A stretch of 64,000 bases of DNA. Source: Planktotalea sp. (GTDB taxonomy: Bacteria; Pseudomonadota; Alphaproteobacteria; Rhodobacterales; Rhodobacteraceae). The notes under the pieces are model-generated. The model was not told where the DNA came from. It did no database searches and saw only the letters and a list, made by a program, of their open reading frames with translations. Shown here piece after piece: positions 1-64,000 of this stretch. How positions within the stretch are numbered: position 1 is the stretch's first letter; the number at the start of each line of letters is the position of its first letter. Made by a program: the position numbers and the translations under genes. The stretch lies in assembly GCA_965662135.1 (NCBI GenBank), contig CBFIGL010000013.1:11353-75352 (forward strand), written 5' to 3'.

Positions 1-645
1 CAAAAAACCAAGGTTGAGGCGAATTTGGCTGAAACGCTGGACGAGCGTGAATTCACCGTAGGCGAACTGGAGGACGTCAAATCCCAAATCATGGCCATGG
101 ACCCTGCCATCATCGCGCTGGAAGGTAAGATTGCCGTAGAGCAAGACGCGGCTGCGCGTACCAAACTTGAAACCGAATTGGCCGATATGAACGCCAAGTA
201 TAACGAGCTGGTACAGGACGAGCAGGTAAAACTAGCGAAGTCCCAAACGCTGGAGCGCTACATCGAAAAGGGCAAAACCTGGATCGACTCGCTACAGAAC
301 CAAGCGGCGACGCAAATGGTGCTGATCAACAAATTGCAAACGGACACAAAGCAGCGTGTCGTTCTTTATGATGCGCTGACCAAGTCCTTGAAGACCGCGC
401 AACAGCAAGATGTGGCGCACCGGATCAACGAAATTGGTGTTGAAACAGACCAAGAAGCGCAAACCGCCATGGCGGCGATTGGCACGGCGACGAACCAGCG
501 TATGGCCGACATGATGGAAGCGCATGAAGATCACATGGTCTTTGCGCGTGATGTGCTGGAAGCGAAAGCGAAAGCGGACGAGCGTTTTGCACGCCGCTTT
601 GCGCAGATCGTCGAGAAGCATGATAGCAATGCATATGGTGGGTAA
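1..645 (+). CDS. Helical/coiled-coil protein, distant TelA/KlaA-like (5'-partial)
   Basis: Frame is open from nt 1 (QKTKVEANLAET...), so the gene starts before the window. All-helical, Q/E/K/A-rich. LINKLQ...VLY...QQQ resembles the TelA C-terminal pattern as I recall it. Confidence 0.6.
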   Translation, partial: QKTKVEANLAETLDEREFTVGELEDVKSQIMAMDPAIIALEGKIAVEQDAAARTKLETELADMNAKYNELVQDEQVKLAKSQTLERYIEKGKTWIDSLQNQAATQMVLINKLQTDTKQRVVLYDALTKSLKTAQQQDVAHRINEIGVETDQEAQTAMAAIGTATNQRMADMMEAHEDHMVFARDVLEAKAKADERFARRFAQIVEKHDSNAYGG

Positions 646-1779
646 GTGAACGAAGGAACTGACGTCTCGCGCGATCACGCAGGTCTTGGTGACGCCTTTG
701 CTTCTCGCCGTTACTTTCGCAAGTTCGCCAAGATCACCCAGCATATGATGCGGGTTTCTGCAGTGATGCAGGCGGAAGGACGGCTGAGCAAAGCCGACGT
801 CGAAGTGATTACGCGCTATGTGACGAAACTCTCGTTCACGTTTCGCGCGCTGAGCATGAAATACCTGCTCGTTGGGCGCGACACGGGGCAGTTCTTTGGC
901 TCACTCTCGATGGACACGCGCGAAAGCGGGTTTCCGGTGCATCGCGAATTATTGACCATGGCCAATGACGCGGCGCAGGCGGAAAAGCATCTGGCGAACA
1001 TGCCCTCTGTGACGGAATACAAAGAACAAATGGTGCGCCGGATTGTGGGCGATCAGGAATTGCCGACGAAGCTGCAATTCGCCTTGTCTCAGAGGCTTTA
1101 TTACGAGGAAATTGCGCGCGGTGAATTGTTCTGGGCGCAGAATGACCCTGAATGCGTGTGGGTGGAAAATCTTGCTGATGGGCGGCGCAAATTTCTGATC
1201 CATTGGGCGGTTTATGACAGCCAGGTGAACCTTCCAGTGGTCTATCTGATGGAAATTGAAGATAGCGGCAAAGCTGCTTTGCCAAAGGATCAGTATCGCT
1301 GGCCAGAAGTGCAAGCGCATCTTATGGGGCAAGCGCTCGCTGGGCTCAAACTGCTCACGATCGCAAAAGGGTTTGATGAGGCGTTCAACGATCTGCACCC
1401 CAAAAGCCTGCGACGCTTCCATCTTGGTCCAATGTATTCCCATGGGTACACACGCCAGACTGGCCCTTTGCGCGAGGTCTTGGAAGAAGCGCGCGCGCCA
1501 GAAGGCGAAGATTGGGCGCTGGCGTGGACGCGCGAAGAGCTGGAAAGCGAGCGTGTGGAGAAAGAACGCGCTGGCTGGTTTGGCACTGTGGATCGTGAGG
1601 TCTTTGCACTTGATCCTTTTGCCGGACGCGGCGCTGATACGGGTGCGACGCGAATGGAACGCAGCATTATTCTGCCCGAGCGCCCCTATCAGGTTTTGGA
1701 AGAAAAGAACCCGCCCGGGTTTTCATCCGTGCGCAAATTTGTTGTGGGCGCGGGTGGGCGTGTGCTGAGTTATCGCTAG
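646..1779 (+). CDS. Hypothetical protein, 377 aa
   Basis: Long ORF with host-like codon usage. Its GTG start abuts the upstream TAA. No recognisable motif. Confidence 0.85.
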   Translation: MNEGTDVSRDHAGLGDAFASRRYFRKFAKITQHMMRVSAVMQAEGRLSKADVEVITRYVTKLSFTFRALSMKYLLVGRDTGQFFGSLSMDTRESGFPVHRELLTMANDAAQAEKHLANMPSVTEYKEQMVRRIVGDQELPTKLQFALSQRLYYEEIARGELFWAQNDPECVWVENLADGRRKFLIHWAVYDSQVNLPVVYLMEIEDSGKAALPKDQYRWPEVQAHLMGQALAGLKLLTIAKGFDEAFNDLHPKSLRRFHLGPMYSHGYTRQTGPLREVLEEARAPEGEDWALAWTREELESERVEKERAGWFGTVDREVFALDPFAGRGADTGATRMERSIILPERPYQVLEEKNPPGFSSVRKFVVGAGGRVLSYR

Positions 1780-1842
1780 GCTGCACTGCTGGTCACTGCG
1801 GATGAGTTTATTGGCAAGATGAAGATATTTGGAGTGATTTAG

Positions 1843-3774
1843 ATGAGCGTGACAGCGGATCAGATGGAACTACGTGAAGCGGATATCGAGAAGCATTACG
1901 GTGCGGCCTTGGCGTTGTTACAGGGATTTGATCATGCGCCGCGTGTCGCTAAGCCACGCGAGGCGGCGGTTGAGAAATCTGCGGGACTTGGCACGCGACG
2001 GCGGTTTCGCTCGACCACGCCGGGTCTGGTCACACGCTCGGCTGTGCGCGCTGAAGGGGTGCAGCTGTTGGCGCGGATCGAGGGCGCTGATGGGGGCGAG
2101 GCGCTGGTGTCGCCTGCGCAAGCGACGGTCATGAACGCACTGCGACGCGCTTTGGCGATTTCGATGGCTGTTGCCGAGAACTACGCTGAACAGGTTGGTT
2201 TGTCCGATTTGAAACGTGCCAATTTAGAGGGTGGTGTTTCGGCTGGCAAAAAAGCGGAATTTTCCGAGATGCTTACGGCAGAGGCGCTGATTTCGCTTTA
2301 TGTGTTTGCCTCGGCGTCTTCGGTTTTGCTGGTATCGCATGCGAGCGAAGTGTCAGTGACTTTGGGCGATGTTGAGGAAATTTTGACCGACAACGCGCCT
2401 TTGGCCCTACATGGCGTGCTTTGGGAGTTGGATCAGGACATCGCGGATCATGCGGATGATGACCCTAAGCTGATCGCGACGGTAAGTGCCTACGCAGAAG
2501 CCCTGATGGACAAGATCGCTGCGCGCGCTGGGTCTGCGGGACGTCTGGAGGCGTTTACATCGGCCACTTGGAAGGTCGAGGCGGATGATTTCGTGGTCAA
2601 CGGCTTTAAGCCTGCGTCCAAGGGCAAATCGACAAAGCTGACCATGACCTTCAAGAAGCCCAATGAGGTTGTCGGCAACCACATCGCCAAGTACCAAGCG
2701 ATGAAGCTGGCCAAAATGCTCATGGCCTATGATTTCGAGCGTCGCTTGAACCCTTTCGCGGATCTTGGCGGGTTCATCTTTACTTTCATGGGCGATGGTG
2801 CGCCGGGGACGGGGAAAACCACGCTAATCCAGATGATGGCAGGGCTGATTTCGGGCTATTGCGAGACGGCGGGATATCCGTTCCGTTACCAGAACCTCTC
2901 CACCGACAACATCGACAGTTATCAAGGTAAATCCGGTCAAAACGCTAAGGCGTTTATCAACAATATCATCGATCCATCGGTGATTGGCTTTGGCACGATT
3001 GATGATATCGACCAGCTTGCGGGTAAACGCGGAGATCGACAGTCCAGCGCGGGGCAACTCGAAATTACCGCCGTGCTGATGGAGAGTTTCGCGGGCGCGA
3101 ACACCGTCGTGCGCGGGAATTGTACGTTTGGGATGTTTTCCAATTATCCCGAAAACGTGGACGATGCTTTGCGCCAGCGCGCCGGTGCGCGCTTCTTGGT
3201 GGATGGACCGCAAACGCGCGATGATTATATCGACATCCTTTATCTGCTCATGGGCAAGAACCACGATATTCCGCTGGGCGAGCATGATGTGTTCGAGGCG
3301 CAAGCGATCCAGAAGGCGGTTGCCGCCAGCTTTGCCAGCCATGGACGGCCACATGAGGAAGGATTGGCAGTGGTCTTTGACGCAGTGCAATCGCAAGTGG
3401 GCGAGTTGGATACGATTGCGAAACTGGGCACCTATTTGAAGGGTATTCAGGAGGCGGACGAACGGTTCACAGGCCGCGCGATCAAGAACATCACCGACGC
3501 CGTGAAAGTGCGCGCGATGGACTTTGAACTGCCCGATGAATGGATGGAAAAGCCTGATCTGTTCCTGTTCAAATCCTATGATCAGAAGAAAGGCATGATT
3601 TCTGAGCTACGTCAGCCGATCACGGTGGAGATGGTCATACAAGAGATCAACCGCTACGCCGACAGTGAGTTCCGCTATGCGGATAAATCCGATGAAGTCG
3701 CGATTGACGCGATGGTGCGGGATTATGAGCGCACGGAAGTGGCGAAGAAGCGTTATTTGGAGGGGAAAGCGTGA
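1843..3774 (+). CDS. AAA+ ATPase (classical clade) with ~270-aa helical N-terminal domain
   Basis: Walker A GAPGTGKT, pore loop DSYQGKS, Walker B GTIDDID, sensor-1/SRH SNYPENVDDALRQR. GGAG RBS upstream. Confidence 0.9.
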   Translation: MSVTADQMELREADIEKHYGAALALLQGFDHAPRVAKPREAAVEKSAGLGTRRRFRSTTPGLVTRSAVRAEGVQLLARIEGADGGEALVSPAQATVMNALRRALAISMAVAENYAEQVGLSDLKRANLEGGVSAGKKAEFSEMLTAEALISLYVFASASSVLLVSHASEVSVTLGDVEEILTDNAPLALHGVLWELDQDIADHADDDPKLIATVSAYAEALMDKIAARAGSAGRLEAFTSATWKVEADDFVVNGFKPASKGKSTKLTMTFKKPNEVVGNHIAKYQAMKLAKMLMAYDFERRLNPFADLGGFIFTFMGDGAPGTGKTTLIQMMAGLISGYCETAGYPFRYQNLSTDNIDSYQGKSGQNAKAFINNIIDPSVIGFGTIDDIDQLAGKRGDRQSSAGQLEITAVLMESFAGANTVVRGNCTFGMFSNYPENVDDALRQRAGARFLVDGPQTRDDYIDILYLLMGKNHDIPLGEHDVFEAQAIQKAVAASFASHGRPHEEGLAVVFDAVQSQVGELDTIAKLGTYLKGIQEADERFTGRAIKNITDAVKVRAMDFELPDEWMEKPDLFLFKSYDQKKGMISELRQPITVEMVIQEINRYADSEFRYADKSDEVAIDAMVRDYERTEVAKKRYLEGKA

Positions 3775-3866
3775 AGCGGATGCGGGACATACTCGGCTGG
3801 TTCTTTCTGGTGACACCTGTGGTTTGGGTGGTGCGTTTGTTTATACTGAAACGGGTTAAGCAATGA
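3771..3866 (+). CDS. Putative 31-aa single-pass membrane microprotein MKRMRDILGWFFLVTPVVWVVRLFILKRVKQ
   Basis: Translated by hand. GTGA overlap with the ATPase stop, GGAGGGG RBS, and ATGA overlap with the next gene. Hydrophobic core with basic flanks. Confidence 0.55.
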   Translation: MKRMRDILGWFFLVTPVVWVVRLFILKRVKQ

Positions 3867-4657
3867 TGTATTTTAGGCGAAACTGGCCTTGGATCGTAGG
3901 CACGTTTCTCACTCTACTTATAGGATGCTTTGCATACGTTAGCGCTTGGTTGCCTGCTTGTTATGAAACTTCCGCAGCCGTTATCAACTGCCCAACGAAG
4001 TGGTTCTACTTGAAACAATCGACACCAAACGAGCTTGGGGATACTCTTGCGGGATTTGCAGGAGCTTTGGCCTTTATTTGGATTATTGTGACCGTGGCAA
4101 TGCAAGCTATGGAGCTTTCAGAGCAACGCAAAGAATTTAAAAAAATGGCAGATGCGCAGACGAAGCAAGTTGACCTTTTAATTCAACAAGGAGAAATCTT
4201 TGCAGAAGAACAAAGACAACGCAAAGAACTCGAGACTGCAGAGCTGTTTCTAGAAATCTGTGAAGATGTGTTCGAGTTCTGTCGAAGTTTGGGATATGTG
4301 CGGTGGTTTAGCGACAGACCGAATTCAGTTGAATCGAAGATAAATCTAGAAGTTGAATTTGATGATAGTTGGGGCTGGGAACAGAAATTTGATAGCTTGA
4401 TACACCAGTATGATAGCGTAGATAAACTAAAGTGGCGATGCGAAGATGCTTCCCTTGAACCAGACATTTCCAAGCCAGAATATATTGTTAAACTCTTGGA
4501 AAGTCTAGGAAGAGTTCAGGAATTAGCACCATCGTTGTCTGAAGCCATGCTGCATAGGTACAATAGAATTGACATAATTTCATTGGTTGCACACGTTCAA
4601 GAACTTGATACCAATCCGGTATTTTGGATACCGCCAGTCGCTGAGGAAACACGATGA
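3863..4657 (+). CDS. AT-rich hypothetical membrane protein (2 TM + coiled coil + acidic C-terminal domain)
   Basis: 264-aa ORF, visibly AT-richer than its flanks. Motif PNELGDTLAGFAGALAFIWIIVTV then QAMELSEQRKE. Stop overlaps the next start (ATGA). Confidence 0.75.
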   Translation: MMYFRRNWPWIVGTFLTLLIGCFAYVSAWLPACYETSAAVINCPTKWFYLKQSTPNELGDTLAGFAGALAFIWIIVTVAMQAMELSEQRKEFKKMADAQTKQVDLLIQQGEIFAEEQRQRKELETAELFLEICEDVFEFCRSLGYVRWFSDRPNSVESKINLEVEFDDSWGWEQKFDSLIHQYDSVDKLKWRCEDASLEPDISKPEYIVKLLESLGRVQELAPSLSEAMLHRYNRIDIISLVAHVQELDTNPVFWIPPVAEETR

Positions 4658-6018
4658 TCCACCTCATCCAACGCGGCCTTATGTTTGGGAACCTGATCCA
4701 CGTCGCCGCACCCGCGCTGGTGGAGCGCTACAACCGTGCGCTCAAACATCTCACGCAGAACCAAACAAACCTCACCGAATTTCATATCGATATCTCTGGC
4801 TACTCGCCCGAGATTGGGGATGAGCTGGATGATCATCTCTACCTCAACCACGCGGGGGTGAACCGGCAGTTTATCCTACTCACCACCGATCAAAAGTCAG
4901 CACCTTTGCTCAACGCAAAGTTCTCCACCTCGCGCGAAATTCTTAAGGAATTTATAACCAAGAATGAGCCGCAACTCTTTGCGCTCACAGCGCGCGATGC
5001 GGTGGCGGGGGAGTTGGTGAACTCTGTCTATGCAGTGGATAGCCCTGTAAAACTCTTTGATATCAGGCGGGTCAAGATCGAGGCGGATACAACGACAGGC
5101 ACTGTTGCACAGGCCCAAGCGCTCGCCAACGACGTCGATCGCTTTATGCGTGAAGAAGATGCGTGGTTCGATGATGTGCTGATCGCGAACATGATCAGCA
5201 AGGCCAAGCGCACGGGCGATGTGACGCGCAATCCTGTACGCCTTGATCTGATGGAATTCGAGCAGCGCAACTTCTGGACGGCGCATTTTGGTGGGCTCTA
5301 TGTGTTCCAAGGGATGGATCATCCGGCGGTGATTTCTAGCGGGAGCAAAGCGGCGCTGGGCAAACTGCCGATCAAATATGTGTTCGATACGCAAGACCGC
5401 AATCAGATCGCGAAGTTCCTGGAATATAACGATCTGGTCGAACCGATTATGAAGGCGCGCGGCATAGATGCGGCAGCGATCCTGCGTCAGAAGATGGATT
5501 TCATCGTGATTGATACTGCGCAGGACAGCGGGATTGATCTGGCAGGGGCCACGCGCCGGGACATTCGCGCGCTTGCGCGGGGGCATGCGCAAGATTTGCC
5601 GGAAGAATTCCACGGTCTTGCCGACCTGCTGCGCTGGGCAGAGGAGGGCGGCAGTTGGCCACGCATCACCTCTGATCACCCTGCGTATTTCTACACGCTG
5701 CGCAGTGCGGACCACGGCGACCGCGACTTGGTGAACATGCTGTTGTCTCAGCTTAGCCCCAAAGACGTGCGCCAATTGTTTATTTGCCATAAAGAACTGT
5801 TCTACAAACTCTACGCCACATGGCATGACACCAAAAAATCCTATGTGGCGGATTTTCTGGATCGCGAGTATCAAGTGGACAAAGCAGCTGCGCGCGAAGC
5901 CTTGTTCGGGCATGAAGCCGAAATGGAACAGCCCGCACCGAAACGCGACGGTCCTTGGAGCGTCAGTGACAAAAAGATTGCCGCTGTGGGCCCTTGGGGC
6001 GCAGTGAGGGGGAGATAA
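4654..6018 (+). CDS. DUF6638-like protein
   Basis: N-terminus LIQRGLMFGNL...LVERYNRAL, plus IDISGYSPEI and FWTAHFGGLYVF, recalled from this family. Confidence 0.7.
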   Translation: MIHLIQRGLMFGNLIHVAAPALVERYNRALKHLTQNQTNLTEFHIDISGYSPEIGDELDDHLYLNHAGVNRQFILLTTDQKSAPLLNAKFSTSREILKEFITKNEPQLFALTARDAVAGELVNSVYAVDSPVKLFDIRRVKIEADTTTGTVAQAQALANDVDRFMREEDAWFDDVLIANMISKAKRTGDVTRNPVRLDLMEFEQRNFWTAHFGGLYVFQGMDHPAVISSGSKAALGKLPIKYVFDTQDRNQIAKFLEYNDLVEPIMKARGIDAAAILRQKMDFIVIDTAQDSGIDLAGATRRDIRALARGHAQDLPEEFHGLADLLRWAEEGGSWPRITSDHPAYFYTLRSADHGDRDLVNMLLSQLSPKDVRQLFICHKELFYKLYATWHDTKKSYVADFLDREYQVDKAAAREALFGHEAEMEQPAPKRDGPWSVSDKKIAAVGPWGAVRGR

Positions 6019-6019
6019 G

Positions 6020-6286
6020 ATGATCGCACTCGCACGCTTGCTGGTATTCGGGTTCCTTGGGCTATCTGTTGTCTACGTTTGTCTGTCGCTCTATTCGCGC
6101 TCTGTCCGCCGTGACAAGCTGGAAAAAGAGTGGGACGAAGAGGTCAGGGAAGGCGATCGCGAAGCCTTTGTGCAAGCGGGGCTGTTAGAGTATGATGGGT
6201 CCTTGCGCCGCAAGTTGATCCTTGGGGTCTATGTTGTCCCGATCAGTATCGTTTCGTTTATCATTTATGCCACGAATTTCATGTAA
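6020..6286 (+). CDS. Small 2-TM membrane protein
   Basis: 88 aa, two hydrophobic helices around a charged loop. Starts 1 nt after the upstream stop. Confidence 0.8.
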   Translation: MIALARLLVFGFLGLSVVYVCLSLYSRSVRRDKLEKEWDEEVREGDREAFVQAGLLEYDGSLRRKLILGVYVVPISIVSFIIYATNFM

Positions 6287-6299
6287 GGGAGCCTAATCA

Positions 6300-6920
6300 A
6301 TGGGCTATATAAAATGGGCGTTCTGGATCGGTTTCTGGGTCTTGGTCGCGTCCTTCTTTCACTATACGCTGCCGCAACACGACGTGGCGCGGATTACGGA
6401 CACTTATGAAAAGCGGATCGACTTTGGCGAGAATTCGATCTTCTGGGCGGCTGCTGACACAGGCAATGCTGTCACATCCGTGAACCGCGATGTGTTCTTC
6501 ATCCAAACGCGGCTGAGCAATGACAACGTGATGGTGTATCGCAACGAGGATACAGGCTGGGGATGGCCACCATATTTCAAGTTCGATACCACGAATTTGC
6601 AGGCTGAAGCATCCGATCTCAAATCAGTGGCTGAGACGCCGCAGTGGATTGTGATCAAACATTACGGCTGGCGCAATGAATTCATGTCGATCTTCCCGAA
6701 CGCAGTCAGCGTGCGCGCGGTGGATGATCCTAATGTGCGGATTATTCCGTGGTTGAATATCGGTATTCTGATCGTGTTCTTCGCATTTGCTTGGGCGATC
6801 TGGGTCCGCTGGCGTCGCTTCCGCGAAGCCAATATCGATCCTGTCTTGGAAGACGCAGGCGATAGCATCGCCAACACCAGTGACGGTGTGAAGAAATGGT
6901 TCGGAAGCTGGCGCAAGTAG
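6300..6920 (+). CDS. DUF1523 family membrane protein
   Basis: HYTLP, RDVFFI, VYRNEDTGWGWPPYFKFD and YGWR...SIFPN motifs, with N- and C-terminal TM helices. Confidence 0.8.
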   Translation: MGYIKWAFWIGFWVLVASFFHYTLPQHDVARITDTYEKRIDFGENSIFWAAADTGNAVTSVNRDVFFIQTRLSNDNVMVYRNEDTGWGWPPYFKFDTTNLQAEASDLKSVAETPQWIVIKHYGWRNEFMSIFPNAVSVRAVDDPNVRIIPWLNIGILIVFFAFAWAIWVRWRRFREANIDPVLEDAGDSIANTSDGVKKWFGSWRK

Positions 6921-6942
6921 GTTTTGCCATTTGATACAATAG

Positions 6943-6978
6943 AAAAGCCCCCGCCGAGTTGTTCGGCGGGTGCTTTTT
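6943..6978. terminator. Bidirectional intrinsic terminator
   Basis: AAAAGC-CCCCGCCGA...TCGGCGGG-TGCTTTTT hairpin between convergent genes. Confidence 0.8.
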
Positions 6979-6996
6979 ATTTGGGGATCACAGTGC

Positions 6997-7869
6997 TTAC
7001 CGCTTGCCGTAATACAGGCCGACGACGTGTTCTGCTTGCGCAAAGAACAACCAGCGCGACGTCAATATACCTGCGATGTGGCACAGGACCGCTAAAAGCG
7101 CGAAGATATGACCAAAGGGCAGCAGCAAGAAGATCAGCGGCAGCGCAAAGCCCAGAACCATCGCAATCGCGCGTAGTTTGAAGGCGTGTTTGCGGCCAAC
7201 CACATGGATAAATTCGCGCATCAGGTAGTTGGTGCCGGTGTGCGGAGGTTCAAACGCTTTGACTTTGCCGATATGACCAAGGCCTGTTGCCGTTTCCATG
7301 TTTGTGCCAGAGGCGGCAAAGCGTCCGTCGCCCATGATCCAATAGGCGACTTGTATGCCTGCTGAAATGATTAGGAACGGAATTGCCAGCGTGATTTGAC
7401 CCGCGAGCAAAGCACCGCCTGTGATAGAAAGCGCCATGAACAGCGGGCTTGTCAGGGGCATATTCCAGCGCGGCACTGTCTTGAGCTGCGCGTAGATCAT
7501 CGACGTTGTGTAGACTGTTGCCAGCGACAAGATCGCGCCGATCCCACCGATAAGGCCCCAATGCTGCGCGAAAAACACGCGGCCAATACCGTAAATGCCC
7601 ATAACAACAAGGGCCGCGACTGCGCAGATGCCTTCGCGCGATAGCCAACTAGAGCGCCATTGGCTGAACGCCTTGATTGCGCGCTCAGGATGGCCAAGGT
7701 GAAAGGTTGAAAACAACAGACCACCGACCGCCAAAAGATAGGCAATTGCAAAGAAGACGAAAGCGACGAAGCCAGTGGAACCGGGCATGTTCAACCCAAG
7801 GAAAGCCAGTAGGCCAAAGCCAAGACCCGAGAGCGTGGTGAATAGAATAATCGACGGTGCTGGATGCAT
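6997..7869 (-). CDS. soeC: Sulfite dehydrogenase membrane anchor (DmsC/NrfD-like)
   Basis: Start reassigned to MHPAPSII (7869). HLGHPERA...QWRSSWLSRE and RWLFFAQAEH motifs. Follows soeAB. Confidence 0.85.
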   Translation of the reverse strand: MHPAPSIILFTTLSGLGFGLLAFLGLNMPGSTGFVAFVFFAIAYLLAVGGLLFSTFHLGHPERAIKAFSQWRSSWLSREGICAVAALVVMGIYGIGRVFFAQHWGLIGGIGAILSLATVYTTSMIYAQLKTVPRWNMPLTSPLFMALSITGGALLAGQITLAIPFLIISAGIQVAYWIMGDGRFAASGTNMETATGLGHIGKVKAFEPPHTGTNYLMREFIHVVGRKHAFKLRAIAMVLGFALPLIFLLLPFGHIFALLAVLCHIAGILTSRWLFFAQAEHVVGLYYGKR

Positions 7870-8642
7870 TAGTTCGCTCCTCCAGCTGAGTTGCCAGGTA
7901 GTTTGTCGAGCGCCTTGTCGAGCCAACCCAAAAAGCCGCCAGCGTCTTGCGCCACAGGTTCAAGGTAAGGCGCTAGAATGTCGAATTCTTCCATCGTGTC
8001 CTTGGGGCGTGGGGGCAAGTATTGGTTTACAGGTTTGGTGCCCATTTCTGGCATCAGATCGAAACCACCACGCTCGGCAACCAGTTTGCTGACGTCGGAG
8101 TTTTCATCACCCAAGTCGCCAAAGTGACGCGCGCCAGACGGGCATGTGCGCACGCAAGCTGGCTGGCGATCTTCTTCAGGCAAGTTCTCGTTGTAAATAC
8201 GATCCACGCAGAGCGTGCATTTCTTCATCACCTTCTCAGCCGCATCCATTTCGCGAGCGCCATACGGGCAAGCCCATGCGCACAATCCGCAACCGATGCA
8301 ATCTTGCTCGTTCACCAGAACGATGCCGTCCTCAACACGCTTATAGCTCGCGCCAGTGGGACAAACGGTGACGCAAGGTGCGTCTTCGCAGTGTAGGCAG
8401 GATTTCGGGAAGTGGATCAGCTGCGCCGCGCCTTCATCGGGTTGCACTTCGTAGCTGTGGACACGGTTGAGGAACGTTCCCGATGGATCGCCACCATATG
8501 GGTTTTGATCCGACAGAGGCGCGCCGTAGTTTTCGGTGTTCCAGCCTTTGCAGGACACAACGCAGGCGTGGCAGCCCACGCATGTATCAAGGTCGATAAC
8601 GAGGCCGAGTTTCTTCTGGGTGCTGGTGGGCAGTGTGGTCAT
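7869..8642 (-). CDS. soeB: Sulfite dehydrogenase 4Fe-4S subunit
   Basis: Four Cys clusters: CVGCHAC, CLHCEDAPC, CIGCGLC and KCTLC. Confidence 0.88.
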   Translation of the reverse strand: MTTLPTSTQKKLGLVIDLDTCVGCHACVVSCKGWNTENYGAPLSDQNPYGGDPSGTFLNRVHSYEVQPDEGAAQLIHFPKSCLHCEDAPCVTVCPTGASYKRVEDGIVLVNEQDCIGCGLCAWACPYGAREMDAAEKVMKKCTLCVDRIYNENLPEEDRQPACVRTCPSGARHFGDLGDENSDVSKLVAERGGFDLMPEMGTKPVNQYLPPRPKDTMEEFDILAPYLEPVAQDAGGFLGWLDKALDKLPGNSAGGAN

Positions 8643-8676
8643 GATCTGGCCTCTGCTTTGTTTTGTTGTGTTCGGG

Positions 8677-8722
8677 ACTGGGGCGCTGCCCCAGACCCCG
8701 GGATATTTATGGAGAAAGGAAA
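8677..8722. repeat. REP-like intergenic palindrome
   Basis: CTGGGGC-GCT-GCCCCAG hairpin followed by ACCCCGGGATATTT, between soeA and soeB. Confidence 0.55.
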
Positions 8723-8724
8723 CA

Positions 8725-11544
8725 TCATGGTTTGGTTTTCCACTTCAACTCGGACGGACCTGTGCCAACGGGAGATTTGATGGCGGGCATGGCGGGTTGG
8801 CTTTCGCTTGGTGGATTGGCCGCTTTCGCGATCTTCACACGCAGGTCGAACCATGCTGCTTGCCCGGTGATCGGATCAGAGTTTGACCAACGCAGACCAT
8901 CGCCCTTGGGTGGCATCAATTCGTGGATGAGGTGGTTGAGCAAGAAGCCTTTGGTTGCCTCTGGCGCATCCTCTTCCAAGGCCCACGCGCCTTTGCGTTT
9001 GCCGATCGCGTTCCATGTCCAGACCGTATTCGCATTCAGCGCGGCCATTTCCATGACAGGAACCGTGATCGAACCGTGTGTAGAGCTAACCGTTGCCCAA
9101 TCCTCATCCTTCAACCCATGCTTTTCCATCAGGTTTGTAGGTAGATAGAGCGGGTTGTGACCGTGAATTTGACGAAGCCAAGCGTTCTGGCTGCCCCAAG
9201 AATGATACATGGCCATCGGGCGTTGTGTCAGGGCGTGCACAGGGTATTCGTCCACATCGACGGCGCTGTCCTCAAACGGTTCGTACCAGATTGGCAGCGG
9301 ATCCATTGTCGCCTTGATCCGCTCGCGCAGATGCTCTGGCGGTTGACGCTCCCCATGCCCTTCAGCGGCGCGTTGGAACTTGCGCATAGGTTCGACGTAG
9401 AGCTGGAACAGATACGGCTCAGGCTTATCGATGATGCCCATGCCCACGGCCCACTCTTGGTAGGCCATGTTCCAAGGTTTGTAGTAATTCGCTCCCTCTG
9501 GGATGTGCTCTACAAAGAAGCCGCCATTCTCGATGTAGGCATCAAGCTGCGCTTCATTCGCCTCACCGCGTCCGTTTTGCAGACCGTTCTCGCCCATGCG
9601 CCAACCTGCAAGGGGGCCAATGCCCGGCTTGCGGATATGGTTGGTGATGTAGTCGGCGTAATCTGCGTATTTCTGCGATCCGTCTTCATTGATGAAGCCT
9701 GGCAAATCAAGACGCGCGCCTAACTCACAGAGCACCGATTGGAAGCCCCGTACATCGCGATCAGGCTCGATCACGGGCCAACGGATCGCGTCGGCAGCGG
9801 CATCCGCTTCGCAGATCGGGCGATCCAACAAAGAGATACAATCGTGACGCTCCAAATATGTCGTATCCGGCAGGATCAGGTCCGCATAAGCGACCATTTC
9901 AGAAGAATACGCATCGGAATAGATGATCCGTGGGATCACATATTCGCCGGTTTCCTCGTCCCTGTCCGTCAGCATATCAATGACGCCGCGCGTGTTCATC
10001 GAAGAGTTCCACGCCATATTCGCCATATACATGAACAGCGTGTCGATCTTGTAGGGATCACCCGCATGCGCGTTGGAAATGACCATGTGCATCATGCCAT
10101 GGGCGGACATGGGGTTGTCCCATGTGAATGCCTTGTCGATACGCGCGGCTGTGCCGTCTGGCTTGAGAGCAAGATCATCAGGACCATGGACGAAACCAAG
10201 GTGCGGACCGTCCAAAGGCTTGCCCGGTGTCACGCCATAGTGCGGCTTCGGGTGGATGGTCGCAGGCTTTGGATAAGGCGGTTTGAAACGGAAACCACCG
10301 GGGACTTCGACAGTGCCGAGCAAGATTTGCAAGACATGCAAAGAGCGGCAGGTTTGGAACCCGTTCGAGTGCGCAGAAATACCGCGCATGGAGTGGAAGC
10401 TCACAGGGCGACCCGTCATTTTGGAATGCGTCTGACCGCGGAAATCGGTCCATTCTTGATCCAGCTCAAAGCTTTCTTCAAACGCCACACGCGCGATTTC
10501 GTTGGCGATGCCGCGAATACGTTCGGCAGGGATGCCGCATCGCTCGGCTACTGCTTCGGGCGCGTAGTCCTCGGACATGTAACGCTCTGCCATCAGGTGG
10601 AAGACGGGCTTATGCGCCACGCCTGCATGACGATGTGTGGCGGACAGATCAGGGCGCACGCCTTTTTGATCGAAGGGTGTCAACTTGCCGGTGTTGCGAT
10701 CAATCACCAGCTCTTTGCCGTCCTCATCACGCATCAATAGGCCAGTTTCAGCATCAACCAGAACCGGCGCGTTGGTGTATTGTGCGAGGTACTCAAGGTC
10801 GATCTTACCCGCCTTCATCAACTCGTGCACAAGGGCGAGGATGAACAGACCATCCGTGCCGGGCGTGATGCCGACCCAATCGTCAGCGACGGCGTTATAG
10901 CCTGTGCGGATGGGGTTCACGCCAATCACGCGCGCACCACGTTCTTTGATCTTGCCAATGCCCATCTTGATGGGGTTGCTGTCGTGATCCTCTGCCACAC
11001 CAAAGAGCATAAACAGCTTTGTGTAATCCCAATCAGGTTGGCCAAATTCCCAGAACGCGCCGCCCATCGTGTAGATGCCTGCGGCGGCCATGTTCACGGA
11101 ACAGAACCCGCCGTGGGCCGCATAGTTTGGTGTGCCAAAGTGCTGCGCCCAAAAGCTGGTGAAGGACTGAGACTGATCGCGGCCTGTGAAGAACGCCAGT
11201 TTCTCAGGGTTCTCTGCACGAATAGGCGCAAGCCAATCGGTCGCGATTGTCAGCGCTTCTTCCCATGAAATCTCCTCAAACTCACCCGATCCACGTGGCC
11301 CTACACGCTTTAGCGGCGCTTTCAAACGCGATGGCGCGTTGACCTGCATGATGCCCGCAGACCCCTTGGCGCACAAAACGCCTTTGTTCACGGGATGGTC
11401 TTTGTTGCCTTCGATGTAGGCGACTTTGCCTTCTTTCATGTGTACATTGATGCCGCAACGACACGCACACATGTAGCAGGTGGTTTTACGCACCTCGTCA
11501 GAGACGTGGGGTGACAGGTCCAGTGTGGGTTGGTCTTTGGGCAT
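8725..11544 (-). CDS. soeA: Cytoplasmic molybdopterin sulfite dehydrogenase catalytic subunit
   Basis: TTCYMCACRC...LCAKG Fe-S motif, DMSO-reductase-family motifs, no Tat signal. Adjacent to xsc/pta as in Ruegeria pomeroyi. Confidence 0.88.
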   Translation of the reverse strand: MPKDQPTLDLSPHVSDEVRKTTCYMCACRCGINVHMKEGKVAYIEGNKDHPVNKGVLCAKGSAGIMQVNAPSRLKAPLKRVGPRGSGEFEEISWEEALTIATDWLAPIRAENPEKLAFFTGRDQSQSFTSFWAQHFGTPNYAAHGGFCSVNMAAAGIYTMGGAFWEFGQPDWDYTKLFMLFGVAEDHDSNPIKMGIGKIKERGARVIGVNPIRTGYNAVADDWVGITPGTDGLFILALVHELMKAGKIDLEYLAQYTNAPVLVDAETGLLMRDEDGKELVIDRNTGKLTPFDQKGVRPDLSATHRHAGVAHKPVFHLMAERYMSEDYAPEAVAERCGIPAERIRGIANEIARVAFEESFELDQEWTDFRGQTHSKMTGRPVSFHSMRGISAHSNGFQTCRSLHVLQILLGTVEVPGGFRFKPPYPKPATIHPKPHYGVTPGKPLDGPHLGFVHGPDDLALKPDGTAARIDKAFTWDNPMSAHGMMHMVISNAHAGDPYKIDTLFMYMANMAWNSSMNTRGVIDMLTDRDEETGEYVIPRIIYSDAYSSEMVAYADLILPDTTYLERHDCISLLDRPICEADAAADAIRWPVIEPDRDVRGFQSVLCELGARLDLPGFINEDGSQKYADYADYITNHIRKPGIGPLAGWRMGENGLQNGRGEANEAQLDAYIENGGFFVEHIPEGANYYKPWNMAYQEWAVGMGIIDKPEPYLFQLYVEPMRKFQRAAEGHGERQPPEHLRERIKATMDPLPIWYEPFEDSAVDVDEYPVHALTQRPMAMYHSWGSQNAWLRQIHGHNPLYLPTNLMEKHGLKDEDWATVSSTHGSITVPVMEMAALNANTVWTWNAIGKRKGAWALEEDAPEATKGFLLNHLIHELMPPKGDGLRWSNSDPITGQAAWFDLRVKIAKAANPPSESQPAMPAIKSPVGTGPSELKWKTKP

Positions 11545-11598
11545 GTCAGATATCTTTCTTGTTGGGCGTGCGAATTTTAGTGTGGGTGAAGCAGGCCA

Positions 11599-12351
11599 TT
11601 ATGACAAGCTTAACCGCAATAACCCGAAGGCGGATAGACCGCACAAAAGGGTCAGGCAGAACGGGCGATAATAGGGTTCCAATCGGGGCGTAAACAGCTT
11701 CATGCCTGCCCAAACCCCCAGCATGGAAGGAAGGGCAAAGGCGAGACCACGCAAAAAAGCGACTTGTGTCAGAACCCCGAACCAGATCAGCCAGAACATC
11801 GAAATGGCGGAGCTGAGGAAGAGGAATAGAACCAAGGCCGCACGCATTTGGCGCGCCGGGGTTTGGCTGGACAGAACATAAAGCGCGATGACCATGCCGC
11901 CCACGCTGGCGATGCCGGAAACTATGCCTGCGACAAGGCCCGTGATGTATGTGCCAGGTTTGGAGGCGAGCGCAGGAATTTGAATGCGCGCCAACTGTAG
12001 CGCGGCAAGCGTGATGATGATGCTGAGCGCGATCAACTTGGACAGATCAACGTCAATGCTGGTGGTCAGCGCAAGGCCGATAGGCGCGCCGATGCCGGAT
12101 GTGATGACAAGCGCATTGACCAGTTTGCGATCGGCGTCCTGCCAGCCCCCTTTGCCCATAAGCAAGCTTGCCGACATTTCCAAGAACCAACAGATCGGGA
12201 TCAACTGAACGGGTGGCAGGATCAACGCAGCACTTGCCATCACAAGGGCAGACAGGGCGAATCCCGAAAATCCGCGCACAAGACCCGCACAAAAGCAGAT
12301 CACTGCGAGGGTGATAATCTCGGTGACAGTGAGGCCCAGCAGCTCTGTCAT
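11599..12351 (-). CDS. tauE: Sulfite exporter TauE/SafE family
   Basis: AGLVRGFSGFA and GIVSGIASVGG repeats, about 8 TM, in the xsc-pta operon. Confidence 0.75.
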   Translation of the reverse strand: MTELLGLTVTEIITLAVICFCAGLVRGFSGFALSALVMASAALILPPVQLIPICWFLEMSASLLMGKGGWQDADRKLVNALVITSGIGAPIGLALTTSIDVDLSKLIALSIIITLAALQLARIQIPALASKPGTYITGLVAGIVSGIASVGGMVIALYVLSSQTPARQMRAALVLFLFLSSAISMFWLIWFGVLTQVAFLRGLAFALPSMLGVWAGMKLFTPRLEPYYRPFCLTLLCGLSAFGLLRLSLS

Positions 12352-13400
12352 ACGGTCTGCGCTTGTAAGACAGTCACAGCAATCATCGCTAGAACATCGC
12401 CCGCAGTGCAGCCGCGCGATAGGTCATTTGAAGGCTTGGCAAGACCTTGCAAGACAGGCCCGATCGCAACCGCGCCACCAAAACGCTGCGCCAGTTTATA
12501 GCCGATGTTACCTGCATCAAGGTTGGGGAAGATCAATACATTTGCGCTACCTTGCAAAGCACCACTTGGGGCTTTGGACGCGGCAACAGACGGGACAAGG
12601 GCAGCGTCCAGCTGCAACTCCCCATCGACAATCAAATCAGGGCGCGCAGCTTTCAACGCTTCTGTCGCCTCGCTTACCTTCGTGACGCGCTCATGCTTGG
12701 CAGAGCCGTGCGTAGAGAAAGACAGCATGCCAAGTTTCGGCGTCTCACCCACAAGCGCGGCAAAACTATCGGCGGCTTGCGATGCAATGCCGGCAAGTTC
12801 GTTTGCATCAGGATCGATCACCATACCGCAGTCAGAAAAGACCATCGCCGCGCGATCCAGCGGGTGATTTTCAGGTAAAATCATCAAGAAGAACGAGGAC
12901 ACCAAAGGCGCGCCCTTGGCTTTGCCTATCACGTGCAGCGTCGCGCGAACTGTGTCGGACGTCGTTGCAACTGCGCCGCCAATCGAGCCATCGGCGCGAC
13001 CGGTTTCAACTAGCAAGGCGGCAAACACCAAAGGGTCAAGCGTCGCTTTCTTCGCGAGCTCTAAAGACAGTCCCTTGTGGGCGCGAAGCTCGACGAAGCG
13101 TTCGGCGAGGGTGCCGAAAATTCTTGAATTTTCGGGGTCGTGCACGTCGACACCCGTCGGATCATCCAGATCAAACTTAGCCAGCGTGGCCTGAACATCA
13201 GCTTCAGGCCCAACAAGATGCGCTTTGTTGATAAGACCCGCATTTAAAGCAGTAACAGCAGCTTCGACAATGCGCGGATCGCTGCCTTCGGCAAAGGCAA
13301 TCGTTTTAGGGGCCGCCGCCGCCCGCGTCATCAAAGACGCGAGCGGCGGGAGCTTGTTTGCTTCTTCTAGCAAAGCGACAGGTTTTGCGTTGCCAGACAT
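12348..13400 (-). CDS. pta: Phosphate acetyltransferase
   Basis: FSDCG, MLSFSTHGSA, DGELQLDAAL, FPNLDAGNIGYK and DLSRGC motifs. Confidence 0.95.
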   Translation of the reverse strand: MSGNAKPVALLEEANKLPPLASLMTRAAAAPKTIAFAEGSDPRIVEAAVTALNAGLINKAHLVGPEADVQATLAKFDLDDPTGVDVHDPENSRIFGTLAERFVELRAHKGLSLELAKKATLDPLVFAALLVETGRADGSIGGAVATTSDTVRATLHVIGKAKGAPLVSSFFLMILPENHPLDRAAMVFSDCGMVIDPDANELAGIASQAADSFAALVGETPKLGMLSFSTHGSAKHERVTKVSEATEALKAARPDLIVDGELQLDAALVPSVAASKAPSGALQGSANVLIFPNLDAGNIGYKLAQRFGGAVAIGPVLQGLAKPSNDLSRGCTAGDVLAMIAVTVLQAQTV

Positions 13401-13406
13401 TCCCGA

Positions 13407-15185
13407 TTAGACGGTCTGGGGAACCATGTCGTCTGCGCTGATACCAGCAACAGAAACAGGCTTTTTCATCGCATCGCGGCGGAAAGGTTCACCTAGCTCT
13501 TGGTTGATCATGGCTTCGATCAGCGTTGTGATGCCGTTCTCCATCTGATCTTTGATCGCTTGATGTAGCGCTGCGGTCAGCTCGTCCTGTGTGCGTGCAA
13601 CCACGCCCTTCAGACCACATGCGTTCGCGATGCCAGCGTAGGAAACGCCCTCGTCCAGCTCTGTGCCAACGAAGTTATCATCGAACCAAAGGGTTGAGTT
13701 ACGCTTTTCCGCGCCCCACTGGTAGTTACGGAACACAACCTGTGTCATCGCAGGCCAGTCGCCGCGACCAATTGCTGTTAGCTCGTTTACCGCGATACCG
13801 AAAGCACCGTCGCCAGAAAAACCAACGACAGGCACGTCAGGGCAACCGATTTTTGCACCCGCAACCGCAGGCAGACCGTAGCCACAAGGACCAAACAGAC
13901 CCGGTGCTAGATACTTACGACCCGTATCGAAATCAGGGTAGGCGTTACCGATCGCACAGTTGTTGCCGATGTCGGAAGAAATGATCGCTTCACGCGGCAG
14001 AGCCGCCTGAATGGCGCGCCATGCCATACGTGGTGACATCCACTCTGGCTTGGCCGCGCGTGCGCGTTGGTTCCACGTCGTGCCCGGATCGTCCTGTTCT
14101 TCGGTCATAGAGGTCAGTTCTTGTGCCCAAGCCGACTTCTTCTGCGCGATGTTGGCTTCACGCTCTTTACGACCTGCATCACCTGCATCGTCAGACAAAT
14201 GCGCGAGAATACCGTTCGCAACTTTCGCAGCATCGCCAACGATCCCAACAGTGACCTTTTTGGTCAGACCGATGCGATCAGGGTTGATGTCGACCTGAAT
14301 GATCTTTGCGTCTGCTGGCCAGTACTCCATACCATAACCCGGCAATGTAGAGAACGGGTTAAGACGTGTGCCAAGGCACAGAACCACGTCTGCGTCTTTG
14401 ATCAATTCCATTCCTGCTTTGGACCCGTTGTAACCCAATGGACCTGCGAACAAGGGGTGTGAACCCGGAAACGCATCATTGTGCTGATAACCAACACAGA
14501 CAGGTGCGCTTAGACGCTCTGCCAGAACCTTGGAGGCGTCGATGCCGCCTTTGGACAAAACAACGCCTGCGCCGTTCAAGATAACCGGGTTCTTGGCCGC
14601 TGACAAAATCGCTGCAGCTTCCGCAACAGAGTTTGTACCACCGGGGGATGCTTCGAATTCAATTGGATCCGGGATTTCGATGTCAACAACCTGTGTCCAG
14701 AAGTCGCGCGGAATGTTGATCTGTGCAGGACCGGACAGACGCTTTGCCTGTGAAATCACCCGCGTCAGAACCTCGACAACGCGGGACGGGTCACGCACTT
14801 CTTCTTGGTAGGCAACCATGTCTTCGAACAGTTTCATCTGCTCGACTTCTTGAAAACCGCCCTGACCGATGGTCTTGTTCGCCGCCTGAGGCGTGACAAG
14901 CAAAAGAGGCGTGTGGTTCCAGTAAGCGGTCTTTACGGCTGTCACGAAGTTTGTGATGCCGGGGCCGTTCTGAGCAATCATCATGCTCATCTTGCCAGTG
15001 GCGCGCGTATAGCCGTCTGCCATCATGCCGGCGCTGCCTTCGTGCGCGCAATCCCAGAACTTGATGCCCGCTTTCGGGAAAATATCCGAGATCGGCATCA
15101 TAGCTGAACCGATGATCCCGAATGCGTGCTGAATACCGTGGCGTTGCAAGGACTTAACGAAAGCTTCTTCAGTGGTCATCTTCAT
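13407..15185 (-). CDS. xsc: Sulfoacetaldehyde acetyltransferase (ThDP)
   Basis: Start reassigned to MKMTTEEAFVK. GIIGSA, SSDIGNNC, GDGA...N ThDP motif, NYQWGAEKRN and LGEPFRRDAM. Confidence 0.95.
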   Translation of the reverse strand: MKMTTEEAFVKSLQRHGIQHAFGIIGSAMMPISDIFPKAGIKFWDCAHEGSAGMMADGYTRATGKMSMMIAQNGPGITNFVTAVKTAYWNHTPLLLVTPQAANKTIGQGGFQEVEQMKLFEDMVAYQEEVRDPSRVVEVLTRVISQAKRLSGPAQINIPRDFWTQVVDIEIPDPIEFEASPGGTNSVAEAAAILSAAKNPVILNGAGVVLSKGGIDASKVLAERLSAPVCVGYQHNDAFPGSHPLFAGPLGYNGSKAGMELIKDADVVLCLGTRLNPFSTLPGYGMEYWPADAKIIQVDINPDRIGLTKKVTVGIVGDAAKVANGILAHLSDDAGDAGRKEREANIAQKKSAWAQELTSMTEEQDDPGTTWNQRARAAKPEWMSPRMAWRAIQAALPREAIISSDIGNNCAIGNAYPDFDTGRKYLAPGLFGPCGYGLPAVAGAKIGCPDVPVVGFSGDGAFGIAVNELTAIGRGDWPAMTQVVFRNYQWGAEKRNSTLWFDDNFVGTELDEGVSYAGIANACGLKGVVARTQDELTAALHQAIKDQMENGITTLIEAMINQELGEPFRRDAMKKPVSVAGISADDMVPQTV

Positions 15186-15278
15186 GGATGCGCTCCTGGG
15201 CTGCAGTGTGGAATTAAAAAGAGCCCGCAAAAAGAGCAGGCGAATTGAGGCGACATTATTCAGCCCTAGAGATTCCAG

Positions 15279-15311
15279 TTAGGGCCAGTTGTCTAGATGG
15301 AATATGTCCAG
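15279..15311 (-). promoter_or_regulatory. Putative TauR direct-repeat operator upstream of xsc
   Basis: Minus strand CTGGACATAT-N13-CTGGCCCTAA, resembling the R. capsulatus TauR repeat CTGGACYTAA. Confidence 0.65.
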
Positions 15312-15329
15312 TGAGAAATTTAATGAGAT

Positions 15330-16799
15330 TTATTGTCTCATTAATTCATCAATTTTCTGCGCGATTCTGGCGACCCCTTCGGGGATGCGTTCGCGTGAAA
15401 TCGAAGAATAGGCAAGCCGGTAATAATTCTTGGGTGCACTTCCTGCTTCAAAATAAGGATGCCCGGGCTCAATCAGAACACTTTGTGCGCGTAAAGCATC
15501 AGCCAGAACGTCTGTGTCTACGTTCTCGGGGGCCCGCATCCAGAAGCTCGACCCGCCAAAAACACCGCGGCCGGTTATGTCCAGCCCGTGCTGGTTTAAA
15601 GCATCTTCCATAAATTCACGGCGCTTTTTGTAGACCTTGCCCATCTTGCGCACCAAAGCGTCGTAATGCCCCAGCGATAAGAAATAGGCGGCAGTGCGCT
15701 GGATATGTCCAGGCGGGTGGCGCAGCACAGAGGCGCGAAGGGCACGCGCTTCGCGGATGAAAGGTTCTGATCCGACAAGATAGCCCAATCTAAGACCCGG
15801 AAAGATGGATTTGGAGAAACTGCCCACATACACAACGCGCCCATCTGCATCGAGCGACTTGAGCGCAGGCAACGGCGCACCAAGGAAAGACACCTCGAAT
15901 TCGTAATCATCTTCAACGATGATTGCATCCAGCTCTTTGGCGCGCGCTAACAAGGCTTTGCGTCGTGCGTGCGGCATGGTGGACGAGGTCGGACATTGAT
16001 GGCTTGGCGTGGCAAAGATGACGTCCGTATCGTCAGGGATCAGGTCAGGTTGCAACCCGTCTTTGTCCACAGGAACTGGCGACAGATTGCAACGCGCATG
16101 GGTCAAGATATCGCGCAGCGCATGATAACAAGGATCCTCAATCGCAGCAGCGCGGCGTTGGTTCAGCAGGATTTGTGCGGTGATCCAAAGCGCGTTTTGG
16201 GCACCGACGGTGATCAGGATTTCTTCAGGCCGCGCAACAATTCCGCGCCGTGGTAAAGTGTGGCGCGTAATAAACTCGATAAGCTGTGGGTCATCTTGAT
16301 CGTAATAATCCGCAGTCAGCGCGGAAAAATCCCGCGCGCCCAAGGCTTGTAAGGCACACAGACGCCAATTGGCATGATCAAACAGGCTTTGATCCACCTG
16401 CCCATAGATGAAGGGATAGCGATACTTGGCCCAGTCCATCGGCTTAGACGGTGTCGAACCGCCCGTGAATTTCTGCCCGATCGCGCGCGACCAATCGACT
16501 GTTTCGGCTTTGTTTGTGGGCGGATCGAATTTGGGTGGCTCGGGTGCATTTTCTGACACGAAATAGCCCGAACGCCCGCGGCTGGTTAGATAATCATTCG
16601 ACAGCAACTCGGTATAGGCCAGTGTCACGGTGATCCGACTGATCCCAAGGTGTGACGCAAGCTTGCGCGAAGACGGTAGCTTTTCTCCCTTAGCATACCG
16701 GCCTGACAGAATTCCCTGCGCGATCATCTGCTGAATTTGCGCCTGTAACGTCCCGTGCGAGTCGGGGTTGAGGAAGAATGTATCAATCGAAATAGCCAT
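15330..16799 (-). CDS. tauR: MocR/GabR-family PLP-dependent taurine regulator
   Basis: wHTH LPSSRKLASHLGISRITV plus aminotransferase-like domain (EDDY, GSFSKS, GLRLGY). Directly upstream of xsc. Confidence 0.9.
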   Translation of the reverse strand: MAISIDTFFLNPDSHGTLQAQIQQMIAQGILSGRYAKGEKLPSSRKLASHLGISRITVTLAYTELLSNDYLTSRGRSGYFVSENAPEPPKFDPPTNKAETVDWSRAIGQKFTGGSTPSKPMDWAKYRYPFIYGQVDQSLFDHANWRLCALQALGARDFSALTADYYDQDDPQLIEFITRHTLPRRGIVARPEEILITVGAQNALWITAQILLNQRRAAAIEDPCYHALRDILTHARCNLSPVPVDKDGLQPDLIPDDTDVIFATPSHQCPTSSTMPHARRKALLARAKELDAIIVEDDYEFEVSFLGAPLPALKSLDADGRVVYVGSFSKSIFPGLRLGYLVGSEPFIREARALRASVLRHPPGHIQRTAAYFLSLGHYDALVRKMGKVYKKRREFMEDALNQHGLDITGRGVFGGSSFWMRAPENVDTDVLADALRAQSVLIEPGHPYFEAGSAPKNYYRLAYSSISRERIPEGVARIAQKIDELMRQ

Positions 16800-16812
16800 G
16801 CGTAACTCTAGT

Positions 16813-16844
16813 CTGGTCCTAAGTCGCGATGCAACTGGACTTAT
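16813..16844 (+). promoter_or_regulatory. Putative TauR direct-repeat operator in front of tauR
   Basis: CTGGTCCTAA-N12-CTGGACTTAT, 13 nt upstream of the tauR start. Confidence 0.65.
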
Positions 16845-16875
16845 GGTGGTCAGAAAAAGATTGACCGAAGGATTT

Positions 16876-16897
16876 TTGTATACAATATGAATACAAA
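16876..16897. promoter_or_regulatory. Putative GntR (FadR/VanR-type) operator
   Basis: Perfect palindrome TTGTATACAA plus an imperfect copy TGAATACAAA, downstream of a TTGACC and upstream of the GntR gene. Confidence 0.6.
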
Positions 16898-16919
16898 ATA
16901 ACCGTGAGTCGCCAAAACC

Positions 16920-17615
16920 ATGTCTAAGAAAGACGCCTGCCTCGCTGATTTGAAAGCGCGCGTGCTCGCACTTGATCTAGCGCCGGGGGCCGCGCTTGAT
17001 GAAGTGTCGCTCAGCGCGGCTTACGGTCTGTCGCGCACCCCCTTGCGCGAGGTCCTGCAACGCTTGGCAGGGGAAGGCTACATCAGCATCGAAGCGAACA
17101 GAGGTGCCGTCGTCTCCGCAATGGACGTCGCGGCGATGCGCCAATTCTTCCAAACCGCCCCCATCATCTACTGCGCCATTTCCCGTCTTGCCGCTGAAAA
17201 CGCGACTCTTGCGCAATTGAGATCACTCAAAGCTGCACAGTTCGATTTCACCAAAGCCAAAGGCAAATTGGATGCAGGTGCCATGGCGCTTGCCAATCAC
17301 CGCTTTCACGAGATCACCAGTGACATGTCCACAAATCCTTATCTCATCCCCGCAATGGGACGTTTGCTGATTGACCACACCCGCATGTCCCAACGCTTTT
17401 ACCGCGGGGTGGCACCGCAAGATGGCGTGCGCATCAATCAATCTGCGCATCAGCATGACCTGTTGATCGATGCGATTGAACGCCGCAGCGCCGAAGAAGC
17501 CGTTGAAATAACTCTCGATCATTGGGCGCTAAGCCGTGACGAAATAGAACGCTACGTCTGGCCGGATCCTTTGCCAGATGACACCACACGCCGCACGACA
17601 GGAGACAGAACATGA
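16920..17615 (+). CDS. GntR-family regulator with FCD domain
   Basis: LSRTPLREVLQRL HTH, plus NHRFH and HQHD metal-site residues. Confidence 0.9.
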   Translation: MSKKDACLADLKARVLALDLAPGAALDEVSLSAAYGLSRTPLREVLQRLAGEGYISIEANRGAVVSAMDVAAMRQFFQTAPIIYCAISRLAAENATLAQLRSLKAAQFDFTKAKGKLDAGAMALANHRFHEITSDMSTNPYLIPAMGRLLIDHTRMSQRFYRGVAPQDGVRINQSAHQHDLLIDAIERRSAEEAVEITLDHWALSRDEIERYVWPDPLPDDTTRRTTGDRT

Positions 17616-18520
17616 AATTCGAAGGCATCTACACGCCTTTGGTGACGCCGTTTAATGACGACTTCACTCTGAACAAAGACGCTCTGGAACGCACCGTGGA
17701 ATATCTGATCGACGCTGGCGTGCATGGCCTGATCGTGGCTGGTACCACTGGCGAATACTACGCGATGAGCATGAAAGAGCGCGTTTATATGATGGGCCTG
17801 TGCCGCGAATTGATCAAAGGTCGTTTGCCGATGATCGTCGGCACAGGTGCGATCCGCACGGAAGAAAGCATTGAATACGCGGTTCAGGCGCAAGCCAATG
17901 GCGCAGATGCTCTGCTGATCGCAACACCGCCCTACGCCTATCCAAACAGCCGCGAAATCGCGATGCACTGTCTGGCGATTGACCGCGCCGCAAACTTGCC
18001 TGCAATGCTCTATAACTACCCGGGCCGCATGTCGGTGAACATGGATGAAGAGGTGCTGGATCGTCTTGGCCGTTCGCCGAATTTCTGCGCGATCAAGGAA
18101 AGCTCGGGTGATATTAACCGCCTTCACATGCTTGCGCGCGACTACCCGCATATCCAGATGAGCTGCGGTATGGATGATCAAGCGCTTGAGTTCTTCGCAT
18201 GGGGCGCGCGCTCTTGGGTCTGTGCGGGTTCAAACTTTGCCCCACATGCGCATATCGCGCTCTACCAAGCCTGTGCGGTTGAGGGCGACTTTACCAAAGG
18301 CCGCGCAATCATGTCGGCAATGTTGCCGCTGATGCGCGTATTAGAGCAGGGCGGAAAATTCGTGCAATGCATCAAGCACGGCCTCACCTTGCGCGGTATC
18401 CCAGCGGGTCCACCGCGGCGCCCTATGCTACCCCTGAACAAAGACGACAAACGCGAATTGGATCAAGTGATCCGCACGATGGATGCGGCGCTGGCCGCGA
18501 TTGAAGGAGAAAGCGCATGA
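17612..18520 (+). CDS. DHDPS/NAL-family class I aldolase or deaminase (not biosynthetic DapA)
   Basis: GTTGE, LYNYPGR and Schiff-base IKESSGD motifs, in a catabolic operon context. Confidence 0.85.
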   Translation: MKFEGIYTPLVTPFNDDFTLNKDALERTVEYLIDAGVHGLIVAGTTGEYYAMSMKERVYMMGLCRELIKGRLPMIVGTGAIRTEESIEYAVQAQANGADALLIATPPYAYPNSREIAMHCLAIDRAANLPAMLYNYPGRMSVNMDEEVLDRLGRSPNFCAIKESSGDINRLHMLARDYPHIQMSCGMDDQALEFFAWGARSWVCAGSNFAPHAHIALYQACAVEGDFTKGRAIMSAMLPLMRVLEQGGKFVQCIKHGLTLRGIPAGPPRRPMLPLNKDDKRELDQVIRTMDAALAAIEGESA

Positions 18521-20007
18521 GCGATTTATTGACCCGCGCGGAATATGCCGCGATTGCCGATAGCATTGATTTCCCGCGCTCTGCCTTTATCGATGGCGGT
18601 TTTCGTACAGGCACTGGCGCGCCGCTGAAAACGCTGAACCCCGCGACAGGGGAAGAGATTTGCACAATTGCTGCGTGCGGTGCAGATGACGTGAACACCG
18701 CTGTTGCGAAGGCGCGCGAGGCGTTTGACGGGGGTGCGTGGCGCACCACACATCCTACACAGCGTAAGGACATCTTGATCCGTCTCGCCAAGCTGATGAC
18801 GCGCAACAAGCGTGAGCTCGCGGTGATGGAAAGCCTTGAGAGCGGCAAGCCCATTGCCGATTGCGAGAACGTCGATATCCCCGAGGCAATTGCCACGATC
18901 AAATGGCATGCCGAAGCCATCGACAAAATCTACGATCAAACCAGCCCCACAGGGGATGATGCGATTTCAATGATCGTGCGCGAACCCATCGGCGTTGTCG
19001 CGGCGATCCTGCCATGGAACTTCCCGCTGCTGATGCTGGCATGGAAGATCGGCCCCGCTTTGGCAGCGGGCTGCTCCGTCATCGTGAAACCGGCCGAGCA
19101 AACCTCGCTTACTGCGCTGCGCATTGCCGAACTCGCCATGGAAGCCGGTCTGCCACGCGGCGTCTTGCAAGTGCTGCCGGGCGATGGTCCGTCAGTCGGC
19201 GAACCGCTTGGGATGCATATGGATGTGGACATGGTCAGCTTTACAGGCTCGACTGAAACGGGGCGGCGGTTCCTGCGCTATGCGGCTGATAGCAACCTTA
19301 AGAAGACTGTGCTCGAATGTGGTGGCAAGAACCCGGCTGTTGTCTTTGCCGATGCTGAACATCTCGGCCTCGTCGCGTCCCATGTAGTCAATGCGGCGTT
19401 CTGGAACATGGGCGAAAACTGCTCTGCCGCGTCGCGCCTGATCGTGCATGAAAGCGTCAAAGACGAACTTCTGACCCACATCACAGCACAAATGCGCGAA
19501 TGGAAAACAGGCGATCCGCTTGACCCGCAAAACCACCTCGGTGCGCTGATTGATGCAGAGCATTGCAGCAAAGTTGCTGGATATCTCAAAGGGGATGCGT
19601 TGATCGGGGGCACGCAAGATGGACCCTATGTCATGCCCACAGTCTATGACATCGACAAAGATGATCCGCGCGCGCGTGAGGAAATTTTTGGCCCGATCCT
19701 TAGCGTTCTGACTGTTGCAAGCGACGAAGAAGCTATCGCGCTGGCCAATGATACTGACTACGGCCTTGCCGCCTCGGTCTTTACAGCCAATACCCGTCGC
19801 GCAATTCGTGCTGCGCGTGCGATCCGCGCAGGCACAGTGACTGTGAATTGCTATGGCGAAGGCGATATCGCGACGCCTTTTGGTGGCTACAAACAATCCG
19901 GCTTTGGCGGACGCGACAATGGTGTTCACGCCCACGATCAATACACCGAACTCAAGACAATCTGGATTGATCTGAGCGATCCCAATGACGCGGATGCATT
20001 GACATGA
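18517..20007 (+). CDS. NAD-dependent aldehyde dehydrogenase (PuuC-like)
   Basis: PWNFP, FTGSTETG, LECGGK, catalytic GENCSA, EEIFGP and PFGGYKQSG motifs. Confidence 0.92.
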   Translation: MSDLLTRAEYAAIADSIDFPRSAFIDGGFRTGTGAPLKTLNPATGEEICTIAACGADDVNTAVAKAREAFDGGAWRTTHPTQRKDILIRLAKLMTRNKRELAVMESLESGKPIADCENVDIPEAIATIKWHAEAIDKIYDQTSPTGDDAISMIVREPIGVVAAILPWNFPLLMLAWKIGPALAAGCSVIVKPAEQTSLTALRIAELAMEAGLPRGVLQVLPGDGPSVGEPLGMHMDVDMVSFTGSTETGRRFLRYAADSNLKKTVLECGGKNPAVVFADAEHLGLVASHVVNAAFWNMGENCSAASRLIVHESVKDELLTHITAQMREWKTGDPLDPQNHLGALIDAEHCSKVAGYLKGDALIGGTQDGPYVMPTVYDIDKDDPRAREEIFGPILSVLTVASDEEAIALANDTDYGLAASVFTANTRRAIRAARAIRAGTVTVNCYGEGDIATPFGGYKQSGFGGRDNGVHAHDQYTELKTIWIDLSDPNDADALT

Positions 20008-20765
20008 AGCGCATAGGCTTCATCGGCTCGGGTCATATTGCGGCCCCGATGGTGCGTTTCCTCGCGTCTAAAGGACATGAGGTCCTTGTATCAGAGCGCG
20101 GTGCAGACGTTGCGGCAGACCTTGCCGCGAGTGTCGGCGCGAAGGTCATGGCGAACCAAGCGGTTGTCGATAATTCTGACATTGTGTTTTTGTGCCTGCG
20201 CCCCGCGGTTTGGGAAAGCATCGTCAAGGATCTGAATTTTCGTGCAGAGCAGCAAGTCGTTTCAGTCATGGCGGATGTGTCTGTCGCGGCGCTTCTGGAC
20301 GCGATTGCTCCAGCGACCGACATTTCGATTACGATCCCGATAGGCTTTTTGGAACGCGGTGGATGTCCTTTGCCTGCCTTCCCGAAAGCCGAGCCGCTTG
20401 CGAGCCTGTTCAGCCCTGAAAACCCTGTGATCCCGCTAAATGAAGAGGTGCAGATCGCAGATCATTTTGCCGCGTCTGCACTGCTTTCGGCGGCATTGAC
20501 AGTGATGAAAGACGGCGTGGATTGGCTGGGTGAGCAAACCGGAAATCCAAACGGTGCAGATACATATGTTGCCGCGCTGGTCGCGGGTTTCATGCGCGAT
20601 ATCCCCAAAGACGGGCAGGGACGTATCTTAGAGGCGCGCTCTGCACTGGCCTCACCAAATACGCTGAACCGCGCGGTGGTTGATGCGATGGAGGCGGCGG
20701 ATACCCGGTTGCTCATTCGCAACGTTTTGCAAGATTTGAGCGACAAGATGAAGGACGGATCATGA
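20004..20765 (+). CDS. Pyrroline-5-carboxylate reductase-like NAD(P)H oxidoreductase
   Basis: IGFIGSGHIA Rossmann motif, SDIVFLCLRP, and a divergent C-terminal ASPNTLN in place of SPGGTT. Confidence 0.7.
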   Translation: MKRIGFIGSGHIAAPMVRFLASKGHEVLVSERGADVAADLAASVGAKVMANQAVVDNSDIVFLCLRPAVWESIVKDLNFRAEQQVVSVMADVSVAALLDAIAPATDISITIPIGFLERGGCPLPAFPKAEPLASLFSPENPVIPLNEEVQIADHFAASALLSAALTVMKDGVDWLGEQTGNPNGADTYVAALVAGFMRDIPKDGQGRILEARSALASPNTLNRAVVDAMEAADTRLLIRNVLQDLSDKMKDGS

Positions 20766-22312
20766 GCGTGGATGCTGTTGGAACCACACGCCGTGGACGC
20801 GGGGCCCGGCGCACCATCCGCCAAACGCGCGATGTGAAAATGCTACCCGCGTTGAAGCGTGGTATCCCGTTAACAGAACCGATGGACGCGGAACAAATTG
20901 CGCGCATTGATGAAGCGTCTATGGACATTCTGGAAGACGTCGGCGTGGTTTTTCGCGACGAGATCGCGTTAGAGGACTGGCGGCGTGTGGGCGCAGATGT
21001 GCGCGGTGAAACCGTGCATCTGGACCGCGCTTTGGTGCGCGAGTTGATCGCGAGCATCCCCGAAACCTTCACTTATCATGCACGCAATCCAGCCAACAAC
21101 CTGCCCTTCGGCAAGGACCATTCGATCTTCGTGCCTATGACAGGCGCGCCCTATTTGCGCGATCTGGATGATATACGTCGTAACCCGACACTGGATGATC
21201 TGGCGAACTTTCACAAACTCAGCCACATGCTTCCCGCGATGCACTCAAGCGCACATCACATTGTGGAACCCTATGATCATCCGATCAGTCAGCGCCATTT
21301 ACGCATCACTTATTCGTCGATGAAACATTCCGACAAGACGTTCATGGGGATGACCACCAGCCCGAAGAATGCTGAAGATGTGCTCGACATGGCGGCGATC
21401 CTGTTCGGGGAAGAGTTTCTTGAAACGCATCCTGTGGTGACGGGCAATTGCAACGGGAACTCGCCACTAGTGTGGGACGAAACGATGCTTGGCGCATTGC
21501 GTGCATTCTCAAGGCGCAATCAGCCGGTTTTGTGCTCGCCTTTCGTTTTGGGTGGGGCGAATACACCAGCATCAGTGGCGCCAACGGTGGCGCAGCTGAA
21601 TGCCGAAGCATTGAGTGCGCTGGCCTATACACAAGTGATCCGCAAAGGCGCGCCAGCGATCTATGGGCATTATTTGAGCACCGTGTCGATGAAGTCCGGC
21701 GCACCAATGGCAGGCACGCCTGAAATCAGCTTGATGAACATGATGATCGGACAAATGGCGCGGTTCTACAGCGTGCCCTGGCGTACCTCAAATACGCTAG
21801 GCGGCGCGAAAACCTTTGACGCGCAAGCGGGCTATGAAAGTGCGACGACCTTGATGGCGGTGATGATGTCGGGTGCGAATTACATCTGGCATTCTGCGGG
21901 TTGGAACGAGGCAGGGATGCATTGTTCCATGGCGAAATTCGTGGTCGATGCCGAACAATGTGCGATGGCCTATCGCATGGCACAAGGTATCAACTGGGAT
22001 GATTTTGCTGAAGGCTTAGCCGCCGTGCGCGACGTTGGTCCCGGAGGGCATTACTTGGGGCATCCGCATACTTTGGAGAATTTTCAACGCGCTTACTTCA
22101 TGCCGGAATTGTTCGACAACAATTCAATCGAGCAGTGGCAGGCAGACGGCGCGGTCGAGATTAATGAACGTGCTTTGAGCCAAGTGCGCACGATGCTGGG
22201 CGAGTATGAAGAACCTAAGCTGGATGCAGGTGTGAACGAGGCGCTCTTGGATTATATAGCGCGGCGCGAGCGGGAAATCCCGGCTGCGGATGCGCTTAAT
22301 CAAGAGTATTAA
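20762..22312 (+). CDS. MttB/MtgB-superfamily (trimethylamine/betaine methyltransferase-like) protein, no pyrrolysine
   Basis: NSPLVWD, GTPE, AKTFDAQAGYES and VGPGGHYLG motifs. No in-frame TAG. Confidence 0.88.
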   Translation: MSVDAVGTTRRGRGARRTIRQTRDVKMLPALKRGIPLTEPMDAEQIARIDEASMDILEDVGVVFRDEIALEDWRRVGADVRGETVHLDRALVRELIASIPETFTYHARNPANNLPFGKDHSIFVPMTGAPYLRDLDDIRRNPTLDDLANFHKLSHMLPAMHSSAHHIVEPYDHPISQRHLRITYSSMKHSDKTFMGMTTSPKNAEDVLDMAAILFGEEFLETHPVVTGNCNGNSPLVWDETMLGALRAFSRRNQPVLCSPFVLGGANTPASVAPTVAQLNAEALSALAYTQVIRKGAPAIYGHYLSTVSMKSGAPMAGTPEISLMNMMIGQMARFYSVPWRTSNTLGGAKTFDAQAGYESATTLMAVMMSGANYIWHSAGWNEAGMHCSMAKFVVDAEQCAMAYRMAQGINWDDFAEGLAAVRDVGPGGHYLGHPHTLENFQRAYFMPELFDNNSIEQWQADGAVEINERALSQVRTMLGEYEEPKLDAGVNEALLDYIARREREIPAADALNQEY

Positions 22313-22353
22313 CCTTTGGCCGACGGGCCCTTCGGGGAGAGTTTAAAAGCAAG

Positions 22354-23688
22354 ATGAAGATTACGCGGTTTCCTTCAAATCCGGGCCCTGCGGCGTGGGA
22401 TGCTATTCTGCCTGCGCGGGATGGTTTTGGCGCGCTTGAGACAGATGAAATCGTTGATTGGTTGGTGATTGGTGCGGGTTTTGCGGGACTCGCGGCCGCG
22501 CGGCGGTTGGCGCAGCTATGTCCTGACGACAAAATCACCGTGCTGGATGCGTTGCGCGTTGGTGACGGGCCAGCAGGGCGTAACACGGGGTTTATGATTG
22601 ATCTACCGCATGATCTGGCCTCGTCGGATTATGGCGGTGATCTGGAAGCGGATCGCGCGACCATAGCGCACAATCGTTCGGCGATGTCTTTCGCGCGCGA
22701 AATGGTGCATGAATGGGACCTGCCCGATGAAGCGTTTCGCGAAGTAGGCAAGATTAACGGGGCGGCCGGTGCAAAGGGCATGGCGCATAATGCGCAATAC
22801 GCCGCCCATCTGAGCAAACTAGGCGAGCCGAGCGAGTTGCTTGACGCCGCACAGATGCGCGAGATCACGGGAAGTACCTACTATCAAGGCGGGTTGTTCA
22901 CCCCTGGAACAGTCATGTTGCAGCCCGCGCTTTTTGTGCGCGCTGTCGCTGCGAAACTGCGCTCTAACCGTGTGACGCTTTACGAGCAAAGTCCAGTGCG
23001 TTCGCTGGAACGTGTCGGTGGCATCTGGAACGCGCGTACAGACCGTGGTGCGGTCAAAGCGCCCAAGGTGATCCTAGCCGTGAACGGTCATGCGCAGAGT
23101 TTCGGGCAATTCAAGCGCCGTCTTGTGCATGTCTACACCTATGGATCGATGAGCAGTCCGATGGATGGTGAAACCGTGAAAAAGCTGGGCGGCGATCCCA
23201 ATTGGGGCCTGACGCCCGCCGATCCTTTGGGCAGCACCGTGCGGCGTGTAAGCGGCACAGGTGGTGATCGTCTGATCGTGCGCAATCGCTTTACGTATGA
23301 GCCGTCAATGTCAGTCAGCCCCGCCAAGTTAAAGCGTATCTGGCGCACACACGATAAAAGCTTTGCAGCGCGATTTCCCCGGCTTGCAGGTGTTGAAATG
23401 GAGCATCGTTGGGGCGGTCATTTGTGTTTGTCGCTCAACAATGTGCCAGCCTTCGGCGAGGTTGAGGATGGGTTGTTCAGCGCGTGTTGCCAGAACGGAC
23501 TGGGGACAGTGCAAGGGACGTTGGGCGGGATGATGGCAGCTGAAATGGCCTGCGGGCATCAGTCGGACATGCTGTGCGATATGCAAGCGCTGGACTTGCC
23601 CCAAAAACTGCCGCCAGCGCCGCTTGCCACAATCGGCGCGCGTGCGCGTCTGATCTGGGGTGAAAAGAAAGCGGGGGCGGAACTCTAA
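22354..23688 (+). CDS. FAD-dependent amine oxidoreductase (PuuB/OrdL, DAO family)
   Basis: VIGAGFAG, GPAGRNTGF, EHRWGG and CQNGLGTVQG motifs. Confidence 0.85.
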   Translation: MKITRFPSNPGPAAWDAILPARDGFGALETDEIVDWLVIGAGFAGLAAARRLAQLCPDDKITVLDALRVGDGPAGRNTGFMIDLPHDLASSDYGGDLEADRATIAHNRSAMSFAREMVHEWDLPDEAFREVGKINGAAGAKGMAHNAQYAAHLSKLGEPSELLDAAQMREITGSTYYQGGLFTPGTVMLQPALFVRAVAAKLRSNRVTLYEQSPVRSLERVGGIWNARTDRGAVKAPKVILAVNGHAQSFGQFKRRLVHVYTYGSMSSPMDGETVKKLGGDPNWGLTPADPLGSTVRRVSGTGGDRLIVRNRFTYEPSMSVSPAKLKRIWRTHDKSFAARFPRLAGVEMEHRWGGHLCLSLNNVPAFGEVEDGLFSACCQNGLGTVQGTLGGMMAAEMACGHQSDMLCDMQALDLPQKLPPAPLATIGARARLIWGEKKAGAEL

Positions 23689-23704
23689 GCTCCGCCCCCT
23701 TATT
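23673..23704. terminator. Intrinsic terminator hairpin between convergent operons
   Basis: GGGGGCGGA...TCCGCCCCC stem followed by TTATT. Confidence 0.6.
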
Positions 23705-23725
23705 AAGGATTGTTGTGTGGAAGGT

Positions 23726-25036
23726 TTAAACCTTCCCTTTCCATGGGACGAGCCAAGTCTCCAAAGCGCGCACACCCACGTCGATCAAAAAGCCGATGAT
23801 ACCGATCAAGATGATGCCCACCAGAACGATATCCGTTAACTGGAACTTGGAGGCGACAACAATCATTTTGCCAAGACCAACCTCGGCCGCAACAAGCTCT
23901 GCCGCCACAACTGTACCCCAGCACACGCCCATCGCAACGCGCGCGCCTGTGAAGATCTCAGGCAAAGAGTTCGGCACAATGACCTTGGTCAGGATCTGCC
24001 ACTTGGATGCCCCAAGCGAATAGGCCGCATGTACCTTGGCAATCGCAACACCGGACACACCAGAGCGTGCTGCGATAATCATGATCCAAAGGGCAGCAAG
24101 AAACAGCAAGATCACTTTGGATGTTTCGCCAATGCCAAACCAGATGATCATCAGGGGGATCAAAGCAAGCGGTGGAACCGGACGCATGAACTCCACGATT
24201 GGATCAAACCAGCCGCGTGACCAGTTTGTCAGACCCATCGCATAGCCCAAAGGAATTCCGACAAGCGACCCGAGCAAGAACCCCCAGAGAACCCGAGAGA
24301 CGGATTTCCATGTGTGCTCCCACAAAGTGAAGTCTTGATAGCCTTCTTTGTTGAGGCGGATGAAACGCTCCATCACGACTTCAGGGGCAGGCAGATAAAG
24401 ACGCGCCATTCGCAAACCAGTGGCTGGTGCAAATGTGGGTGTGCCTTTGTCGGTCAGCCCGACCATACCCTCTGGGGTTTTGATCTTTTCGCCCGGGGCG
24501 ATAGCTTGGCCATTGATCGCTGTGATCTTGGAGCCGTCTTTCTTGGATGCCTCGTCGTTCTTCCAAACGTCGATTACTTTAAAGCTATAACGCGCAGCGG
24601 TCAGCGTGTCGTTCTTGGCGAACCCATCGCCAGGCTCAACTTCGGCGGCAGCAGGTTCACGACCTGGATTGCCATCTTCATCAACAGTTTGCTGAATGTC
24701 TTCGCGATACACACGTATTGTCACTGTGGCGTCGTCTGACGTGCCATCCTCAAGGGTGGCTGTATAGGTAAACGTCGCATCTCCTTGAAACGGGCCGGGC
24801 AGTTTGGGCAACGGGATTGCTGAGTTTGTGAACGCTACCCAAAGCCAGAACACAGTCGCCACCGAAATAATCGAAGCGACGCGGTTGGCTTTGACGGCGC
24901 TTTCATCACCAAAGGTTACAGTCTTGAGTGAGTTGAACCCGTCACGCTGGAAATATTTGGTAAGCAGTCGCGACAAGACCAGATAGCTGCCAAAGAAAGC
25001 AACAAGATAGAGTGAGAAAATTAATAGACCGCTCAT
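23726..25036 (-). CDS. tauC: Taurine ABC permease with large periplasmic beta-rich insertion
   Basis: RPVPPLAL, AAYSLGAS (EAA loop) and WGTVVAAEL motifs. 436 aa, much longer than a typical TauC. Confidence 0.85.
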   Translation of the reverse strand: MSGLLIFSLYLVAFFGSYLVLSRLLTKYFQRDGFNSLKTVTFGDESAVKANRVASIISVATVFWLWVAFTNSAIPLPKLPGPFQGDATFTYTATLEDGTSDDATVTIRVYREDIQQTVDEDGNPGREPAAAEVEPGDGFAKNDTLTAARYSFKVIDVWKNDEASKKDGSKITAINGQAIAPGEKIKTPEGMVGLTDKGTPTFAPATGLRMARLYLPAPEVVMERFIRLNKEGYQDFTLWEHTWKSVSRVLWGFLLGSLVGIPLGYAMGLTNWSRGWFDPIVEFMRPVPPLALIPLMIIWFGIGETSKVILLFLAALWIMIIAARSGVSGVAIAKVHAAYSLGASKWQILTKVIVPNSLPEIFTGARVAMGVCWGTVVAAELVAAEVGLGKMIVVASKFQLTDIVLVGIILIGIIGFLIDVGVRALETWLVPWKGKV

Positions 25037-25839
25037 GATGCGTCCTCCGTCCGGCCCATGATTTCTTCTTCCATGCTCCAGATCATTTCGAGAATTTCTT
25101 CGCGTGTGCTGCTGTAATCAGCATGTTTCTTCACTTCGCGCAAATCATTGCCAACGCCAAGATCGGCAAATGGCAAACGGTACTCTTTGTGAACGCGACC
25201 TGGACGCGGGGCCATAACCAACAAACGCTCGCCCAAAAGCAGCGCTTCTTCGACAGAGTGGGTGATCAGAATGATCGTCTTACCCGTCTCTCGCCACAGA
25301 TCAAGTACCAGACCTTGCATCTTTTCGCGCGTCAAAGCGTCCAAAGCGCCAAGCGGTTCGTCCATCAAGATCACATCGGGGTCATTGGCCAAGCAACGGG
25401 CCAAAGCCACACGTTGCTGCATGCCGCCTGATAGCTCGTAGATCGCTTTCTCTTTAAAGTCGCCCAAACCGACGACTTCAAGAAGATGTTCAACTTTCTC
25501 TTTGCTTTCCGCGCGGCTGACACCTGCCATGTCGGGGCCGAAGCTGACGTTTTCACGCACCGTCATCCATTCGAACAAAGCGCCCTGCTGGAAAACCATG
25601 CCACGATCGGCGCTGGGTCCAACGACCTTCTTTTCATTCAGAATGATGTTGCCTTCGGTCGGGGCAAGGAAACCGGCCACGATGTTCAAAAGCGTGGTCT
25701 TGCCGCAACCTGACGGTCCAAGCACGCTCATCAGCTCGCCGGATTTAATATCTAGGGATACGTTTTGCAGCGCTTGCACATGCCCGCCATTGGGCAACTC
25801 AAAACGCATGGAAACATTGTCAATTTGAAGTCCAGACAT
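25033..25839 (-). CDS. tauB: Taurine ABC ATP-binding protein
   Basis: GPSGCGKT, LSGGMQQR and MDEPLGALD motifs. Confidence 0.9.
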   Translation of the reverse strand: MSGLQIDNVSMRFELPNGGHVQALQNVSLDIKSGELMSVLGPSGCGKTTLLNIVAGFLAPTEGNIILNEKKVVGPSADRGMVFQQGALFEWMTVRENVSFGPDMAGVSRAESKEKVEHLLEVVGLGDFKEKAIYELSGGMQQRVALARCLANDPDVILMDEPLGALDALTREKMQGLVLDLWRETGKTIILITHSVEEALLLGERLLVMAPRPGRVHKEYRLPFADLGVGNDLREVKKHADYSSTREEILEMIWSMEEEIMGRTEDAS

Positions 25840-25886
25840 CTGTTCCTCTCCGCCCCTTAACGGAGCTGCTATCTAGGTAAAATGAA

Positions 25887-25913
25887 GGCGGGTACTTTGT
25901 TCAAATACCCGCC
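25887..25913 (-). terminator. Hairpin between tauA and tauB (attenuator or mRNA stabiliser)
   Basis: GGCGGGTA...TACCCGCC inverted repeat just after the tauA stop. Confidence 0.55.
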
Positions 25914-25929
25914 TCACATTGTTTAAGTC

Positions 25930-26928
25930 TTACTTGATTGCTTCAAGTGGACCTGTGTTTACGTTGTCGGCATAAGACTCTTTAGCCGCGTCGATAGAAC
26001 CGGCAGCCACGAAGACGTCTGCAACGCCTTTCATGAAGTCCTGAGCGGTGCCACCAAGCCATGCGTCGGACAGCTGGCCAGCAACGTCTGGGAACTCAAA
26101 CGTGGACAGGCTGGAAGCTGCATCTGCTTCGGACATACCCGCGTCTTTTGCGATCACTGGCAACATCTTCGCCTGGTTTGCTTCATCAGCCCACATCGCG
26201 TTTGCGTCTGCTGTGACTTTCAAGAATTTCGCAACCATGTCGGAATTTTCAGCAACGAAGGATGTTGGCGCTGTTGTTGCGTCAAATACCAGGATGCCCA
26301 GTTCCATTTTCTCTGCGCCAGTCAAAAGAATGTTGCCGCTCTCTTTCATACGCTTAAGAGCACCGCCCCAACCGCAGGCCATGTCGACAGACCCTTGCGC
26401 CAAAGCCGCTTGGCCTTCCGCAGGTGCCATGTCCACAACTGTGAGGCTTGCAACGTCAACGCCAAAGTGGCTCATCTGCTTCAAGAAACCGTAGTGTGCC
26501 GCTGTACCAAGTGGAACCGCAACTCTCTTGCCAGCCAATTCAGCCGCAGAATCTTTGTCGATCTCAAGCGCGGCGGCAACAACACAGTTGTCGTTATCAG
26601 CGTAGGAAACCGCAACGTCGACAACCTGAAGGTCTTGACCGGCAGATGTTGCAACAACGAAGGGCGGGATGCCTTGGGAAACGGACAACTGAACATCGCC
26701 AGATGCCATCGCTGCGGACATTGCGGTGCCTGTGTCGAAGGCAACCCACTTTACTTCTGTGCCAAGCGCTTCGTCATACATGCCTTCAGCTTTTGCGAAC
26801 TGGAATGGCATTGGCCACTCTAGGAAATAGCCAACTGTCAGGCCGCCATGACCGTCTGCCATTGCTTGCGCGCCGGACAGCATTGCAACGCCTGCTACAG
26901 CGCTCATGAGTTTGGTTTTAAGTGTCAT
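25930..26928 (-). CDS. tauA: Taurine ABC substrate-binding protein
   Basis: Signal peptide, FDTG...AMASGDV and GKRVAVPLGTAAHY motifs. Divergent from tpa. Confidence 0.88.
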   Translation of the reverse strand: MTLKTKLMSAVAGVAMLSGAQAMADGHGGLTVGYFLEWPMPFQFAKAEGMYDEALGTEVKWVAFDTGTAMSAAMASGDVQLSVSQGIPPFVVATSAGQDLQVVDVAVSYADNDNCVVAAALEIDKDSAAELAGKRVAVPLGTAAHYGFLKQMSHFGVDVASLTVVDMAPAEGQAALAQGSVDMACGWGGALKRMKESGNILLTGAEKMELGILVFDATTAPTSFVAENSDMVAKFLKVTADANAMWADEANQAKMLPVIAKDAGMSEADAASSLSTFEFPDVAGQLSDAWLGGTAQDFMKGVADVFVAAGSIDAAKESYADNVNTGPLEAIK

Positions 26929-27186
26929 TTAGTCTTCTCCCGTTGGTGCACCCGAAAGTGCTAGGTCCGGCCATTTTGCCGGTTGGATTAGAATCCCGCC
27001 CGAGGGCAAGGTCTTGCGTCGCTCAAATCAACGCAAAACGTGATGTCATGCAAATTGTTTTTGCATTCGTGCACCCGCAACAAGCCACGTTTCTTAATCT
27101 CGGGCAACTCACAAATTTGAAAATTGGCTTGGAATTCAGAAAGATATCCTCTGATTTGATCAAAATTTAATCTGCCTTGCATGAAT

Positions 27187-27219
27187 TTGGACCTAAATAG
27201 GGAAATGAACTGGCCCTAT
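27187..27219 (+). promoter_or_regulatory. Putative TauR direct-repeat operator, tauA/tpa divergent promoter
   Basis: TTGGACCTAA-N13-CTGGCCCTAT. Confidence 0.65.
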
Positions 27220-27322
27220 CAGAGACTCATCTTTGCGTATGAGTTGCACCTATCACACTCCCGATAAAACGGGAGATATATGCTCGCCGCAAAGTCAGGC
27301 GATATTTACAAGGGTTAATACA

Positions 27323-28714
27323 ATGGACGGTACATTCAAAGACAATGACTACTCCAAAATCGTAGACGCTGATCGTGCGCACGTCTGGCACCATTTGATC
27401 CAGCACAAAGGGTTCGAGACCGGCGAGCCTCGCATCATTATCGAAGGCAAAGACATGAAGGTCTGGGACCAGCATGGCAAAGAGCATATTGATGCCGTCT
27501 CTGGTGGTGTGTGGACTGTGAACGTCGGCTATGGTCGCGAAAGCATTGCAAACGCTGTGCGTGACCAGCTGGTGAAGATGAACTTCTTTGGCGGCACAAC
27601 CGGCTCTATTCCAGGTGCGATTTTCGCGGAAAAACTGATCTCCAAGATGCCCGGTATGAGCCGCGTCTACTACGCGAACTCTGGGTCTGAAGCCAACGAG
27701 AAAGGCTTCAAAATCGTCCGTCAAATCGCGCACAAGCGCTATGGCGGCAAGAAGCACAAGATCCTGTATCGTGATCGCGACTACCACGGCTCTACCCTTG
27801 CGACCATGTCCGCAGGCGGTCAGGACGAGCGCAACGCGCAATACGGCCCCTTCGCCCCCGGTTTCATCCGCGTTCCGCATTGCATGGAATACCGCAAGCA
27901 TGAACAGGACGGCGCGCCAGAAGAGAACTATGGCGTTTGGGCAGCTAATCAGATTGAAGAAGTCATTCTGCGCGAAGGTGCTGACACAATCGGTGCGCTT
28001 TGCCTTGAGCCTGTGACAGCTGGCGGCGGTGTCATCACCCCTCCGGAAGGCTATTGGGAGCGCGTTCAGGAAATCTGCAAAAAGTATGATATCTTGCTAC
28101 ACATCGACGAAGTCGTTTGCGGCGTGGGTCGTACAGGTGTTTGGTTCGGTTATCAAAACTACGGCATCAAACCGGACATCGTCACAATGGCAAAAGGTGT
28201 GGCGTCCGGTTACGCCGCAATCTCTTGCTGTGTGACGACGGAAGAAGTCTTTGACATGTTCAAAGACGATTCATCTGATCCGCTGAACTACTTCCGCGAT
28301 ATTTCTACCTTTGGTGGCTGTACTGCGGGACCTGCTGCGGCAATCGAAAACATGCGCATCATAGAGGACGAAAACCTCATGGCCAATACCCTTACCATGG
28401 GCGAGCGGATGATGAACAACCTTCACACTTTGGCTGAAAAGCACGCCGTTATCGGTGATGTGCGCGGTAAAGGTCTGTTCATCGGGGCCGAACTGGTTTC
28501 GGATCGCGACACCAAAGAAGCGATGAACGAGAAAATGGTTGGCGCAGTTGTTGCCGATTGTATGGCGCAAGGCGTTATCATCGGGGCTACGAACCGTTCA
28601 ATCCCGGGCAAGAACAACACGCTGTGCTTTTCGCCTGCCTTGATCGCGACCGCGGATGATATCGATCATATCACAGATGCGGTTGACCAAGCCTTGGGGC
28701 GCGTCTTCAGTTAA
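27323..28714 (+). CDS. tpa: Taurine--pyruvate aminotransferase (class III)
   Basis: Start reassigned to MDGTFKDND. SGSEANE, YHG, DEVVCGVGRTG and PLP lysine in MAKGVASGY. Divergent from tauABC. Confidence 0.9.
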   Translation: MDGTFKDNDYSKIVDADRAHVWHHLIQHKGFETGEPRIIIEGKDMKVWDQHGKEHIDAVSGGVWTVNVGYGRESIANAVRDQLVKMNFFGGTTGSIPGAIFAEKLISKMPGMSRVYYANSGSEANEKGFKIVRQIAHKRYGGKKHKILYRDRDYHGSTLATMSAGGQDERNAQYGPFAPGFIRVPHCMEYRKHEQDGAPEENYGVWAANQIEEVILREGADTIGALCLEPVTAGGGVITPPEGYWERVQEICKKYDILLHIDEVVCGVGRTGVWFGYQNYGIKPDIVTMAKGVASGYAAISCCVTTEEVFDMFKDDSSDPLNYFRDISTFGGCTAGPAAAIENMRIIEDENLMANTLTMGERMMNNLHTLAEKHAVIGDVRGKGLFIGAELVSDRDTKEAMNEKMVGAVVADCMAQGVIIGATNRSIPGKNNTLCFSPALIATADDIDHITDAVDQALGRVFS

Positions 28715-28735
28715 CCCGAAACCTGTAAGACATGC

Positions 28736-28771
28736 AAAACGCCGTTGGATCAAATGTCCGGCGGCGTTTTT
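28736..28771. terminator. Intrinsic terminator after tpa
   Basis: AAAACGCCGTTGGA...TCCGGCGGCGTTTTT. Confidence 0.8.
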
Positions 28772-28864
28772 CGTCGTTAGTGTCGCAGTCACGTACCTCT
28801 GCGTTGACCTGAACGCAGCGCTTAACATACGCTAGCGTAGGGAATCGTGAGCGAGGGCCGGTAA

Positions 28865-29365
28865 GTGGCACAAGTCAAATCTACATCTCTACCAGAATCC
28901 GCACATCTTAACGTGTATGAGCAACACGCAGGCGTCTATGCAGACTGCTTCAGTACCGAACTGCCAAAGGGCATTTCCTGAGAAAGTTTTATCAATGCGT
29001 TTTTCAACACTTGGCTGTTTCGCCTAGAGCGAGTCATCTTGGCGATCTTTGCTAGAAAGCCTTCAACGAGAGCCGATATCGCTGAACTTGCGACTGGCTC
29101 ATCCAATACAATGGCCGCGTGGCAGGTAGAACGTCGTGACAGCGATCAAATTCTGCTCGAAGTGCCGCATACGCCGATCCGTACTTGGCTAATGCGCACA
29201 GGGACAGCCGACGCGACTCAGCTCTATTTCGGCAGCGCTATTCTACCTCATGGATTTGACAGAAACGGCAATCCGAAGATGCCATTTCTGTTCCAGGCGC
29301 TTCTTGGTTTTCACAAACTTTATGCCCACGCGTTGCTTTATTGGGCCAAGCGCGCGCTTCGTTAG
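28865..29365 (+). pseudogene. Hypothetical protein interrupted by an in-frame TGA
   Basis: One frame reads MAQVKS...YADCFSTELPKGIS*ESFINAFFNTWLFRLERVILAIF...LLGFHKLY. TGA at 28979-28981. Confidence 0.7.
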
Positions 29366-29994
29366 ATCTTGCGCGCCACAACATAACGGGCGGGCGGGTC
29401 CACGGGATGATTGCCACATTCCACAATCTCGAAACCAGCCGCCTCGATCATCTGATCATAGGCGCTGACGCTAAAGGATTGCACAAAAGGCGCTTTTCCT
29501 AGTTTTTGGCCCAAGGGAACCAGCTTCATCAAAAGTCTTATTTTCCAACCCGCATCGCGCAAACAAGGCGTCTTCGTAATCAACAAACCACCCGGGCGCA
29601 AAGCGGCATGAGCCGCATCCAATGTCGCCGGAATATCGCGTAACAAATGCAGTAGGTTAAACGCCATAACCGCATCCAACCCCTCATGCACACGAATCCC
29701 GTCTAGGGCAGGGTGCGATTCAAAGCTCAGATTGGGCAGGCTGGTCTGCGCCACTTTGCGCCGTGCGATCTTGATCATTTCATCAGAAATGTCAGTGCCA
29801 TGATAGGTCTCGACACTTTCAGCCAGCAACAAGGCCGTTGATCCTGTGCCGCATCCAATCTCTAACACAGTGTCCGCACTGCGCAGATGAGACCGTGTCC
29901 GTTCCAGCGTGTAGGTATAGGCATCCATATCACGGATCGGATCACGCGCGTATTTCTCAGCGGCACCGTCCCAAAATTTAGCATCTTCAATCAT
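29362..29994 (-). CDS. Class I SAM-dependent methyltransferase
   Basis: VLEIGCGTG, DISDEMI and LRPGG motifs. Confidence 0.9.
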   Translation of the reverse strand: MIEDAKFWDGAAEKYARDPIRDMDAYTYTLERTRSHLRSADTVLEIGCGTGSTALLLAESVETYHGTDISDEMIKIARRKVAQTSLPNLSFESHPALDGIRVHEGLDAVMAFNLLHLLRDIPATLDAAHAALRPGGLLITKTPCLRDAGWKIRLLMKLVPLGQKLGKAPFVQSFSVSAYDQMIEAAGFEIVECGNHPVDPPARYVVARKI

Positions 29995-30077
29995 CGCTAT
30001 CTCCTTTCCTCCACCTTAAAGTATGCATGTATTATATAGGAATTGCCGAATTTTGTTGTTGTGTTATGCATTAACGC

Positions 30078-30974
30078 ATGAATTGGCAGGCGATCTCATA
30101 TGACTGGAACCAAACACGCGCGTTTCTGGCCGTCGTGGAAGAAGGGTCGCTGTCCTCGGCCGCACGGGTCTTAAACCAGACCCAACCTACAATCGGACGT
30201 CAGATTTCAGCACTGGAAGCCGCGCTAGGCGTCACCTTGTTCGAACGCGCGGGACGTTCTTTGATTGTCACGCGCACGGGCTTGGATTTGGCCGAACACG
30301 TCCGCGCTATGGCCGATGCCGCAGGACGCATTTCTATGCTTGCTTCGGGTCAGTCGCAAACCATCGAAGGGGTGGTGCGCATCGCCGCCTCGGAACTCTT
30401 CGCGGCTTATTTATTACCACCGATCTTAGCAAAACTGCGCAGCGTCGCCCCGAAAATCGACATAGACATCGTGGCCAGCAATTCCATTAGCGACCTTTTG
30501 CAGCGCGAAGCAGATGTAGCTGTGCGCAATGTGCGCCCCGAACAGCCAGACCTGATTGCACGCCTCGTTCATGAATCGAGCGGGCGCTACTACGCCTCTA
30601 AATCCTATCTCAGAAAACGCGGATGGCCCAAATCTATCGCAGATTTCCCGGACCATGATTTTGTGGGGTTTAGCGATGCTGATCAAATGATTGGCCACTA
30701 CCGCCAACTCGGTGTTGAACTCGAAACACGGCATTTCAGAATTGGCTCAAGCAACAGTCTCGTTGCGTGGGAACTGGTAAAACAAGGTTTTGGAATTGCA
30801 CCAATGTCGGTTGATGTTGCGCGACACGCACCTGATCTTGAAACGCTTTTCCCCGACAGTGACGCGCTGACTTTCCCAACATGGCTGGTCACGCACCGTG
30901 AACTTCACACGTCACGCAGGATTAGATTGGTATTTGATTTGCTAGCGCAAGAATTGCCCAAGCACATGGCTTGA
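30078..30974 (+). CDS. LysR-family regulator
   Basis: GSLSSAARVLNQTQPTIGRQISALE...LFER. Divergent from the methyltransferase. Confidence 0.93.
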   Translation: MNWQAISYDWNQTRAFLAVVEEGSLSSAARVLNQTQPTIGRQISALEAALGVTLFERAGRSLIVTRTGLDLAEHVRAMADAAGRISMLASGQSQTIEGVVRIAASELFAAYLLPPILAKLRSVAPKIDIDIVASNSISDLLQREADVAVRNVRPEQPDLIARLVHESSGRYYASKSYLRKRGWPKSIADFPDHDFVGFSDADQMIGHYRQLGVELETRHFRIGSSNSLVAWELVKQGFGIAPMSVDVARHAPDLETLFPDSDALTFPTWLVTHRELHTSRRIRLVFDLLAQELPKHMA

Positions 30975-31004
30975 CCGCACACCTGCGCCATCGCAGCATG
31001 GCAT

Positions 31005-32171
31005 ATGTCCAACGCCCCAATTTACAACATTGATTCCTCCAAATTTTGGGTTGATCCCTATCCCGATTTAGCCGTTTTGCGCGCCAAGATGCCGATCGCC
31101 TATGTGCCCGAACTTGGCGCGACCTTGCTGACCAAGCGCGACGATATTTTTCGACAGGAAAAGCGCACGGATGTGTTTAGCTCGTTACAGCCCGGGGGGT
31201 TGATGACGACTTTGATGGGCGAAAACATGATGCGCAAGGATGGGGCTGCACATCAGGCTGAACGTAAAATGATCTTTCCCAGCGTGTCACCCCGCACTGT
31301 GCGTGATGTGTGGAAAGCCCAGTTTGAAAGCGCGACAAACGCGATCTTGGACCGCCTAGGCACCATGACCATCGGTGATCTTGTCCGCGACTTTGCCATG
31401 CCTGTTTCTGCGGAAGCACTGAAATCCATCACTGGTCTCACCAATATGCATTTCGCTGAAATGGACCGCGTCAGCCAAGGCATGATCGACGGATGTGCCA
31501 ATTATGCTGGCGACCCTGAGGTCGAGGCGAATTGCAATGATTGCACCGCCTCCATCGACGCCCACATAGACGCGCAAATTCCGATCTTGCAGGCCAGTCC
31601 TGACCTGTCCTTGCTGTCGGTGTCGATGAAAGCGGGCATGCCAATGGACCAAATTCGTGCGAACATCAAACTTGCCATTTCGGGCGGTCAGAATGAGCCC
31701 CGCGATGCGATTGCAGGGGCCATTGCCACGCTCTTGGAACATCCTGAACAATTGCAAATGGCACTAAAGGGCGAAATCACATGGCTGCAAGTGTTCGAAG
31801 AATACGCGCGTTGGATGTCGCCTATCGGCATGTCCCCGCGCCGTATCGCGCGCCAAGACACCATCAACGACGTCACCTTTGAACCAGAGGATCGCGCATT
31901 TTTGATGTTTGGCTCTGGCAATCGCGATGAAGACATTTTCGCCAGTCCCGATCAATTCGACGCCACACGCGACACGACCAAGGCCATCTCTTTCGGCGCA
32001 GGTCCGCATTTCTGTGCAGGCGCATGGGCGTCACGCTGCATGATCGCAGAGGTGGCTTTGCCCATGTTCTTCGCGCGTCTGAAAGATATCGAATTGCGCG
32101 AACCCGTCGCCTATCGCGGCTGGGCGTTTCGTGGGCCACTCAAGGTTCAAGCGAACTGGTTGGTACAATAA
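31005..32171 (+). CDS. Cytochrome P450 with atypical I-helix
   Basis: Heme motif FGAGPHFCAG, EYAR (ExxR) and I-helix GGQNEP. Confidence 0.92.
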   Translation: MSNAPIYNIDSSKFWVDPYPDLAVLRAKMPIAYVPELGATLLTKRDDIFRQEKRTDVFSSLQPGGLMTTLMGENMMRKDGAAHQAERKMIFPSVSPRTVRDVWKAQFESATNAILDRLGTMTIGDLVRDFAMPVSAEALKSITGLTNMHFAEMDRVSQGMIDGCANYAGDPEVEANCNDCTASIDAHIDAQIPILQASPDLSLLSVSMKAGMPMDQIRANIKLAISGGQNEPRDAIAGAIATLLEHPEQLQMALKGEITWLQVFEEYARWMSPIGMSPRRIARQDTINDVTFEPEDRAFLMFGSGNRDEDIFASPDQFDATRDTTKAISFGAGPHFCAGAWASRCMIAEVALPMFFARLKDIELREPVAYRGWAFRGPLKVQANWLVQ

Positions 32172-32211
32172 AACGATTTGCACAGACCACATTCTGAAGT
32201 AGCGATAGGGC

Positions 32212-32808
32212 ATGAGCTTTGACCTACTCCTTGCGCTGACTTTGTTCGCCTTCGTGTCCTCGATCACTCCGGGACCAAACAATCTTATGCTAATGGCCTC
32301 TGGTGCAAATTTCGGCTTTCGTCGCACGATCCCGCATATGCTTGGGGTCGGCATCGGCTTTACGGTGATGATCGTTCTGGTTGGCGTTGGCTTGGTGCAG
32401 ATCTTTGATCTTTATCCGATCTCGCATCAAATTCTGAAAGTGGTCAGCGTTATCTACTTGCTCTGGCTCGCGTGGAAAATCGCCAATGCCGCGGCCCCCG
32501 AAGGCGATGTGCAAAGCGAGAGTAGCCCTATCACCTTTATTCAGGCGGCGTTGTTCCAATGGGTGAATCCCAAAGCATGGACCATGGCGCTGACCGCAAT
32601 CTCTGCCTACACGCCAACTCAAACCCTGACTTCAGTTCTGCTGGTTGCGCTTGTGTTCGGCATCGTGAATCTGCCCAACGTGTCAGTCTGGACAGTCCTA
32701 GGCGAACAAATGGCGCGCTTTCTCACAAGTGCTGCAAGATTGCGCGCGTTCAACTGGCTTATGGCGATCTTGCTTGTCGCCTCGCTTTATCCGGTAGTAT
32801 TGGCCTGA
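32212..32808 (+). CDS. LysE-family exporter
   Basis: SITPGPNN, YLLWLAWKI and QWVNPKAW motifs. Confidence 0.92.
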   Translation: MSFDLLLALTLFAFVSSITPGPNNLMLMASGANFGFRRTIPHMLGVGIGFTVMIVLVGVGLVQIFDLYPISHQILKVVSVIYLLWLAWKIANAAAPEGDVQSESSPITFIQAALFQWVNPKAWTMALTAISAYTPTQTLTSVLLVALVFGIVNLPNVSVWTVLGEQMARFLTSAARLRAFNWLMAILLVASLYPVVLA

Positions 32809-33640
32809 AGCGGGACGTAGATCTGCGTCAATAAATCTGCAGGGGCTGTGTCCATGGGCGAATTCAAATAAACCTCATAACTTGGTTGATCCGCAGGCAG
32901 TCGGCCAGATTTCAGCAACCATTGCCCATAAAGCCACTCTTAGGCGTGTTGCAGACCTGAATATGCCCCTTTCATCACCAGAACCGCGCTTTCCCCGCCC
33001 GGGATCATGACCTCTTCCAAACCCTCTGGCACCACCAAATCTGTCGCCAACTCCACAGCCGCATGAGAACGCAACTCCGCCTCAGGCACTGTCGAGGGAT
33101 CGTCATAATATATCCCGACCATTCCGCGCGCATGGCCCCAAAGATTATGCGCCGTAAAGACGGCGGCCACCTTTTCATAGCTTTTGCTGAGCCCGTTATA
33201 GGCACCAACATGCGCCATCGCAGCCAGCCGCCGTTTCGGCGCGGTCTCAATTTTCACATCATACATATCAAGCTTTCCTGCTTTTCTGGTTAAGGTTAGG
33301 ACATGCTGCGCTTGGGCGTCGCGAATTTCCAAAGGCTTGGCATCAAACACCTCGCGAAAGGCGCGGGTGAAACTTTGCGTGTTGTTATACCCGACTTCGC
33401 GCGCGATTTTTGCCAAGGGCCAGTCGGTCTGCACCAACCAGAACGCCGCGCGGTGCATACGCACACGTCGCACGATCTGCGCACAACTTTCCCCTGTCAA
33501 AGCAGAAAAACCCTATGCCAATGAAACCGCGACTTTGCAGCGACATCCGCGAGAGCATCCAACGATAGATCAGCGCTTGGGTTGGAATAGATGTAATCTA
33601 TCACCCGTGAGATGCGCTTATCATAACTGTGCTGGTTCAT
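32787..33640 (-). pseudogene. AraC regulator with GyrI-like domain, frameshift plus nonsense codon
   Basis: SRFHWHRVF, then a 1-nt loss in a T run (33506-33510), then TGESCAQ...QSFTRAF. TAA at 32940-32942, after which EWLYGQWL...YEVYLNSP...TQIYVPL continues in frame. Confidence 0.85.
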
Positions 33641-33764
33641 GTCTGAAGTCCTCGTGAATGCTGTTCCAGCAATACGCAAAGCAGATGGACTGATCTTGCT
33701 TTATTGCATCTGACCCAGAGGCGCGCCATATAAGCATGAAGAATTCAGTAAGTGAGCGTGCCCC

Positions 33765-34724
33765 ATGAACTATCTCGATTTCGAAAAACCACTGGCAGAA
33801 ATTGAAGGCAAAGCGGAAGAGCTGCGCGCAATGGCACGCGCGAATGAAGAAGCTAAGGTAGAAGACGAAGCCGCAGCGCTGGATCAAAAAGCCGCTGATT
33901 TGCTGGTCGAACTTTATGCAAGCCTAACGCCTTGGCGCAAATGCCAAGTCGCGCGTCACCCCGAACGCCCCCATTGCGCGGATTATTTGTCTTCGATCTT
34001 TACAGATTATACGCCCCTCGCAGGGGATCGCGGTTTTGCAGACGATCATGCGGTCATGGGTGGTCTTGCCCGTTTCAAAGATCGCCCGGTCGTGGTGATT
34101 GGTCAGGACAAAGGCAACGACACAGCCACGCGGATCGAACGTAATTTCGGCATGGCCCGCCCCGAAGGTTACCGTAAAGCGATCCGCCTGATGGAAATGG
34201 CCAGCAAGTTTAACCTGCCTGTCGTGACGCTGGTGGACACCCCCGGCGCATACCCCGGCAAAGGTGCCGAAGAGCGCGGGCAATCCGAAGCCATCGCGCG
34301 CTCGACCGAGATGTGTTTGCAGATTGGCGTTCCCTTGGTCAGCGTCATCATTGGCGAAGGCGGATCTGGCGGTGCGGTAGCATTCGCGACCGCGAATAAA
34401 TTGGCGATGCTAGAGCATTCTGTTTATTCAGTGATTTCGCCGGAAGGCTGCGCGTCGATCCTTTGGAAAGACAGCGATAAAATGCGCGAAGCGGCGGAAG
34501 CCCTGCGTCTGACCGCGCAAGATTTGCAGAAATTGGGTGTGGTAGATCGCATCGTGGACGAGCCTTCAGGCGGCGCACACCGCGACCGCGCGGCGACAAT
34601 GGACGCGGTCAGCAACACGATTGGCGCGATGCTGGATGACTTGCAAGGCATGGACGGCAGAGCGTTGATCCAAGCGCGCCGCGAAAAGTTCTTGGCGATG
34701 GGATCTAAAGGTTTGGCGGCTTAA
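33765..34724 (+). CDS. accA: Acetyl-CoA carboxylase carboxyltransferase alpha
   Basis: [34 protein letters not shown] and GEGGSGGA motifs. Confidence 0.97.
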
Positions 34725-34974
34725 GTTATTGGCGAGGTTCGACGCTTTTGAATTTAGTAGAACATTTAGCAATGATGTGGCAGCGGCTTTTACTTGTTTG
34801 GAAGAATGAGATATTTCTTTTTCGAAGGCCTTACTCCTGATAGCCTCGGCGAGTGTTTTGTCCCCGCGTTTGTTACTGTGGTTTTCGCTTTGGGCGGAAT
34901 TTTGACGATTGACTTACTAGCTAGGTAGGATCTTGGTCGGCTTAGTTCAAATTCCTTGAATAGGAAGCCAACTC

Positions 34975-35787
34975 TCAAACCTCATACGTCGGATGAAAGG
35001 TCCCCGCAGGTGAAAGCGTAAATATCTCGCAACCATCTTCAGTCACACCGATGGAATGCTCGAACTGCGCCGAGAGGGATTTATCCCGCGTCACGGCGGT
35101 CCAGTCATCGGCCAGCACCTTGGTCTCAGGACGGCCCAAATTCACCATCGGCTCAATCGTAAAGAACATGCCCGGTTCCAGAACAGCACCCGTGCCTGGC
35201 CGTCCATAATGCACAACATTGGGCGGCGCGTGGAACACGCGGCCCAGACCATGCCCGCAAAAGTCGCGCACGACGGACATGCGGTGGCCCTCGACGTAGG
35301 TCTGGATAGCAGCGCCAATATCGCCGAACGTATTGCCCGGTTTCACCGCTTCGATACCCTTGAACAAAGCATCATGCGTGACTTGCAACAAACGCTCGGT
35401 TTTACGCGACAGCTTGCCCGCCACATACATGCGCGACGTGTCGCCGAACCAACCGTCGACAATAACAGTGACGTCGATGTTCAAAATATCGCCGTCTTTC
35501 AGCTTCTTATCTCCGGGGATGCCGTGGCAGACCACATGGTTTACCGAAATACAGCTTGCGTGTTTGTAGCCCTTATAGCCAATCGTAGCAGAGGTCGCAC
35601 CGGCCGCCGTCACACGATCCTCGATAAACTTATCAATAACACCCGTCGTTTGACCGACCGTGACCAGTTCAGCGACCTCGTCCAAGATTTGCGCCGCCAG
35701 TTTGCCAGCCGCTGCCATGCCCGCAAAGTCCGCGTCCTCATAGATGCGAATGCCTTCTTTGGTCATGCGGCCTTTAGATCCGATCAT
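34975..35787 (-). CDS. map: Methionine aminopeptidase type I
   Basis: Start reassigned to 35787 (AAGGAG RBS). VCHGIP, NIDVT, GDTSR, GHG, FTIEPM and SAQFEH motifs. Confidence 0.96.
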   Translation of the reverse strand: MIGSKGRMTKEGIRIYEDADFAGMAAAGKLAAQILDEVAELVTVGQTTGVIDKFIEDRVTAAGATSATIGYKGYKHASCISVNHVVCHGIPGDKKLKDGDILNIDVTVIVDGWFGDTSRMYVAGKLSRKTERLLQVTHDALFKGIEAVKPGNTFGDIGAAIQTYVEGHRMSVVRDFCGHGLGRVFHAPPNVVHYGRPGTGAVLEPGMFFTIEPMVNLGRPETKVLADDWTAVTRDKSLSAQFEHSIGVTEDGCEIFTLSPAGTFHPTYEV

Positions 35788-35843
35788 GGGATGCTCCTTG
35801 GTGATTTGCTTGAGGCCTATGTAATTGGGAATGAGGCGGGGTT

Positions 35844-36551
35844 CTAGGGGGTGGGCAGAATTGTCAGAGGTTCCCCAACCCAAACACCCTCTGGCGTGAT
35901 CTTCGTCCCCAGACACATCACCTGGACCCCAGCTCCGCGCGCATCCGCAAATGCCTGCGCGTAGGTCGGGTCAATATCCCCTGCCAAAGTCATCTCCGTG
36001 CAATCTGTCCGCTGCACCAGATAAAGCATAACCGCGCGATGTCCTTCATCCACCATTGCGGACAACTCTGCCAAATGCTTCGCCCCGCGTTTGGTGACGC
36101 TATCGGGGAACTCTGCAAGACCAGCGCACCTACACAACGTCACGCTTTTCACCTCGATATAGGTATCCTGTCCGCCACCCTGCAAAAGGAAGTCAATGCG
36201 ACTGTTCTCGCCGTATTTCACCTCTGGCCGGACCACATCGTAATCACCCAAACCCGCAACCTCATGCGTCTCTAACGCCGCCTTCAAGGCGCGGTTGGGC
36301 ACAGAGGTATCCACCCCCGTGAAATGCCCATTCTCGTGATCGACCAAACGCCAGCCATATTTCAGCTTTTTCTTCGGGTCATCATTCGGCTCCAGCCATA
36401 TCTTCATGCCCTCATCCGCCAGCCCCATCATCGAACCGGGGTTGGCGCAATGGGCGGTGATCTCGCGGCCATCCTCCAGCCGCGCATCGGCAAGAAAGCG
36501 TTTGTAGCGACGTATTAGCCTAGCTGGCACGAGAGGGGTTTGAAAGCGCAT
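35844..36551 (-). CDS. sfsA: DNA/RNA nuclease SfsA
   Basis: Start reassigned to MRFQTP. RRYKRFLAD, HCANPGSM, SRIDFLL, EVKSVT and FPDSVT.RG.KHL motifs. Confidence 0.95.
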   Translation of the reverse strand: MRFQTPLVPARLIRRYKRFLADARLEDGREITAHCANPGSMMGLADEGMKIWLEPNDDPKKKLKYGWRLVDHENGHFTGVDTSVPNRALKAALETHEVAGLGDYDVVRPEVKYGENSRIDFLLQGGGQDTYIEVKSVTLCRCAGLAEFPDSVTKRGAKHLAELSAMVDEGHRAVMLYLVQRTDCTEMTLAGDIDPTYAQAFADARGAGVQVMCLGTKITPEGVWVGEPLTILPTP

Positions 36552-36599
36552 GACGCAAGGCCTATACCACAAGAAAGCACCCATCAAGGAGAGCCGAGA

Positions 36600-37322
36600 A
36601 TGCCCAACCCTACAGCCGCCATGTTGGTGATTGGCGATGAAATCCTCTCAGGTCGCACGCTTGATTCAAATACGAACCATCTGGCTAAGGAATTGACCGC
36701 CCATGGGATCGACCTGCGCGAAGTGCGTGTGGTTAGTGACGATGCACCCGCGATTGTTGCGGCAGTGAAAGCTTTGTCAGAAGCGTTTGAACATGTGTTC
36801 ACCAGTGGCGGTATTGGCCCGACCCATGATGATATTACGGCCGATTGCATCGCGTTGGCCTTTGGTGCCCATATCGACGTGCGCGAAGATGCGCGCGCGC
36901 TTTTGGCCGCGCATTATGAACGCCAAGGCAGCGAATTGAATGAAGCCCGTTTGCGTATGGCGCGCATCCCGGACGGGGCGATATTGATCGACAATCCGGT
37001 ATCTGTTGCGCCGGGTTTCATTCTTGAAAACGTGCATGTCATGGCGGGTGTTCCATCCGTGTTCAAAGCGATGGTCGCAAGCGTGTTGCCGACGCTTACA
37101 GGTGGCGCACCTCTGCTAAGCCAAAGCCTGCGCATTGATCGCGGAGAAGGGGATATTGCGGGACCACTGGGTAAATTGGCACAGGATTACCCCGAACTCT
37201 CTATCGGATCCTACCCGTTTCAAAAGGATGGTAAATACGGCTCTAATATCGTGATCCGTGGACATGATGCGTCGCAAATCGACTCGGCTATTGCGCGCCT
37301 TGCTTTGGAGATGTCTGCGTGA
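36600..37322 (+). CDS. CinA-like molybdopterin-binding-domain protein
   Basis: Start reassigned to MPNPTAAML. IGDEILSG, SGGIGPTHDDIT and GVP motifs. Confidence 0.9.
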   Translation: MPNPTAAMLVIGDEILSGRTLDSNTNHLAKELTAHGIDLREVRVVSDDAPAIVAAVKALSEAFEHVFTSGGIGPTHDDITADCIALAFGAHIDVREDARALLAAHYERQGSELNEARLRMARIPDGAILIDNPVSVAPGFILENVHVMAGVPSVFKAMVASVLPTLTGGAPLLSQSLRIDRGEGDIAGPLGKLAQDYPELSIGSYPFQKDGKYGSNIVIRGHDASQIDSAIARLALEMSA

Positions 37323-38047
37323 CGACCTTGCCAAGTATCGAAACCCTTTACGACGTTTGCGCCGCGACGTGGCCTGCGGCTGTTGAGACGCGGGTTGGGC
37401 CTTGGACAATCCGTGATGGCCAAGGCGGCGGCCAGCGTGTGTCAGCCACAACCGCTGACGGTGCATTCGGTGTAAGCGATCTGGCAAGCGCAGAGGTGGC
37501 GATGCAGAAGCTTGGGCAGCCAAATCTGTTCATGGTGCGTGACGGGGAAACAGAACTTGACGAAATGCTTCAAAACAACGGCTACGCGATCAAAGATCCG
37601 GTCAACTTCTACACATGCCCCATCACACAGCTTACGGACGTTGAGATCCCGCGCGTCACGGCCTTCACTATTTGGGAACCCTTGCAAATCATGCACGACA
37701 TTTGGGCGAAAGGGGGCATCAATGCTGCACGCTTTGGCGTGATGCAACGGGCCCAATGTCCTAAAACGGCCTTGCTGGGGCGGTGGAATGATCAACCTGC
37801 TGGAACCGGATATGTCGCGATCTATGAAGGTGTCGCTATGGTTCACGCGCTGGAAATTCTGGAACACCAACGCGGGATGGGGGTCGGCAAATGGATGATG
37901 CGCCGCGCCGCTGTCTGGGCCGAAACGCAGGGCGCAGCCCATATGTCCGTAATCTGCACACGAGAAAATGACGCAGCGAACGGGCTTTACACCTCGCTTG
38001 GGATGACGCTGACTGGTAGGTATCACTACCGTATCAAGCTTGATTGA
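37319..38047 (+). CDS. GNAT acetyltransferase
   Basis: QRGMGVG acetyl-CoA motif and N.AANGLY.SLG. Confidence 0.85.
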   Translation: MTTLPSIETLYDVCAATWPAAVETRVGPWTIRDGQGGGQRVSATTADGAFGVSDLASAEVAMQKLGQPNLFMVRDGETELDEMLQNNGYAIKDPVNFYTCPITQLTDVEIPRVTAFTIWEPLQIMHDIWAKGGINAARFGVMQRAQCPKTALLGRWNDQPAGTGYVAIYEGVAMVHALEILEHQRGMGVGKWMMRRAAVWAETQGAAHMSVICTRENDAANGLYTSLGMTLTGRYHYRIKLD

Positions 38048-38059
38048 AGGACATTTCAG

Positions 38060-38623
38060 ATGAGCAAACCAACCGCCCTTGATCTGCCCATGGTCGACCC
38101 GCTTCCCGCACCCACGCAGAAGTATTTCGACATTTGCCAGGACAAGCTGGGGATGATCCCGAATGTGCTGCAAGCGCATGCATTCGATATCGACAAACTC
38201 AATGCGTTTACGGGGCTTTATAACGATCTGATGCTGGGCGACAGCGGTCTGAGCAAGCTTGAGCGCGAAATGATCGCAGTTGTCACCTCGTCGATCAACA
38301 AATGCTTCTACTGCCTAACAGCCCATGGCGCGGCGGTACGGCAATTGTCGGGTGATCCAAAGCTGGGTGAAATGCTGGTGATGAACTGGCGCGTCGCTGA
38401 TCTGGATGCACGCCAACGCGCAATGTTGTTGTTTGCAGAGCATGTCACCAAAGAAAGCCACTCGATCGAGGAAAGTGACCGCCAAGCCCTGCGCGACGTG
38501 GGGTTCAGCGATCGTGATATTTGGGACATCGCTAATGTGACGGCGTTTTATAACATGTCCAACCGCGTGGCGAGCGCGATAGATATGCGTCCCAACGACG
38601 AATATCACGCGCAACACAGATGA
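38060..38623 (+). CDS. AhpD/CMD-family peroxidase-related enzyme
   Basis: EREMIA...NKCFYCLTAH and YNMSNR motifs. Confidence 0.9.
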   Translation: MSKPTALDLPMVDPLPAPTQKYFDICQDKLGMIPNVLQAHAFDIDKLNAFTGLYNDLMLGDSGLSKLEREMIAVVTSSINKCFYCLTAHGAAVRQLSGDPKLGEMLVMNWRVADLDARQRAMLLFAEHVTKESHSIEESDRQALRDVGFSDRDIWDIANVTAFYNMSNRVASAIDMRPNDEYHAQHR

Positions 38624-39573
38624 CCCTACGCGCGTTTATTTTTCTTGTTCTAGGCCTTTTGCCCAGTATTGCGTCTGCGGTTGAGCTGACCTTGCCCGGG
38701 TCTGCACGCCAAACGGCGGGGCAGGACTTGGGCTTTGATAGCTATGCGCTGCCAATCGCCAAGTTTGACGGAACCGACATTCCCGCGCGCATCTTTGAGG
38801 GCTTTGTTACCCGTCAGGCGTGGCGTCTCGAAGGGGGCGGGGTCACGCCGCTTCAGCTTTTGTTGCCGTTGCGCGACGAGTTGAAAGCGAATGGCTATGC
38901 ATTGATTTTCGAATGTGCCGCGCGCGCCTGTGGCGGGTTTGACTTCCGCTTTGGCACTGATGTGATTGATGCGCCCGACATGTATGTAGCGCTGGATGAT
39001 TTCCGTTTTGTCTCTGCGATCAAAGGCCAAGCAGACGCACCCAAGGCTGCGATGTCATTGCTTATTTCGCGCAGCGCAGCTGCATCCTACATCCAGATCA
39101 TTCAAATCGCGGTAGATAAATCGGCCGACATCAAAGTGTCCAAAGGGGATGAAATCGTCGCCAGCACGCAAGGCACGGGAACGCCCACAGCGACTGGAAG
39201 CACTGCACAGCAGCTTGATCGTGTCGGGCATGTCATTCTAAGTGACCTCACGTTTCAAACGGGGTCTTCCAAGCTGGGCGCAGGGCCATTTGCCTCGCTC
39301 CAGAAAATCGCCGAGTATTTACAACAGAACCCCGAACGCCGCATCGCATTGGTTGGGCACACAGATGCTGAGGGAAGCCTTGAGGGTAATATTGCCCTGT
39401 CAAAACGTCGTGCAAGCTCTGTGCGAAGCCGCTTGATTGAAACCTACGGTATGACAGCCGATCAACTGTCCGCGCAAGGGGTCGGCTTTTTATCACCTGT
39501 GGCCAGCAATCTGAATGCCGCAGGACGCACCGCCAATCGACGTGTAGAAGCTGTTTTGATTTCGACCGACTAA
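38620..39573 (+). CDS. OmpA C-terminal-domain periplasmic protein
   Basis: Signal peptide, VGHTD...N..LS.RRA and NRRVE motifs. Confidence 0.88.
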   Translation: MTLRAFIFLVLGLLPSIASAVELTLPGSARQTAGQDLGFDSYALPIAKFDGTDIPARIFEGFVTRQAWRLEGGGVTPLQLLLPLRDELKANGYALIFECAARACGGFDFRFGTDVIDAPDMYVALDDFRFVSAIKGQADAPKAAMSLLISRSAAASYIQIIQIAVDKSADIKVSKGDEIVASTQGTGTPTATGSTAQQLDRVGHVILSDLTFQTGSSKLGAGPFASLQKIAEYLQQNPERRIALVGHTDAEGSLEGNIALSKRRASSVRSRLIETYGMTADQLSAQGVGFLSPVASNLNAAGRTANRRVEAVLISTD

Positions 39574-39612
39574 CTTGCCTGTATCGTAAGCACCCAAAGA
39601 AAGAATACTTAA

Positions 39613-40317
39613 ATGTCAAACACTTCTGCACACCCCGGCGAGCCACATTATGTCACGCGCAGCAATTGGTTGCGCGCCGCTGTTCTGGGCGCGAATGATG
39701 GAATTGTGTCGGTGTCGTCCTTGATCGTCGGTGTTGCCGCTGCAGACGCAAGCCAATCAGCGGTGATCATCGCAGGTGTTGCAGGCTTGTCTGCTGGCGC
39801 GATGTCGATGGCGGCGGGTGAATACGTGTCGGTCTTTTCGCAATCAGATATCGAAAGTGCGGACATCGCACGCGAAGCACAGGCGTTGAAAGATTTCCCG
39901 GAAGACGAGCTTGCCGAGCTAGCAGGAATTTACCGCGAACGAGGGCTAAGCGCTGAAACCGCACAGATTGTCGCCGAAGAATTAACTGCGCATGACGCGC
40001 TGGGCGCGCATGTGCGTGATGAACTTGGCATAACCGAAGATCAATCTGCTAACCCTTTGCAGGCGGCCTTCACGTCAGGCGTGACCTTCAGTATCGCCGC
40101 AGCGATCCCGCTTCTTGCGGCTTGGTTGGCACCTGCCGCTTCGATCATCCCTATTGTGTTGTTTGTCACGGTTCTGGCTTTAGCAGCACTTGGGGCAATG
40201 GGTGCCAAGGCGGGTGCGGCTCCGCTCTTGCGTCCAACTTTGCGGGTCGTGGGCTGGGGCGTGTTTGCGATGGTCGTCACCGCAGGCATTGGTTGGGTCT
40301 TTGGGGTCAGCGTCTAG
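39613..40317 (+). CDS. VIT1/CCC1 Fe/Mn transporter family
   Basis: LRAAVLGANDG, SMAAGEYVSV and H.RDELG motifs. Confidence 0.93.
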   Translation: MSNTSAHPGEPHYVTRSNWLRAAVLGANDGIVSVSSLIVGVAAADASQSAVIIAGVAGLSAGAMSMAAGEYVSVFSQSDIESADIAREAQALKDFPEDELAELAGIYRERGLSAETAQIVAEELTAHDALGAHVRDELGITEDQSANPLQAAFTSGVTFSIAAAIPLLAAWLAPAASIIPIVLFVTVLALAALGAMGAKAGAAPLLRPTLRVVGWGVFAMVVTAGIGWVFGVSV

Positions 40318-40537
40318 GCGTGAACCGCGCAACTGCGTGCGCTCCGGCAAGCATCTTTTAACCCGGCGGCACTAGTGTTCTCGTTGAGCTCACGAACGGT
40401 ACAATCAACGATCCCGCCTTGTTTGACACAACAGTAACCACTCTGGTTCAAGGCGCATTTGCTAAATAGCAACAGCATCGACCCCTGTGTTGATGTGTGA
40501 TCTGTCAATATACCTTCACGGCAGGCCTGCCACACCG

Positions 40538-41873
40538 TTACACCTGATTAACTTCAAGCATCCCCCTACCGAAACCTGCTTTCGGTGGGGCGTTTGTGTT
40601 GGGCCAAGCTGATATCGCGTCAATAGATGAAGTCAGCACCCGTGCTTCGTATCTGCGTAGGCTGGGGCGAGACAGCCGTAGTTTTGCGCGCGCCCAAGAC
40701 GCCCGCCTTAATTTCGATAGGGGCATTAGCCCCGCGTGCATCCCGTCGCGAACGGCCGAGCCAAAGAATGGGCCTTGGACCGTGATCCATGGTCTCAACC
40801 AGATCGCCCGGGACCAGAGTGTCGACGATCCTATCGCCTTGCGGGGTCTTGATGCGCGTGCCGGACGTAAAGCATGGTGCCGTTTCGATTGTGACGAAAC
40901 CGACATCCGTATACCCGTCACCGTCTTCGACTGTGTAGCGGAATGCGTTTTCATCGACTTCGGTGCCAACACCGGCAAGGATAAAGCCGCTTGCCGTCAA
41001 TTCGATGACTTCGCCAGAGGCAAGCGTGATTGAGTCTCCTACCGTCACAGGTTGACTATTGATATGGGTGATTGTCAGGTCGCTACTGGTTGTACTTGAA
41101 TCATTTGCCAACAAATCAAATTCGCCGCTTTGCCCGAACTTGAGTGAAATATCATCGTCACCCGCGATGAGAGCGGTTTGAACAGACTCACCTGCACTCA
41201 AAAAATTACTATCTACTGCACCATCACCACCGTCCGCGATCGCGATTTTGATCGTGTTTGTAGCACCTGGTATGACAGGTGCTTTCAGGGTTGATGTAAC
41301 CTTAAACCCATCCATTTCTGTGTTGTAAGTGTCGTCAGTCGCAGCATTGTCAATGTAGAGGTTTTCGTTGTCTTCATTATTGATGTTATCTATAGAAATA
41401 TCGCCATTGCCGACGCTAAGCTGGGCTTGAGCACCATTTACCCAAACGCCGACCGCATCGTTGAAACCGCCATCAACAAATTCTAGATACTCTTCTGAAG
41501 AGAAAACGATTTACATCGTTAAGGTGCTTCCTTCGGGGACGAATTCAGCTTCAAAAATGGCAGCGTCAAAAGTTGTTTCGCCCGAAACCATGTTCAGACC
41601 GCTATCGCCAGCTAGCCCGTAATCGGTGCTGGTGGCTGCAGAAACATTCATATCCCCGCTTGCATATGTGATGTCGGTCGCATTGCCGGTCGATAGGATA
41701 ACACGGGTGTCGGCAGGGGTGATGCCCGGCGCGTTGGCATCGCCGCCGTAATATGTGCCAGAGGCCCCTACTGCCCCGGTGTAGCTGGCAGTGAGGATTG
41801 TAATCCCGTTTCCGAACATCGCGGCTGCCATGTCATCGGCCGTTGCTGCGGTATCAATGGGCAGATCGGGCAT
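40538..41873 (-). pseudogene. Choice-of-anchor-L-like + cadherin-like + Hint-domain protein, nonsense codon and internal deletion
   Basis: ORFs 41511-41873 and 40620-41315 are in the same frame, split by TAA at 41511-41513 (TLTM*IVFSSEEYLEF). Hint start PCFTSGTRIKTPQG. After VSPQ the sequence jumps frame to RPSLRRYEARVL. Confidence 0.8.
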
Positions 41874-41968
41874 TCACGAAACCTCGCCGAGAACAATCAC
41901 GTTCCCGACGGGGTATCAAAGACACCTTGAAAAGAGGTTTCGTCAAACTGTAGGATTTTAGGGATTGC

Positions 41969-42619
41969 TTAGCGCGCAAGCATTTTCAAACCCTGCGTCA
42001 CATCTGAGCGCACAGCCAAACGTAACCCCGGTTCATCGCCAGCTTTCAAGGCGGCAACAATCACGCGGTGAAAATGCGGCAGTTCCTTGCGCCGCAAGCG
42101 ACCGTAGAGCGCGCGCATGGTGGGGCCCAGTTGTAGCCAGACCTGCTCTGCCATCGCCAGCATCGCAGGGGCCTGTGCGCGCAGATAAAGCGTGCGGTGG
42201 AACTCCAGATTGGTGCGGATGAAACCCACAGCATCCTGTCGCGCGATTTGCTCTGCGATGGAGGTGTTGATCATCTGCAAACGCTCGATCAGCGCCATAT
42301 GCGCGCGGGGCAAGGCGCGGCTGGCAAGTTCCACCTCGATCAATGCGCGTAGGGCCGCCAGCTCTTCGATCCGCTCACTGCTAAGTTCTGGCGTGGATAC
42401 CCGACCAGATGAGGACATCGACAAAGCGCCCTCAGCCACCAAACGACGTACGGCTTCGCGTGCAGGGGTCATGGACACTTCGAATTCTTCGCCGATCCCG
42501 CGCAAAGTCATCGCCTGACCAGGTGCGATATCGCCGTACATGATCCGTGTGCGCAAAGTGCGATAAACGCGGTCATGCGCGGCGGCAGGTATTTCGGAGG
42601 GGCGTGGGTTCAAAAGCAT
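41969..42619 (-). CDS. GntR-family regulator (FCD)
   Basis: Start reassigned to MLLNPRP. VSMTPAREAVRRL and N.EFH motifs. Confidence 0.9.
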   Translation of the reverse strand: MLLNPRPSEIPAAAHDRVYRTLRTRIMYGDIAPGQAMTLRGIGEEFEVSMTPAREAVRRLVAEGALSMSSSGRVSTPELSSERIEELAALRALIEVELASRALPRAHMALIERLQMINTSIAEQIARQDAVGFIRTNLEFHRTLYLRAQAPAMLAMAEQVWLQLGPTMRALYGRLRRKELPHFHRVIVAALKAGDEPGLRLAVRSDVTQGLKMLAR

Positions 42620-42627
42620 ACCCTTCC

Positions 42628-42639
42628 TTGTGATCACAA
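42628..42639. promoter_or_regulatory. Putative autoregulatory GntR operator
   Basis: Perfect 12-bp palindrome TTGTGATCACAA abutting the RBS of the GntR gene. Confidence 0.6.
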
Positions 42640-42812
42640 AGAAGGGTGGGGTCAAGGGGAGGGTGCCATGATATGGGGGGTTGTGGTGTATGCTACGGCC
42701 TATGGGCGATTTGTGGCCCCGCAACACAGGGCGAACGAGGGATGACGGGCTTTAGTGATGCAGGACGAGGTTGAAAAGAGGAACGTTTACAATGTCCGCT
42801 TCTCTAATTGGG

Positions 42813-43053
42813 TTTCTGGGTCAAGCTCGTTTTCCTTCTTTCTTCTGGGTCGTTGTCGCTCATCCGGGTCACGCGTCTCTTCGCAGTCTGGTTTGATGCC
42901 CTCATGGCATCGCTGCACGCATATGTCGGATCGGACGTGGAGAGCCTTGCTTAGAGGCGCGCTTCTCGTTGCGCAGCAGACATTTTCGGCTTCATCCACG
43001 AACCTCGTCCGGTGAGGGACGACCCCGTCAGGGTTGGTGGGGGGCGTTTTAGA
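42813..43053 (-). ncRNA. Candidate bridge/seek RNA in the IS 3' non-coding end
   Basis: Position is as described for IS1111 elements. Contains AATGTCTGCT (complementary to the target flank) and GAGAAGC (matching the IS right end). Boundaries uncertain. Confidence 0.55.
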
Positions 43054-44075
43054 TCATGCTGTACCCTCCACCTGTGCCGGACGGAATTCCGTGCCGTCGA
43101 CCCACATCCGGTGAAGTAAGACGGCAAGTTTGCAGGCAACCGCGACAACGGCACGACGCCGACCTTTGGTACGGATCAGCCTCATACCCCAGGATTTGAT
43201 CTGCGACCCGGCCATCATGCGCATAAGCAATGCATTGGCTGCGGCATAAAGTGTGGCACGGACATCTCTATCGCCAGCCTTTGATATGCGGCCAGGATTG
43301 TCGTGCTCGCCCGATTGATACCGCCTCGGTGTCAGCCCAAAATGGGCGGCCACAGTGCGGGACCGCCTGAAGCGGGCGGGATCATCAATGGCGGATTTGA
43401 AGGTCAGCGCTGCGATAGGGCCGACACCGGGAACCGTCATCATCCGCATGCAAACTTCGTCCTGAGTTGCAGCGCGCTTGACCCGCCGGTCCAGTTCCAG
43501 AAAGTGCTGATACAAGACGAGCCGGGCATCGAGGAGTGGCGCCAGTGCATGCGCCAAGACTTCGTCCATTTCGATCATAGGTCGGACGATACCGTCGAAG
43601 CTGCCATGCTTCACAGTCTTGGGCAGGCGGATGCCAAAGGTCTTCAACAGACCGCGGACTTCGTTTGCGAGGTCCATTGTCTTCTTCAGAAGTGCCTTGC
43701 GCGTGTGCCTTGCGCCTCCCGGCTCTTCATGTGAACCGGGCTGAACCAACCGGTGCGTAAGACCTGAGCGATACCACGCGCATCGTTCTTATCCGTTTTG
43801 TTGCGCATGGCCGATAGCGCAGCGTTCACTTGACGCGCTTCCATACAGACAACGTCAAAGCCAGCGGCGGTCAGGCCATAGAAAAGATGCTGGCTCATGG
43901 TACCCGCTTCAAAGCCGATACGCTCAATAGGATGCGGAAAAACGGCAAGGCACTCTGCGATCTCATTGACTTCACAAGGCAGCTCCCGCACCAACGGCAC
44001 CGTCCCCTTGGTATCAACAATGCAAAGCGCACACGACCGTAGCGACACGTCCAGTCCAGCATAGTATTCCATCAT
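43054..44075 (-). pseudogene. IS110 DEDD recombinase/transposase, frameshifted
   Basis: GLDVS, FEAG and KTDKNDA in ORF 43686-44075. VPGVGP, GLTP...QSG and GRISKAG in ORF 43054-43749. Frame break at about 43700. Confidence 0.9.
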
Positions 44076-44385
44076 CTATCTCCCTTGTTCACAGATATCC
44101 TGTGATCCTATCGGGAGCTCGACCTCAGAACAGAGGCAGCCCAATTACGCATGCTGTGAGCCGTCCAAGATAGTGGCGAGCGGCGCGCCGGCTGTACATG
44201 CTGCGGTCGATCTAAGGTCGGCAGTGAGCCCATTCCGACGAATGTTGCATTCGGGCCCAATCTCTTTTTTGTGTGTACTAGAACTGCGCTGTGGCAGGTT
44301 CGACGAATGATGTCGGTTTTATCCAAGTAGCGCGATTTGCCGCGTCTATTAATAACCCCTAATCACTTTGAATTGGAAACTTGAA

Positions 44386-45720
44386 ATGACACAGCCAATC
44401 CTCGAATTTCTTCATTCGGCTGATTCGGACAGCATCCCCGAAGAGATGCTTGGACTGGGCCGAAAGTGGTTGCTTGATTTGCTTGGGGTCGCTGCTGCGG
44501 CAACTGAAACCTCAATGTCGCGGATTATACGTGATCATGTGGCCGAGCACTTTGCGCCGGGTCAACGCAAAGTTGCGATGCTTTTTGATGGTCGGCTGGT
44601 CAGTCCGGGTGGGGCTGCGCTTGCGGCCGGTGTCACGATCGATGCGCTGGACGCGCATGACGGTCACAAATTGACCAAAGGCCATGTGGGCTGCGGCGTG
44701 TTGCCTGCTCTTTTATCCTTCACGCAGGCCGAGAATCTGAAAGATGACCGCGCGTTCCTTGCGTCTTTGGTCGTCGGTTATGAGATCGGGACCCGGGCTG
44801 GTATCGCGCTGCACCGAACTGCGCGTGATTACCATACGTCCGGCGCTTGGGTTGCCATCGCGGCCGCCGCCCTTGGGGCGCGGGCGATGGGATTGAACAG
44901 CTCCAAAACACGCGAAGCGATTGGGATTGCCGAATATCATGGGCCGCGCAGCCAAATGATGAGGGTCATTGATCATCCAACTATGGTCAAAGACGGGTCC
45001 GGTTGGGGCGCAATGGCAGGCGTGTCTGCAGCATACCTTGCGGCTGGGGGATTCACGGGCGCGCCTGCGATAACCGTGGAAGCCGACGATGTCGCCGACC
45101 TTTGGGGTGATCTAGGGCAGACTTGGTGCATCGCAGAGCAATATTTCAAACACTACCCGATTTGCCGATGGGCGCAGCCGCCGGTGCAGGCTGTTCTTGA
45201 TCTTCGCAAAGCCCATAAATTGACGTCGCAGGACGTTGAAACGATAGAAATAACAACATTCCACAACTCCAAACGCCTTGCCAAACGTGCACCATTCACG
45301 ACCGAAGAGGCTCAATACTCAACGGCTTATCCGACCGCTGTGGCCATGGTGCGCGGGCGTGTTGACCCTGACGATGTGATGGGGGGCAGTTTCGAGGACC
45401 CTGAAATCAAACGCCTTGCTGCAAGTATGATCGTGCTCGAAAGTGACACCTATAATGCGGCATTTCCAGCCAACCGTATTTCGAGTGTGACGCTAACTTT
45501 GAAGAATGGCGAAACGCTCCGCTCTGGTGATACCGAGGCGCTTGGGGATCCGGAAAACCCCGTGACGCAAGGGGAGGTTGAAGCAAAATTCCATGCTTAC
45601 GCTGCGCCAAAACTGGGGAGCGAGCGGGCGAACGCCTTGGAAAAAGTAGTTTGCCAGTTGGGGAACGGCGCAGGATTGGAGGCTTTTCAGGACCTCATCT
45701 TTGCGCCGATCCGATCTTAA
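44386..45720 (+). CDS. MmgE/PrpD family protein
   Basis: Start reassigned to MTQPIL. LDAHDGH...GH, GYEIG, YH.SG, FKHYPICRW, AQYS and GDPENP motifs. Confidence 0.88.
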   Translation: MTQPILEFLHSADSDSIPEEMLGLGRKWLLDLLGVAAAATETSMSRIIRDHVAEHFAPGQRKVAMLFDGRLVSPGGAALAAGVTIDALDAHDGHKLTKGHVGCGVLPALLSFTQAENLKDDRAFLASLVVGYEIGTRAGIALHRTARDYHTSGAWVAIAAAALGARAMGLNSSKTREAIGIAEYHGPRSQMMRVIDHPTMVKDGSGWGAMAGVSAAYLAAGGFTGAPAITVEADDVADLWGDLGQTWCIAEQYFKHYPICRWAQPPVQAVLDLRKAHKLTSQDVETIEITTFHNSKRLAKRAPFTTEEAQYSTAYPTAVAMVRGRVDPDDVMGGSFEDPEIKRLAASMIVLESDTYNAAFPANRISSVTLTLKNGETLRSGDTEALGDPENPVTQGEVEAKFHAYAAPKLGSERANALEKVVCQLGNGAGLEAFQDLIFAPIRS

Positions 45721-45741
45721 AAACACGGGGGTAGCGAGGCG

Positions 45742-46495
45742 ATGAAAACTTTCGTGGCACAGGTTGATGCACGACTGGCAGGACCAATAAATCGTTTTCG
45801 ATGGCTTGAAAAGCAAGCCAGACAAGCCGCCAGAAACGGGGCGGACCTAATGGTTTTTCCGGAATTGTTTTTGTCCGGGTACTACGTCGACGAAGCTCTG
45901 CGCCGAGGCGCAAGACGGCCCATTTGTTGGGCGCGAAAGGTCTTTGGCACAAGAACTCGGCCTCGCCATCGCCTACGGATACCCTGAACGCGACAGGGAC
46001 ACGATTTATAATTCGTTCATTTTTATCGACGACCTTGGCCAAACATTGGCAAACCATCGCAAAACAGTTTTGCCTTTGGGCATCGAACATGACTGGTTCA
46101 CAACCGGAACAGGCTTTCCCATTTTCCGCTGGGGCGGCGCAACAATTGCCATGTTGATCTGTTATGAATGCGAATTCCCCGAGATCGTGCGAAGCGTCGC
46201 CTTGGATGGGGCAGATATCGTATTGGTGGCGACGGCTGGCGGCAAGGATTGGGAGCAAGTACCAACATTCGTAATTCCAACGCGTGCAAACGAGAACGGC
46301 CTTTTCATGGTTTACACCAACTATTGTGGTGCGGAAAATGGCCATGGGTTCTGCGGATTGAGCTGCATTATCGACCCTCTGGCTCTGATCTTGCCCGCGC
46401 TTTCCGCCTTGTTGGATTTGTCGCCCCTGCAGCTCGCGCTGACAGCAGCCACAAACCTTAAACGGAGCGGACCTTGGCTGAGATTGTATCAATGA
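45742..46495 (+). pseudogene. Carbon-nitrogen hydrolase (nitrilase superfamily), two frameshifts
   Basis: The E-K-C triad is split across frames (FPELFLSGY; HRK; ICYECEFPE). Breaks at about 45900 and about 46378, where GSDLARA continues in another frame. Confidence 0.82.
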
Positions 46496-46521
46496 CAGCT
46501 TCAACAAGTGCTCATCCATGA

Positions 46522-46980
46522 TCATTCTACAAGGTGGAACCCCCGAAACTCTTTTACTGTCGACAGGCAAAGTAATGTCTTCATCTGGGCCACTGACGGG
46601 ATCAGTGTCAGCCTGTCGCGATACAACTGTTCGTAGTCTTCTGTGTTGCGTGCCGCTACTCGGATGAGGTAGTCAAACTCGCCCGAAATCAGGTGGCATT
46701 CCAGAATCTCTGGCATTTCACCAATGGCCGCCTCAAACGCCTGAATGTTCTCGCGTCGCTGACTGACCAGCTTGGCCTCGATAAAGACCTGAATTTCCAG
46801 CCCCACCTGCTTGCGGTTGAGCCGCGCTGCATAGTGCGAGATCTTTCCATCGACCTCCAGCATCTTGACTCGCCTGTGACAGGCCGAGAGCGACAACCCA
46901 ACCTGTTCGGACAGGCGTGCCATGGAGATGTGCCCGTCCTTTTGAAGGATGGAAAGAATGCGGATGTCCAGCCTATCCAC
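46522..46980 (-). CDS. Lrp/AsnC regulator
   Basis: LDIRILSILQKDG...VGLS.SAC.RRV and SGEFDY motifs. Confidence 0.93.
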   Translation of the reverse strand: MDRLDIRILSILQKDGHISMARLSEQVGLSLSACHRRVKMLEVDGKISHYAARLNRKQVGLEIQVFIEAKLVSQRRENIQAFEAAIGEMPEILECHLISGEFDYLIRVAARNTEDYEQLYRDRLTLIPSVAQMKTLLCLSTVKEFRGFHLVE

Positions 46981-47129
46981 AGGAAATATTCTCCTTTATT
47001 CCTTCATTGTCGAATGTTTTCCAAAAATTTTCCGATAATACAAGAATTAAGAGAACCTTTCTCGCCCCCGACTTCATAGCTTGAACATGTCTTTCAAACA
47101 GACAAAGCAACCAAAAGGGAGGGGAAAAG

Positions 47130-47564
47130 ATGTACCATAAAATCGTCGTCGGATACGACGGCAGCGACAGCGCCAAAGCGGCGTTGGCGTTCGCTACGGA
47201 CCTAGCCAAGGCACAGGGCGGCAGCCTTGTCGTGGCCCATGTGCTGGAATGGTCTCCGTATTCATTTCTGACGCCAAACGAGCTGGAAGAGCGGCACAAG
47301 CGCCGCGGCGAAGAGCTGGAACGCGCCGAAGCCGCAATCCTTGCTCCGGCTGTCGAAGGCCTCAAAGAAAGTGGCTTGGAAATTGAAACCGCACTGAAAT
47401 ACGGCGGCATCGCCGCGACGCTCGGCGAAATTGCCAAAGATCGCGGTGCCGATCAGGTGGTGATCGGTCGCAATGGTGAACCCGGCCTGACATCTCGTGT
47501 GTTCGGTTCGGTTGCCATCAGCCTTGCACAGGCCTCGCCTGTGCCCGTCACCATCGTGCCATAA
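47130..47564 (+). CDS. Universal stress protein
   Basis: IVVGYDGS and VIGRNG...FGSVA...PVTIVP motifs. Confidence 0.92.
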   Translation: MYHKIVVGYDGSDSAKAALAFATDLAKAQGGSLVVAHVLEWSPYSFLTPNELEERHKRRGEELERAEAAILAPAVEGLKESGLEIETALKYGGIAATLGEIAKDRGADQVVIGRNGEPGLTSRVFGSVAISLAQASPVPVTIVP

Positions 47565-47581
47565 ATCGAACAGGATACATT

Positions 47582-49126
47582 ATGAGAAACTTTTCCAAGG
47601 TGGCAGCTCTGGCTGCTCTCGCCATGCTGGCCGTGTCCGCGCCTGCCATGGCTCAATCACTAGATCAGACCATCAACGAGGGCTTTGCCAACGCGACGGG
47701 CTGGTTCGTCAACTTGATCTTCAGCCCCTTCCCCGGAACCACATTCCCGTGGATCGTGATGTGGCTGGTCATCGCGGCAACGGTATTTACCCTTTATTTC
47801 GGCTTTATCCAGTTCCGTGCCTTCCCGCATTCGATCTCGTTGGTCAAAGGCGATTACTCCGACCCCAACGACGCCGGCGAAGTCAGCCACTTCCAAGCAC
47901 TGGCAACGGCGCTCTCGGGCACCGTCGGCCTTGGCAACATCGCCGGTGTGGCCGTTGCTGTCGGTATTGGTGGGCCTGGTGCAACATTCTGGATGATCCT
48001 CGCGGGCCTTATGGGGATGGCATCGAAATTCACTGAATGTACGCTGGGTGTGAAATATCGGAATGAATACGACGACGGCACCGTCTCGGGCGGACCGATG
48101 TATTACATGACAAAGGGCTTCGCCGAGCGCGGCCTGCCCGCGGGCAAGTTCATGGCCGTCCTGTTCTCGATCTTCTGTATTCTCGGTGCCTTGGGCGGCG
48201 GCAACATGTTCCAGGCCAACCAGGCACACGCCCAGATTTCCAATGTGGTTGGCGATTACCCGGGCTGGATTACCGGGCTGGTATTCGCGGGTATCGTCTT
48301 TGCCGTGATCGTTGGCGGTCTGAAATCTATCGCCAAGGTGACGGAGAAAGTCGTGCCGATCATGGGCGTGCTTTACGTTCTGACCGCTCTGGTCATCCTG
48401 ATCATGAACTACAACATGATCGGATGGGCTTTTGGTGAGATTTTCGTTGGTGCCTTCACCGGAGCCGGCGTTGCAGGCGGGATGGTCGGCGCTTTGATCC
48501 AGGGCTTTAAACGCGCCGCTTTCTCGAACGAAGCTGGCGTTGGTTCGGCTGCAATCGCCCACTCGGCGGTGCGCACCAAAGAGCCGATCACCGAAGGCTT
48601 TGTTTCTCTGCTCGAGCCGTTCATCGACACAGTTGTGATCTGCACCATGACCGCACTGGTGATCATCATCACAGGTCAGCTAGTCTCCGATCCCAACACG
48701 GGCCTCTATCTGCTCGACGAAGGCGCCTCGACGATCCAGACAGTTGAGGGAAACAAAGGTGTCGCACTGACATCTGCGGCCTTCTCTTCCGCGATACCGT
48801 TCTTCAAGTACATCTTGGCGATCGCGGTGATCCTTTTTGCCTTCTCAACCATGATCAGCTGGTCCTACTACGGCCTTAAGGCTTGGACATTCCTCTTTGG
48901 CGAGGGTCAGGGCAAAGAGCTGGCGTTCAAGATCATCTTCTGCATCTTCGTTGTCATCGGTGCCTCGGCGAGCCTCGGACCGGTTATCGACTTCTCTGAT
49001 GCGGCGATCTTCGCCATGGCCGTGGTCAACATCGTGGCGCTCTACTTCCTGATGCCTGTGGTCAAGGGTGAGCTCGACAGCTACCTGTCGCGACTCAAGT
49101 CCGGCGAAATCAAGAAGTTCCACTAA
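47582..49126 (+). CDS. Alanine/glycine:cation symporter (AGCS)
   Basis: GTVGLGNIAGVA, GGPGA.FWM, GGPMYY, FSNEAG.GS and FIDT.VIC motifs. Confidence 0.95.
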   Translation: MRNFSKVAALAALAMLAVSAPAMAQSLDQTINEGFANATGWFVNLIFSPFPGTTFPWIVMWLVIAATVFTLYFGFIQFRAFPHSISLVKGDYSDPNDAGEVSHFQALATALSGTVGLGNIAGVAVAVGIGGPGATFWMILAGLMGMASKFTECTLGVKYRNEYDDGTVSGGPMYYMTKGFAERGLPAGKFMAVLFSIFCILGALGGGNMFQANQAHAQISNVVGDYPGWITGLVFAGIVFAVIVGGLKSIAKVTEKVVPIMGVLYVLTALVILIMNYNMIGWAFGEIFVGAFTGAGVAGGMVGALIQGFKRAAFSNEAGVGSAAIAHSAVRTKEPITEGFVSLLEPFIDTVVICTMTALVIIITGQLVSDPNTGLYLLDEGASTIQTVEGNKGVALTSAAFSSAIPFFKYILAIAVILFAFSTMISWSYYGLKAWTFLFGEGQGKELAFKIIFCIFVVIGASASLGPVIDFSDAAIFAMAVVNIVALYFLMPVVKGELDSYLSRLKSGEIKKFH

Positions 49127-49161
49127 ATGCGGTACCCGCCCCGAAACAGGGTGTGACACTG

Positions 49162-49194
49162 ACTAAGCCGCCGAACGTTTCGGCGGCTTAGTTT
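49162..49194 (+). terminator. Intrinsic terminator after AGCS gene
   Basis: ACTAAGCCGCCGAA-CGT-TTCGGCGGCTTAGT-TT. Confidence 0.85.
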
Positions 49195-49884
49195 CGTTTC
49201 GGTGTTTTGTGAAAACTGTCATCTCTCACCCCAACACCGACAAACCTTAGACGGAGCTGACATTCGTTTTTCGGACTTCGCTGACGCAGCATTTTCCTGC
49301 AGTCGCGGCACATGTGTTGTTGCAACGCAGCGAGTGTCGCCAATGTGGCCATTCATGAGCGTCGTTTTGAGTGTAACCGAGACCGTGCTTTCGCGCGGGC
49401 GATTCCAACAGTTCAGACGTGGGCAAAGCGCCATTTCGCTGCGCGTTCCTGACAGTTTAGATTGAGGCGCATAGCGAATTTTATCGATGAAAGGCGCATA
49501 TTTAGTAGCTGCAATCTTGAGCAAGAGGACAACGTGTTCGTCGTAAAATCAGCTAGATCGCACAAGGTGTATAGAACGTGATACAACCAATATCAGGCGG
49601 TAACCCGGCTCCACATTCAGTCGGAAAGCGATTTTCACCACGCGATGGGGCAATACCCGTTCGCACAGTACTTCGTTTCTTCAAATAGACAGGCCGCGAC
49701 ATATTGATATCGCACGGCGATAACCCCCTTTTGGCGGCCAGCTCAGATTGTCTAGACGTAGATTTGCTCGTTTTGGTCGCAAAACCGACGGATCAATCGA
49801 AGGCTTTCAGATAGGTGGTTGCTAATCTAGCATAAGGTCGTGCGATATTTGGCCGTACATTCACACAACGAAAGACCAGATTGA

Positions 49885-50376
49885 ATGAAGAGACTTGCCC
49901 TTGATGCAGCAGACATCCGCATTCTCAGTGCGCTTCAGCAGCATGGGCAATTGAGCAAAGCCAAGCTAGCCGAGATTAGCGGTCTTTCCGCGACACCGTG
50001 CTGGGCCCGACTGTCCAGATTGAAAGCGGGCGGATATATTCAAGGTTATCATGCCGATATTGAACTGGGCCGACTGGCTGATTTCGCCCAAGTGATTGTG
50101 ACAGTTTCCCTAAGTCGCCATCGAAAGGCTGATTTTGAACGCTTTGAGGCTTTCATCAACAGCCGCGATGAGATCATTGATTGCATCGCCACTGGCGGCG
50201 GGGTCGATTACATCATGAAGGTCATCAGCCCCACCCTTGCCGCGTTTCAAGATCTGATGGAAGAGTTCCATGCCCAAGATCTTGGGATTGATCGCTACAT
50301 GACTCACTTTGCGACGCGACAGGTGAAATCGGGCATGCCGAACATCGCAAAATTGGCGGCTGCAAAGCCGAAATAG
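49885..50376 (+). CDS. Lrp/AsnC regulator
   Basis: LDAADIRIL...GLSATPCW.R and TGGGVDY motifs. Confidence 0.9.
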   Translation: MKRLALDAADIRILSALQQHGQLSKAKLAEISGLSATPCWARLSRLKAGGYIQGYHADIELGRLADFAQVIVTVSLSRHRKADFERFEAFINSRDEIIDCIATGGGVDYIMKVISPTLAAFQDLMEEFHAQDLGIDRYMTHFATRQVKSGMPNIAKLAAAKPK

Positions 50377-50540
50377 TCAATCCGGCCCAAACAGTCCTGT
50401 TACGGCCAGAAAAACGGCCCGCTTGGTCCGAGAATTCAGAATCTTCAGACCACATTCGCGGTCTGTCCTGGACTACATCTCGCAAAGATTTTGACAGTTC
50501 TTGATCATAGCGATCACGGACAAAACGGGAGGACGTTCCA

Positions 50541-51680
50541 ATGCAAGCAGAAGATTTCGGTTTCGGCACACAGATCCGCAAGTCGCCCTATTTTGACGCC
50601 ACTGTGCGTTGGGGCGCACAAGGGTTTTCCGTATATAACCACATGTATATCCCGCGTGATTTCGGTGATCCGGCGCAGAACTTCTGGAACCTCGTGAACG
50701 ATGCTATTCTGTGTGATGTTGCCGTTGAACGGCAGGTTGAAATCACAGGGCCTGACGCTGCCAAATTCACCCAGATGCTGACCTGCCGTGATCTGTCCAA
50801 GATGGCCGTGGGCCAGTGCAAATACATCCTGATCACCAACGCGGATGGTGGCATTTTGAACGACCCGATCCTGCTGCGTCTTGCAGAAAACCATTTCTGG
50901 ATTTCCCTGGCTGACAGCGACATCCTCCTATGGGCGCAGGGTGTCGCGGTCAATTCTGGCCTTGATGTCACGATTGGCGAGCCCGATGTGTCCCCGCTGC
51001 AATTGCAAGGTCCCAAGTCCGGCGAGATCATGCGTGCGCTGTTTGGCGACGAAATTATGGACCTGCGCTACTACTGGCTGCGCGAAGTTGAATTAGACGG
51101 CATCCCTCTGATCGTGTCCCGCACCGGCTGGTCGAGTGAACTGGGCTATGAAATTTACCTGCGTGACGGGTCCAAAGGCGATCTGCTGTGGGAGACCATC
51201 ATGGCCGCAGGTCTGGCATTTGGCCTGAAGCCTGGGCACACTTCGTCTATCCGCCGCATCGAAGGTGGGATGTTGTCGTATCACGCAGATGCCGACATGA
51301 GCACCAATCCTTATGAGCTTGGTTTTGACCGTCTGGTGAACCTCGACATGGAGGCTGATTTCATTGGCAAAGCAGCGTTGCGACGCATTAAGGACGAAGG
51401 CGTCAGCCGCAAACAGATCGGCCTGATCATCGACGGTGATCCCCTCACCGGGCCGAACACAACATTCTGGGAAATCAATTCAGATGGCGAGGCAATCGGT
51501 AAAGTCACATCCGCCGTTTATTCCCCACGTTTGGAGCAGAATATCGCGTTGGCCATGGTTTCAGCTGAACATGCAAACATCGGTGCACAGGTCGAGGTCG
51601 TTACGAAATCTGGCCCCATCCGCGCAACAATCTGCGAGCGTCCGTTCTATGATCCCAAAAAGCAAATTGCAGCCGCGTAA
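50541..51680 (+). CDS. GcvT-superfamily THF-dependent demethylase, DmdA paralog
   Basis: VYNHM, DVAVERQVEI.GPDA, GGILNDP, W.SLADSD, RTGWS.ELGYEIY and RIEGGMLSY motifs. Confidence 0.85.
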   Translation: MQAEDFGFGTQIRKSPYFDATVRWGAQGFSVYNHMYIPRDFGDPAQNFWNLVNDAILCDVAVERQVEITGPDAAKFTQMLTCRDLSKMAVGQCKYILITNADGGILNDPILLRLAENHFWISLADSDILLWAQGVAVNSGLDVTIGEPDVSPLQLQGPKSGEIMRALFGDEIMDLRYYWLREVELDGIPLIVSRTGWSSELGYEIYLRDGSKGDLLWETIMAAGLAFGLKPGHTSSIRRIEGGMLSYHADADMSTNPYELGFDRLVNLDMEADFIGKAALRRIKDEGVSRKQIGLIIDGDPLTGPNTTFWEINSDGEAIGKVTSAVYSPRLEQNIALAMVSAEHANIGAQVEVVTKSGPIRATICERPFYDPKKQIAAA

Positions 51681-51707
51681 CGGCCTATCACACGAAAGAA
51701 AACCGAT

Positions 51708-52157
51708 ATGTCAGACCTCGCGATCGAACTGCATTGGCAGCGCGCTACACCTATTTTTGAAACCGGTGCATATTCGAACGAGCACACAGTGCAGTATAAC
51801 AACCGCTACGATCTGCTTGTGGATTCCGCCCCTGATTGGGGCGGAAATCCAGACAATACAAATCCCGAACAGGCCCTAGCCTCGGCGTTGTCCAGTTGCC
51901 AAATGATGACCTTTCTCGCGCTGGCCGCAAAAGCGGGTTGGCCCGTGGCGAGTTACCACGATTACGCCGAAGCCCACTTGGGCAAGAACCCCAAAGGTCA
52001 GATGTCGGTGACGCGGATTGACCTTCATCCAGTGGTGCGTTTCGACACCGGCTTTTCGGTAAACGACGGGGAGCTGGCGCAGATGCAGGACCGCGCGCAC
52101 CGCTATTGCTTTATCGCGAACACCTTGGCCGACAGTGTCGAAATAAACATTCTTTAG
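51708..52157 (+). CDS. OsmC/Ohr family protein
   Basis: NPEQ.L...LSSC.M.TFL and AH.YCFIANT, the two-Cys pattern. Confidence 0.9.
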   Translation: MSDLAIELHWQRATPIFETGAYSNEHTVQYNNRYDLLVDSAPDWGGNPDNTNPEQALASALSSCQMMTFLALAAKAGWPVASYHDYAEAHLGKNPKGQMSVTRIDLHPVVRFDTGFSVNDGELAQMQDRAHRYCFIANTLADSVEINIL

Positions 52158-52176
52158 AACTCAAAAGGAATACCCC

Positions 52177-52977
52177 ATGACCACATCTGACACCCTGCTG
52201 CGCGATCTGGATGCGAGCGGCATATTGCGCCTGACCTTGAACGATGTGGCGCGCCGCAATGCCTTGTCCGAGGCGATGCTGGCGGCACTAGGCGCGGCGT
52301 TTACAGATGCAGGGGCAGACCCAAAGGTGAGGGTCATTGTTTTGGCAGCCAATGGCCCTGCTTTCTGTGCGGGTCATGACCTCAAGGAGATGACCGCCGG
52401 GCGCAGGCACGAGGATGGGGGAAAGGCGTATTTTGCACATGTCATGGCGATGTGCGCAGACGTGATGCAAGGCATCGTGAATTGCCCCAAACCCGTGATC
52501 GCCGAAGTCACTGGCGTGGCCACTGCCGCAGGCTGCCAACTGGTTGCAAGCTGTGATCTGGCCGTTGCAGCGGATACGGCACAGTTCAGCACACCGGGCG
52601 TGCATATCGGGCTGTTCTGTTCCACGCCCATGGTGGCGCTGTCGCGCAATGTGGCAGACAAACACGCGATGGAGATGTTGCTGACGGGTGATATGACGTC
52701 AGCCGAACGGGCTGCCGAGATCGGTCTTGTGAACCGTGTTGTGGCCCTCGAGGCACTGCAAGAAACAACGATGGAAATGGCGTGCAAGATTGCGTCGAAG
52801 TCCAGCATGACGCTCGCAACAGGCAAGCGTGCCTATTACACGCAGCGCGAAATGGCGCTGTCCGACGCTTACGATTATGCCTCCGGTGTGATGGTCGACA
52901 ACATGCTGGCGCAGGATGCCGAAGAAGGCATCGGTGCGTTCATTGAAAAGCGCGCGCCCCAATGGCAGGATGCCTGA
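52177..52977 (+). CDS. Enoyl-CoA hydratase/isomerase
   Basis: AFCAGHDLKE, ATAAGCQLVASCD, PGV.IGLFC and AF.EKR.P motifs. Confidence 0.92.
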   Translation: MTTSDTLLRDLDASGILRLTLNDVARRNALSEAMLAALGAAFTDAGADPKVRVIVLAANGPAFCAGHDLKEMTAGRRHEDGGKAYFAHVMAMCADVMQGIVNCPKPVIAEVTGVATAAGCQLVASCDLAVAADTAQFSTPGVHIGLFCSTPMVALSRNVADKHAMEMLLTGDMTSAERAAEIGLVNRVVALEALQETTMEMACKIASKSSMTLATGKRAYYTQREMALSDAYDYASGVMVDNMLAQDAEEGIGAFIEKRAPQWQDA

Positions 52978-52980
52978 GCC

Positions 52981-54645
52981 ATGAGCGCGAACCCCTACAA
53001 TACCGATCTGGACCGTAATCCTGCAAACCATCAGCCGTTGACGCCGCTGGCATTCTTGGAACGCGCGGCCTCCGTCTTTCCTGATCACACAGCGATTGTG
53101 CATGGTGCGTTGCGGCGCAATTATGCTACCTTTTATGCGCGGTCACGTCAGTTGGCATCTGCTTTGGCACAGCAGGGAATCGGACGCGGTGACACGGTGT
53201 CGGCCTTGCTGGCCAATACGCCTGCGATGCTTGAATGCCATTACGGTGTTCCCATGTGCGGTGGTGTCCTGCATTCCGTAAACACCCGCCTCGATGCATC
53301 TGTGATTGCGTTTCAGCTGGACCATGCAATGTCAAAAATCGTCATCGTGGACCGAGAGTTCATGCCGCTGATGCAGGACGCGCTGGCGCTGTCCACAGTG
53401 ACCCCACTGGTTATCCAATACGACGATGCTGAATTCAGTGGGCCTGAGACCGCCACAGATGCTCAGGATTTTGAGTCCTTCTTGTCGATGGGTGACCCTG
53501 AATTTGACTGGCTGATGCCGCTGGACGAATGGGACGCGATTTCGATCAATTACACTTCGGGGACCACGGGCGATCCCAAGGGAGTGGTGTCGCATCACCG
53601 AGGGGCTTACCTTCTGGCGCAGGGCAACGCGCTGACCACGTCGATGGCCAAGCACGCGGTCTACCTCTGGACGCTACCGATGTTTCACTGCAACGGATGG
53701 TGTTTCCCCTGGACACTCTCGGCTATTATCGGGACGCACGTCTGCCTGCGGCAAGTGCGGGCAGAACCGATGTGGGCCGCCTTGGCGGATGAGGGCGTCA
53801 CACACTTGTGCGGCGCGCCCATTGTGATGTCTCTGATGATCTCTGCCCTCGAGGAAGAGAAACGCAAGCTCGATCAAACCGTGCAGTTCTTCACGGCTGC
53901 CGCCCCACCACCGGAAAAACTGCTGGCCGATATGAAGATCGCGGGCTTTGATGTGACGCATCTTTATGGGCTGACAGAAACCTACGGGCCAGCTGTGGTG
54001 AATGACTGGCATCCAGACTGGTCTGATCTGCCGCCCGCCCAGCAGGCCACGCTGAAATCGCGCCAAGGCGTGCGCTATCTGCCGCTTGAGGGATTGGATG
54101 TGCTGGATCCGGAAACCATGCAGCCCGTACCGCACGACGGGAAAACCATGGGCGAAGTGATGTTTCGAGGCAACGTCGTCATGAAAGGCTATTTTCGCAA
54201 TCCCAAAGCCACGCAAGAGGCCTTTGCTGGCGGCTGGTTCCATTCCGGCGATCTGGGTGTGCGGCATCACGACGGCTATATCCAGCTCAAGGACCGATCC
54301 AAGGACATCATCATTTCGGGTGGCGAAAATATTTCGTCCATCGAGGTGGAAGAAGCTCTCTATCGTCACCCCGCAGTCGCGATTGTAGCGGTGGTCGCGA
54401 TGCCCCATGATAAATGGGGCGAAACGCCTTGCGCCTTTGTGGAATTGGCCAAAGGTAAAACTGTGGATGCCGCCAGTTTACGCGCTTGGTGCAAGGACCA
54501 GCTTGCGCCCTACAAAGTGCCGGGACAGTTCGTGTTTACGGCAATCCCACGCACGTCCACCGGCAAAATCCAGAAATTTGTCCTGCGCGATCAGGCCCGC
54601 GAGATCGCGCAAAACGCAAATTCAGGTCAAATGACCCCGGCTTGA
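52981..54645 (+). CDS. Acyl-CoA synthetase, DmdB1-like
   Basis: LDRNPANHQPLTPL.FLER, YTSGTTGDPKG, PMFHCNGW, YGLTE, SGDLG and TSTGKIQK motifs. Confidence 0.9.
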   Translation: MSANPYNTDLDRNPANHQPLTPLAFLERAASVFPDHTAIVHGALRRNYATFYARSRQLASALAQQGIGRGDTVSALLANTPAMLECHYGVPMCGGVLHSVNTRLDASVIAFQLDHAMSKIVIVDREFMPLMQDALALSTVTPLVIQYDDAEFSGPETATDAQDFESFLSMGDPEFDWLMPLDEWDAISINYTSGTTGDPKGVVSHHRGAYLLAQGNALTTSMAKHAVYLWTLPMFHCNGWCFPWTLSAIIGTHVCLRQVRAEPMWAALADEGVTHLCGAPIVMSLMISALEEEKRKLDQTVQFFTAAAPPPEKLLADMKIAGFDVTHLYGLTETYGPAVVNDWHPDWSDLPPAQQATLKSRQGVRYLPLEGLDVLDPETMQPVPHDGKTMGEVMFRGNVVMKGYFRNPKATQEAFAGGWFHSGDLGVRHHDGYIQLKDRSKDIIISGGENISSIEVEEALYRHPAVAIVAVVAMPHDKWGETPCAFVELAKGKTVDAASLRAWCKDQLAPYKVPGQFVFTAIPRTSTGKIQKFVLRDQAREIAQNANSGQMTPA

Positions 54646-54660
54646 TAGGCCGGGGCTTTT
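54635..54660 (+). terminator. Intrinsic terminator
   Basis: CCCCGGC...GCCGGGG-CTTTT overlapping the stop codon. Confidence 0.7.
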
Positions 54661-54669
54661 GGTGTCCTG

Positions 54670-55524
54670 TCAGGCTGGCAAAACCATTGATTTCTGCTCA
54701 CCCAAACCGGCAATTCCCAGGGTCACAACCTCTCCGCCGTGCAGATATTGCTGCGGGGACTGGCCCATACCCACGCCGGGAGGTGTTCCGGTCGAGATCA
54801 CATCCCCCGCCTGAAGGCTCATAAACTGGCTGCAATAGGAAACGAGGTGAGGGATTTTGAAGATCAGCGTCGCGGTTGATCCAGTCTGCATCCGCTTGCC
54901 ATCCACATCCAGCCACATGTCCAAGTTGTCCATGTCTGCAATCTCATCCAGTGTGACAAGCCACGGGCCAGTCGGCCCAAAGGTGTCGCACCCTTTACCC
55001 TTGTCCCACGTGCCGGCACGGTTAAGTTGAAAATCACGCTCTGACACATCGTTGATGATGCAAAAGCCAGCAACATGATCCATCGCATTGGCCTCGTCGA
55101 TATAGGACCCCGGTTCGCCAATCACGACGCCGAGTTCAACCTCCCAATCCGTTTTGACCGAACCACGCGGGACTTGAATATCATCATTCGGGCCGACTAC
55201 GGCAGAGGTCCATTTGTTGAAGATGATCGGCTCTTCGGGGATCGGCATGCCCGCCTCTTCGGCGTGATCCGCGTAGTTCAGGCCGATGCAGACGTATTTT
55301 CCGATATTCCCGACACAAGCGCCAAGGCGCAGATCCTCTTGCGGTGTGCCGGTCACAAGTGGCAGCGTTTCTGGGTCCAGCGCGTGTAGTGCTTTGAGGC
55401 CAGCAGGGCGCAATGTATCGCCGGAGATATCCGGGACTACGCCCGACAGATCGCGCACACGGCCCGATGCATCCAAAAGTCCGGGTTTTTCTGCGCCGGG
55501 CGCGCCGTAACGGAGAAGTTTCAT
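54670..55524 (-). CDS. Fumarylacetoacetate hydrolase family
   Basis: CIGLNY.DH, DWEVEL, NDVSER, WDKGK and GDVISTGTP motifs. Confidence 0.92.
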   Translation of the reverse strand: MKLLRYGAPGAEKPGLLDASGRVRDLSGVVPDISGDTLRPAGLKALHALDPETLPLVTGTPQEDLRLGACVGNIGKYVCIGLNYADHAEEAGMPIPEEPIIFNKWTSAVVGPNDDIQVPRGSVKTDWEVELGVVIGEPGSYIDEANAMDHVAGFCIINDVSERDFQLNRAGTWDKGKGCDTFGPTGPWLVTLDEIADMDNLDMWLDVDGKRMQTGSTATLIFKIPHLVSYCSQFMSLQAGDVISTGTPPGVGMGQSPQQYLHGGEVVTLGIAGLGEQKSMVLPA

Positions 55525-55561
55525 ATCGTGTCCTTGTATTTGTTAGGTGAATTTCGTTTTG

Positions 55562-56269
55562 TCAGGCTGTGCCGCGCGCTGCCCAAAGCGCACCGCGACG
55601 GATGATTTCAGTGACTTGTGGCACCCCAAGGTCATCAAGTTCATGGCCGATTGAACAGTAGAACACGCGGCCCTTGTCCCAGCGGCGTTTCCATACAATT
55701 GGGATCACAGTGCCTTCGATCCACCACAGATGATCACCCGAAAATGTCGTGGTCGCCAAGACATCGTTAGATGGGTCGACGAGCATGTAATATTGCTCCG
55801 TCGTCAGGCGGAAGCTTTTGATGCCTTGCACAATCGGATCGTCTGGTTTGCAGATCGTCACGTCATAATCAACGTAGTCTTCACGCGGCTGCAGGTTGTC
55901 GGGCCATCCGGGTGGATGCGCCACGAACTGACCCCCGATTAGGAAATGATAGGTTGGCCTATCGCGAAAGGCGTCCCCCATGTGTCCGTGCCATCCGGCG
56001 ATCCCACAGCCGTTTGCGATCAACTTTAGCAAACCGTCTTCTTGCGATTTGGTCATGTTACCGAATTCTTCTTGGTGGCCCGACCGAGCAGAAGACCAGA
56101 TCGGCGTGATCAAATCGACATCGGAGAGGTCATCAGGCTGCGCTAGAGGTTCCAGCGTATCATAGATATCTACCGTAAACCCATTGGCTTCCAGAAGGTC
56201 TTTGTACCAGTCTGCAAAATCCGTCGGCGTATGGCCTTCCCAGCCACCAACAAACAGGGCCGCTTTCAT
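55562..56269 (-). CDS. ThuA-domain protein
   Basis: GGWEGH.P, GWHG, GGQFVAHP, EQYY and GRVFYCSIGH motifs. Confidence 0.85.
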   Translation of the reverse strand: MKAALFVGGWEGHTPTDFADWYKDLLEANGFTVDIYDTLEPLAQPDDLSDVDLITPIWSSARSGHQEEFGNMTKSQEDGLLKLIANGCGIAGWHGHMGDAFRDRPTYHFLIGGQFVAHPPGWPDNLQPREDYVDYDVTICKPDDPIVQGIKSFRLTTEQYYMLVDPSNDVLATTTFSGDHLWWIEGTVIPIVWKRRWDKGRVFYCSIGHELDDLGVPQVTEIIRRGALWAARGTA

Positions 56270-57132
56270 GGCGTCTCCTTTCGCATGTAGTCCAATATCG
56301 AAGCCATGTCGCGGGCACCATAACCTGCCTTTTCCGCCTCGATCAACTTGGCCAATGTAGTTCGGCCCTGTGGCATCGCGATGCCAAGCCGATCTGCAAG
56401 CCCAGCGGTTACGTCCATGTCTTTGCGGGCCAGTGCCACCGTGAATGTCACATCGTGGTCTGCCTCGTTCAGATACAGCGGACGACGGTATTTAAGCATT
56501 GGCGCGCAGGCAGCGGAGGCTTCGATCACGTCAAATGCGACCTCAGATGAGATACTGGATGCTTCGGCCAAGGTCATTGCTTCGGCGAGCGTTTGATTAA
56601 TCCCGTGGATCAACGAATTAACTACCAGTTTCATGACGGCCCCCGCGCCGGACCGGCCCAGATAAATGGTTTGGCGCCCCATCACATCGAATAAGGCCGC
56701 AAGACCTGCATCTTCGTCGATGCATCCCGCCATAATCAGCAGATCGGCATCCTCAGCGGCTTGCGTCGCTCCGGAAACGGGCGCGTCAATAATCTGGGTT
56801 CCTTCGGGCGCGTGTGCAACCAGTGTGGCAATGTGATCAGGGCTCATTGTACCCATTTCAATCACTGTCGTGGCACCCGCTACAGCAAACAAACCGTCTT
56901 TACCCAGATGCACTTGATAGGAGGCTGCGTCGTCGGCCAACATCGTGACAACGATGCCAGCGCGCGCCATAAGATCCGCAGGGGTTTGCACTGACACACA
57001 GCCCTCGGATGAGGCGAAGTCCCTTGCAGTTGTCTCGGTTCGGTTCCAGACGAACACCTCATGACCTGCTGCGATGAGATTGCGCGCCATGTGGGTGCCC
57101 ATCCGGCCCAATCCAGCAAAGCCAATGCGCAT
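56266..57132 (-). CDS. Beta-hydroxyacid dehydrogenase family
   Basis: GLGRMG, DAPVSG, catalytic KLVVN and LARKD motifs. Confidence 0.9.
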   Translation of the reverse strand: MRIGFAGLGRMGTHMARNLIAAGHEVFVWNRTETTARDFASSEGCVSVQTPADLMARAGIVVTMLADDAASYQVHLGKDGLFAVAGATTVIEMGTMSPDHIATLVAHAPEGTQIIDAPVSGATQAAEDADLLIMAGCIDEDAGLAALFDVMGRQTIYLGRSGAGAVMKLVVNSLIHGINQTLAEAMTLAEASSISSEVAFDVIEASAACAPMLKYRRPLYLNEADHDVTFTVALARKDMDVTAGLADRLGIAMPQGRTTLAKLIEAEKAGYGARDMASILDYMRKETP

Positions 57133-57133
57133 C

Positions 57134-58648
57134 TCAGGCGACCTTATCGGTGGCTACGATCCCTGAAATCGCCTGAATAAGGCTCTCCTCGGTGACCTCT
57201 TCCGAAGTAAACGTACGCATCACCTTGCCAGAGAACATTGCGACAATCCGGTCGCTGACGTGCAGCACTTCAGGCATCTCGGAACTCACCACGATGACAG
57301 CATAACCTTGTGCAGCCAACTCGCGGATCAGGTTGTGAATTTCGGACTTTGATCCTACGTCGATTCCGCGCGTCGGTTCATCCACGATCAGCACTTTGGG
57401 ATGCATGGACAACCATTTGCCAATAACGATCTTCTGCTGATTGCCGCCAGACAGATTGCCTACAGTCTGCTTCCAGCCTGGCGTGCGGATATCGAGCTTG
57501 TCTTTGTACTTGTCAAAAATCTCTGTCTCAGCGCCGGGTGCCACGAAGGGGCCGGAGGACAGATCACCCACCTGCGGCAGCGTCATGTTGTCACGGCAAT
57601 TCATACCCAGCACGAGGCCTTGGCCTTTACGGTCCTCTGGCACCAGAGAAATTCCCTTGCTGATGGCATCGGCGGGGGAGAAGATGCGCACTTCTTCGCC
57701 GTCCAACCGTATTGTGCCGGCACTGGGGTCCCGCAATCCGAACAATGTCTCAGCGATCTCGGTGCGTCCTGCCCCGACCAGACCGTAAAACCCCAGAACT
57801 TCACCACGGCGGACCTCAAAACTGACGTCTTGAAATAAGTCTCCACAGGAAAGGCCGCGCACTTCTAGGGCTACATCGCCCATTTCGTGATGTGTTGCGT
57901 TACGAGACAGATCGAGCGCGCGGCCGATCATCAATTGCGTGACCTCTTCTTCGTTGGTTTTGCGGGTCTCAAGAGTGCCACGGTAAGACCCGTCCCGTAG
58001 AACGCTGATCCGATTAGTGATCTTGAAAATCTCTTCCATCCGGTGAGAAATATAGATGATCCCGACACCCTGTCTTTGCAGGTCGGAAATGACATCAAAC
58101 AGCACGACCTTTTCGGCGTCGGTCAGGGATGCCGTGGGTTCATCAAAAATGACGGCCTTGGCGTCCACAGTCAGCGCGCGGGCAATCTCGACCATCTGCT
58201 GGTTGGCGATGGACAGGTCCCCGACAATCGTTTTGGCGTTGAACCCCACCTTCAGCTTTTCGAGGATTGCATCAGTTTGCGCATAAAGCGTCGCCCAGTC
58301 AACGCGACCAAAGGAACGGCGCGGTAATTCACCCAGATAGATGTTTTCTGCAACCGTCAACTCTTCAGCAAGGCTGAGTTCCTGATGGATGAACACAATA
58401 CCCTTGGACTTCGCCTGTAAGGGCGAGGTCATGACGGTTGGAACCTCCTCAACGATGATCTGGCCTTCTTCGGGCTGGTAAATGCCGCCCAAAACTTTCA
58501 TCAGCGTTGATTTTCCGGCACCGTTCTCCCCCATCAGGGCGTGGACTTCGCCGGGCATCACCGAAAAGGAAACGCCATCAAGTGCGCGGACACCGGGGAA
58601 GGTTTTCACAATCTCTTCAAGGCGCAAAGCGGGTGTTTGGTCGCTCAT
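57134..58648 (-). CDS. Sugar ABC (CUT2) ATP-binding protein
   Basis: GENGAGKST, tandem ABC domains and LSGGNQQK. Confidence 0.95.
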   Translation of the reverse strand: MSDQTPALRLEEIVKTFPGVRALDGVSFSVMPGEVHALMGENGAGKSTLMKVLGGIYQPEEGQIIVEEVPTVMTSPLQAKSKGIVFIHQELSLAEELTVAENIYLGELPRRSFGRVDWATLYAQTDAILEKLKVGFNAKTIVGDLSIANQQMVEIARALTVDAKAVIFDEPTASLTDAEKVVLFDVISDLQRQGVGIIYISHRMEEIFKITNRISVLRDGSYRGTLETRKTNEEEVTQLMIGRALDLSRNATHHEMGDVALEVRGLSCGDLFQDVSFEVRRGEVLGFYGLVGAGRTEIAETLFGLRDPSAGTIRLDGEEVRIFSPADAISKGISLVPEDRKGQGLVLGMNCRDNMTLPQVGDLSSGPFVAPGAETEIFDKYKDKLDIRTPGWKQTVGNLSGGNQQKIVIGKWLSMHPKVLIVDEPTRGIDVGSKSEIHNLIRELAAQGYAVIVVSSEMPEVLHVSDRIVAMFSGKVMRTFTSEEVTEESLIQAISGIVATDKVA

Positions 58649-59646
58649 ATTTTCAACTCCTCTTTGCCCTTGGTGTTTAGTTGGCGATCTAGAAACAGGA
58701 CTGCGATCAAAATCAGGCCAATCACAAGGTTAACAGTCGATGTATCTGCGCCGATGTGGCCCAAGCCCTTGCGCAGCAATTGGATTGCCAGAACACCGCC
58801 CAAGGTTGAAACGATGGACCCGGCCCCACCCGTCAATTTAGTGCCGCCAAGAACTACGGCTGTAATGACCCATAGCTCATAGAGCTGCCCATCGTTCGGA
58901 TTGACCGAACCGGATTCAGAGTAGAACACCACCGCCGACAGGGCCGCCAGAAAGCCGATGATCATGAAATTGATCAACATATGTGGGCCAACCTTGATAC
59001 CAGCGTTCACCGCCGCCTCACGGTTGTTGCCGATGGCATAGGCATTGCGCCCGTGCACGGTGCGCGTCATCACGTACCAGATGATCAAGGTCACGACCGC
59101 CAGAAACCAAGTCGCTGTGTGAAAACCCAGAAATTGCGCCTCGGCGAAATCTACCAAGGTCCAGTTCAGGCTCGAGGTCGGATTTTCGCCATTGTACATG
59201 AATACCAGTCCGCGAAAGCCCAGCATAGAGCCAAGCGTTACGATGAAGGCATCGACTCCGGTTTTCCAGACGATCAAACCGTTGATCGCGCCTAGGACGA
59301 CACCCGTCAGCAACGCCAGAGTCCAAGACACAGGGATCACCCAATCGCCCAGACCCGCAAAGACCGCCCATGTCATACTGTCGAGCAATATCACCGCCGA
59401 CAGCGCAAAAATAGCACCGACGCTCAAGTCGATATTCCCGTTCACCATGATGATCGTCATACCCATGGCGATAATACCGATTGGGGCCGATTGCTTGAGC
59501 AACAGTAGCATGTTGTCGGCATCCATGAACGCCTTGTCCGACAACGACAGGAATTCGCCCGCTACGCTGAAGAAAATCAACTCGAGAACGATAAAACCCC
59601 AGATCGCGCCGTTCTTGAGAAATTTGGACAGTTTTCCGGCTTCCAT
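58645..59646 (-). CDS. Sugar ABC permease
   Basis: IDLSVG, FIVTLG, YAIGNN.EAA and AVVLGG motifs. Confidence 0.93.
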   Translation of the reverse strand: MEAGKLSKFLKNGAIWGFIVLELIFFSVAGEFLSLSDKAFMDADNMLLLLKQSAPIGIIAMGMTIIMVNGNIDLSVGAIFALSAVILLDSMTWAVFAGLGDWVIPVSWTLALLTGVVLGAINGLIVWKTGVDAFIVTLGSMLGFRGLVFMYNGENPTSSLNWTLVDFAEAQFLGFHTATWFLAVVTLIIWYVMTRTVHGRNAYAIGNNREAAVNAGIKVGPHMLINFMIIGFLAALSAVVFYSESGSVNPNDGQLYELWVITAVVLGGTKLTGGAGSIVSTLGGVLAIQLLRKGLGHIGADTSTVNLVIGLILIAVLFLDRQLNTKGKEELKI

Positions 59647-59658
59647 TTTTCCGCTCCC

Positions 59659-60633
59659 TTACGCGATGTTTGACCAAAGCTTGCCGCGTTTGGCTGCAAT
59701 ATCGAGCCAGACCGCAAGAATGATGATGATCCATGTCACGACAAACTGGACATAGAATTGAAGACCAACCAGCAGCAGACCGTTCTGGATAAACCCAAGG
59801 ATCAGCACCCCGATCACAGTTTTGAAGATGGTTCCGGACCCGCCAAGCAAGGACGCACCGCCCAAGATCACGGCGGCAAGAACGTCAAGTTCAAGCCCTT
59901 GACCGACCGTGTTTTGCGACCCTAGTGAGCGGCTTGCCTGAATAAGACCAGCGATGGCCACACAAAACGCGGACATAACGTAGCACAAGAAAACGACGCG
60001 CGCGCGTTTGATACCCGAGAAGGTCGCCGCAGTTCCGTTGCCGCCTACTGCGTAAACTTTGCGTCCGAAAGGTGTTTTTGCCAGTATGATCCCCAAAAGC
60101 GCTGCCAAAGCCACGAAAACGAGAATGGGCACCGGAATCCCGAGCGCAGAGCCCTGTCCGAAAACGGCGAACCATGTGCCTTCTTTGTCAACGATGTCCA
60201 TGTTCTGGCCACCGGAATAGGTTAGCGTCAGACCGTGGATCGCTGACAGCATGCCCAAGGTCACAATCAATGAATTCAGCTTGAGGTATCCAACCAAAAA
60301 CCCAATGAACGCGCCCAGACACAGGGTCATTGCAAACATCGCGGGAATGGCAAGCGCAGGACCGATCTTGTCGTGCAGATCAAGCACCACGATGGTCGAG
60401 AACGACATCATTGACCCGACAGACAAGTCGAGGTTGCCGCTGATGACAACAAAAGTCACGCCAAGCGCCATAACCCCTAGAATGGCCGACGAACGCACCA
60501 CACCCATAACATTATCAGGGCTCAAAAACCGTTCGTTTGCCAAAGTAAAGCCGATGATGAACACCGCAAAAGCAATCAAAATGCCCTGCCGTGCCAAAAA
60601 CCGTCCGATGTCTGCTTTCGACATGCTCGCCAT
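59659..60633 (-). CDS. Sugar ABC permease
   Basis: Start reassigned to MASMSK. LDLSVGS, YAVGGN and AAVILGG motifs. Confidence 0.92.
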   Translation of the reverse strand: MASMSKADIGRFLARQGILIAFAVFIIGFTLANERFLSPDNVMGVVRSSAILGVMALGVTFVVISGNLDLSVGSMMSFSTIVVLDLHDKIGPALAIPAMFAMTLCLGAFIGFLVGYLKLNSLIVTLGMLSAIHGLTLTYSGGQNMDIVDKEGTWFAVFGQGSALGIPVPILVFVALAALLGIILAKTPFGRKVYAVGGNGTAATFSGIKRARVVFLCYVMSAFCVAIAGLIQASRSLGSQNTVGQGLELDVLAAVILGGASLLGGSGTIFKTVIGVLILGFIQNGLLLVGLQFYVQFVVTWIIIILAVWLDIAAKRGKLWSNIA

Positions 60634-60679
60634 ATTTCCCTCCCATGGGCCAAAGGCCCGGCCATTGTTGGCCATTTCG

Positions 60680-61477
60680 TCAGACCAATGTCATCCCACC
60701 ATCGATCATGACGATTTGTCCGGTCATGTAATCACTATCCTTGGACGCCAAATACGTCGTTGTTCCTGTGATATCTTCCGTATTTGCAACGCGCCCCCGC
60801 AGGATTTCCGATGAGAATTCCTCCATCGCCTGTCCTGGCCGGTCGGCGGCACCAATCTCCATCAGGTCCTGGTCAACCTGTTCCCACATTTCTGTGGCCA
60901 CCACACCGGGCGCAAAGCCTGTGACGGTAATGTTTTGCTTTGCCAGATCGCGCGCGCCCGATTGGGTCAGCGCCACAACAGCGAATTTACTGGCACAATA
61001 CGGGGCGACGTTGTCGAACCCCTGACGGCTGGCGATGGATGCCGTGTTGATAATCTTGCCGCCCGTGCCTTGGGCAATCATCTGATGGGCCGCTTCTTGC
61101 ATGCCAATCATGCAGCCCAAGCCGTTAACGCCCATGATGAAGTTCCAGTTATCTTCGGTCACCTCAAGGAAGTTCATCGGGCGGTTCACGCCGGCATTGT
61201 TGAATTTAACATCAAGTTTACCAAAGATCTGAACCGCATGCGCGATCATCGCTTTTACGGACGCGCGGTCCGTTACATCGACCTGCGCATAGGTGACCTT
61301 GCCGCCATGCTGCGTTGCCCTGTCGGCATTTGCATCCGCAAGTTGCGCAACCTTGTCGCCGTTGATGTCCGCAAAACATACGTCAGCGCCTTCATCCAAC
61401 AGTGCCTCGGCAATTGCACGCCCAATACCTTGCGCGGCACCAGTCACAATACATGACCGTCCAGTCACTCGCCCCAT
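60680..61477 (-). CDS. SDR oxidoreductase (acetoin/polyol dehydrogenase-like)
   Basis: Start reassigned to MGRVTG. TGAAQGIG, NNAG and YCASK motifs. Confidence 0.9.
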   Translation of the reverse strand: MGRVTGRSCIVTGAAQGIGRAIAEALLDEGADVCFADINGDKVAQLADANADRATQHGGKVTYAQVDVTDRASVKAMIAHAVQIFGKLDVKFNNAGVNRPMNFLEVTEDNWNFIMGVNGLGCMIGMQEAAHQMIAQGTGGKIINTASIASRQGFDNVAPYCASKFAVVALTQSGARDLAKQNITVTGFAPGVVATEMWEQVDQDLMEIGAADRPGQAMEEFSSEILRGRVANTEDITGTTTYLASKDSDYMTGQIVMIDGGMTLV

Positions 61478-61520
61478 GACGCGTCTCCCCATAAAACTGT
61501 CGTAAGTTTAGAATTCAAAC

Positions 61521-61538
61521 GGGGCGCCGAAGCGCCCC
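61521..61538 (-). terminator. Hairpin after SBP gene (partial terminator or stabiliser)
   Basis: GGGGCGC-CGAA-GCGCCCC. On the minus strand the loop reads TTCG and is followed by GTTT. Confidence 0.7.
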
Positions 61539-61554
61539 GCAATACGGGAGGTGT

Positions 61555-62520
61555 TTAGAACACAGGCTTTGTGAAATCATCCATGTTGTCCTGTGTGATC
61601 TTCGGTGTGTCGAAGTAGTTGAGGAAAGGCAGCTCTTCGCCGTTGAGCAGGTCAATGGCGGACTTCAGCGCGGCTTCTGCATCATCAACAGGTGACTGGT
61701 AGATCGAACCCCAGTATGTGCCTGCAGCCATTGCCTCATAGCCAACTGCAAAGTTGGTGGCGCCGACGAAAGTGATGCCCTCACGACCAGCAGCGATTGC
61801 TGCGTTCATTGCACCAACGCCCATGTTGTCATCGCCAGCATAGACGCCGTCGATGTCGTCATATTTCACAAGAAAAGCTTCCATAACCTGCTGGGACTTT
61901 TCACGGTTCCAGTCACCGGGCTGCTCGTCAATCTGTTCTACGTTCGGGCAGACTTCGGGCAGGCGGTCGTTGAAGCCCTTTGCGCGCTCGATGGCGGTCG
62001 TGTAGCCAGGCTGACCAGTGATGTGAACAACCTTGGCTTCGTTTTCAATACCCAATGCCTTGAAGCGATCACACATGATTTCTGCAGAGCGGGAGCCCTG
62101 TGTAATGTTATCTGGGCCAGAGAAGGTCGCGACAAAATCGAAGCCTGCTTCTGCGATGTTGGAGTTTGTTACGACAACCGGAATGTTAGCCTGAAATGCC
62201 TTACGCACTGCAGGGATAACCGCTTCGCCGTTTGTTGGCCAGATGATGATCGCATCAACTTCTTGCTGGATCAGGTCTTCCATCTGGGCGATTTGGCGGG
62301 CGACATCGCCGCCAGCGTCAAGAACGACAACTTCGACATTCTCGTTTGCTTCTGCAGCAGCGATAAACGCTTTTTCATATGTTGTCTGGTAGCTGTCGAC
62401 GCCAACATTGTTTTGCGTGATGCCAATGCGCATTGGGCCGTGCCCGTCTGCATAGGCGGCGCCCGCAACAGTCAGTGCTGTGGTTGCGGCAGTTGCAGTC
62501 AGAATTGTACGTAGTTTCAT
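61555..62520 (-). CDS. Sugar ABC substrate-binding protein (RbsB fold)
   Basis: Start reassigned to MKLRT (GGAGGAG RBS). Signal peptide, ER.KGF, GDWNR and DDNMG.GA motifs. Confidence 0.92.
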   Translation of the reverse strand: MKLRTILTATAATTALTVAGAAYADGHGPMRIGITQNNVGVDSYQTTYEKAFIAAAEANENVEVVVLDAGGDVARQIAQMEDLIQQEVDAIIIWPTNGEAVIPAVRKAFQANIPVVVTNSNIAEAGFDFVATFSGPDNITQGSRSAEIMCDRFKALGIENEAKVVHITGQPGYTTAIERAKGFNDRLPEVCPNVEQIDEQPGDWNREKSQQVMEAFLVKYDDIDGVYAGDDNMGVGAMNAAIAAGREGITFVGATNFAVGYEAMAAGTYWGSIYQSPVDDAEAALKSAIDLLNGEELPFLNYFDTPKITQDNMDDFTKPVF

Positions 62521-62647
62521 AGTGATCTCCTCCAAGAATTTGTTAGACTTTTATGTCTGCTCCCCACTCTCCCAAGTAAGGTATCACCACCCGTTGCGTC
62601 GGTGTGATCCCATTAACCTTGCCGTGAGCATCCCAGCATAACCTCCG

Positions 62648-62695
62648 CAATAATATCCATTTTGGATACTTAAAGCTCCAAAATGGATATTATTG
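62648..62695. promoter_or_regulatory. Perfect 19-bp inverted repeat, putative operator
   Basis: CAATAATATCCATTTTGGA-N10-TCCAAAATGGATATTATTG in the divergent promoter region. Confidence 0.7.
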
Positions 62696-62833
62696 TGATA
62701 CATTTTGAGGCTACTCCCACATCAATATGAGGTGCAACTGGTGACGATTCCAAAATCATCCAAAATGAAAAAATCACGTGGTCGTCGCCAGTCGCGTCAT
62801 AGCCACAACAACACGAAAGCGGCGGCAGAGGGT

Positions 62834-64000
62834 ATGAATGTCATGAGGGGGGAGAATTTCAATCAGCTCATGCCGTCTCAGGCAAAGGCCGATATGCTGA
62901 GCGTTGTGTCCTTCATGGAAAACCTCGACGATGAGCTGGAAAACGCGTCCGAATTGTTTGCGTCCACGCCAAACCTGCGCATTACCATGCACCTGATCCG
63001 CGGGCACCTTGAGGGGCGCCTCACGACGATAACATCCTTGATTGGTGCCAGCCGCGCGCCCTATGCGACGGCCAATCGCCGGATAAAAGACATGCAGGAG
63101 GCCGGCCTGATTGATCAGCGACCGCGCACTGCAACCGGCAAAAGCTTTTCCTTACATCCCAGCGTTCAGATGTTGGAACAATGGACGCAACTGACAAGCC
63201 GTGTACACCGCCTTGCAAGTTCGCAATTCGGCGGTGCTGCCACAGAAGATCCATCGGACTACTATTTCGGCGGGTCCTACCTGAGCGCGAAATCGATCCC
63301 CCCTATGAAGGTTTTGGCCGAACCGCTCAAGCTGGCTGGGGGCTTGCGTGTTCTAGTCCATGGCGATCCAACCTTCATGGTGATGGACAACCTCAAACGC
63401 CAATTTGAACAGACGATCGGTACGCAAATTCATCAACGGGCCTTTTCTATTGATCGTTTGCGCGAAGAAACGGTGCGCAACGCAAGCCGCAAGTCGAGCA
63501 ATTACGACATCATCGCCGTTGATCTGCCATGGGTCGGCGGGTTCGCTGAAAAAAATGTCTTAATGCCCCTTGATGAGGTCATGGATATTGCCCGCATCGA
63601 CCCGTCGGATTTCCATACTGCTGGCTGGCAAGCCGCCCATTGGGGTGGTCGCGCATACGGCATCCCGGCGCAAACGACCCCAGAACTCTTGTTCTACCGC
63701 AAAGATCTTTTTGCGCAGGCAGGCCTTGAACCGCCCACTACCACGCAAGAGCTGCTGAACGCCGCAAAGGCGCTACACGATCCGCAGCGCGGGCGGCATG
63801 GCATTGCCTGGAACGCGGCGCGCGGGACGGCATTGGGTCACACCGTACTAATGACTTTGGCGGATTTCGGTCAGCCTATCCTTGACCTGAAACCGAATGC
63901 CGGCGGCTTTGATACCCGGCATCTTGCAAATCGTGATTACAGCTTCACAATTGACACCCCTGCCGGCTTGCACGCAGCCGAGTTTCTCAAAGAGCTACTG
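62834..64000 (+). CDS. Winged-helix + family-1 solute-binding-domain fusion (3'-partial; absent from the ORF track)
   Basis: Translated by hand, open to the window end. TITSLIGASRAPYATANRRIKDMQEAGLIDQRPRT (wHTH), then YDIIAVDLPWV, YGIP and LFYRKDLF.QAGL.PPTT (SBP). No signal peptide. Alternative in-frame start at 62765. Confidence 0.85.
   Translation, partial: MNVMRGENFNQLMPSQAKADMLSVVSFMENLDDELENASELFASTPNLRITMHLIRGHLEGRLTTITSLIGASRAPYATANRRIKDMQEAGLIDQRPRTATGKSFSLHPSVQMLEQWTQLTSRVHRLASSQFGGAATEDPSDYYFGGSYLSAKSIPPMKVLAEPLKLAGGLRVLVHGDPTFMVMDNLKRQFEQTIGTQIHQRAFSIDRLREETVRNASRKSSNYDIIAVDLPWVGGFAEKNVLMPLDEVMDIARIDPSDFHTAGWQAAHWGGRAYGIPAQTTPELLFYRKDLFAQAGLEPPTTTQELLNAAKALHDPQRGRHGIAWNAARGTALGHTVLMTLADFGQPILDLKPNAGGFDTRHLANRDYSFTIDTPAGLHAAEFLKELL

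What the first reader, a model, noticed from the sequence alone, without database searches (positions are those of the whole stretch)
1..6920. Uncharacterised TelA-like + AAA+ unfoldase + DUF6638 + DUF1523 operon: candidate membrane-remodelling, envelope-stress or defence machine
Seen: seven to eight co-oriented, mostly abutting or overlapping genes ending at a terminator, none with a known function. Gene 1 is all-helical, and its segment LINKLQTDTKQRVVLYDALTKSLKTAQQQDVA aligns ungapped with the TelA/KlaA/YaaN C-terminal pattern as I recall it (LVEKIQ...PLW...QRQ..A). Gene 3 has the hallmarks of protein-threading AAA enzymes such as Vps4/p97: an aromatic pore loop (SYQG), a KRGD pore-loop-2 region and an SRH arginine finger. 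Three to four membrane proteins follow. Inference: a helical polymer or pore-former is assembled on membrane anchors and recycled by a dedicated ATPase, analogous to ESCRT-III/Vps4 or PspA-type systems.
Basis: partly seen in the sequence, partly recalled or inferred. Interest (0 to 1): 0.82.

Follow-up and report, generated by a model that had tools for sequence, protein, structure and literature searches.

The report
Conserved uncharacterised AAA ATPase membrane-linked operon
This is a real, tightly packed operon of a marine Planktotalea bacterium, built around an ATP-driven protein-unfolding motor, a very conserved long helical protein and two proteins that resemble nothing known; nobody has described its function, and in related genomes anti-phage defence genes and small membrane proteins sit in gaps between its genes.

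Summary
Seven genes plus a 31-codon ORF are co-oriented, abut or overlap, and end at a bidirectional terminator (6950-6970). Gene 1 starts 432 nt before the window.

- **Families:** Pfam confirms AAA, DUF6638 and DUF1523.
- **Core:** helical protein, unknown protein, AAA and DUF6638 keep this order in Rhodobacteraceae, Mesorhizobium, Sinorhizobium, 0.9-Mb Vibrio plasmids and low-GC metagenome contigs.
- **Co-occurrence:** gene 1 and DUF6638 share 88 of about 90 positive genomes among 201 sampled.
- **TelA likeness:** only weakly supported. There is no Pfam hit, and a true TelA lies elsewhere in the genome. A colinear profile-profile match scores about 4 sd above a block-shuffled null.
- **Folds:** DUF6638 modelled well but matched no solved structure. 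Gene 2 has no sequence relative among solved structures.
- **New here:** two junctions are hypervariable. The AAA|DUF6638 gap (2-1883 bp) carries low-GC cargo, including Mrr-type, AbiJ-type, PDC-S02, PDC-S31 and HNH genes. The window's gene 4 is such cargo. The gene 1|gene 2 gap carries small membrane proteins.
- **Promoter:** the conserved upstream region has a heat-shock-type -10 box overlapped by a palindrome.

Best reading, at about 40%: a stress-induced AAA machine that remodels the helical protein at the inner membrane. A phage-conflict role is the main rival. The scan has found this operon before, in at least nine other genomes.

The parts
1..645 (+). 3' 214 codons of gene 1. The full gene is 358 aa and starts 432 nt before the window, at L002:10921. 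It is an all-helical protein with a remote TelA-like profile match.
   Evidence: The model is all helix with a long hairpin at 117-287. Identity is 81-98% (median 83.5%) across 80 roseobacter loci and 84-87% across other roseobacter genera. hhalign against TelA.
646..1779 (+). Gene 2: a 377-aa soluble protein with no family and no solved relative. It is the second core gene.
   Evidence: No Pfam or NCBIfam hit. No PDB hit with a profile. It is 27-30% identical to the gene in the same position of distant cassettes.
1843..3774 (+). Classical-clade AAA ATPase, 643 aa. It has a ~300-aa N-domain of unknown type, an AAA module at 296-480, and a lid plus C-terminal extension.
   Evidence: PF00004. 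Nearest solved relatives are Yme1, fidgetin-like 1, katanin and Vps4. Conserved motifs: Walker A GDGxPGTGKT, pore loop S(Y/F)QG, Walker B DD, SRH R445/R447/R451 and TGR.
3771..3866 (+). 31-codon ORF for a single-TM peptide. It overlaps the AAA stop (GTGA) and the gene 4 start (ATGA).
   Evidence: The frame stays open in two other Planktotalea-group genomes although the downstream cargo differs. Substitutions are 3 synonymous to 6 non-synonymous, and 7 to 11.
3863..4657 (+). Gene 4: low-GC (about 42-50%) cargo gene in the variable AAA|DUF6638 slot. It encodes a 2-TM protein with a helical cytoplasmic tail.
   Evidence: Composition dip. TM segments at 10-28 and 62-80. It was absent from 18 of 19 other genera. 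It belongs to a cargo cluster found in 12 of about 89 loci.
4654..6018 (+). DUF6638 protein, 454 aa, soluble alpha/beta. It is the fourth core gene.
   Evidence: PF20343 E 5.8e-237. The model has pLDDT 81. No fold match was found.
6020..6286 (+). 88-aa 2-TM protein with a basic cytoplasmic loop. It is part of the lineage-specific membrane module.
   Evidence: It is present and tightly coupled to DUF6638 (median gap 0 nt) in roseobacter loci.
6300..6920 (+). DUF1523 protein, 206 aa. It has one predicted C-terminal TM (151-169) followed by a basic tail. Its hydrophobic N-terminus fell below the threshold I used, and any topology for the ~125-aa middle part is inferred.
   Evidence: PF07509 E 2.5e-67. 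Hydropathy. Median gap to the 2-TM gene is 11 nt.
6950..6970 (.). Bidirectional intrinsic-terminator-like hairpin that ends the operon.
   Evidence: 9 pairs, 7 of them G-C, with T-runs on both strands.

Best explanation
The region is one operon that encodes a so far undescribed machine.

**Core (shown).** Four soluble proteins make up the conserved core:
- a 358-aa all-helical protein, very strongly conserved and remotely TelA-like;
- a 377-aa protein without relatives;
- a classical-clade AAA ATPase with an intact substrate-threading pore loop;
- a DUF6638 protein.

**Additions (shown).** In Rhodobacteraceae a 2-TM protein and a DUF1523 protein are added. Two gene junctions serve as slots for swappable small membrane proteins and other acquired genes.

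**Mechanism (inferred, not shown).** The operon is switched on by stress through a heat-shock-type promoter. The AAA hexamer then uses ATP to unfold, extract or recycle the helical protein, or an assembly of it with gene 2 and DUF6638, at the cytoplasmic face of the inner membrane. The small membrane proteins act as anchors or clients. The outcome would be protection or remodelling of the envelope under stress.

The confidence figure applies to this mechanistic reading. That the operon is real and conserved is near certain.
For: **Operon anatomy.** Gene layout, junctions and terminator.

**Conserved order and co-occurrence.**
- Same order in 19 of 19 Rhodobacteraceae genera.
- Gene 1 in 90 and DUF6638 in 91 of the same 201 genomes, 88 shared. 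The 5 discordant cases are at contig ends or in incomplete assemblies.
- The four-gene core is kept down to 27-38% identity: low-GC metagenome contigs, Mesorhizobium, Sinorhizobium and Vibrio megaplasmids.

**Motor.** Walker A, aromatic pore loop 1, sensor 1, SRH arginines and sensor 2 are conserved across phyla.

**Helical protein.**
- 81-98% identity (median 83.5%) across 80 roseobacter loci. That is above the flanking aldehyde dehydrogenase (median 79%) and the AAA itself (76%).
- It is all helix with a conserved aromatic patch...WESFVGIF....
- The colinear match to TelA exceeds the shuffled null.
- In one genome a gene 1 relative stands alone beside a DUF2333 gene. A DUF2333 protein is also the fifth gene of the operon in S. 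meliloti.

**Membrane link.** The 2-TM and DUF1523 genes are coupled to DUF6638 with gaps of 0 and 11 nt. Small TM proteins fill the gene 1|gene 2 gap in many genomes.

**Regulation.**
- A conserved CC(C/T)ATAT box about 40 nt before the start codon occurs in 58 of 81 loci. Background is 39 of 800 windows.
- It matches the -10 boxes of this genome's own dnaK and hsp20 promoters.
- S. meliloti has CTTGTC-N17-CTTTATAT in the same place.
Against: - No interaction among the products has been shown.
- The heat-shock-type promoter lacks the CTTG -35 box at the right spacing. A conserved palindrome, GATGTAAAT-N5-6-TWACAT, lies there instead, which points to another regulator. The Vibrio-plasmid and low-GC versions have plain TTGACA/TATAAT promoters.
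- Walker B reads DD instead of DE in every homologue examined, so ATP turnover may be unusual.
- The Vibrio and low-GC cassettes carry no membrane gene in the operon, so the membrane link is not universal.
- Nested defence genes fit a conflict role at least as well.
Confidence: 0.4

Rival explanations
1. The operon is an anti-phage or other conflict system. The helical TelA/ClyA-like protein would be a membrane-active effector. The AAA, gene 2 and DUF6638 would hold it in check or arm it. The variable slots would supply sensors, effectors or independent defence genes.
For: **Cargo in the AAA|DUF6638 slot.**
- The gap is 2-1883 nt long and holds about 70 unrelated ORF clusters, often at lower GC than the locus, for example 0.43 against 0.54-0.57.
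- Of 25 cargo clusters scanned, one is Mrr_N+Mrr_cat (E 1.7e-32) and one is PDC-S02 (2.5e-32).
- The others with hits are PDC-S31/DUF2971 (7e-18), AbiJ_NTD4 (3.7e-10, above Pfam's cut-off) and HNH/type IV REase-like (2.5e-5).
- S. meliloti has an endonuclease-domain gene and an IS element in the same slot.
- Unrelated cargo genes end in the same 4-nt overlap with the DUF6638 start.

**Distribution.** It is patchy at large scale, with signs of transfer:
- 3 of 201 genomes in a class-wide sample;
- a copy with a roseobacter-level DUF6638 score (E 3e-187; core proteins 60-71% identical to the window's) in a genome of another class;
- copies on Vibrio megaplasmids.

**Fold.** ClyA-family toxins are among the best, though tied, fold matches of gene 1.
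Against: - No core protein matches any PADLOC model apart from a generic AAA hit.
- The core is single-copy, under strong purifying selection, and often in the same chromosomal context: the upstream ALDH gene is present in 55 of 80 loci. That is unlike most defence systems.
- The slot is empty in several genomes, so cargo is dispensable.
- Hotspots for defence genes are also known between ordinary conserved genes, so nesting may reflect only convenient flanking homology.
- Gene 1 has no hydrophobic head or tongue.
Confidence: 0.25
2. The operon is a cytoplasmic protein-quality-control or assembly chaperone system. The AAA would be a heat-shock unfoldase or disaggregase, with gene 1, gene 2 and DUF6638 as adaptors or co-chaperones for a specific client. 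It would have no primary role at the membrane.
For: - The -10 box is of heat-shock type and matches the own dnaK and hsp20 promoters.
- All four core proteins are predicted soluble.
- Core-only cassettes exist without membrane genes.
- The nearest solved ATPase is the Yme1/FtsH module.
- The DUF6638 profile gives a marginal hit to the thermosome apical domain (E 0.0055).
Against: - No peptidase and no recognised chaperone domain is present.
- The thermosome hit is marginal and was not seen by the fold searches.
- The repeated, tight coupling to small membrane proteins in three alphaproteobacterial lineages would be unexplained.
Confidence: 0.15
3. The genes are neighbours by descent only and do not work together, or some are not real genes.
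For: Nothing specific. No direct evidence of interaction has been obtained.
Against: - Order and co-occurrence are kept from Rhodobacteraceae to Vibrio plasmids and low-GC contigs, down to 27-38% identity.
- Start and stop codons overlap.
- Every core gene has hundreds to thousands of conserved homologues.
Confidence: 0.02

Closest known systems
TelA / KlaB / YaaN toxic-anion-resistance proteins (Pfam PF05816)
   Same: - Similar length (358 against about 390 aa) and all helical.
- Both have an aromatic W-E-x-(F/L)-(V/I)-G patch before long helices, and a later L(I/V)xK(L/I)...(V)xL(Y/W) block.
- hhalign aligns both blocks colinearly, over 52-269 against 87-278, with a score 4 sd above the shuffled controls.
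- TelA-type proteins also act together with membrane proteins (established knowledge: the klaABC and ter loci).
   Different: - Gene 1 and 39 relatives do not hit the TelA model.
- BLASTP against this genome's own TelA finds nothing.
- TelA is present in 55 of 61 family genomes as a separate gene, independent of this operon.
- TelA is not known to be paired with an AAA ATPase.
- No TelA structure is solved, so the fold could not be compared.
Vps4 with ESCRT-III (archaeal CdvB/CdvC; bacterial PspA/Vipp1 as ESCRT-III relatives)
   Same: - A classical-clade AAA with an aromatic pore loop sits next to a helical-hairpin protein.
- Vps4 is among the nearest solved ATPases (E about 2e-3).
   Different: - There is no MIT or Vps4_C domain in the ATPase, and no Snf7 or PspA family hit in gene 1.
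- The hairpin is much longer (74 + 94 residues) and lies mid-protein.
- Two further obligatory partners, gene 2 and DUF6638, have no ESCRT counterpart.
- The Vipp1 match is not above unrelated helical proteins.
FtsH/Yme1-type AAA module and other classical AAA remodellers (fidgetin-like 1, katanin, Cdc48/Afg2)
   Same: The best solved sequence match is the Yme1 ATPase domain (E 7e-6). Walker A, pore loop 1, pore loop 2 region, sensor 1 and SRH are shared.
   Different: - No peptidase domain, and no predicted TM anchor. One hydrophobic helix at 146-164 in the N-domain is probably buried.
- Walker B is DD rather than DE in all homologues.
- The ~300-aa N-domain and ~160-aa C-extension have no assigned family.
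ClyA-family alpha-pore-forming toxins (AhlB/AhlC, SmhB, MakA, YaxA/XaxA, NheA)
   Different: - The scores are tied with syntaxin, SMC arms and chemoreceptors.
- Gene 1 has no hydrophobic head or beta-tongue.
- It has no predicted TM or strongly hydrophobic segment and sits in an operon with a cytoplasmic ATPase.
Defence-gene hotspots and defence genes nested in other operons (established knowledge: type I R-M and BREX loci; core defence hotspots)
   Same: A fixed position between two conserved genes carries diverse, low-GC, often defence-type genes (Mrr, AbiJ-type, PDC-S02, PDC-S31, HNH) that differ between close relatives.
   Different: - The flanks here are two genes of one uncharacterised operon.
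- The cargo is co-oriented and usually overlaps the DUF6638 start by 4 nt.
- Many cargo genes are small membrane proteins of native GC, not recognisable defence genes.

Membership tests
TelA (PF05816) | Match to the family's profile above its curated cut-off (30 bits) | tested here: not met
   Gene 1 and 39 relatives have no TelA hit even at E up to 10. A six-frame search of the genome with PF05816 finds only the true TelA on contig 7.
TelA (PF05816) | Remote homology detectable by profile-profile comparison | tested here: inconclusive
   The hhalign local score is 28.8, P 0.005, probability 6.8%, over 188 colinear columns. Sixty block-shuffled controls gave mean 17.4, sd 2.7 and maximum 23.0. 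My TelA profile was built from one bacterial family only (Neff 2.3). An Atlas sister cluster carries TelA on 10% of its members.
TelA (PF05816) | Shared three-dimensional fold | not testable with these tools
Classical AAA clade (PF00004) | Walker A, Walker B, aromatic pore loop 1, sensor 1 Asn, and second region of homology with arginine fingers | tested here: met
   PF00004 scores 45.5 bits against a cut-off of 21.2. GDGxPGTGKT, S(Y/F)QG, SNYPE and ALRQRAGARF are conserved in 13 sequences from at least three lineages. Walker B is DD rather than DE.
Vps4 / ESCRT-III system | MIT domain and Vps4 C-terminal domain in the ATPase; Snf7 or PspA-type family in the partner | tested here: not met
   Pfam scans at E up to 0.1 (ATPase) and up to 10 (gene 1 family) list none of these. 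The N-domain fold was not modelled.
Vps4 / ESCRT-III system | ESCRT-III/PspA helical-hairpin fold of the partner | tested here: inconclusive
ClyA-family alpha-pore-forming toxins | Elongated helical bundle with a hydrophobic head or beta-tongue that inserts into membranes | tested here: inconclusive
DUF6638 (PF20343) | Full-length match above the cut-off | tested here: met
   787 bits against a cut-off of 27, covering 1-438 of 439 profile positions.
DUF1523 (PF07509) | Full-length match above the cut-off | tested here: met
   226 bits against a cut-off of 23, covering 4-176 of 176 profile positions.
Known anti-phage defence systems (PADLOC-DB 2.0) | Core proteins match models of a listed system | tested here: not met
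   Only a generic AAA hit (TRIP13, E 1.9e-5) and a weak coiled-coil hit were found. Gene 2, DUF6638, the 2-TM protein and DUF1523 gave nothing.
RpoH (sigma-32) heat-shock regulon | CTTG -35 box and CC(C/T)ATAT -10 box at 17-18 nt spacing, as at this genome's own dnaK and hsp20 | tested here: inconclusive
   The -10 box is conserved in 58 of 81 loci at a fixed distance and equals the own hsp20 box. The -35 position reads GATG, inside a conserved palindrome.

The most novel reading that the evidence does not exclude
The four-gene core is a new kind of modular conflict or immune platform. An AAA unfoldase would control a TelA/ClyA-like membrane-active protein. Two built-in cassette slots would exchange membrane sensors or effectors and nest single-gene defence systems, so that close relatives differ in what they can sense or resist.
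Probability: 0.2. Interest if true: 0.85.

Novelty: categorically new. Interest (0 to 1): 0.7.

Why it matters
Three of the four core proteins match no characterised family, and neither modelled one (gene 1, DUF6638) matches a specific solved fold. Even so, the set is kept in order from abundant marine roseobacters to rhizobia, including the model organism S. meliloti, and to Vibrio megaplasmids. The helical protein is as conserved as housekeeping enzymes.

A dedicated AAA motor with unknown, strongly constrained partners points to an unstudied cellular process at or near the membrane. TelA itself has no known mechanism, so a TelA-like protein paired with an unfoldase could give a way into that old question.

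The two cassette slots are of separate interest. They mark a new hotspot in which defence genes, and perhaps new ones, can be found in Rhodobacteraceae.

No paper in the searched library mentions DUF6638. The scan has met this operon in at least nine other genomes, so it is new to the literature but not to this scan.

Tried and rejected
- **Complex prediction, gene 1 with gene 2.** No answer: the score was 0.00 and the controls were not run. This is not evidence either way.
- **Fused forms of DUF6638.** None were found among longer proteins. This is weak evidence.
- **Strict RpoH motif.** CTTG-N15-19-CYTATNT upstream of gene 1 was found in 0 of 81 loci. It was replaced by the -10-only description.
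- **Gene 2 as a relative of DUF2333.** BLASTP found nothing.
- **Literature.**
  - DUF6638 appears in no paper.
  - DUF1523 appears only in gene lists, including a mycobacteriophage gene that is toxic on over-expression.
  - The TelA searches gave nothing on an AAA partner.
  - Guessed S. meliloti locus tags gave one hit: a ChvI-bound fragment inside SMc02733. I could not verify that this gene lies in the operon.
- **First locus scan.** The scan with the 40-sequence alignment failed for lack of a conserved stretch. The 12-sequence version returned only close relatives.


Full report
**What is in the sequence**

The window is contig 13, bases 11353-75352, of a 3.1-Mb draft genome. The closest named relatives of its proteins are Planktotalea species of the roseobacter group.

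On the + strand lie ORFs at 1-645, 646-1779, 1843-3774, 3771-3866, 3863-4657, 4654-6018, 6020-6286 and 6300-6920. They abut or overlap by 4 nt. The exceptions are a 63-nt gap before the ATPase and gaps of 1 and 13 nt near the end. A 9-bp G+C-rich hairpin with T-runs on both strands follows at 6950-6970.

Gene 1 is cut by the window edge. In the contig it runs from L002:10921, an ATG behind GGGAGA, to 11997, giving 358 aa. The gene upstream is divergent and metabolic, so gene 1 is the first gene of the operon.

**What the proteins are**

- **Pfam assignments.** Gene 3 is AAA (PF00004). Gene 5 is DUF6638, full length, E 5.8e-237. Gene 7 is DUF1523, E 2.5e-67. Genes 1, 2, 4 and 6 have no family in Pfam or NCBIfam.
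- **The ATPase.**
  - Its closest solved relatives are Yme1, fidgetin-like 1, katanin, Vps4 and Afg2.
  - An alignment of 13 homologues from Rhodobacteraceae, Mesorhizobium and low-GC contigs shows conserved Walker A (GDGxPGTGKT) and pore loop 1 (S-Y/F-Q-G).
  - It also shows the AGKRGD stretch after Walker B, sensor 1, three SRH arginines and a TGR sensor 2.
  - Walker B is DD in every sequence, not DE.
- **Membrane segments.**
  - None are predicted in genes 1, 2 and 5.
  - Gene 4 has two, gene 6 has two with a basic loop between them, and the 31-aa ORF has one.
  - Gene 7 has one clear C-terminal segment (151-169) followed by a basic tail. Its hydrophobic N-terminus fell below my threshold.

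**Conservation and the true unit**

- **Order within the family.**
  - DUF6638 occurs in 91 of 201 genomes sampled from the family, one genome per genus.
  - In 19 of 19 fetched loci the order is gene 1, gene 2, AAA, gap, DUF6638, 2-TM, DUF1523. Gene 4 is missing, apart from one partial match.
- **Co-occurrence.** Gene 1 was found in 90 of the same 201 genomes, 88 of them shared with DUF6638. All five discordant cases lie at contig ends or in incomplete assemblies.
- **Degree of conservation.** In 80 named roseobacter loci, median identities are 83.5% for gene 1, 76% for the AAA, 69% for gene 2, 67.5% for DUF6638 and 56-59% for the two membrane genes. The flanking aldehyde dehydrogenase is 79% where present, in 55 of 80 loci.
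- **Range outside the family.** The family is rare: 3 of 201 genomes in a class sample and 23 of 401 in a phylum sample. The first four genes still recur in the same order in:
  - Mesorhizobium;
  - S. meliloti, where a DUF2333 protein takes the fifth place;
  - 0.9-Mb Vibrio plasmids, next to mfd;
  - two metagenome contigs of 29-34% GC, with gene 1 at 29-38% and gene 2 at 27-30% identity.
- **A reduced form.** One distant gene 1 relative stands alone with a DUF2333 gene.

The unit is therefore a four-gene soluble core with lineage-specific membrane partners. Earlier agents of this scan reached the same core on other genomes. I re-derived it here independently.

**Is gene 1 TelA-like?**

Evidence against membership:
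- The TelA model does not hit gene 1 or 39 of its relatives.
- The genome has a genuine TelA elsewhere (E 2.9e-107), as do 55 of 61 genomes of the family.
- BLASTP between the two proteins finds nothing.

Evidence for a remote relationship:
- I built a TelA profile from 31 family genomes and compared it with a 40-sequence profile of the gene 1 family.
- The local alignment covers 188 columns, 52-269 against 87-278.
- Its score of 28.8 was not reached by any of 60 block-shuffled versions of the TelA profile (mean 17.4, sd 2.7, maximum 23.0), nor by the reversed version (16.4).
- In the ESM Atlas, a sister cluster of 364-aa proteins carries the TelA family on 10% of its members. It matches by features (0.95) and by shape (TM 0.62).

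Structure:
- The model of gene 1 (pLDDT 70) is all helix, with a 74 + 94-residue hairpin. Segment 284-333 is conserved but of low confidence.
- No TelA structure is solved, so the fold test cannot be made here.

My conclusion is that a remote relationship to TelA is plausible but unproven, and that gene 1 is not a member of the family as defined.

**The other core proteins**

- DUF6638 gave a confident model: pLDDT 81, pTM 0.77, alpha/beta. It has no convincing match.
  - Foldseek's best E was 0.48.
- Profiles of gene 2 and DUF6638 find no solved relative by sequence, apart from a marginal thermosome apical-domain hit for DUF6638 (E 0.0055).
- No fused forms were found.

**New here: two cassette slots**

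Gap lengths between neighbouring genes in about 70 loci:

| Junction | Median gap (nt) | Maximum (nt) |
|---|---|---|
| gene 1 / gene 2 | 252 | 882 |
| gene 2 / AAA | 68 | 952 |
| AAA / DUF6638 | 782 | 1883 |
| DUF6638 / 2-TM | 0 | 102 |
| 2-TM / DUF1523 | 11 | 131 |

- **The AAA|DUF6638 slot.**
  - It holds about 70 unrelated ORF clusters in about 89 loci.
  - Some are small multi-TM proteins of native GC. Others are 170-340-aa proteins at 43-51% GC in loci of 54-61% GC.
  - Many end in a 4-nt overlap with the DUF6638 start, whatever their family.
- **What the cargo is.** One representative of each of 25 clusters was scanned.
  - One is Mrr_N+Mrr_cat (E 1.7e-32). It is probably L087:13968-14891, which also matches the AspBHI restriction enzyme.
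  - One is PDC-S02 (2.5e-32).
  - One is PDC-S31/DUF2971 (7e-18).
  - One is AbiJ_NTD4 (3.7e-10, above the cut-off).
  - One is HNH/type IV REase-like (2.5e-5).
  - One is thioredoxin-like.
- **Other carriers.** S. meliloti has an endonuclease-domain gene and an IS element in the same place.
- **This window.** Gene 4 belongs to a cargo cluster seen in 12 loci. The 31-codon ORF is kept in three Planktotalea-group genomes with different cargo behind it, though without clear purifying selection.
- **The gene 1|gene 2 gap.** It is empty here. In many genomes it holds co-oriented 85-167-aa membrane proteins.

**Regulation**

Upstream of gene 1, and so outside the window, most roseobacter loci share three elements at fixed distances:
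- TTTGC(A/G)ACA at about -97, in 36 of 81 loci;
- the palindrome GATGTAAAT-N5-6-T(A/T)ACAT at about -60, in 51 of 81 loci against 7 of 800 background windows;
- CC(C/T)ATAT at about -40, in 58 of 81 loci against 39 of 800.

The last element equals the -10 boxes of this genome's own heat-shock promoters: dnaK (CTTGCA-N17-CCTTATAT) and hsp20 (CTTGCA-N18-CCCATAT). The CTTG -35 box is replaced by GATG within the palindrome, and a strict RpoH pattern is found in 0 of 81 loci.

S. meliloti has CTTGTC-N17-CTTTATAT. The Vibrio-plasmid and low-GC versions have ordinary TTGACA/TATAAT promoters.

The 'heat-shock-type promoter' noted by earlier agents is thus half confirmed. A second regulator that binds the palindrome is likely.

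**How it most likely works**

Shown:
- a conserved four-protein set with a threading-competent AAA;
- extreme constraint on the helical protein;
- repeated coupling to small membrane proteins;
- a stress-type -10 box;
- slots that collect acquired genes, defence genes among them.

Inferred:
- the AAA hexamer remodels or recycles the helical protein, possibly together with gene 2 and DUF6638, at the inner membrane under stress (about 0.4).

Rivals:
- The same parts form a phage-conflict system with a membrane-active effector and swappable modules (about 0.25). The nested defence genes and patchy distribution speak for it. The vertical, single-copy, highly conserved core and the empty slots speak against it.
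- A purely cytoplasmic chaperone role is possible (about 0.15).

A complex prediction for gene 1 with gene 2 gave no answer. RNA-seq data could not be reached.

**Comparison with known systems, and novelty**

The operon works most like Vps4 with ESCRT-III, or a TelA-type membrane system with a motor added. It fails the family tests for ESCRT-III/Vps4, for TelA and for every PADLOC system.

No paper in the searched library mentions DUF6638. I rate it as far from any described system, and therefore of high interest. The function remains unproven, and the scan has already reported the same operon from at least nine other genomes.

Noticed in passing
L014:6462-7481 (-), L073:13589-14299 (+), L087:13968-14891 (+), L072:13762-14538 (+); window 3863-4657 is the same slot: The gap between the AAA and DUF6638 genes is a hotspot for acquired genes in related genomes. 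The cargo includes AbiJ_NTD4, PDC-S31/DUF2971, Mrr/AspBHI-like and HNH genes, mostly at lower GC than the locus. Unknown cargo families there may be undescribed defence genes.
   Followed up: partly
For example L082, L105, L107, L124 and L129, between the gene 1 and gene 2 homologues (coordinates); the window junction is 645/646: A second variable slot lies between gene 1 and gene 2. It is 0-882 nt long and holds diverse co-oriented 85-167-aa membrane proteins in many roseobacters. It is empty in this genome.
   Followed up: partly
L002:10820-10890 (upstream of the window); same position in L057-L136: A conserved palindrome, GATGTAAAT-N5-6-T(A/T)ACAT, overlaps the -35 position of the operon promoter in 51 of 81 loci. 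A conserved TTTGC(A/G)ACA box lies about 37 nt further upstream. The binding protein is unknown.
   Followed up: partly
G000 contig 7, 53157-54146 (-), locus L026:1447-2637 (-): The genome has a genuine TelA gene (PF05816, E 2.9e-107), directly followed by a DUF2927 gene and unlinked to this operon.
   Followed up: partly
L153:8794-10017 (S. meliloti record CP090106.1) and L137:6364-7476: In S. meliloti a DUF2333 protein follows DUF6638 as the fifth operon gene. In another genome a distant gene 1 relative (27% identity) is paired with DUF2333 alone, next to thymidine kinase as in S. meliloti. This suggests a direct functional link between gene 1 and DUF2333.
   Followed up: no
window 1843-3774, residues 387-391 of the ATPase: Walker B reads D-D-I-D, with Asp in place of the catalytic Glu, in all 13 homologues aligned, from roseobacters to low-GC contigs. 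This is unusual for a classical AAA and may mean slow or regulated hydrolysis.
   Followed up: partly
window 3771-3866: The 31-codon single-TM ORF stays open, with its ATGA overlap, in three Planktotalea-group genomes with three different downstream cargo genes. Its substitutions are mostly non-synonymous.
   Followed up: partly
S. meliloti 1021 chromosome, about 2,587,012-2,587,177 (paper PMC3687685): A DNA fragment bound by the envelope-stress regulator ChvI lies inside SMc02733. By map position this may be one of the operon genes, but I could not verify the locus-tag assignment.
   Followed up: no
window 4654-6018, residues 227-344 of DUF6638: A profile of DUF6638 gives a marginal sequence hit to the thermosome apical domain (1ass, E 0.0055). 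The fold searches did not see it.
   Followed up: no

What the first reader, a model, noticed from the sequence alone, without database searches (positions are those of the whole stretch)
42791..44165. IS1111-type element whose non-coding end carries guide-like matches to its own target and donor (bridge/seek RNA)
Seen, minus strand: the reconstructed empty site is GGCTCAC-AGC-GGACATT and the circle junction is TTAGAGA-AGC-ATGCGTAAT. The 3' non-coding region contains AATGTCTGCT (42975-42984), complementary to target AGCGGACATT over 10 nt with one G-U wobble, and GAGAAGC (42961-42967), identical to the donor end. Circularisation would place TTGACC 17 bp from AAGCAT, forming a junction promoter. 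Established: IS110/IS1111 recombinases are RNA-guided. Inference: the guide specificity of this element can be read directly, and the RNA may still work in trans although the recombinase is broken.
Basis: partly seen in the sequence, partly recalled or inferred. Interest (0 to 1): 0.7.

Follow-up and report, generated by a model that had tools for sequence, protein, structure and literature searches.

The report
Dead IS1111 element with bridge RNA
This is an ordinary, already inactivated copy of an IS1111-type jumping gene whose 3' non-coding end encodes the known kind of guide ("bridge" or "seek") RNA.

Summary
Window 42799-44155 (minus strand) is an IS1111-group member of the IS110 family. 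It has 8-bp subterminal inverted repeats, an 80-nt 5' end, a 253-nt 3' non-coding region, and a DEDD transposase broken by a frameshifting deletion.

I compared 80 related copies (64 distinct insertions) from Rhodobacteraceae and other Alphaproteobacteria, plus more distant Agrobacterium, Bosea and other lineages.
- **Boundaries:** The shared core is AG rather than AGC.
- **Right-target guide:** AAUGUCUGCU (42984-42975) covaries with the right flank. Guide U/G/A goes with flank A/C/T.
CUCUAAGC (42956-42949) covaries with the left flank. GG goes with GG in 12 of 12 insertions. No class-level permutation out of 5000 reached the observed score for either guide.
GAGAAGC (42967-42961) lies in the variable loop of the hairpin between the two guides. 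It occurs in 5 of the 46 aligned non-coding regions and is expected by chance in 28% of shuffles.
- **Family donor guide:** it lies at 42880-42873. It tracks the right-end tip in four allelic states across six sampled elements, and in this copy it carries a unique A>C change.

No intact cognate transposase was found in this genome. Transcription and trans activity remain untested. The element is a new member of a known kind and of modest interest.

The parts
42799..44155 (-). Whole IS1111-group element, counted with the AG core at both junctions (left AG 44155-44154, right AG 42800-42799); 1357 bp, against 1363-1376 bp in most intact relatives
   Evidence: Junction alignment of 80 related loci; element lengths
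44156..44162 (-). Left half of the target (GGCTCAC); fits the family consensus GGC(TC/CC/GG)NN
42791..42798 (-). Right half of the target (CGGACATT); fits the family consensus C-N-GAC-N-TT
44140..44147 (-). Left subterminal inverted repeat TAATTGGG
   Evidence: compensatory change to TAATCGGG/CCCGATTA in the Agrobacterium, Bosea and G226 relatives
42805..42812 (-). Right subterminal inverted repeat CCCAATTA, followed by the tip GAGA and the AG core
43686..44075 (-). N-terminal transposase fragment (129 aa), DEDD/RuvC-like domain PF01548
43054..43749 (-). C-terminal transposase fragment in another frame (PF02371), with the GL-P----SG motif (GLTPRRYQSG)
43689..43714 (-). Site of the lesion: net 16-nt deletion relative to intact 344-345-aa relatives. 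Metagenome contigs show a form 13 nt shorter still (29-nt deletion). Both forms shift the frame
43005..43022 (-). 5' stem-loop of the RNA (UCGUCC / GGACGA)
   Evidence: 95% of cells paired
42937..42999 (-). Target-binding loop: basal stems GUGGA/UCCAC and AGCC/GGCU enclosing an internal loop and an apical hairpin
42975..42984 (-). [quoted passage not shown]
   Evidence: Covariation
42958..42975 (-). Apical hairpin UGCGC-AACGAGAA-GCGCG.
42949..42956 (-). Left-target guide CUCUAAGC; same sense as left flank plus core, so it pairs with the bottom strand; matches this site at 6 of 8 positions
42862..42931 (-). Donor-binding loop: basal stem AUCCG/CGGAU and apical helices 42917-42882
42915..42923 (-). 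Candidate right-donor guide UAUGCGUGC. It can pair with either strand of the near-palindromic left-end tip; unresolved
42873..42880 (-). Left-donor guide position: AGAGACGC here, AGAGAAGC (right-end tip + AG + C) in 43 of the 46 aligned family members
42819..42824 (-). TTGACC, -35-like box; GCTTGA is invariant across the family alignment and sits at a fixed distance from the right-end tip
   Evidence: function inferred

Best explanation
The region is a decayed copy of an IS1111-group insertion sequence that is widespread in Rhodobacteraceae and other Alphaproteobacteria.

Its 3' non-coding region encodes a bridge/seek RNA of about 165 nt (roughly 43026-42860). The RNA has a 5' stem-loop, a target-binding loop and a donor-binding loop.
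[quoted passage not shown] This is the order reported for IS1111 seekRNAs.
- **Donor-binding loop.** The 3' strand repeats the right-end tip plus core, and so would recognise the joined ends of the excised circle.

In active relatives the DEDD transposase, guided by this RNA, would insert the circle at sites of the form GGC(T/C)C-NN-AG-C-N-GAC-N-TT, often inside a repeated extragenic sequence.

The window copy is dead in cis because its transposase is frameshifted, and its left-donor guide carries an A>C change.

Shown here: the element anatomy, the boundaries, guide-flank covariation and the lesion. Inferred from the cited literature: that the RNA is made, that it binds the transposase, and that a circle with a junction promoter forms.
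For: - **Protein domains:** Pfam PF01548 and PF02371 on the two ORF fragments. An intact relative scores as NCBIfam NF033542 'IS110 family RNA-guided transposase'.
- **Junctions:** 80 related loci give a junction table with variable flanks and a constant element.
- **Right-target guide:** guide position 6 versus flank position 5 gives U->A 30/47, G->C 8/12 and A->T 8/12. Flank A/G variation opposite guide U is consistent with wobble.
- **Left-target guide:** GG with GG in 12/12, UC with TC or CC in 43/48.
- **Permutation:** shuffling the 19 guide classes never reached the observed score, 0/5000 for each guide.
- **Distant relatives:** new guide alleles match their own flanks. Bosea has AACUUCUGCU against AGCTGAAGTT and CCAAAAGC against CCAAAAGC. 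Agrobacterium has CCAACAGC against CCAACAGC.
- **Left-donor guide:** it tracks the right-end tip as AGAGAAGC, AAAGAAGC, TACAGAAGC and ACGGAAGC.
- **Structure:** the consensus fold shows two internal loops with 95.8% of cells paired, and one helix shows UA<->CG compensation in 12 sequences.
- **Lesion:** intact relatives encode 344-345 aa; this copy has a net 16-nt deletion.
- **Literature:** the mechanism is described in PMC11187229 and PMC11208160.
Against: - **No direct RNA evidence:** Rfam has no matching family. The only RNA-library contigs laid are 90-95% relatives, and they cannot prove transcription.
- **No internal signals:** no sigma-70-like promoter or terminator was found on the sense strand inside the element.
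- **Little structural covariation:** most helices are invariant, so they give little covariation support. The single-sequence fold is not better than shuffles, z = -0.83.
- **Right-donor guide unresolved:** the G226 relative does not fit either pairing register.
- **This site is imperfect:** the left flank matches the left-target guide at only 6 of 8 positions.
Confidence: 0.9

Rival explanations
1. The apparent target bases (AGCGGACATT on the right) belong to the element itself. On this reading the complementarity with the 10-mer is only intramolecular RNA or DNA structure, not a guide-target relation.
For: Two copies in this genome (the window copy and the C14 remnant) both read AGCGGACATT after TTAGAGA.
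Against: Copies with identical non-coding regions within one genome carry many different right flanks. Examples are 13 copies in HTCC2083 and 11 in one Roseovarius genome. Metagenome contigs show a further, near-identical copy diverging exactly after GAGAAGC. The flank base changes with the guide base. Joined-flank sequences exist uninterrupted.
Confidence: 0.02
2. Target choice is made by the protein reading a repeated extragenic sequence. On this reading the guide-flank matches reflect shared ancestry of element subfamilies and host repeats, not RNA pairing.
For: Many insertions lie in a shared longer repeat, with TTCGCTGC to the right and TGCAGCATCCG... or GAGTTTTTCAACA... to the left. Guide classes are partly phylogenetic, and kin are not independent.
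Against: Three guide alleles at one position each prefer their complementary base, including within single genomes. A/G tolerance opposite U is what RNA-DNA wobble predicts. Very distant relatives with entirely different guides match entirely different flanks. RNA guidance has been shown experimentally for IS1111 members (PMC11187229).
Confidence: 0.05
3. One reading: GAGAAGC at 42967-42961 is the donor-recognition segment of this RNA.
For: It is a 7-nt identity with the right-end tip plus C. It is the longest such match in this copy.
Against: A match this good is expected in 28% of shuffles. It lies in a hairpin loop that varies freely while the right-end tip is nearly invariant; only 5 of the 46 aligned non-coding regions have it. 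A different segment, at a position in the second loop equivalent to that of the left-target guide in the first, follows the right-end tip in every sampled lineage.
Confidence: 0.03

Closest known systems
IS1111-family seekRNA elements ISEc11, ISPa11 and ISKpn4 (Siddiquee et al. 2024, PMC11187229)
   Same: Subterminal inverted repeats and a long non-coding region downstream of the transposase gene. The transposase is about 345 aa with the GL-P----SG motif. Two short target matches lie on opposite strands and overlap at the insertion point, with the top-strand match 5' of the bottom-strand match. Related elements are naturally retargeted. Like ISPa11, this family often inserts in repeated extragenic sequences.
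   Different: The target sequence and guide sequences differ. No RNA or transposition data exist for this family. This copy is frameshifted. I also identify a donor-matching segment, which that paper does not describe.
IS621 bridge RNA, IS110 group (Durrant et al. 2024, PMC11208160; structures 8WT6 and related entries)
   Same: The RNA has two internal loops. [quoted passage not shown] There is a dinucleotide core (CT in IS621, AG here). The left-donor guide equals the element end plus core.
   Different: The RNA lies in the right end rather than the left end. The order of the guides within a loop is reversed. The right-target guide is longer (10 nt). The transposase matches IS621 only over the C-terminal part (E = 7e-11). 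The right-donor guide geometry is unresolved.
ISPpu9 and ISPpu10 of Pseudomonas putida, REP-targeting IS110-family elements (PMC12288879; bioRxiv 10.64898/2026.03.19.712850). I saw only their titles and abstracts
   Same: Many copies inserted at one position of a repeated intergenic sequence.
   Different: Different host class, subgroup and target. I did not compare sequences.

Membership tests
IS1111 group of the IS110 family | N-terminal DEDD (RuvC-like) transposase domain | tested here: met
   PF01548, E = 1.7e-11, on 44075-43686
IS1111 group of the IS110 family | C-terminal PF02371 domain with the GL-P----S/TG motif | tested here: met
   PF02371, E = 2.2e-22; GLTPRRYQSG in the translation; NF033542 on an intact relative
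IS1111 group of the IS110 family | Subterminal inverted repeats of 7-17 bp, with short extensions beyond them | tested here: met
   TAATTGGG / CCCAATTA, 8 bp, lying 6 and 4 nt from the AG core; compensatory change in relatives
IS1111 group of the IS110 family | The longer non-coding region lies downstream of the transposase gene | tested here: met
   253 nt downstream against about 80 nt upstream
IS1111 group of the IS110 family | Site-specific insertion without a target duplication beyond the core | tested here: met
   Consensus of 64 insertions; uninterrupted consensus sites in the own genome
IS1111 group of the IS110 family | Circular intermediate with a junction promoter | not testable with these tools
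   The -35-like box is invariant at a fixed distance from the tip; no circle-junction contig was seen
Bridge RNA / seekRNA | Two guide segments that pair with opposite strands of the target, overlap at the core and covary with the flanks | tested here: met
Bridge RNA / seekRNA | Guides displayed in internal loops closed by conserved stems | tested here: met
   Consensus fold; 95.8% of cells paired against 28-42% for slid controls; few compensatory changes
Bridge RNA / seekRNA | Donor-binding segments that match the element ends | tested here: inconclusive
   The left-donor guide follows the right-end tip in four allelic states across six sampled elements. The right-donor guide is ambiguous. 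In this copy the left-donor guide has one mismatch.
Bridge RNA / seekRNA | The RNA is transcribed and bound by the transposase | not testable with these tools
   Only contigs of 90-95% relatives were found in an RNA library, which is no proof of transcription

The most novel reading that the evidence does not exclude
The broken element was copied to a new site after its transposase gene was already frameshifted. That would make it a non-autonomous 'ends plus bridge RNA' element mobilised in trans by another transposase.

The hint comes from three metagenome studies. The non-coding region forks into a second flank (AGC-TGCCGTTCGAACGC). At the lesion, the only X1 and X3 contigs covering it carry the 29-nt-deletion form. 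In the best-holding run, their depth is about twice that of the flanks.
Probability: 0.1. Interest if true: 0.5.

Novelty: new member of a known kind. Interest (0 to 1): 0.3.

Why it matters
RNA-guided target choice by IS110/IS1111 recombinases has been established since 2024, and NCBI's own family model already names these proteins 'RNA-guided transposase'. The element is therefore not a discovery.

Two things have some value:
- **A clean natural dataset.** One IS family shows three alleles at a single guide position and at least five left-guide alleles, each with matching insertion sites, and wobble tolerance is visible. The donor guide also follows the element tip across lineages. This could serve to annotate bridge RNAs in Alphaproteobacteria, for which Rfam has no model.
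- **A check on method.** The result shows how reliable reading guides from a single copy is. The long match was right and the short one was wrong.

Tried and rejected
- **Rfam** scan of 42300-44700 at E <= 1: no family matched.
- **Empty site in 40 relatives' genomes:** only the neighbouring GntR gene is conserved at the DNA level, so the intergenic site could not be recovered.
- **Metagenome runs:** no contig skips the element and none shows a circle junction. The RNA-library contigs belong to relatives at 90-95% identity and prove nothing about transcription.
- **Second copy's right flank** seen in metagenomes: not found in the 89%-complete assembly.
- **Promoter and terminator scan:** nothing on the sense strand inside the element.
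- **Single-sequence fold:** no better than shuffles.
- **5' stem-loop as an extra guide:** its loop (CUCACC versus AAUCC) tracks subfamily, not guide class (L057 and L068 break the link), so I dropped the idea.
- **Right-donor guide:** it could not be assigned. The left-end tip GCATGC is palindromic, and the G226 copy fits neither register.
- **Earlier notes of this scan:** nothing relevant.

Full report
**Observation.**
The left junction is GGCTCAC-AGC-ATGCGTAAT, the right junction is TTAGAGA-AGC-GGACATT, AATGTCTGCT is at 42984-42975, GAGAAGC is at 42967-42961 and TTGACC is at 42824-42819.

Two ORF fragments in different frames carry PF01548 (DEDD domain) and PF02371. The C-terminal fragment holds the GL-P----SG motif that PMC11187229 gives for IS1111 transposases. 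The 5' non-coding end is about 80 nt and the 3' one is 253 nt. Eight-base subterminal inverted repeats (TAATTGGG / CCCAATTA) lie 6 and 4 nt inside the junctions.

**Other copies in this genome.**
The genome is 62 contigs and 89% complete. It holds a remnant on C14 and 83 bp of a left end at the end of contig C9, with a different left flank (GAGCCCTT). The C14 remnant has lost its N-terminal part. It has also lost the whole RNA region, through a deletion between two CCGGATG repeats.

**Boundaries and target.**
A back-translated search of one genome per species returned 80 loci at 74-84% nucleotide identity. Most are from Rhodobacteraceae, including 13 copies in HTCC2083 and 14 in one Roseovarius genome.

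Aligning the junctions shows a constant element from AGCATGCGTAATTGGGC to CCCAATTAGAGAAG, with variable flanks.
- The left flanks follow GGC(TC/CC/GG)-N-N.
- The right flanks follow C-N-GAC-N-TT, often continuing CGCTGC.
- The left junction is AGC in 64 of 64 insertions.
- The right junction is AG followed by C (58), G (12) or A (1).

So only AG is common to both junctions, and AG is the likely core. The C at the left belongs to the element.

Two unoccupied sites in the window's own genome read GGCTCGAAGCCGACATT and GGCTCAAAGCCGACCTT. They lie inside a longer repeat (TGCAGCATCCGGAACTCTG...) that also flanks an insertion in HTCC2083. This confirms simple insertion at AG with no further duplication. 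It also suggests a repeated extragenic sequence as a frequent target.

**The guide RNA.**
The 46 aligned 3' non-coding regions (A1) share one architecture:
- a 5' stem-loop;
- a first internal loop closed by GUGGA/UCCAC plus AGCC/GGCU and capped by the hairpin UGCGC-loop-GCGCG;
- a second internal loop closed by AUCCG/CGGAU and capped by two helices.

In the named structure, 95.8% of cells pair, against 28-42% when partners are slid. One helix shows UA<->CG compensation in 12 sequences. Most pairs never vary, so structural covariation is thin.

It is complementary to the top strand of AG + C-N-GAC-N-TT.
- Guide position 6 occurs as U, G or A. The flanks of those elements prefer A (30/47), C (8/12) and T (8/12).
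- Opposite the two invariant guide U's, the flanks carry A or G far more often than C. This is what RNA-DNA wobble predicts.

It is the same sense as the left flank plus core: CUCUAAGC here, at 42956-42949.
- Elements with GG at guide positions 2-3 sit next to GG in 12/12 insertions.
- Those with UC sit next to TC or CC in 43/48 insertions.
- Those with UU before AGC sit mostly next to a T.

*Statistical and independent checks.*
- Shuffling the 19 guide classes among their sets of insertions never reached the observed complementarity, 0/5000 for each guide.
- Bosea (66% identical): AACUUCUGCU against flank AGCTGAAGTT, and CCAAAAGC against CCAAAAGC.
- Agrobacterium (66% identical): CCAACAGC against CCAACAGC.

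The order of the guides, top-strand match 5' of bottom-strand match with overlap at the insertion point, is the one PMC11187229 reports for IS1111 seekRNAs. It is the reverse of IS621.

For the window copy, the right half pairs at 10/10 positions (one G-U) and the left half at 6/8.

**The donor claim.**
- That loop varies freely while the right-end tip is nearly invariant. Only 5 of the 46 aligned regions carry the heptamer.
- A match that good to the junction arises in 28% of shuffles.

The family-conserved match is AGAGAAGC (right-end tip + AG + C). It lies one base after the apical stem on the 3' strand of the second loop, which is the position the left-target guide occupies in the first loop.

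Across lineages this segment follows the right-end tip: AGAGAAGC, AAAGAAGC (G226, tip TTAAAGAAG), TACAGAAGC (G109, tip TTACAGAAGC) and ACGGAAGC (G221, tip TTACGGAAGC).

In the window copy it reads AGAGACGC (42880-42873), a change unique among the 46 sequences.

A right-donor guide could not be assigned. The 5' strand of the second loop carries 6-8 nt that are the same sense as the left-end tip in several lineages. However, the tip here (GCATGC) is palindromic, and one relative fits neither reading.

**State of this copy.**
- Intact relatives encode 344-345 aa. The window copy has a net 16-nt deletion near 43700.
- Contigs from two metagenome studies (X1, X3) show a form with 13 nt fewer, that is a 29-nt deletion. 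They show no form with an open frame.
- Contigs from three studies (X1, X3, X4) show the RNA region joined to a second flank (AGC-TGCCGTTCGAACGC). That flank is absent from the assembly.
- The assembly's other IS110-family transposases are 44%, 31% and 27% identical.
- Activity of the RNA in trans therefore has no support here. The shared lesion in what may be two copies is only a weak hint of trans mobilisation.

**Promoter.**
In distant lineages a TTGAC box keeps the same distance from the right-end tip. This fits a -35 box completed by the joined ends. The -10 (AAGCAT) is poor, and nothing was tested. No promoter or terminator consensus lies on the sense strand inside the element.

**Comparison and verdict.**
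Every tested defining feature of the IS1111 group is met. The target-binding half of a bridge/seek RNA is shown by covariation. The donor-binding half is shown for one guide only.

The mechanism has been known since 2024 (PMC11187229, PMC11208160). Durrant et al. predicted a bridge RNA in the right end of 93% of IS1111 entries. Rfam has no model that matches.

The finding is a correct reading of a known system in a new, inactivated member, with one wrong detail and one omission.

Noticed in passing
window 42620-42647: A perfect inverted repeat with 12-bp arms and a TGTGATCACA centre lies just upstream of the likely start of the GntR-family gene (41969-42727, minus strand). The terminator scan flagged it, but it looks more like a GntR/FadR-type operator. 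The IS sits between this gene and a divergent 450-aa ORF (44368-45720), which I read from memory as MmgE/PrpD-like and did not test.
   Followed up: no
L004:1500-1900 (G000:C14:61137-61510): This remnant of the same IS lacks the N-terminal half. Its entire bridge-RNA region was removed by a deletion between two CCGGATG repeats. It keeps the right end and the flank AGCGGACATT.
   Followed up: partly
window 43689-43714: There is a 13-nt length polymorphism at the lesion. The assembly carries a tandem repeat of GCGCAAGGCACAC that the X1 and X3 contigs covering the site (two studies) lack. This could be strain variation or an assembly artefact.
   Followed up: partly
L097 and L098 (G000:C15:16439-16455 and 25546-25562): Two unoccupied target-like sites lie 9 kb apart. 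Each is inside the same repeat of about 40 nt or more (TGCAGCATCCGGAACTCTGGGCTC...). The same repeat type flanks insertions in other genera.
   Followed up: partly
G000:C8:127422-128420, C13:81469-81705 and C44:12973-13209: Three further IS110-family transposase genes are in the same genome. One of them (44% identical, IS1111-like) lies at a contig end, and another lies about 6 kb beyond the window.
   Followed up: partly
L106-L113 (G109) and L114-L121 (G221): These are two distant multi-copy IS1111-type families at 44-48% protein identity. G109 inserts next to a palindromic CCYGGRTGG...CCCGGG repeat, and its RNA carries CCAUCCAGG complementary to that repeat. In G221, 6 of the 8 fetched copies sit inside a larger repeated unit.
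   Followed up: partly

Follow-up and report, generated by a model that had tools for sequence, protein, structure and literature searches.

Does the DmdA-like gene at this locus of Planktotalea sp., a marine bacterium of the Roseobacter group, belong to a second DMSP demethylation operon, or to a pathway for a related compound? The window analysed, 64,000 nucleotides of contig CBFIGL010000013.1 (positions 11,353 to 75,352), places that gene in a series of five, with genes for an Lrp-type regulator, an OsmC-like protein, a crotonase and a ligase.

Layout, control region and conservation of the cassette

An open reading frame check of 49885-54645 returned five ORFs, all on the plus strand and at exactly the positions given by the first-pass annotation (Table 1). 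Their assignment to families by Pfam and NCBIfam profile searches, together with a terminator-like hairpin, bore out the description of co-oriented genes for Lrp, a demethylase, an OsmC-like protein, a crotonase and a ligase that end in a terminator. The intergenic gaps measured 164, 27, 19 and 3 nt in gene order. The hairpin has seven G-C pairs in its stem, is followed by CTTTTGGTGT and overlaps the ligase stop codon; this single terminator and the gaps of 27, 19 and 3 nt suggest one transcript. The cassette had also been described as mirroring the DMSP operon. Paralogs of DmdA and DmdB1 are present, but no gene for an acyl-CoA dehydrogenase (DmdC) was found among the five, so the operon mirrors the DMSP pathway only in part. 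Unlinked genes may supply the missing dehydrogenase.

Table 1 Features of the five-gene cassette, in window coordinates
Feature	Position	Strand	Evidence
Lrp/AsnC-family transcriptional regulator, 163 aa	49885..50376	+	Pfam HTH_24, HTH_AsnC-type, AsnC_trans_reg
Conserved intergenic region, putative promoter and operator for four enzyme genes	50377..50540	+	31-locus alignment
DmdA-like GcvT-family protein, 379 aa	50541..51680	+	Pfam GCV_T and GCV_T_C; NF009133 376.2 bits
OsmC-fold two-cysteine protein, VCA0330/Ta0195 type, 149 aa	51708..52157	+	Pfam OsmC 59.6 bits
Crotonase-fold protein, ECHDC3/PRK08139 family, 266 aa	52177..52977	+	PRK08139 396 bits; Pfam ECH_1
AMP-forming acyl-CoA synthetase, PRK08162 family, 554 aa	52981..54645	+	AMP-binding; PRK08162 887 bits
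Intrinsic-terminator-like hairpin, operon end	54635..54655	+	9-bp stem, 3-nt loop, T-rich tail

The Lrp-type protein scored below the NCBIfam equivalog cut-off for Lrp (87 versus 233 bits). Its gene is the most constant neighbour of the demethylase gene, lying directly upstream in 75 of 80 related Rhodobacterales loci, an arrangement shared by the non-alphaproteobacterial loci L168 and L169. The region between the two genes contains TTGACA (50491-50496), repeated GGNCC-type half sites and a GGGAGGA ribosome-binding site, and its blocks are conserved across 31 aligned loci, whereas third-codon positions of the genes are saturated. A scan for consensus promoters called none in this region, which likely carries the promoter and operator that serve the four enzyme genes.

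Of 80 loci in other Rhodobacterales species, 54 had all five genes in this order amid differing flanking genes; the adjacency of the five is not due to chance. They are not strictly interdependent, because the OsmC, crotonase or ligase gene is lacking at some loci; the OsmC-like gene alone is absent from 4-5 otherwise complete cassettes, and the Lrp and GcvT genes occur without the other three in 5-8 loci. Between genera, amino-acid identity was 85-98% and third-codon identity 47-70%, a combination that points to strong purifying selection and disfavours recent transfer. The cassette is mobile and moves as a whole: on Phaeobacter inhibens plasmid pP30_b, two tyrosine recombinase genes and an IS3 element enclose it.

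The demethylase orthogroup extends to non-alphaproteobacteria. Genomes G609 and G654 have the orthologous demethylase and Lrp genes next to copies of the PRK08139 crotonase and the PRK08162 ligase that diverged separately, along with a divergent Lpd-like disulfide reductase. In G110, Lpd-like, OsmC, crotonase and ligase genes adjoin purU and a GcvT-like fragment, and in a single MAG (locus L085) an SBP56 methanethiol-oxidase-type cluster lies downstream of the Lrp and demethylase genes, in the same orientation. Most genomes that carry the cassette demethylase also keep canonical DmdA; four sampled genomes had the cassette type only, without canonical DmdA at E<=1e-60.

Family assignment of the four enzymes

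The motifs VYNHM, DV..ERQV, NDP and W.SLAD.D and the N-terminal FGFGTQIRKSPYF, on which the annotation of a DmdA paralog had been based, are all present in the demethylase translation. The best-matching family was DMSP demethylase (NF009133), with the score of 376.2 bits falling 34 short of the cut-off of 410, and identity to DmdA proteins was 38-40% (40% to P. ubique DmdA 3tfh, E 7e-82). In the tree, the cassette demethylases formed a clade (support 100) separate from the canonical DmdA clade (support 97), which included representatives above the NF009133 cut-off and the DmdA of the same genome (680 bits), whose dmdA-acuI locus lies on another contig, C6. An AF2 model (pLDDT 95.5) superposed on 3tfh with TM 0.94/0.96 and an rmsd of 1.5 A. 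The folate-site residues D108, E204, Y206 and W197 are invariant in the orthogroup, as are F48, I56, C58, H233, T234 and H248, which are specific to it: the substitutions W58C, Y48F, P234T, G248H and C/A233H occurred in 72 of 72 orthologs, and the replaced residues are unchanged in DmdA and all other DmdA-like groups. Non-alphaproteobacterial orthologs, 77-78% identical, carry the same substitutions, which we assume line the substrate pocket. The bit score, the tree position and the invariant substitutions rule out a canonical DmdA, in keeping with the first-pass annotation, and the protein is predicted to be a THF-dependent methyltransferase of a distinct orthogroup, sister to DMSP demethylase. 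On a Lichenihabitans plasmid, the gene for a 56%-identical relative has metF on one side and purU-folD on the other, a setting expected of a producer of 5-methyl-THF.

The relation to DmdB noted earlier holds for the ligase, whose sequence makes it a paralog of the MMPA-CoA ligase of DmdB1 type. It exceeded the PRK08162 cut-off (887 versus 677 bits) and reached 307 bits against 822 for the DmdB equivalog NF005426. In two Ruegeria species the ligase gene next to tauC, at the SPO0677 position, encodes a protein about 57% identical to the cassette ligase; a copy on contig C11 of its own genome is 50% identical.

The crotonase passed the PRK08139 equivalog (396 bits, cut-off 313), with 3myb and human ECHDC3 (2vx2) as best PDB matches. 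Alignment with the canonical crotonase of the genome showed GGGCE replaced by AAGCQ and QPE by TPG. Both catalytic glutamates are thus lost, so the name enoyl-CoA hydratase does not hold and DmdD- or AcuH-like action is unlikely. His67 and six cysteines are conserved. The protein shares the AAGCQL and GLFCSTP motifs with the ECHDC3/PRK08139 family (human 2vx2, M. smegmatis 3myb), for which we know of no assigned reaction. It differs from the housekeeping members, which are widespread and adjoin a thioesterase and a CoA-binding protein, in being a specialised paralog, 55-64% identical to them.

The label OsmC peroxidase proved an over-call, as the OsmC and Ohr subfamily profiles gave 31 and 26 bits, far under their cut-offs of about 86-89; the protein's best PDB match was 2d7v (VCA0330). 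It shares the OsmC fold and two conserved cysteines with the Ohr/OsmC thiol peroxidases, Cys64 and Cys134 being invariant in 34 orthologs. Those peroxidases reportedly receive electrons from lipoyl groups and lipoamide dehydrogenase, and a lipoamide-dehydrogenase-like reductase adjoins in relatives of the operon. Unlike them, the cassette protein belongs to the uncharacterised VCA0330/Ta0195 branch. It is presumably a thiol-redox partner; the sulfur role first suggested for it draws indirect support from the operon relatives with a disulfide reductase or methanethiol-oxidase cluster.

A candidate pathway and its alternatives

We give about an even chance (roughly 0.5) to the reading that the cassette forms an operon, complete in itself and under Lrp control, for breaking down a methylated organosulfur zwitterion related to DMSP, and probably not DMSP itself. 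At best reading the pathway would depend on THF and CoA and include a thiol-redox step; we infer the substrate class and every chemical step. The DmdA-sister enzyme would demethylate the onium centre once, with tetrahydrofolate as acceptor; the products would be 5-methyl-THF and a carboxylate of methylthio or methylsulfinyl type, and the DmdB1-paralog ligase would turn this acid into a CoA thioester. The glutamate-less crotonase would then run a non-hydration step through its oxyanion hole, most plausibly one that eliminates or cleaves off the sulfur substituent adjacent to the thioester, which would account for an acyl-CoA dehydrogenase not being needed. The two-cysteine OsmC-like protein may trap or reduce the reactive sulfur leaving group or mixed disulfide, its place being taken in other lineages by the lipoamide-dehydrogenase-like disulfide reductase, and the sulfur branch would end in methanethiol. 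Candidate substrates would be gonyol, DMSA, DMSOP or DMSP itself. DmdA does not accept DMSA, from which R. pomeroyi nevertheless frees methanethiol by a route yet to be identified (PMC7221440), and demethylation of DMSOP is an untested question (PMC10686828); the cassette could fill this gap. The literature search found no paper describing the five-gene cassette and no expression or fitness data for the operon.

A second, divergent DMSP route is a tentative alternative that we consider rather unlikely. The DmdA-like enzyme would convert DMSP to MMPA and the ligase MMPA to MMPA-CoA, after which either the crotonase would eliminate methanethiol to leave acryloyl-CoA or unlinked DmdC and DmdD/AcuH would take over, with OsmC guarding against reactive by-products. 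The best-scoring profile, the modelled fold nearly identical to DmdA, the close paralogy of the ligase to DmdB1, the four genomes with the cassette type only and the methanethiol-oxidase link in one MAG are consistent with this route, as is the retained W197, to which DMSP binding has been tied (PMC7487153; numbering offset inferred). Low identity alone is insufficient to exclude DMSP, since SAR92 DmdAs clustered with a hydratase and dmdB work at 38-40% identity to ratified DmdA (PMC10746254). Several points speak against it. Most carriers retain canonical DmdA. A redundant isozyme would not normally be under purifying selection this strong. Positions that do not vary in DmdA or in any other DmdA-like group are replaced, and the cassette, unlike real DMSP operons, has no DmdC and a non-hydratase crotonase. 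Its regulator, too, is Lrp-type, whereas Roseobacter dmdA is under DmdR (PMC12992908).

Amino acids are the usual ligands of Lrp/AsnC regulators, which would suit a methylated nitrogen substrate (a betaine or N-methyl amino acid) whose resulting amino or organic acid is processed by the CoA enzymes with no sulfur chemistry. The Lichenihabitans relative also adjoins an amino-acid ABC transporter, an aminotransferase and an FAD oxidoreductase, most of the 15 GcvT-family genes in the genome are fused dimethylglycine-dehydrogenase-like forms, and a Na+:alanine symporter gene lies upstream of the cassette, although this adjacency is not conserved at related loci. We nevertheless regard a nitrogen substrate as improbable: the MMPA-CoA ligase paralog, the two-cysteine protein and the disulfide reductase and methanethiol-oxidase cluster of relatives indicate sulfur, the nearest characterised relative is a sulfonium demethylase, and we know of no GcvT/DmdA-type enzyme described as demethylating quaternary amines directly with THF. 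That an Lrp and GcvT-like unit merely lies beside a separate OsmC, crotonase and ligase unit of housekeeping or stress function is very improbable. The loci with Lrp and GcvT alone, those lacking OsmC and the common occurrence of PRK08139 crotonases as housekeeping genes in other contexts would fit such neighbours without a common pathway; the short gaps and one terminator, the conserved order amid variable flanks, mobilisation of the whole block on pP30_b and the re-association of the same families with an orthologous demethylase in another class argue against it.

Comparison with known organosulfur systems

DmdA sister families of the same fold have been recognised before: SAR11_1265, a DmdA-like paralog next to metF for which further demethylation was proposed (PMC3160333), R. 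pomeroyi SPO1648 (PMC12992908) and a 'non-DmdA' clade with DmdA-like structure (PMC7487153). None is described with the cassette operon, the comparison being by published description. The SPO1648 locus was considered as a cassette and rejected, as an IbeA-like gene follows SPO1648.

The DMSP demethylation pathway DmdA-DmdB-DmdC-DmdD/AcuH of Ruegeria pomeroyi and Pelagibacter ubique (reviewed in PMC5395565) resembles the cassette in joining a GcvT-fold demethylase of the DmdA radiation, a DmdB1-related AMP-forming ligase and a crotonase-fold enzyme, and the two occur in the same marine bacteria. The cassette differs in a sub-cut-off demethylase outside the DmdA clade with invariant substitutions of its own, in a ligase that is a paralog and not an ortholog of DmdB1 and is dissimilar to DmdB2, in the lack of DmdC and of the crotonase glutamates, in the added OsmC-like protein and in Lrp instead of DmdR. 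Closer in layout are the SAR92 operon dmdA-acuH-dmdB-dmdC, whose enzymes are active on DMSP (PMC10746254), and a plasmid operon of Marivivens sp. LCG002 (LysR, DmdA-like, ligase, acyl-CoA dehydrogenase, dmdD). In both, as in the cassette, a DmdA-like gene about 40% identical to ratified DmdA heads an operon with a CoA ligase and a crotonase; in theirs an acyl-CoA dehydrogenase is encoded alongside a true hydratase (acuH or dmdD), whereas the cassette has neither and carries OsmC instead.

Organisation and recurrence of the cassette

The window (contig C13, 11353-75352) belongs to a 3.1-Mb genome assembly that is 89% complete; among named relatives the nearest is a Sulfitobacter MAG, and its demethylase copy is 99% identical to the window protein. 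The five co-oriented cassette ORFs are separated by successive gaps of 164, 27, 19 and 3 nt, and a G+C-rich hairpin with a 9-bp stem and a T-rich tail stands at the 3' end. The regulator encoded by the first gene has an N-terminal HTH and a C-terminal AsnC-type ligand-binding domain, the Lrp/AsnC architecture, and its score does not reach the cut-off set for Lrp proper, the E. coli type. Conserved blocks, among them TTGACA and repeated GGNCC-type half sites, were present in the spacer between lrp and the demethylase gene. The 758-bp noncoding stretch upstream of lrp is unusually long, and its sole ORF is weak, antisense, 101 aa in length and matches no family. An Rfam scan of the window for riboswitches, this stretch included, gave no match.

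The genes flanking the cassette in the window are unrelated to it: a PrpD-family gene, a second Lrp-type regulator and a Na+:alanine symporter lie upstream, and an operon for sugar-acid and ABC-transporter functions lies downstream on the opposite strand. The second regulator lies upstream of the symporter and is transcribed divergently from it, and because the pair does not accompany the cassette elsewhere, the two probably form an alanine-uptake unit of their own.

Coordinates of the cassette and other features discussed
Feature	Location	Positions	Strand	Family matches
Second Lrp/AsnC regulator	window	46522-46980	-	
AgcS-type Na+:alanine symporter	window	47582-49126	+	
Noncoding stretch	window	49127-49884		
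Whole cassette	window	49885-54645	+	
Lrp/AsnC regulator, gene 1	window		+	HTH_24 54 bits, AsnC_trans_reg 44 bits
DmdA-like protein, gene 2	window	50541-51680	+	GCV_T and GCV_T_C; top family NF009133
OsmC-domain protein, gene 3	window		+	Pfam OsmC 59.6 bits
Crotonase, gene 4	window		+	PRK08139 equivalog (NF006008) 396.4 bits, cut-off 313
AMP-forming acyl-CoA synthetase, gene 5	window		+	AMP-binding and AMP-binding_C; PRK08162 887 bits, cut-off 677
Hairpin	window	54635-54655		
Housekeeping crotonase paralog	same genome (G000), contig C16	19894-20649		
Five-gene cassette	Phaeobacter inhibens plasmid pP30_b (L097, NZ_CP010619)	7250-13978		
Lpd-like flavoprotein	locus L156	1570-3072	-	NF004939 542 bits
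Lpd-like flavoprotein	locus L168	10255-11631	+	NF004939 542 bits
SBP56 and SCO1/SenC fusion genes	locus L085	8281-12736		
metF/purU-folD locus	Lichenihabitans psoromatis plasmid (L098, NZ_CP036516)	4892-14969		
DMSP-demethylation-type gene set	Marivivens sp. LCG002 plasmid (L130, NZ_CP127166)	5975-12136		

The cassette genes behave as a unit. The survey took in the best 80 of 443 matches, all in other species. The five genes were found in the same order at 54 of these loci; OsmC alone was missing from 4-5, a few were without the ligase or the ligase and crotonase, and 5-8 comprised Lrp and the demethylase only. No conserved transporter or other informative neighbour was found around the cassette across the surveyed loci. 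On the P. inhibens plasmid the five genes lie between two tyrosine-recombinase genes with an IS3 transposase adjoining, so that this copy has the look of a mobilisable unit. At least four cassette copies are present in Ruegeria marina, several of them at contig ends.

The demethylase in relation to DmdA

Every demethylase motif quoted in the first-pass annotation was found in the translated window sequence. An AlphaFold model of the protein (pLDDT 95.5) matched the P. ubique DmdA structure 3tfh with TM scores of 0.94/0.96 and an rmsd of 1.5 A, clearly better than any T-protein, and showed the GcvT tri-domain fold with its folate-site residues, of which D108, E204 and Y206 are invariant. The window protein shares 40% identity with P. 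ubique DmdA (3tfh, E 7e-82) and 38% with the canonical DmdA encoded on contig C6 of the same genome. On the DmdA equivalog model NF009133 it scored 376.2 bits, short of the cut-off of 410; the C6 protein scored 679.6 bits.

A quick ML tree with SH-aLRT support was built from 52 sequences of a 50%-identity representative library, leaving out the ratified R. pomeroyi and P. ubique DmdA sequences. In it, the window protein and its orthologs formed one clade (SH-aLRT 100) outside the DmdA clade (SH-aLRT 97), which held the own-genome DmdA and representatives scoring 443-479 bits on the DmdA model. Other DmdA-like groups (44-54% identity) all scored below 410 bits except one library representative, P0129, at 423 bits. 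The first-pass annotation had called the protein a DmdA paralog and not DmdA, with placement relative to the canonical clade as the deciding comparison, and the quick ML tree bears this call out. Judged by sequence, the window demethylase is a sister of DmdA and not DmdA itself.

Orthologs were sought in 200 genera of the family, each represented by a single genome, and were found in 27 of these, about one in seven. The orthogroup was sharply delimited in this sample, with identities of 65% to 94% and the next matches at 49% or lower. Carriers usually also hold a canonical DmdA (36-40% identity), and in four genomes of the sample the orthogroup member was the sole match at E<=1e-60. In a comparison of 72 orthologs with two sets of 10 sequences each, canonical DmdAs and other DmdA-like representatives, the common core of D108, E204, Y206 and the aromatic W197 was retained, and all 72 were changed at positions invariant in both comparison sets (Y48F, W58C, P234T, G248H and C/A233H). 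Orthologs from one non-alphaproteobacterial genus, 77-78% identical, carry the same orthogroup-specific residues.

Between genera, codon positions 1 and 2 were 87-99% identical and position 3 was 47-70% identical, with protein identity of 85-98%. The high protein conservation therefore reflects purifying selection, and the third-position values rule out recent horizontal transfer as the cause of between-genus protein identities of 93-98%. The cassette demethylase is not SPO1648 of R. pomeroyi, which has been described as a 'non-functional DmdA-like protein' (PMC12992908): SPO1649 is annotated as IbeA-like, and no OsmC or Lrp gene follows. The whole genome yielded 15 GcvT-family matches, mostly fused dimethylglycine dehydrogenase/sarcosine oxidase-like forms of 810-1030 aa, a large C1-releasing demethylase repertoire for a genome of this small size.

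Ligase, crotonase and OsmC-like protein

The cassette ligase has the architecture of an AMP-forming acyl-CoA synthetase and scored 306.8 bits on the DmdB equivalog NF005426 (DmdB2 type), against a cut-off of 822. It is one of three relevant ligases in the genome, the others being a PRK08162 copy on contig C11 (50% identical) and a DmdB2-like copy on contig C25 (795 bits on NF005426). The gene right after tauA-tauB-tauC in both Ruegeria alba and R. marina encodes a 57%-identical paralog of the cassette ligase. In R. pomeroyi the position directly downstream of tauABC is held by dmdB1/SPO0677 (PMC5395565, PMC9723723), and from this synteny we infer that the tauC-adjacent Ruegeria ligase is orthologous to SPO0677. 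In a quick tree the cassette ligases formed their own clade (SH-aLRT 95) beside the tauC-adjacent ligases; identity with DmdB1 itself was rejected, the tauC-adjacent ligase being a different paralog in a separate clade. This placement beside a 57%-identical gene argues that the cassette ligase is a paralog of an enzyme type proven as MMPA-CoA ligase, and is distinct from that enzyme.

The cassette crotonase belongs to the ECHDC3/PRK08139 family, its closest PDB structures being M. smegmatis 3myb (254 bits) and human ECHDC3 2vx2 (228 bits). It had been annotated as an enoyl-CoA hydratase, a name that does not hold in the canonical sense: both catalytic glutamates are replaced. Relative to a canonical crotonase of the same genome, GGGCE reads AAGCQ and QPE reads TPG, and these positions are kept in 41 orthologs. 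His67 within an AGHD motif and six cysteines are conserved. The enzyme is thus predicted to be unable to hydrate canonically, and absence of the hydratase glutamates is a trait of the family. The housekeeping paralog on contig C16 (58% identical to the cassette copy) is also without them. Such housekeeping-type PRK08139 crotonases (45-64% identical) occurred in 80 of 401 sampled Pseudomonadota genomes, a tally that includes one unpublished genome, G386, contributing weak crotonase and OsmC matches only and supporting no individual claim. They often lie between a divergent 4HBT thioesterase gene and a CoA_binding_2 gene (loci L103-L128), sometimes near rplM, and in this context are not near any ligase. 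The thioesterase, crotonase and CoA_binding_2 genes are a conserved three-gene module with a bacterial counterpart of human ECHDC3, for which no enzymatic reaction was found in the limited literature searched.

The third product, annotated at first as an OsmC peroxidase, keeps the first half of that name: it has the OsmC fold and two conserved cysteines, Cys64 and Cys134, both invariant. Membership of the subfamilies that contain characterised peroxidases did not stand, the scores being far below the cut-offs for OsmC (TIGR03562, 31.3 bits against 85.8) and Ohr (TIGR03561, 26.4 against 88.85). Its nearest structure is VCA0330, in the uncharacterised VCA0330/Ta0195 branch.

Related loci, candidate pathway and known systems

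The association recurs outside the roseobacters. In two genomes of one non-alphaproteobacterial genus (G609 and G654), an orthologous demethylase and Lrp have a crotonase (PRK08139) and a ligase (PRK08162) as neighbours; these two share only 47-51% identity with their cassette counterparts and group in other clades. Between these genes lies a divergent disulfide reductase resembling lipoamide dehydrogenase (NF004939, 542 bits), and OsmC is absent. A further genome, G110, has purU, the same Lpd-like reductase, an OsmC-like gene, a crotonase and a ligase beside a C-terminal GcvT-like fragment at a contig edge. A thiol/disulfide component, OsmC-like or Lpd-like, has been recruited repeatedly to versions of the cluster. 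The Lpd-like flavoprotein gene lies divergent beside the crotonase-ligase pair at L156 and L168, and an ORF of about 354 aa with no Pfam or NCBIfam match is a conserved neighbour in the non-alphaproteobacterial clusters.

At L085, in a MAG labelled Thiolinea sp., the demethylase is 86% identical to the window protein. Directly downstream of this demethylase gene and its lrp neighbour, on the same strand, come genes for SBP56, a SCO1/SenC-MauG fusion and a SCO1/SenC-thioredoxin/AhpC fusion. A make-up of SBP56, SCO1/SenC and MauG is reportedly that of methanethiol oxidase (mtoX) clusters, as described by Eyice et al. 2018. On the plasmid of L. psoromatis, a lichen-associated, terrestrial host, metF and purU-folD enclose a DmdA-like gene with 56% identity, the position to be expected of an enzyme making 5-methyl-THF. 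Neighbouring genes for an aminotransferase, an FAD oxidoreductase and an amino-acid ABC transporter were also present, and the locus suggests that outside the sea the substrate is of a methylated amino-acid type.

The cassette chemistry in full is one that we infer. The pathway would begin as DMSP demethylation does, with THF-dependent methyl transfer and then CoA activation, and would leave the DMSP scheme at that point, there being no dehydrogenase step. The crotonase may then eliminate the sulfur group by way of an enolate, and the OsmC-like cysteine protein may deal with the reactive sulfur product. The DmdB1-paralog and methanethiol-oxidase-cluster links indicate a methyl-sulfur substrate. 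Together with the absent dehydrogenase, the non-hydratase crotonase and the thiol component, they favour a DMSP-related sulfonium or sulfoxonium acid, a reading to which we assign a probability of about one half. A divergent route of DMSP demethylation is a serious rival, since functional DmdAs with about 40% identity exist; set against the same missing dehydrogenase and altered crotonase, we consider it possible and on the unlikely side. A nitrogen-onium substrate, to be weighed beside the methyl-sulfur links, is improbable. That the genes are merely adjacent, a reading to be placed next to the 54 loci with all five in order, is very unlikely. Both are less likely than the sulfonium reading or the DMSP route.

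Within the sulfonium reading, a more specific and improbable proposal is that the cassette serves to demethylate DMSOP or a different dimethylsulfonium acid, oxidised or otherwise distinct from DMSP, DMSA being an example. For DMSOP, a putative altered pocket (Trp58 to Cys, with new His and Thr side chains) could accommodate S=O, and demethylation and CoA activation would yield 3-(methylsulfinyl)propionyl-CoA. The glutamate-less crotonase might eliminate methanesulfenate from this, leaving acryloyl-CoA, and the sulfenate might be reduced to methanethiol by the OsmC-like protein with its two cysteines or, in other lineages, by the Lpd-like reductase. Such a pathway would account for the polar substitutions in the putative pocket and for why a two-electron thiol reductant is required.

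A large share of the sulfur and carbon flux in the sea passes through DMSP and its relatives, and counts of dmdA serve to estimate the sulfur diverted from the climate-relevant gas DMS. The orthogroup, which is frequent in marine metagenomes, has an E-value of 1e-112 on the DmdA profile and is 36-40% identical to ratified DmdA; dmdA surveys by profile E-value or about 40% identity may therefore count it as dmdA or find it borderline. The methanethiol-releasing pathway for DMSA is a gap in the literature (PMC7221440) and DMSOP demethylation an open question (PMC10686828), and for both the cassette is a concrete, easily tested candidate. If true, a DMSOP/DMSA route would add a hitherto unknown branch to marine sulfur cycling and give an ECHDC3-type crotonase its first assigned reaction. 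The cassette also gives a functional handle on the ECHDC3 crotonases, the human mitochondrial protein included, and on the VCA0330 OsmC branch.

As a kind, DmdA-like paralogs are known, because examples without an assigned function have been acknowledged (PMC3160333, PMC7487153, PMC12992908); no description of the cassette, its partners or its distribution was found in the limited literature searched. The cassette differs in context from the known Roseobacter arrangement, a dmdA-acuI operon under DmdR (PMC12992908): it has Lrp and no acuI. In the same genome, the gene next after the canonical dmdA on C6 is of the acrylyl-CoA reductase family (TIGR02823, 449 bits). On the Marivivens plasmid, LysR, DmdA-like, AMP-binding ligase, acyl-CoA dehydrogenase and dmdD genes appear to form a complete plasmid-borne operon of the DMSP-demethylation type; its DmdA-like protein is 43% identical to the window protein, below the DmdA cut-off, and not named DmdA in the record. 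This gene set resembles the functional dmdA-acuH-dmdB-dmdC cluster of SAR92 (PMC10746254), and the cassette, by contrast, is without a dehydrogenase.
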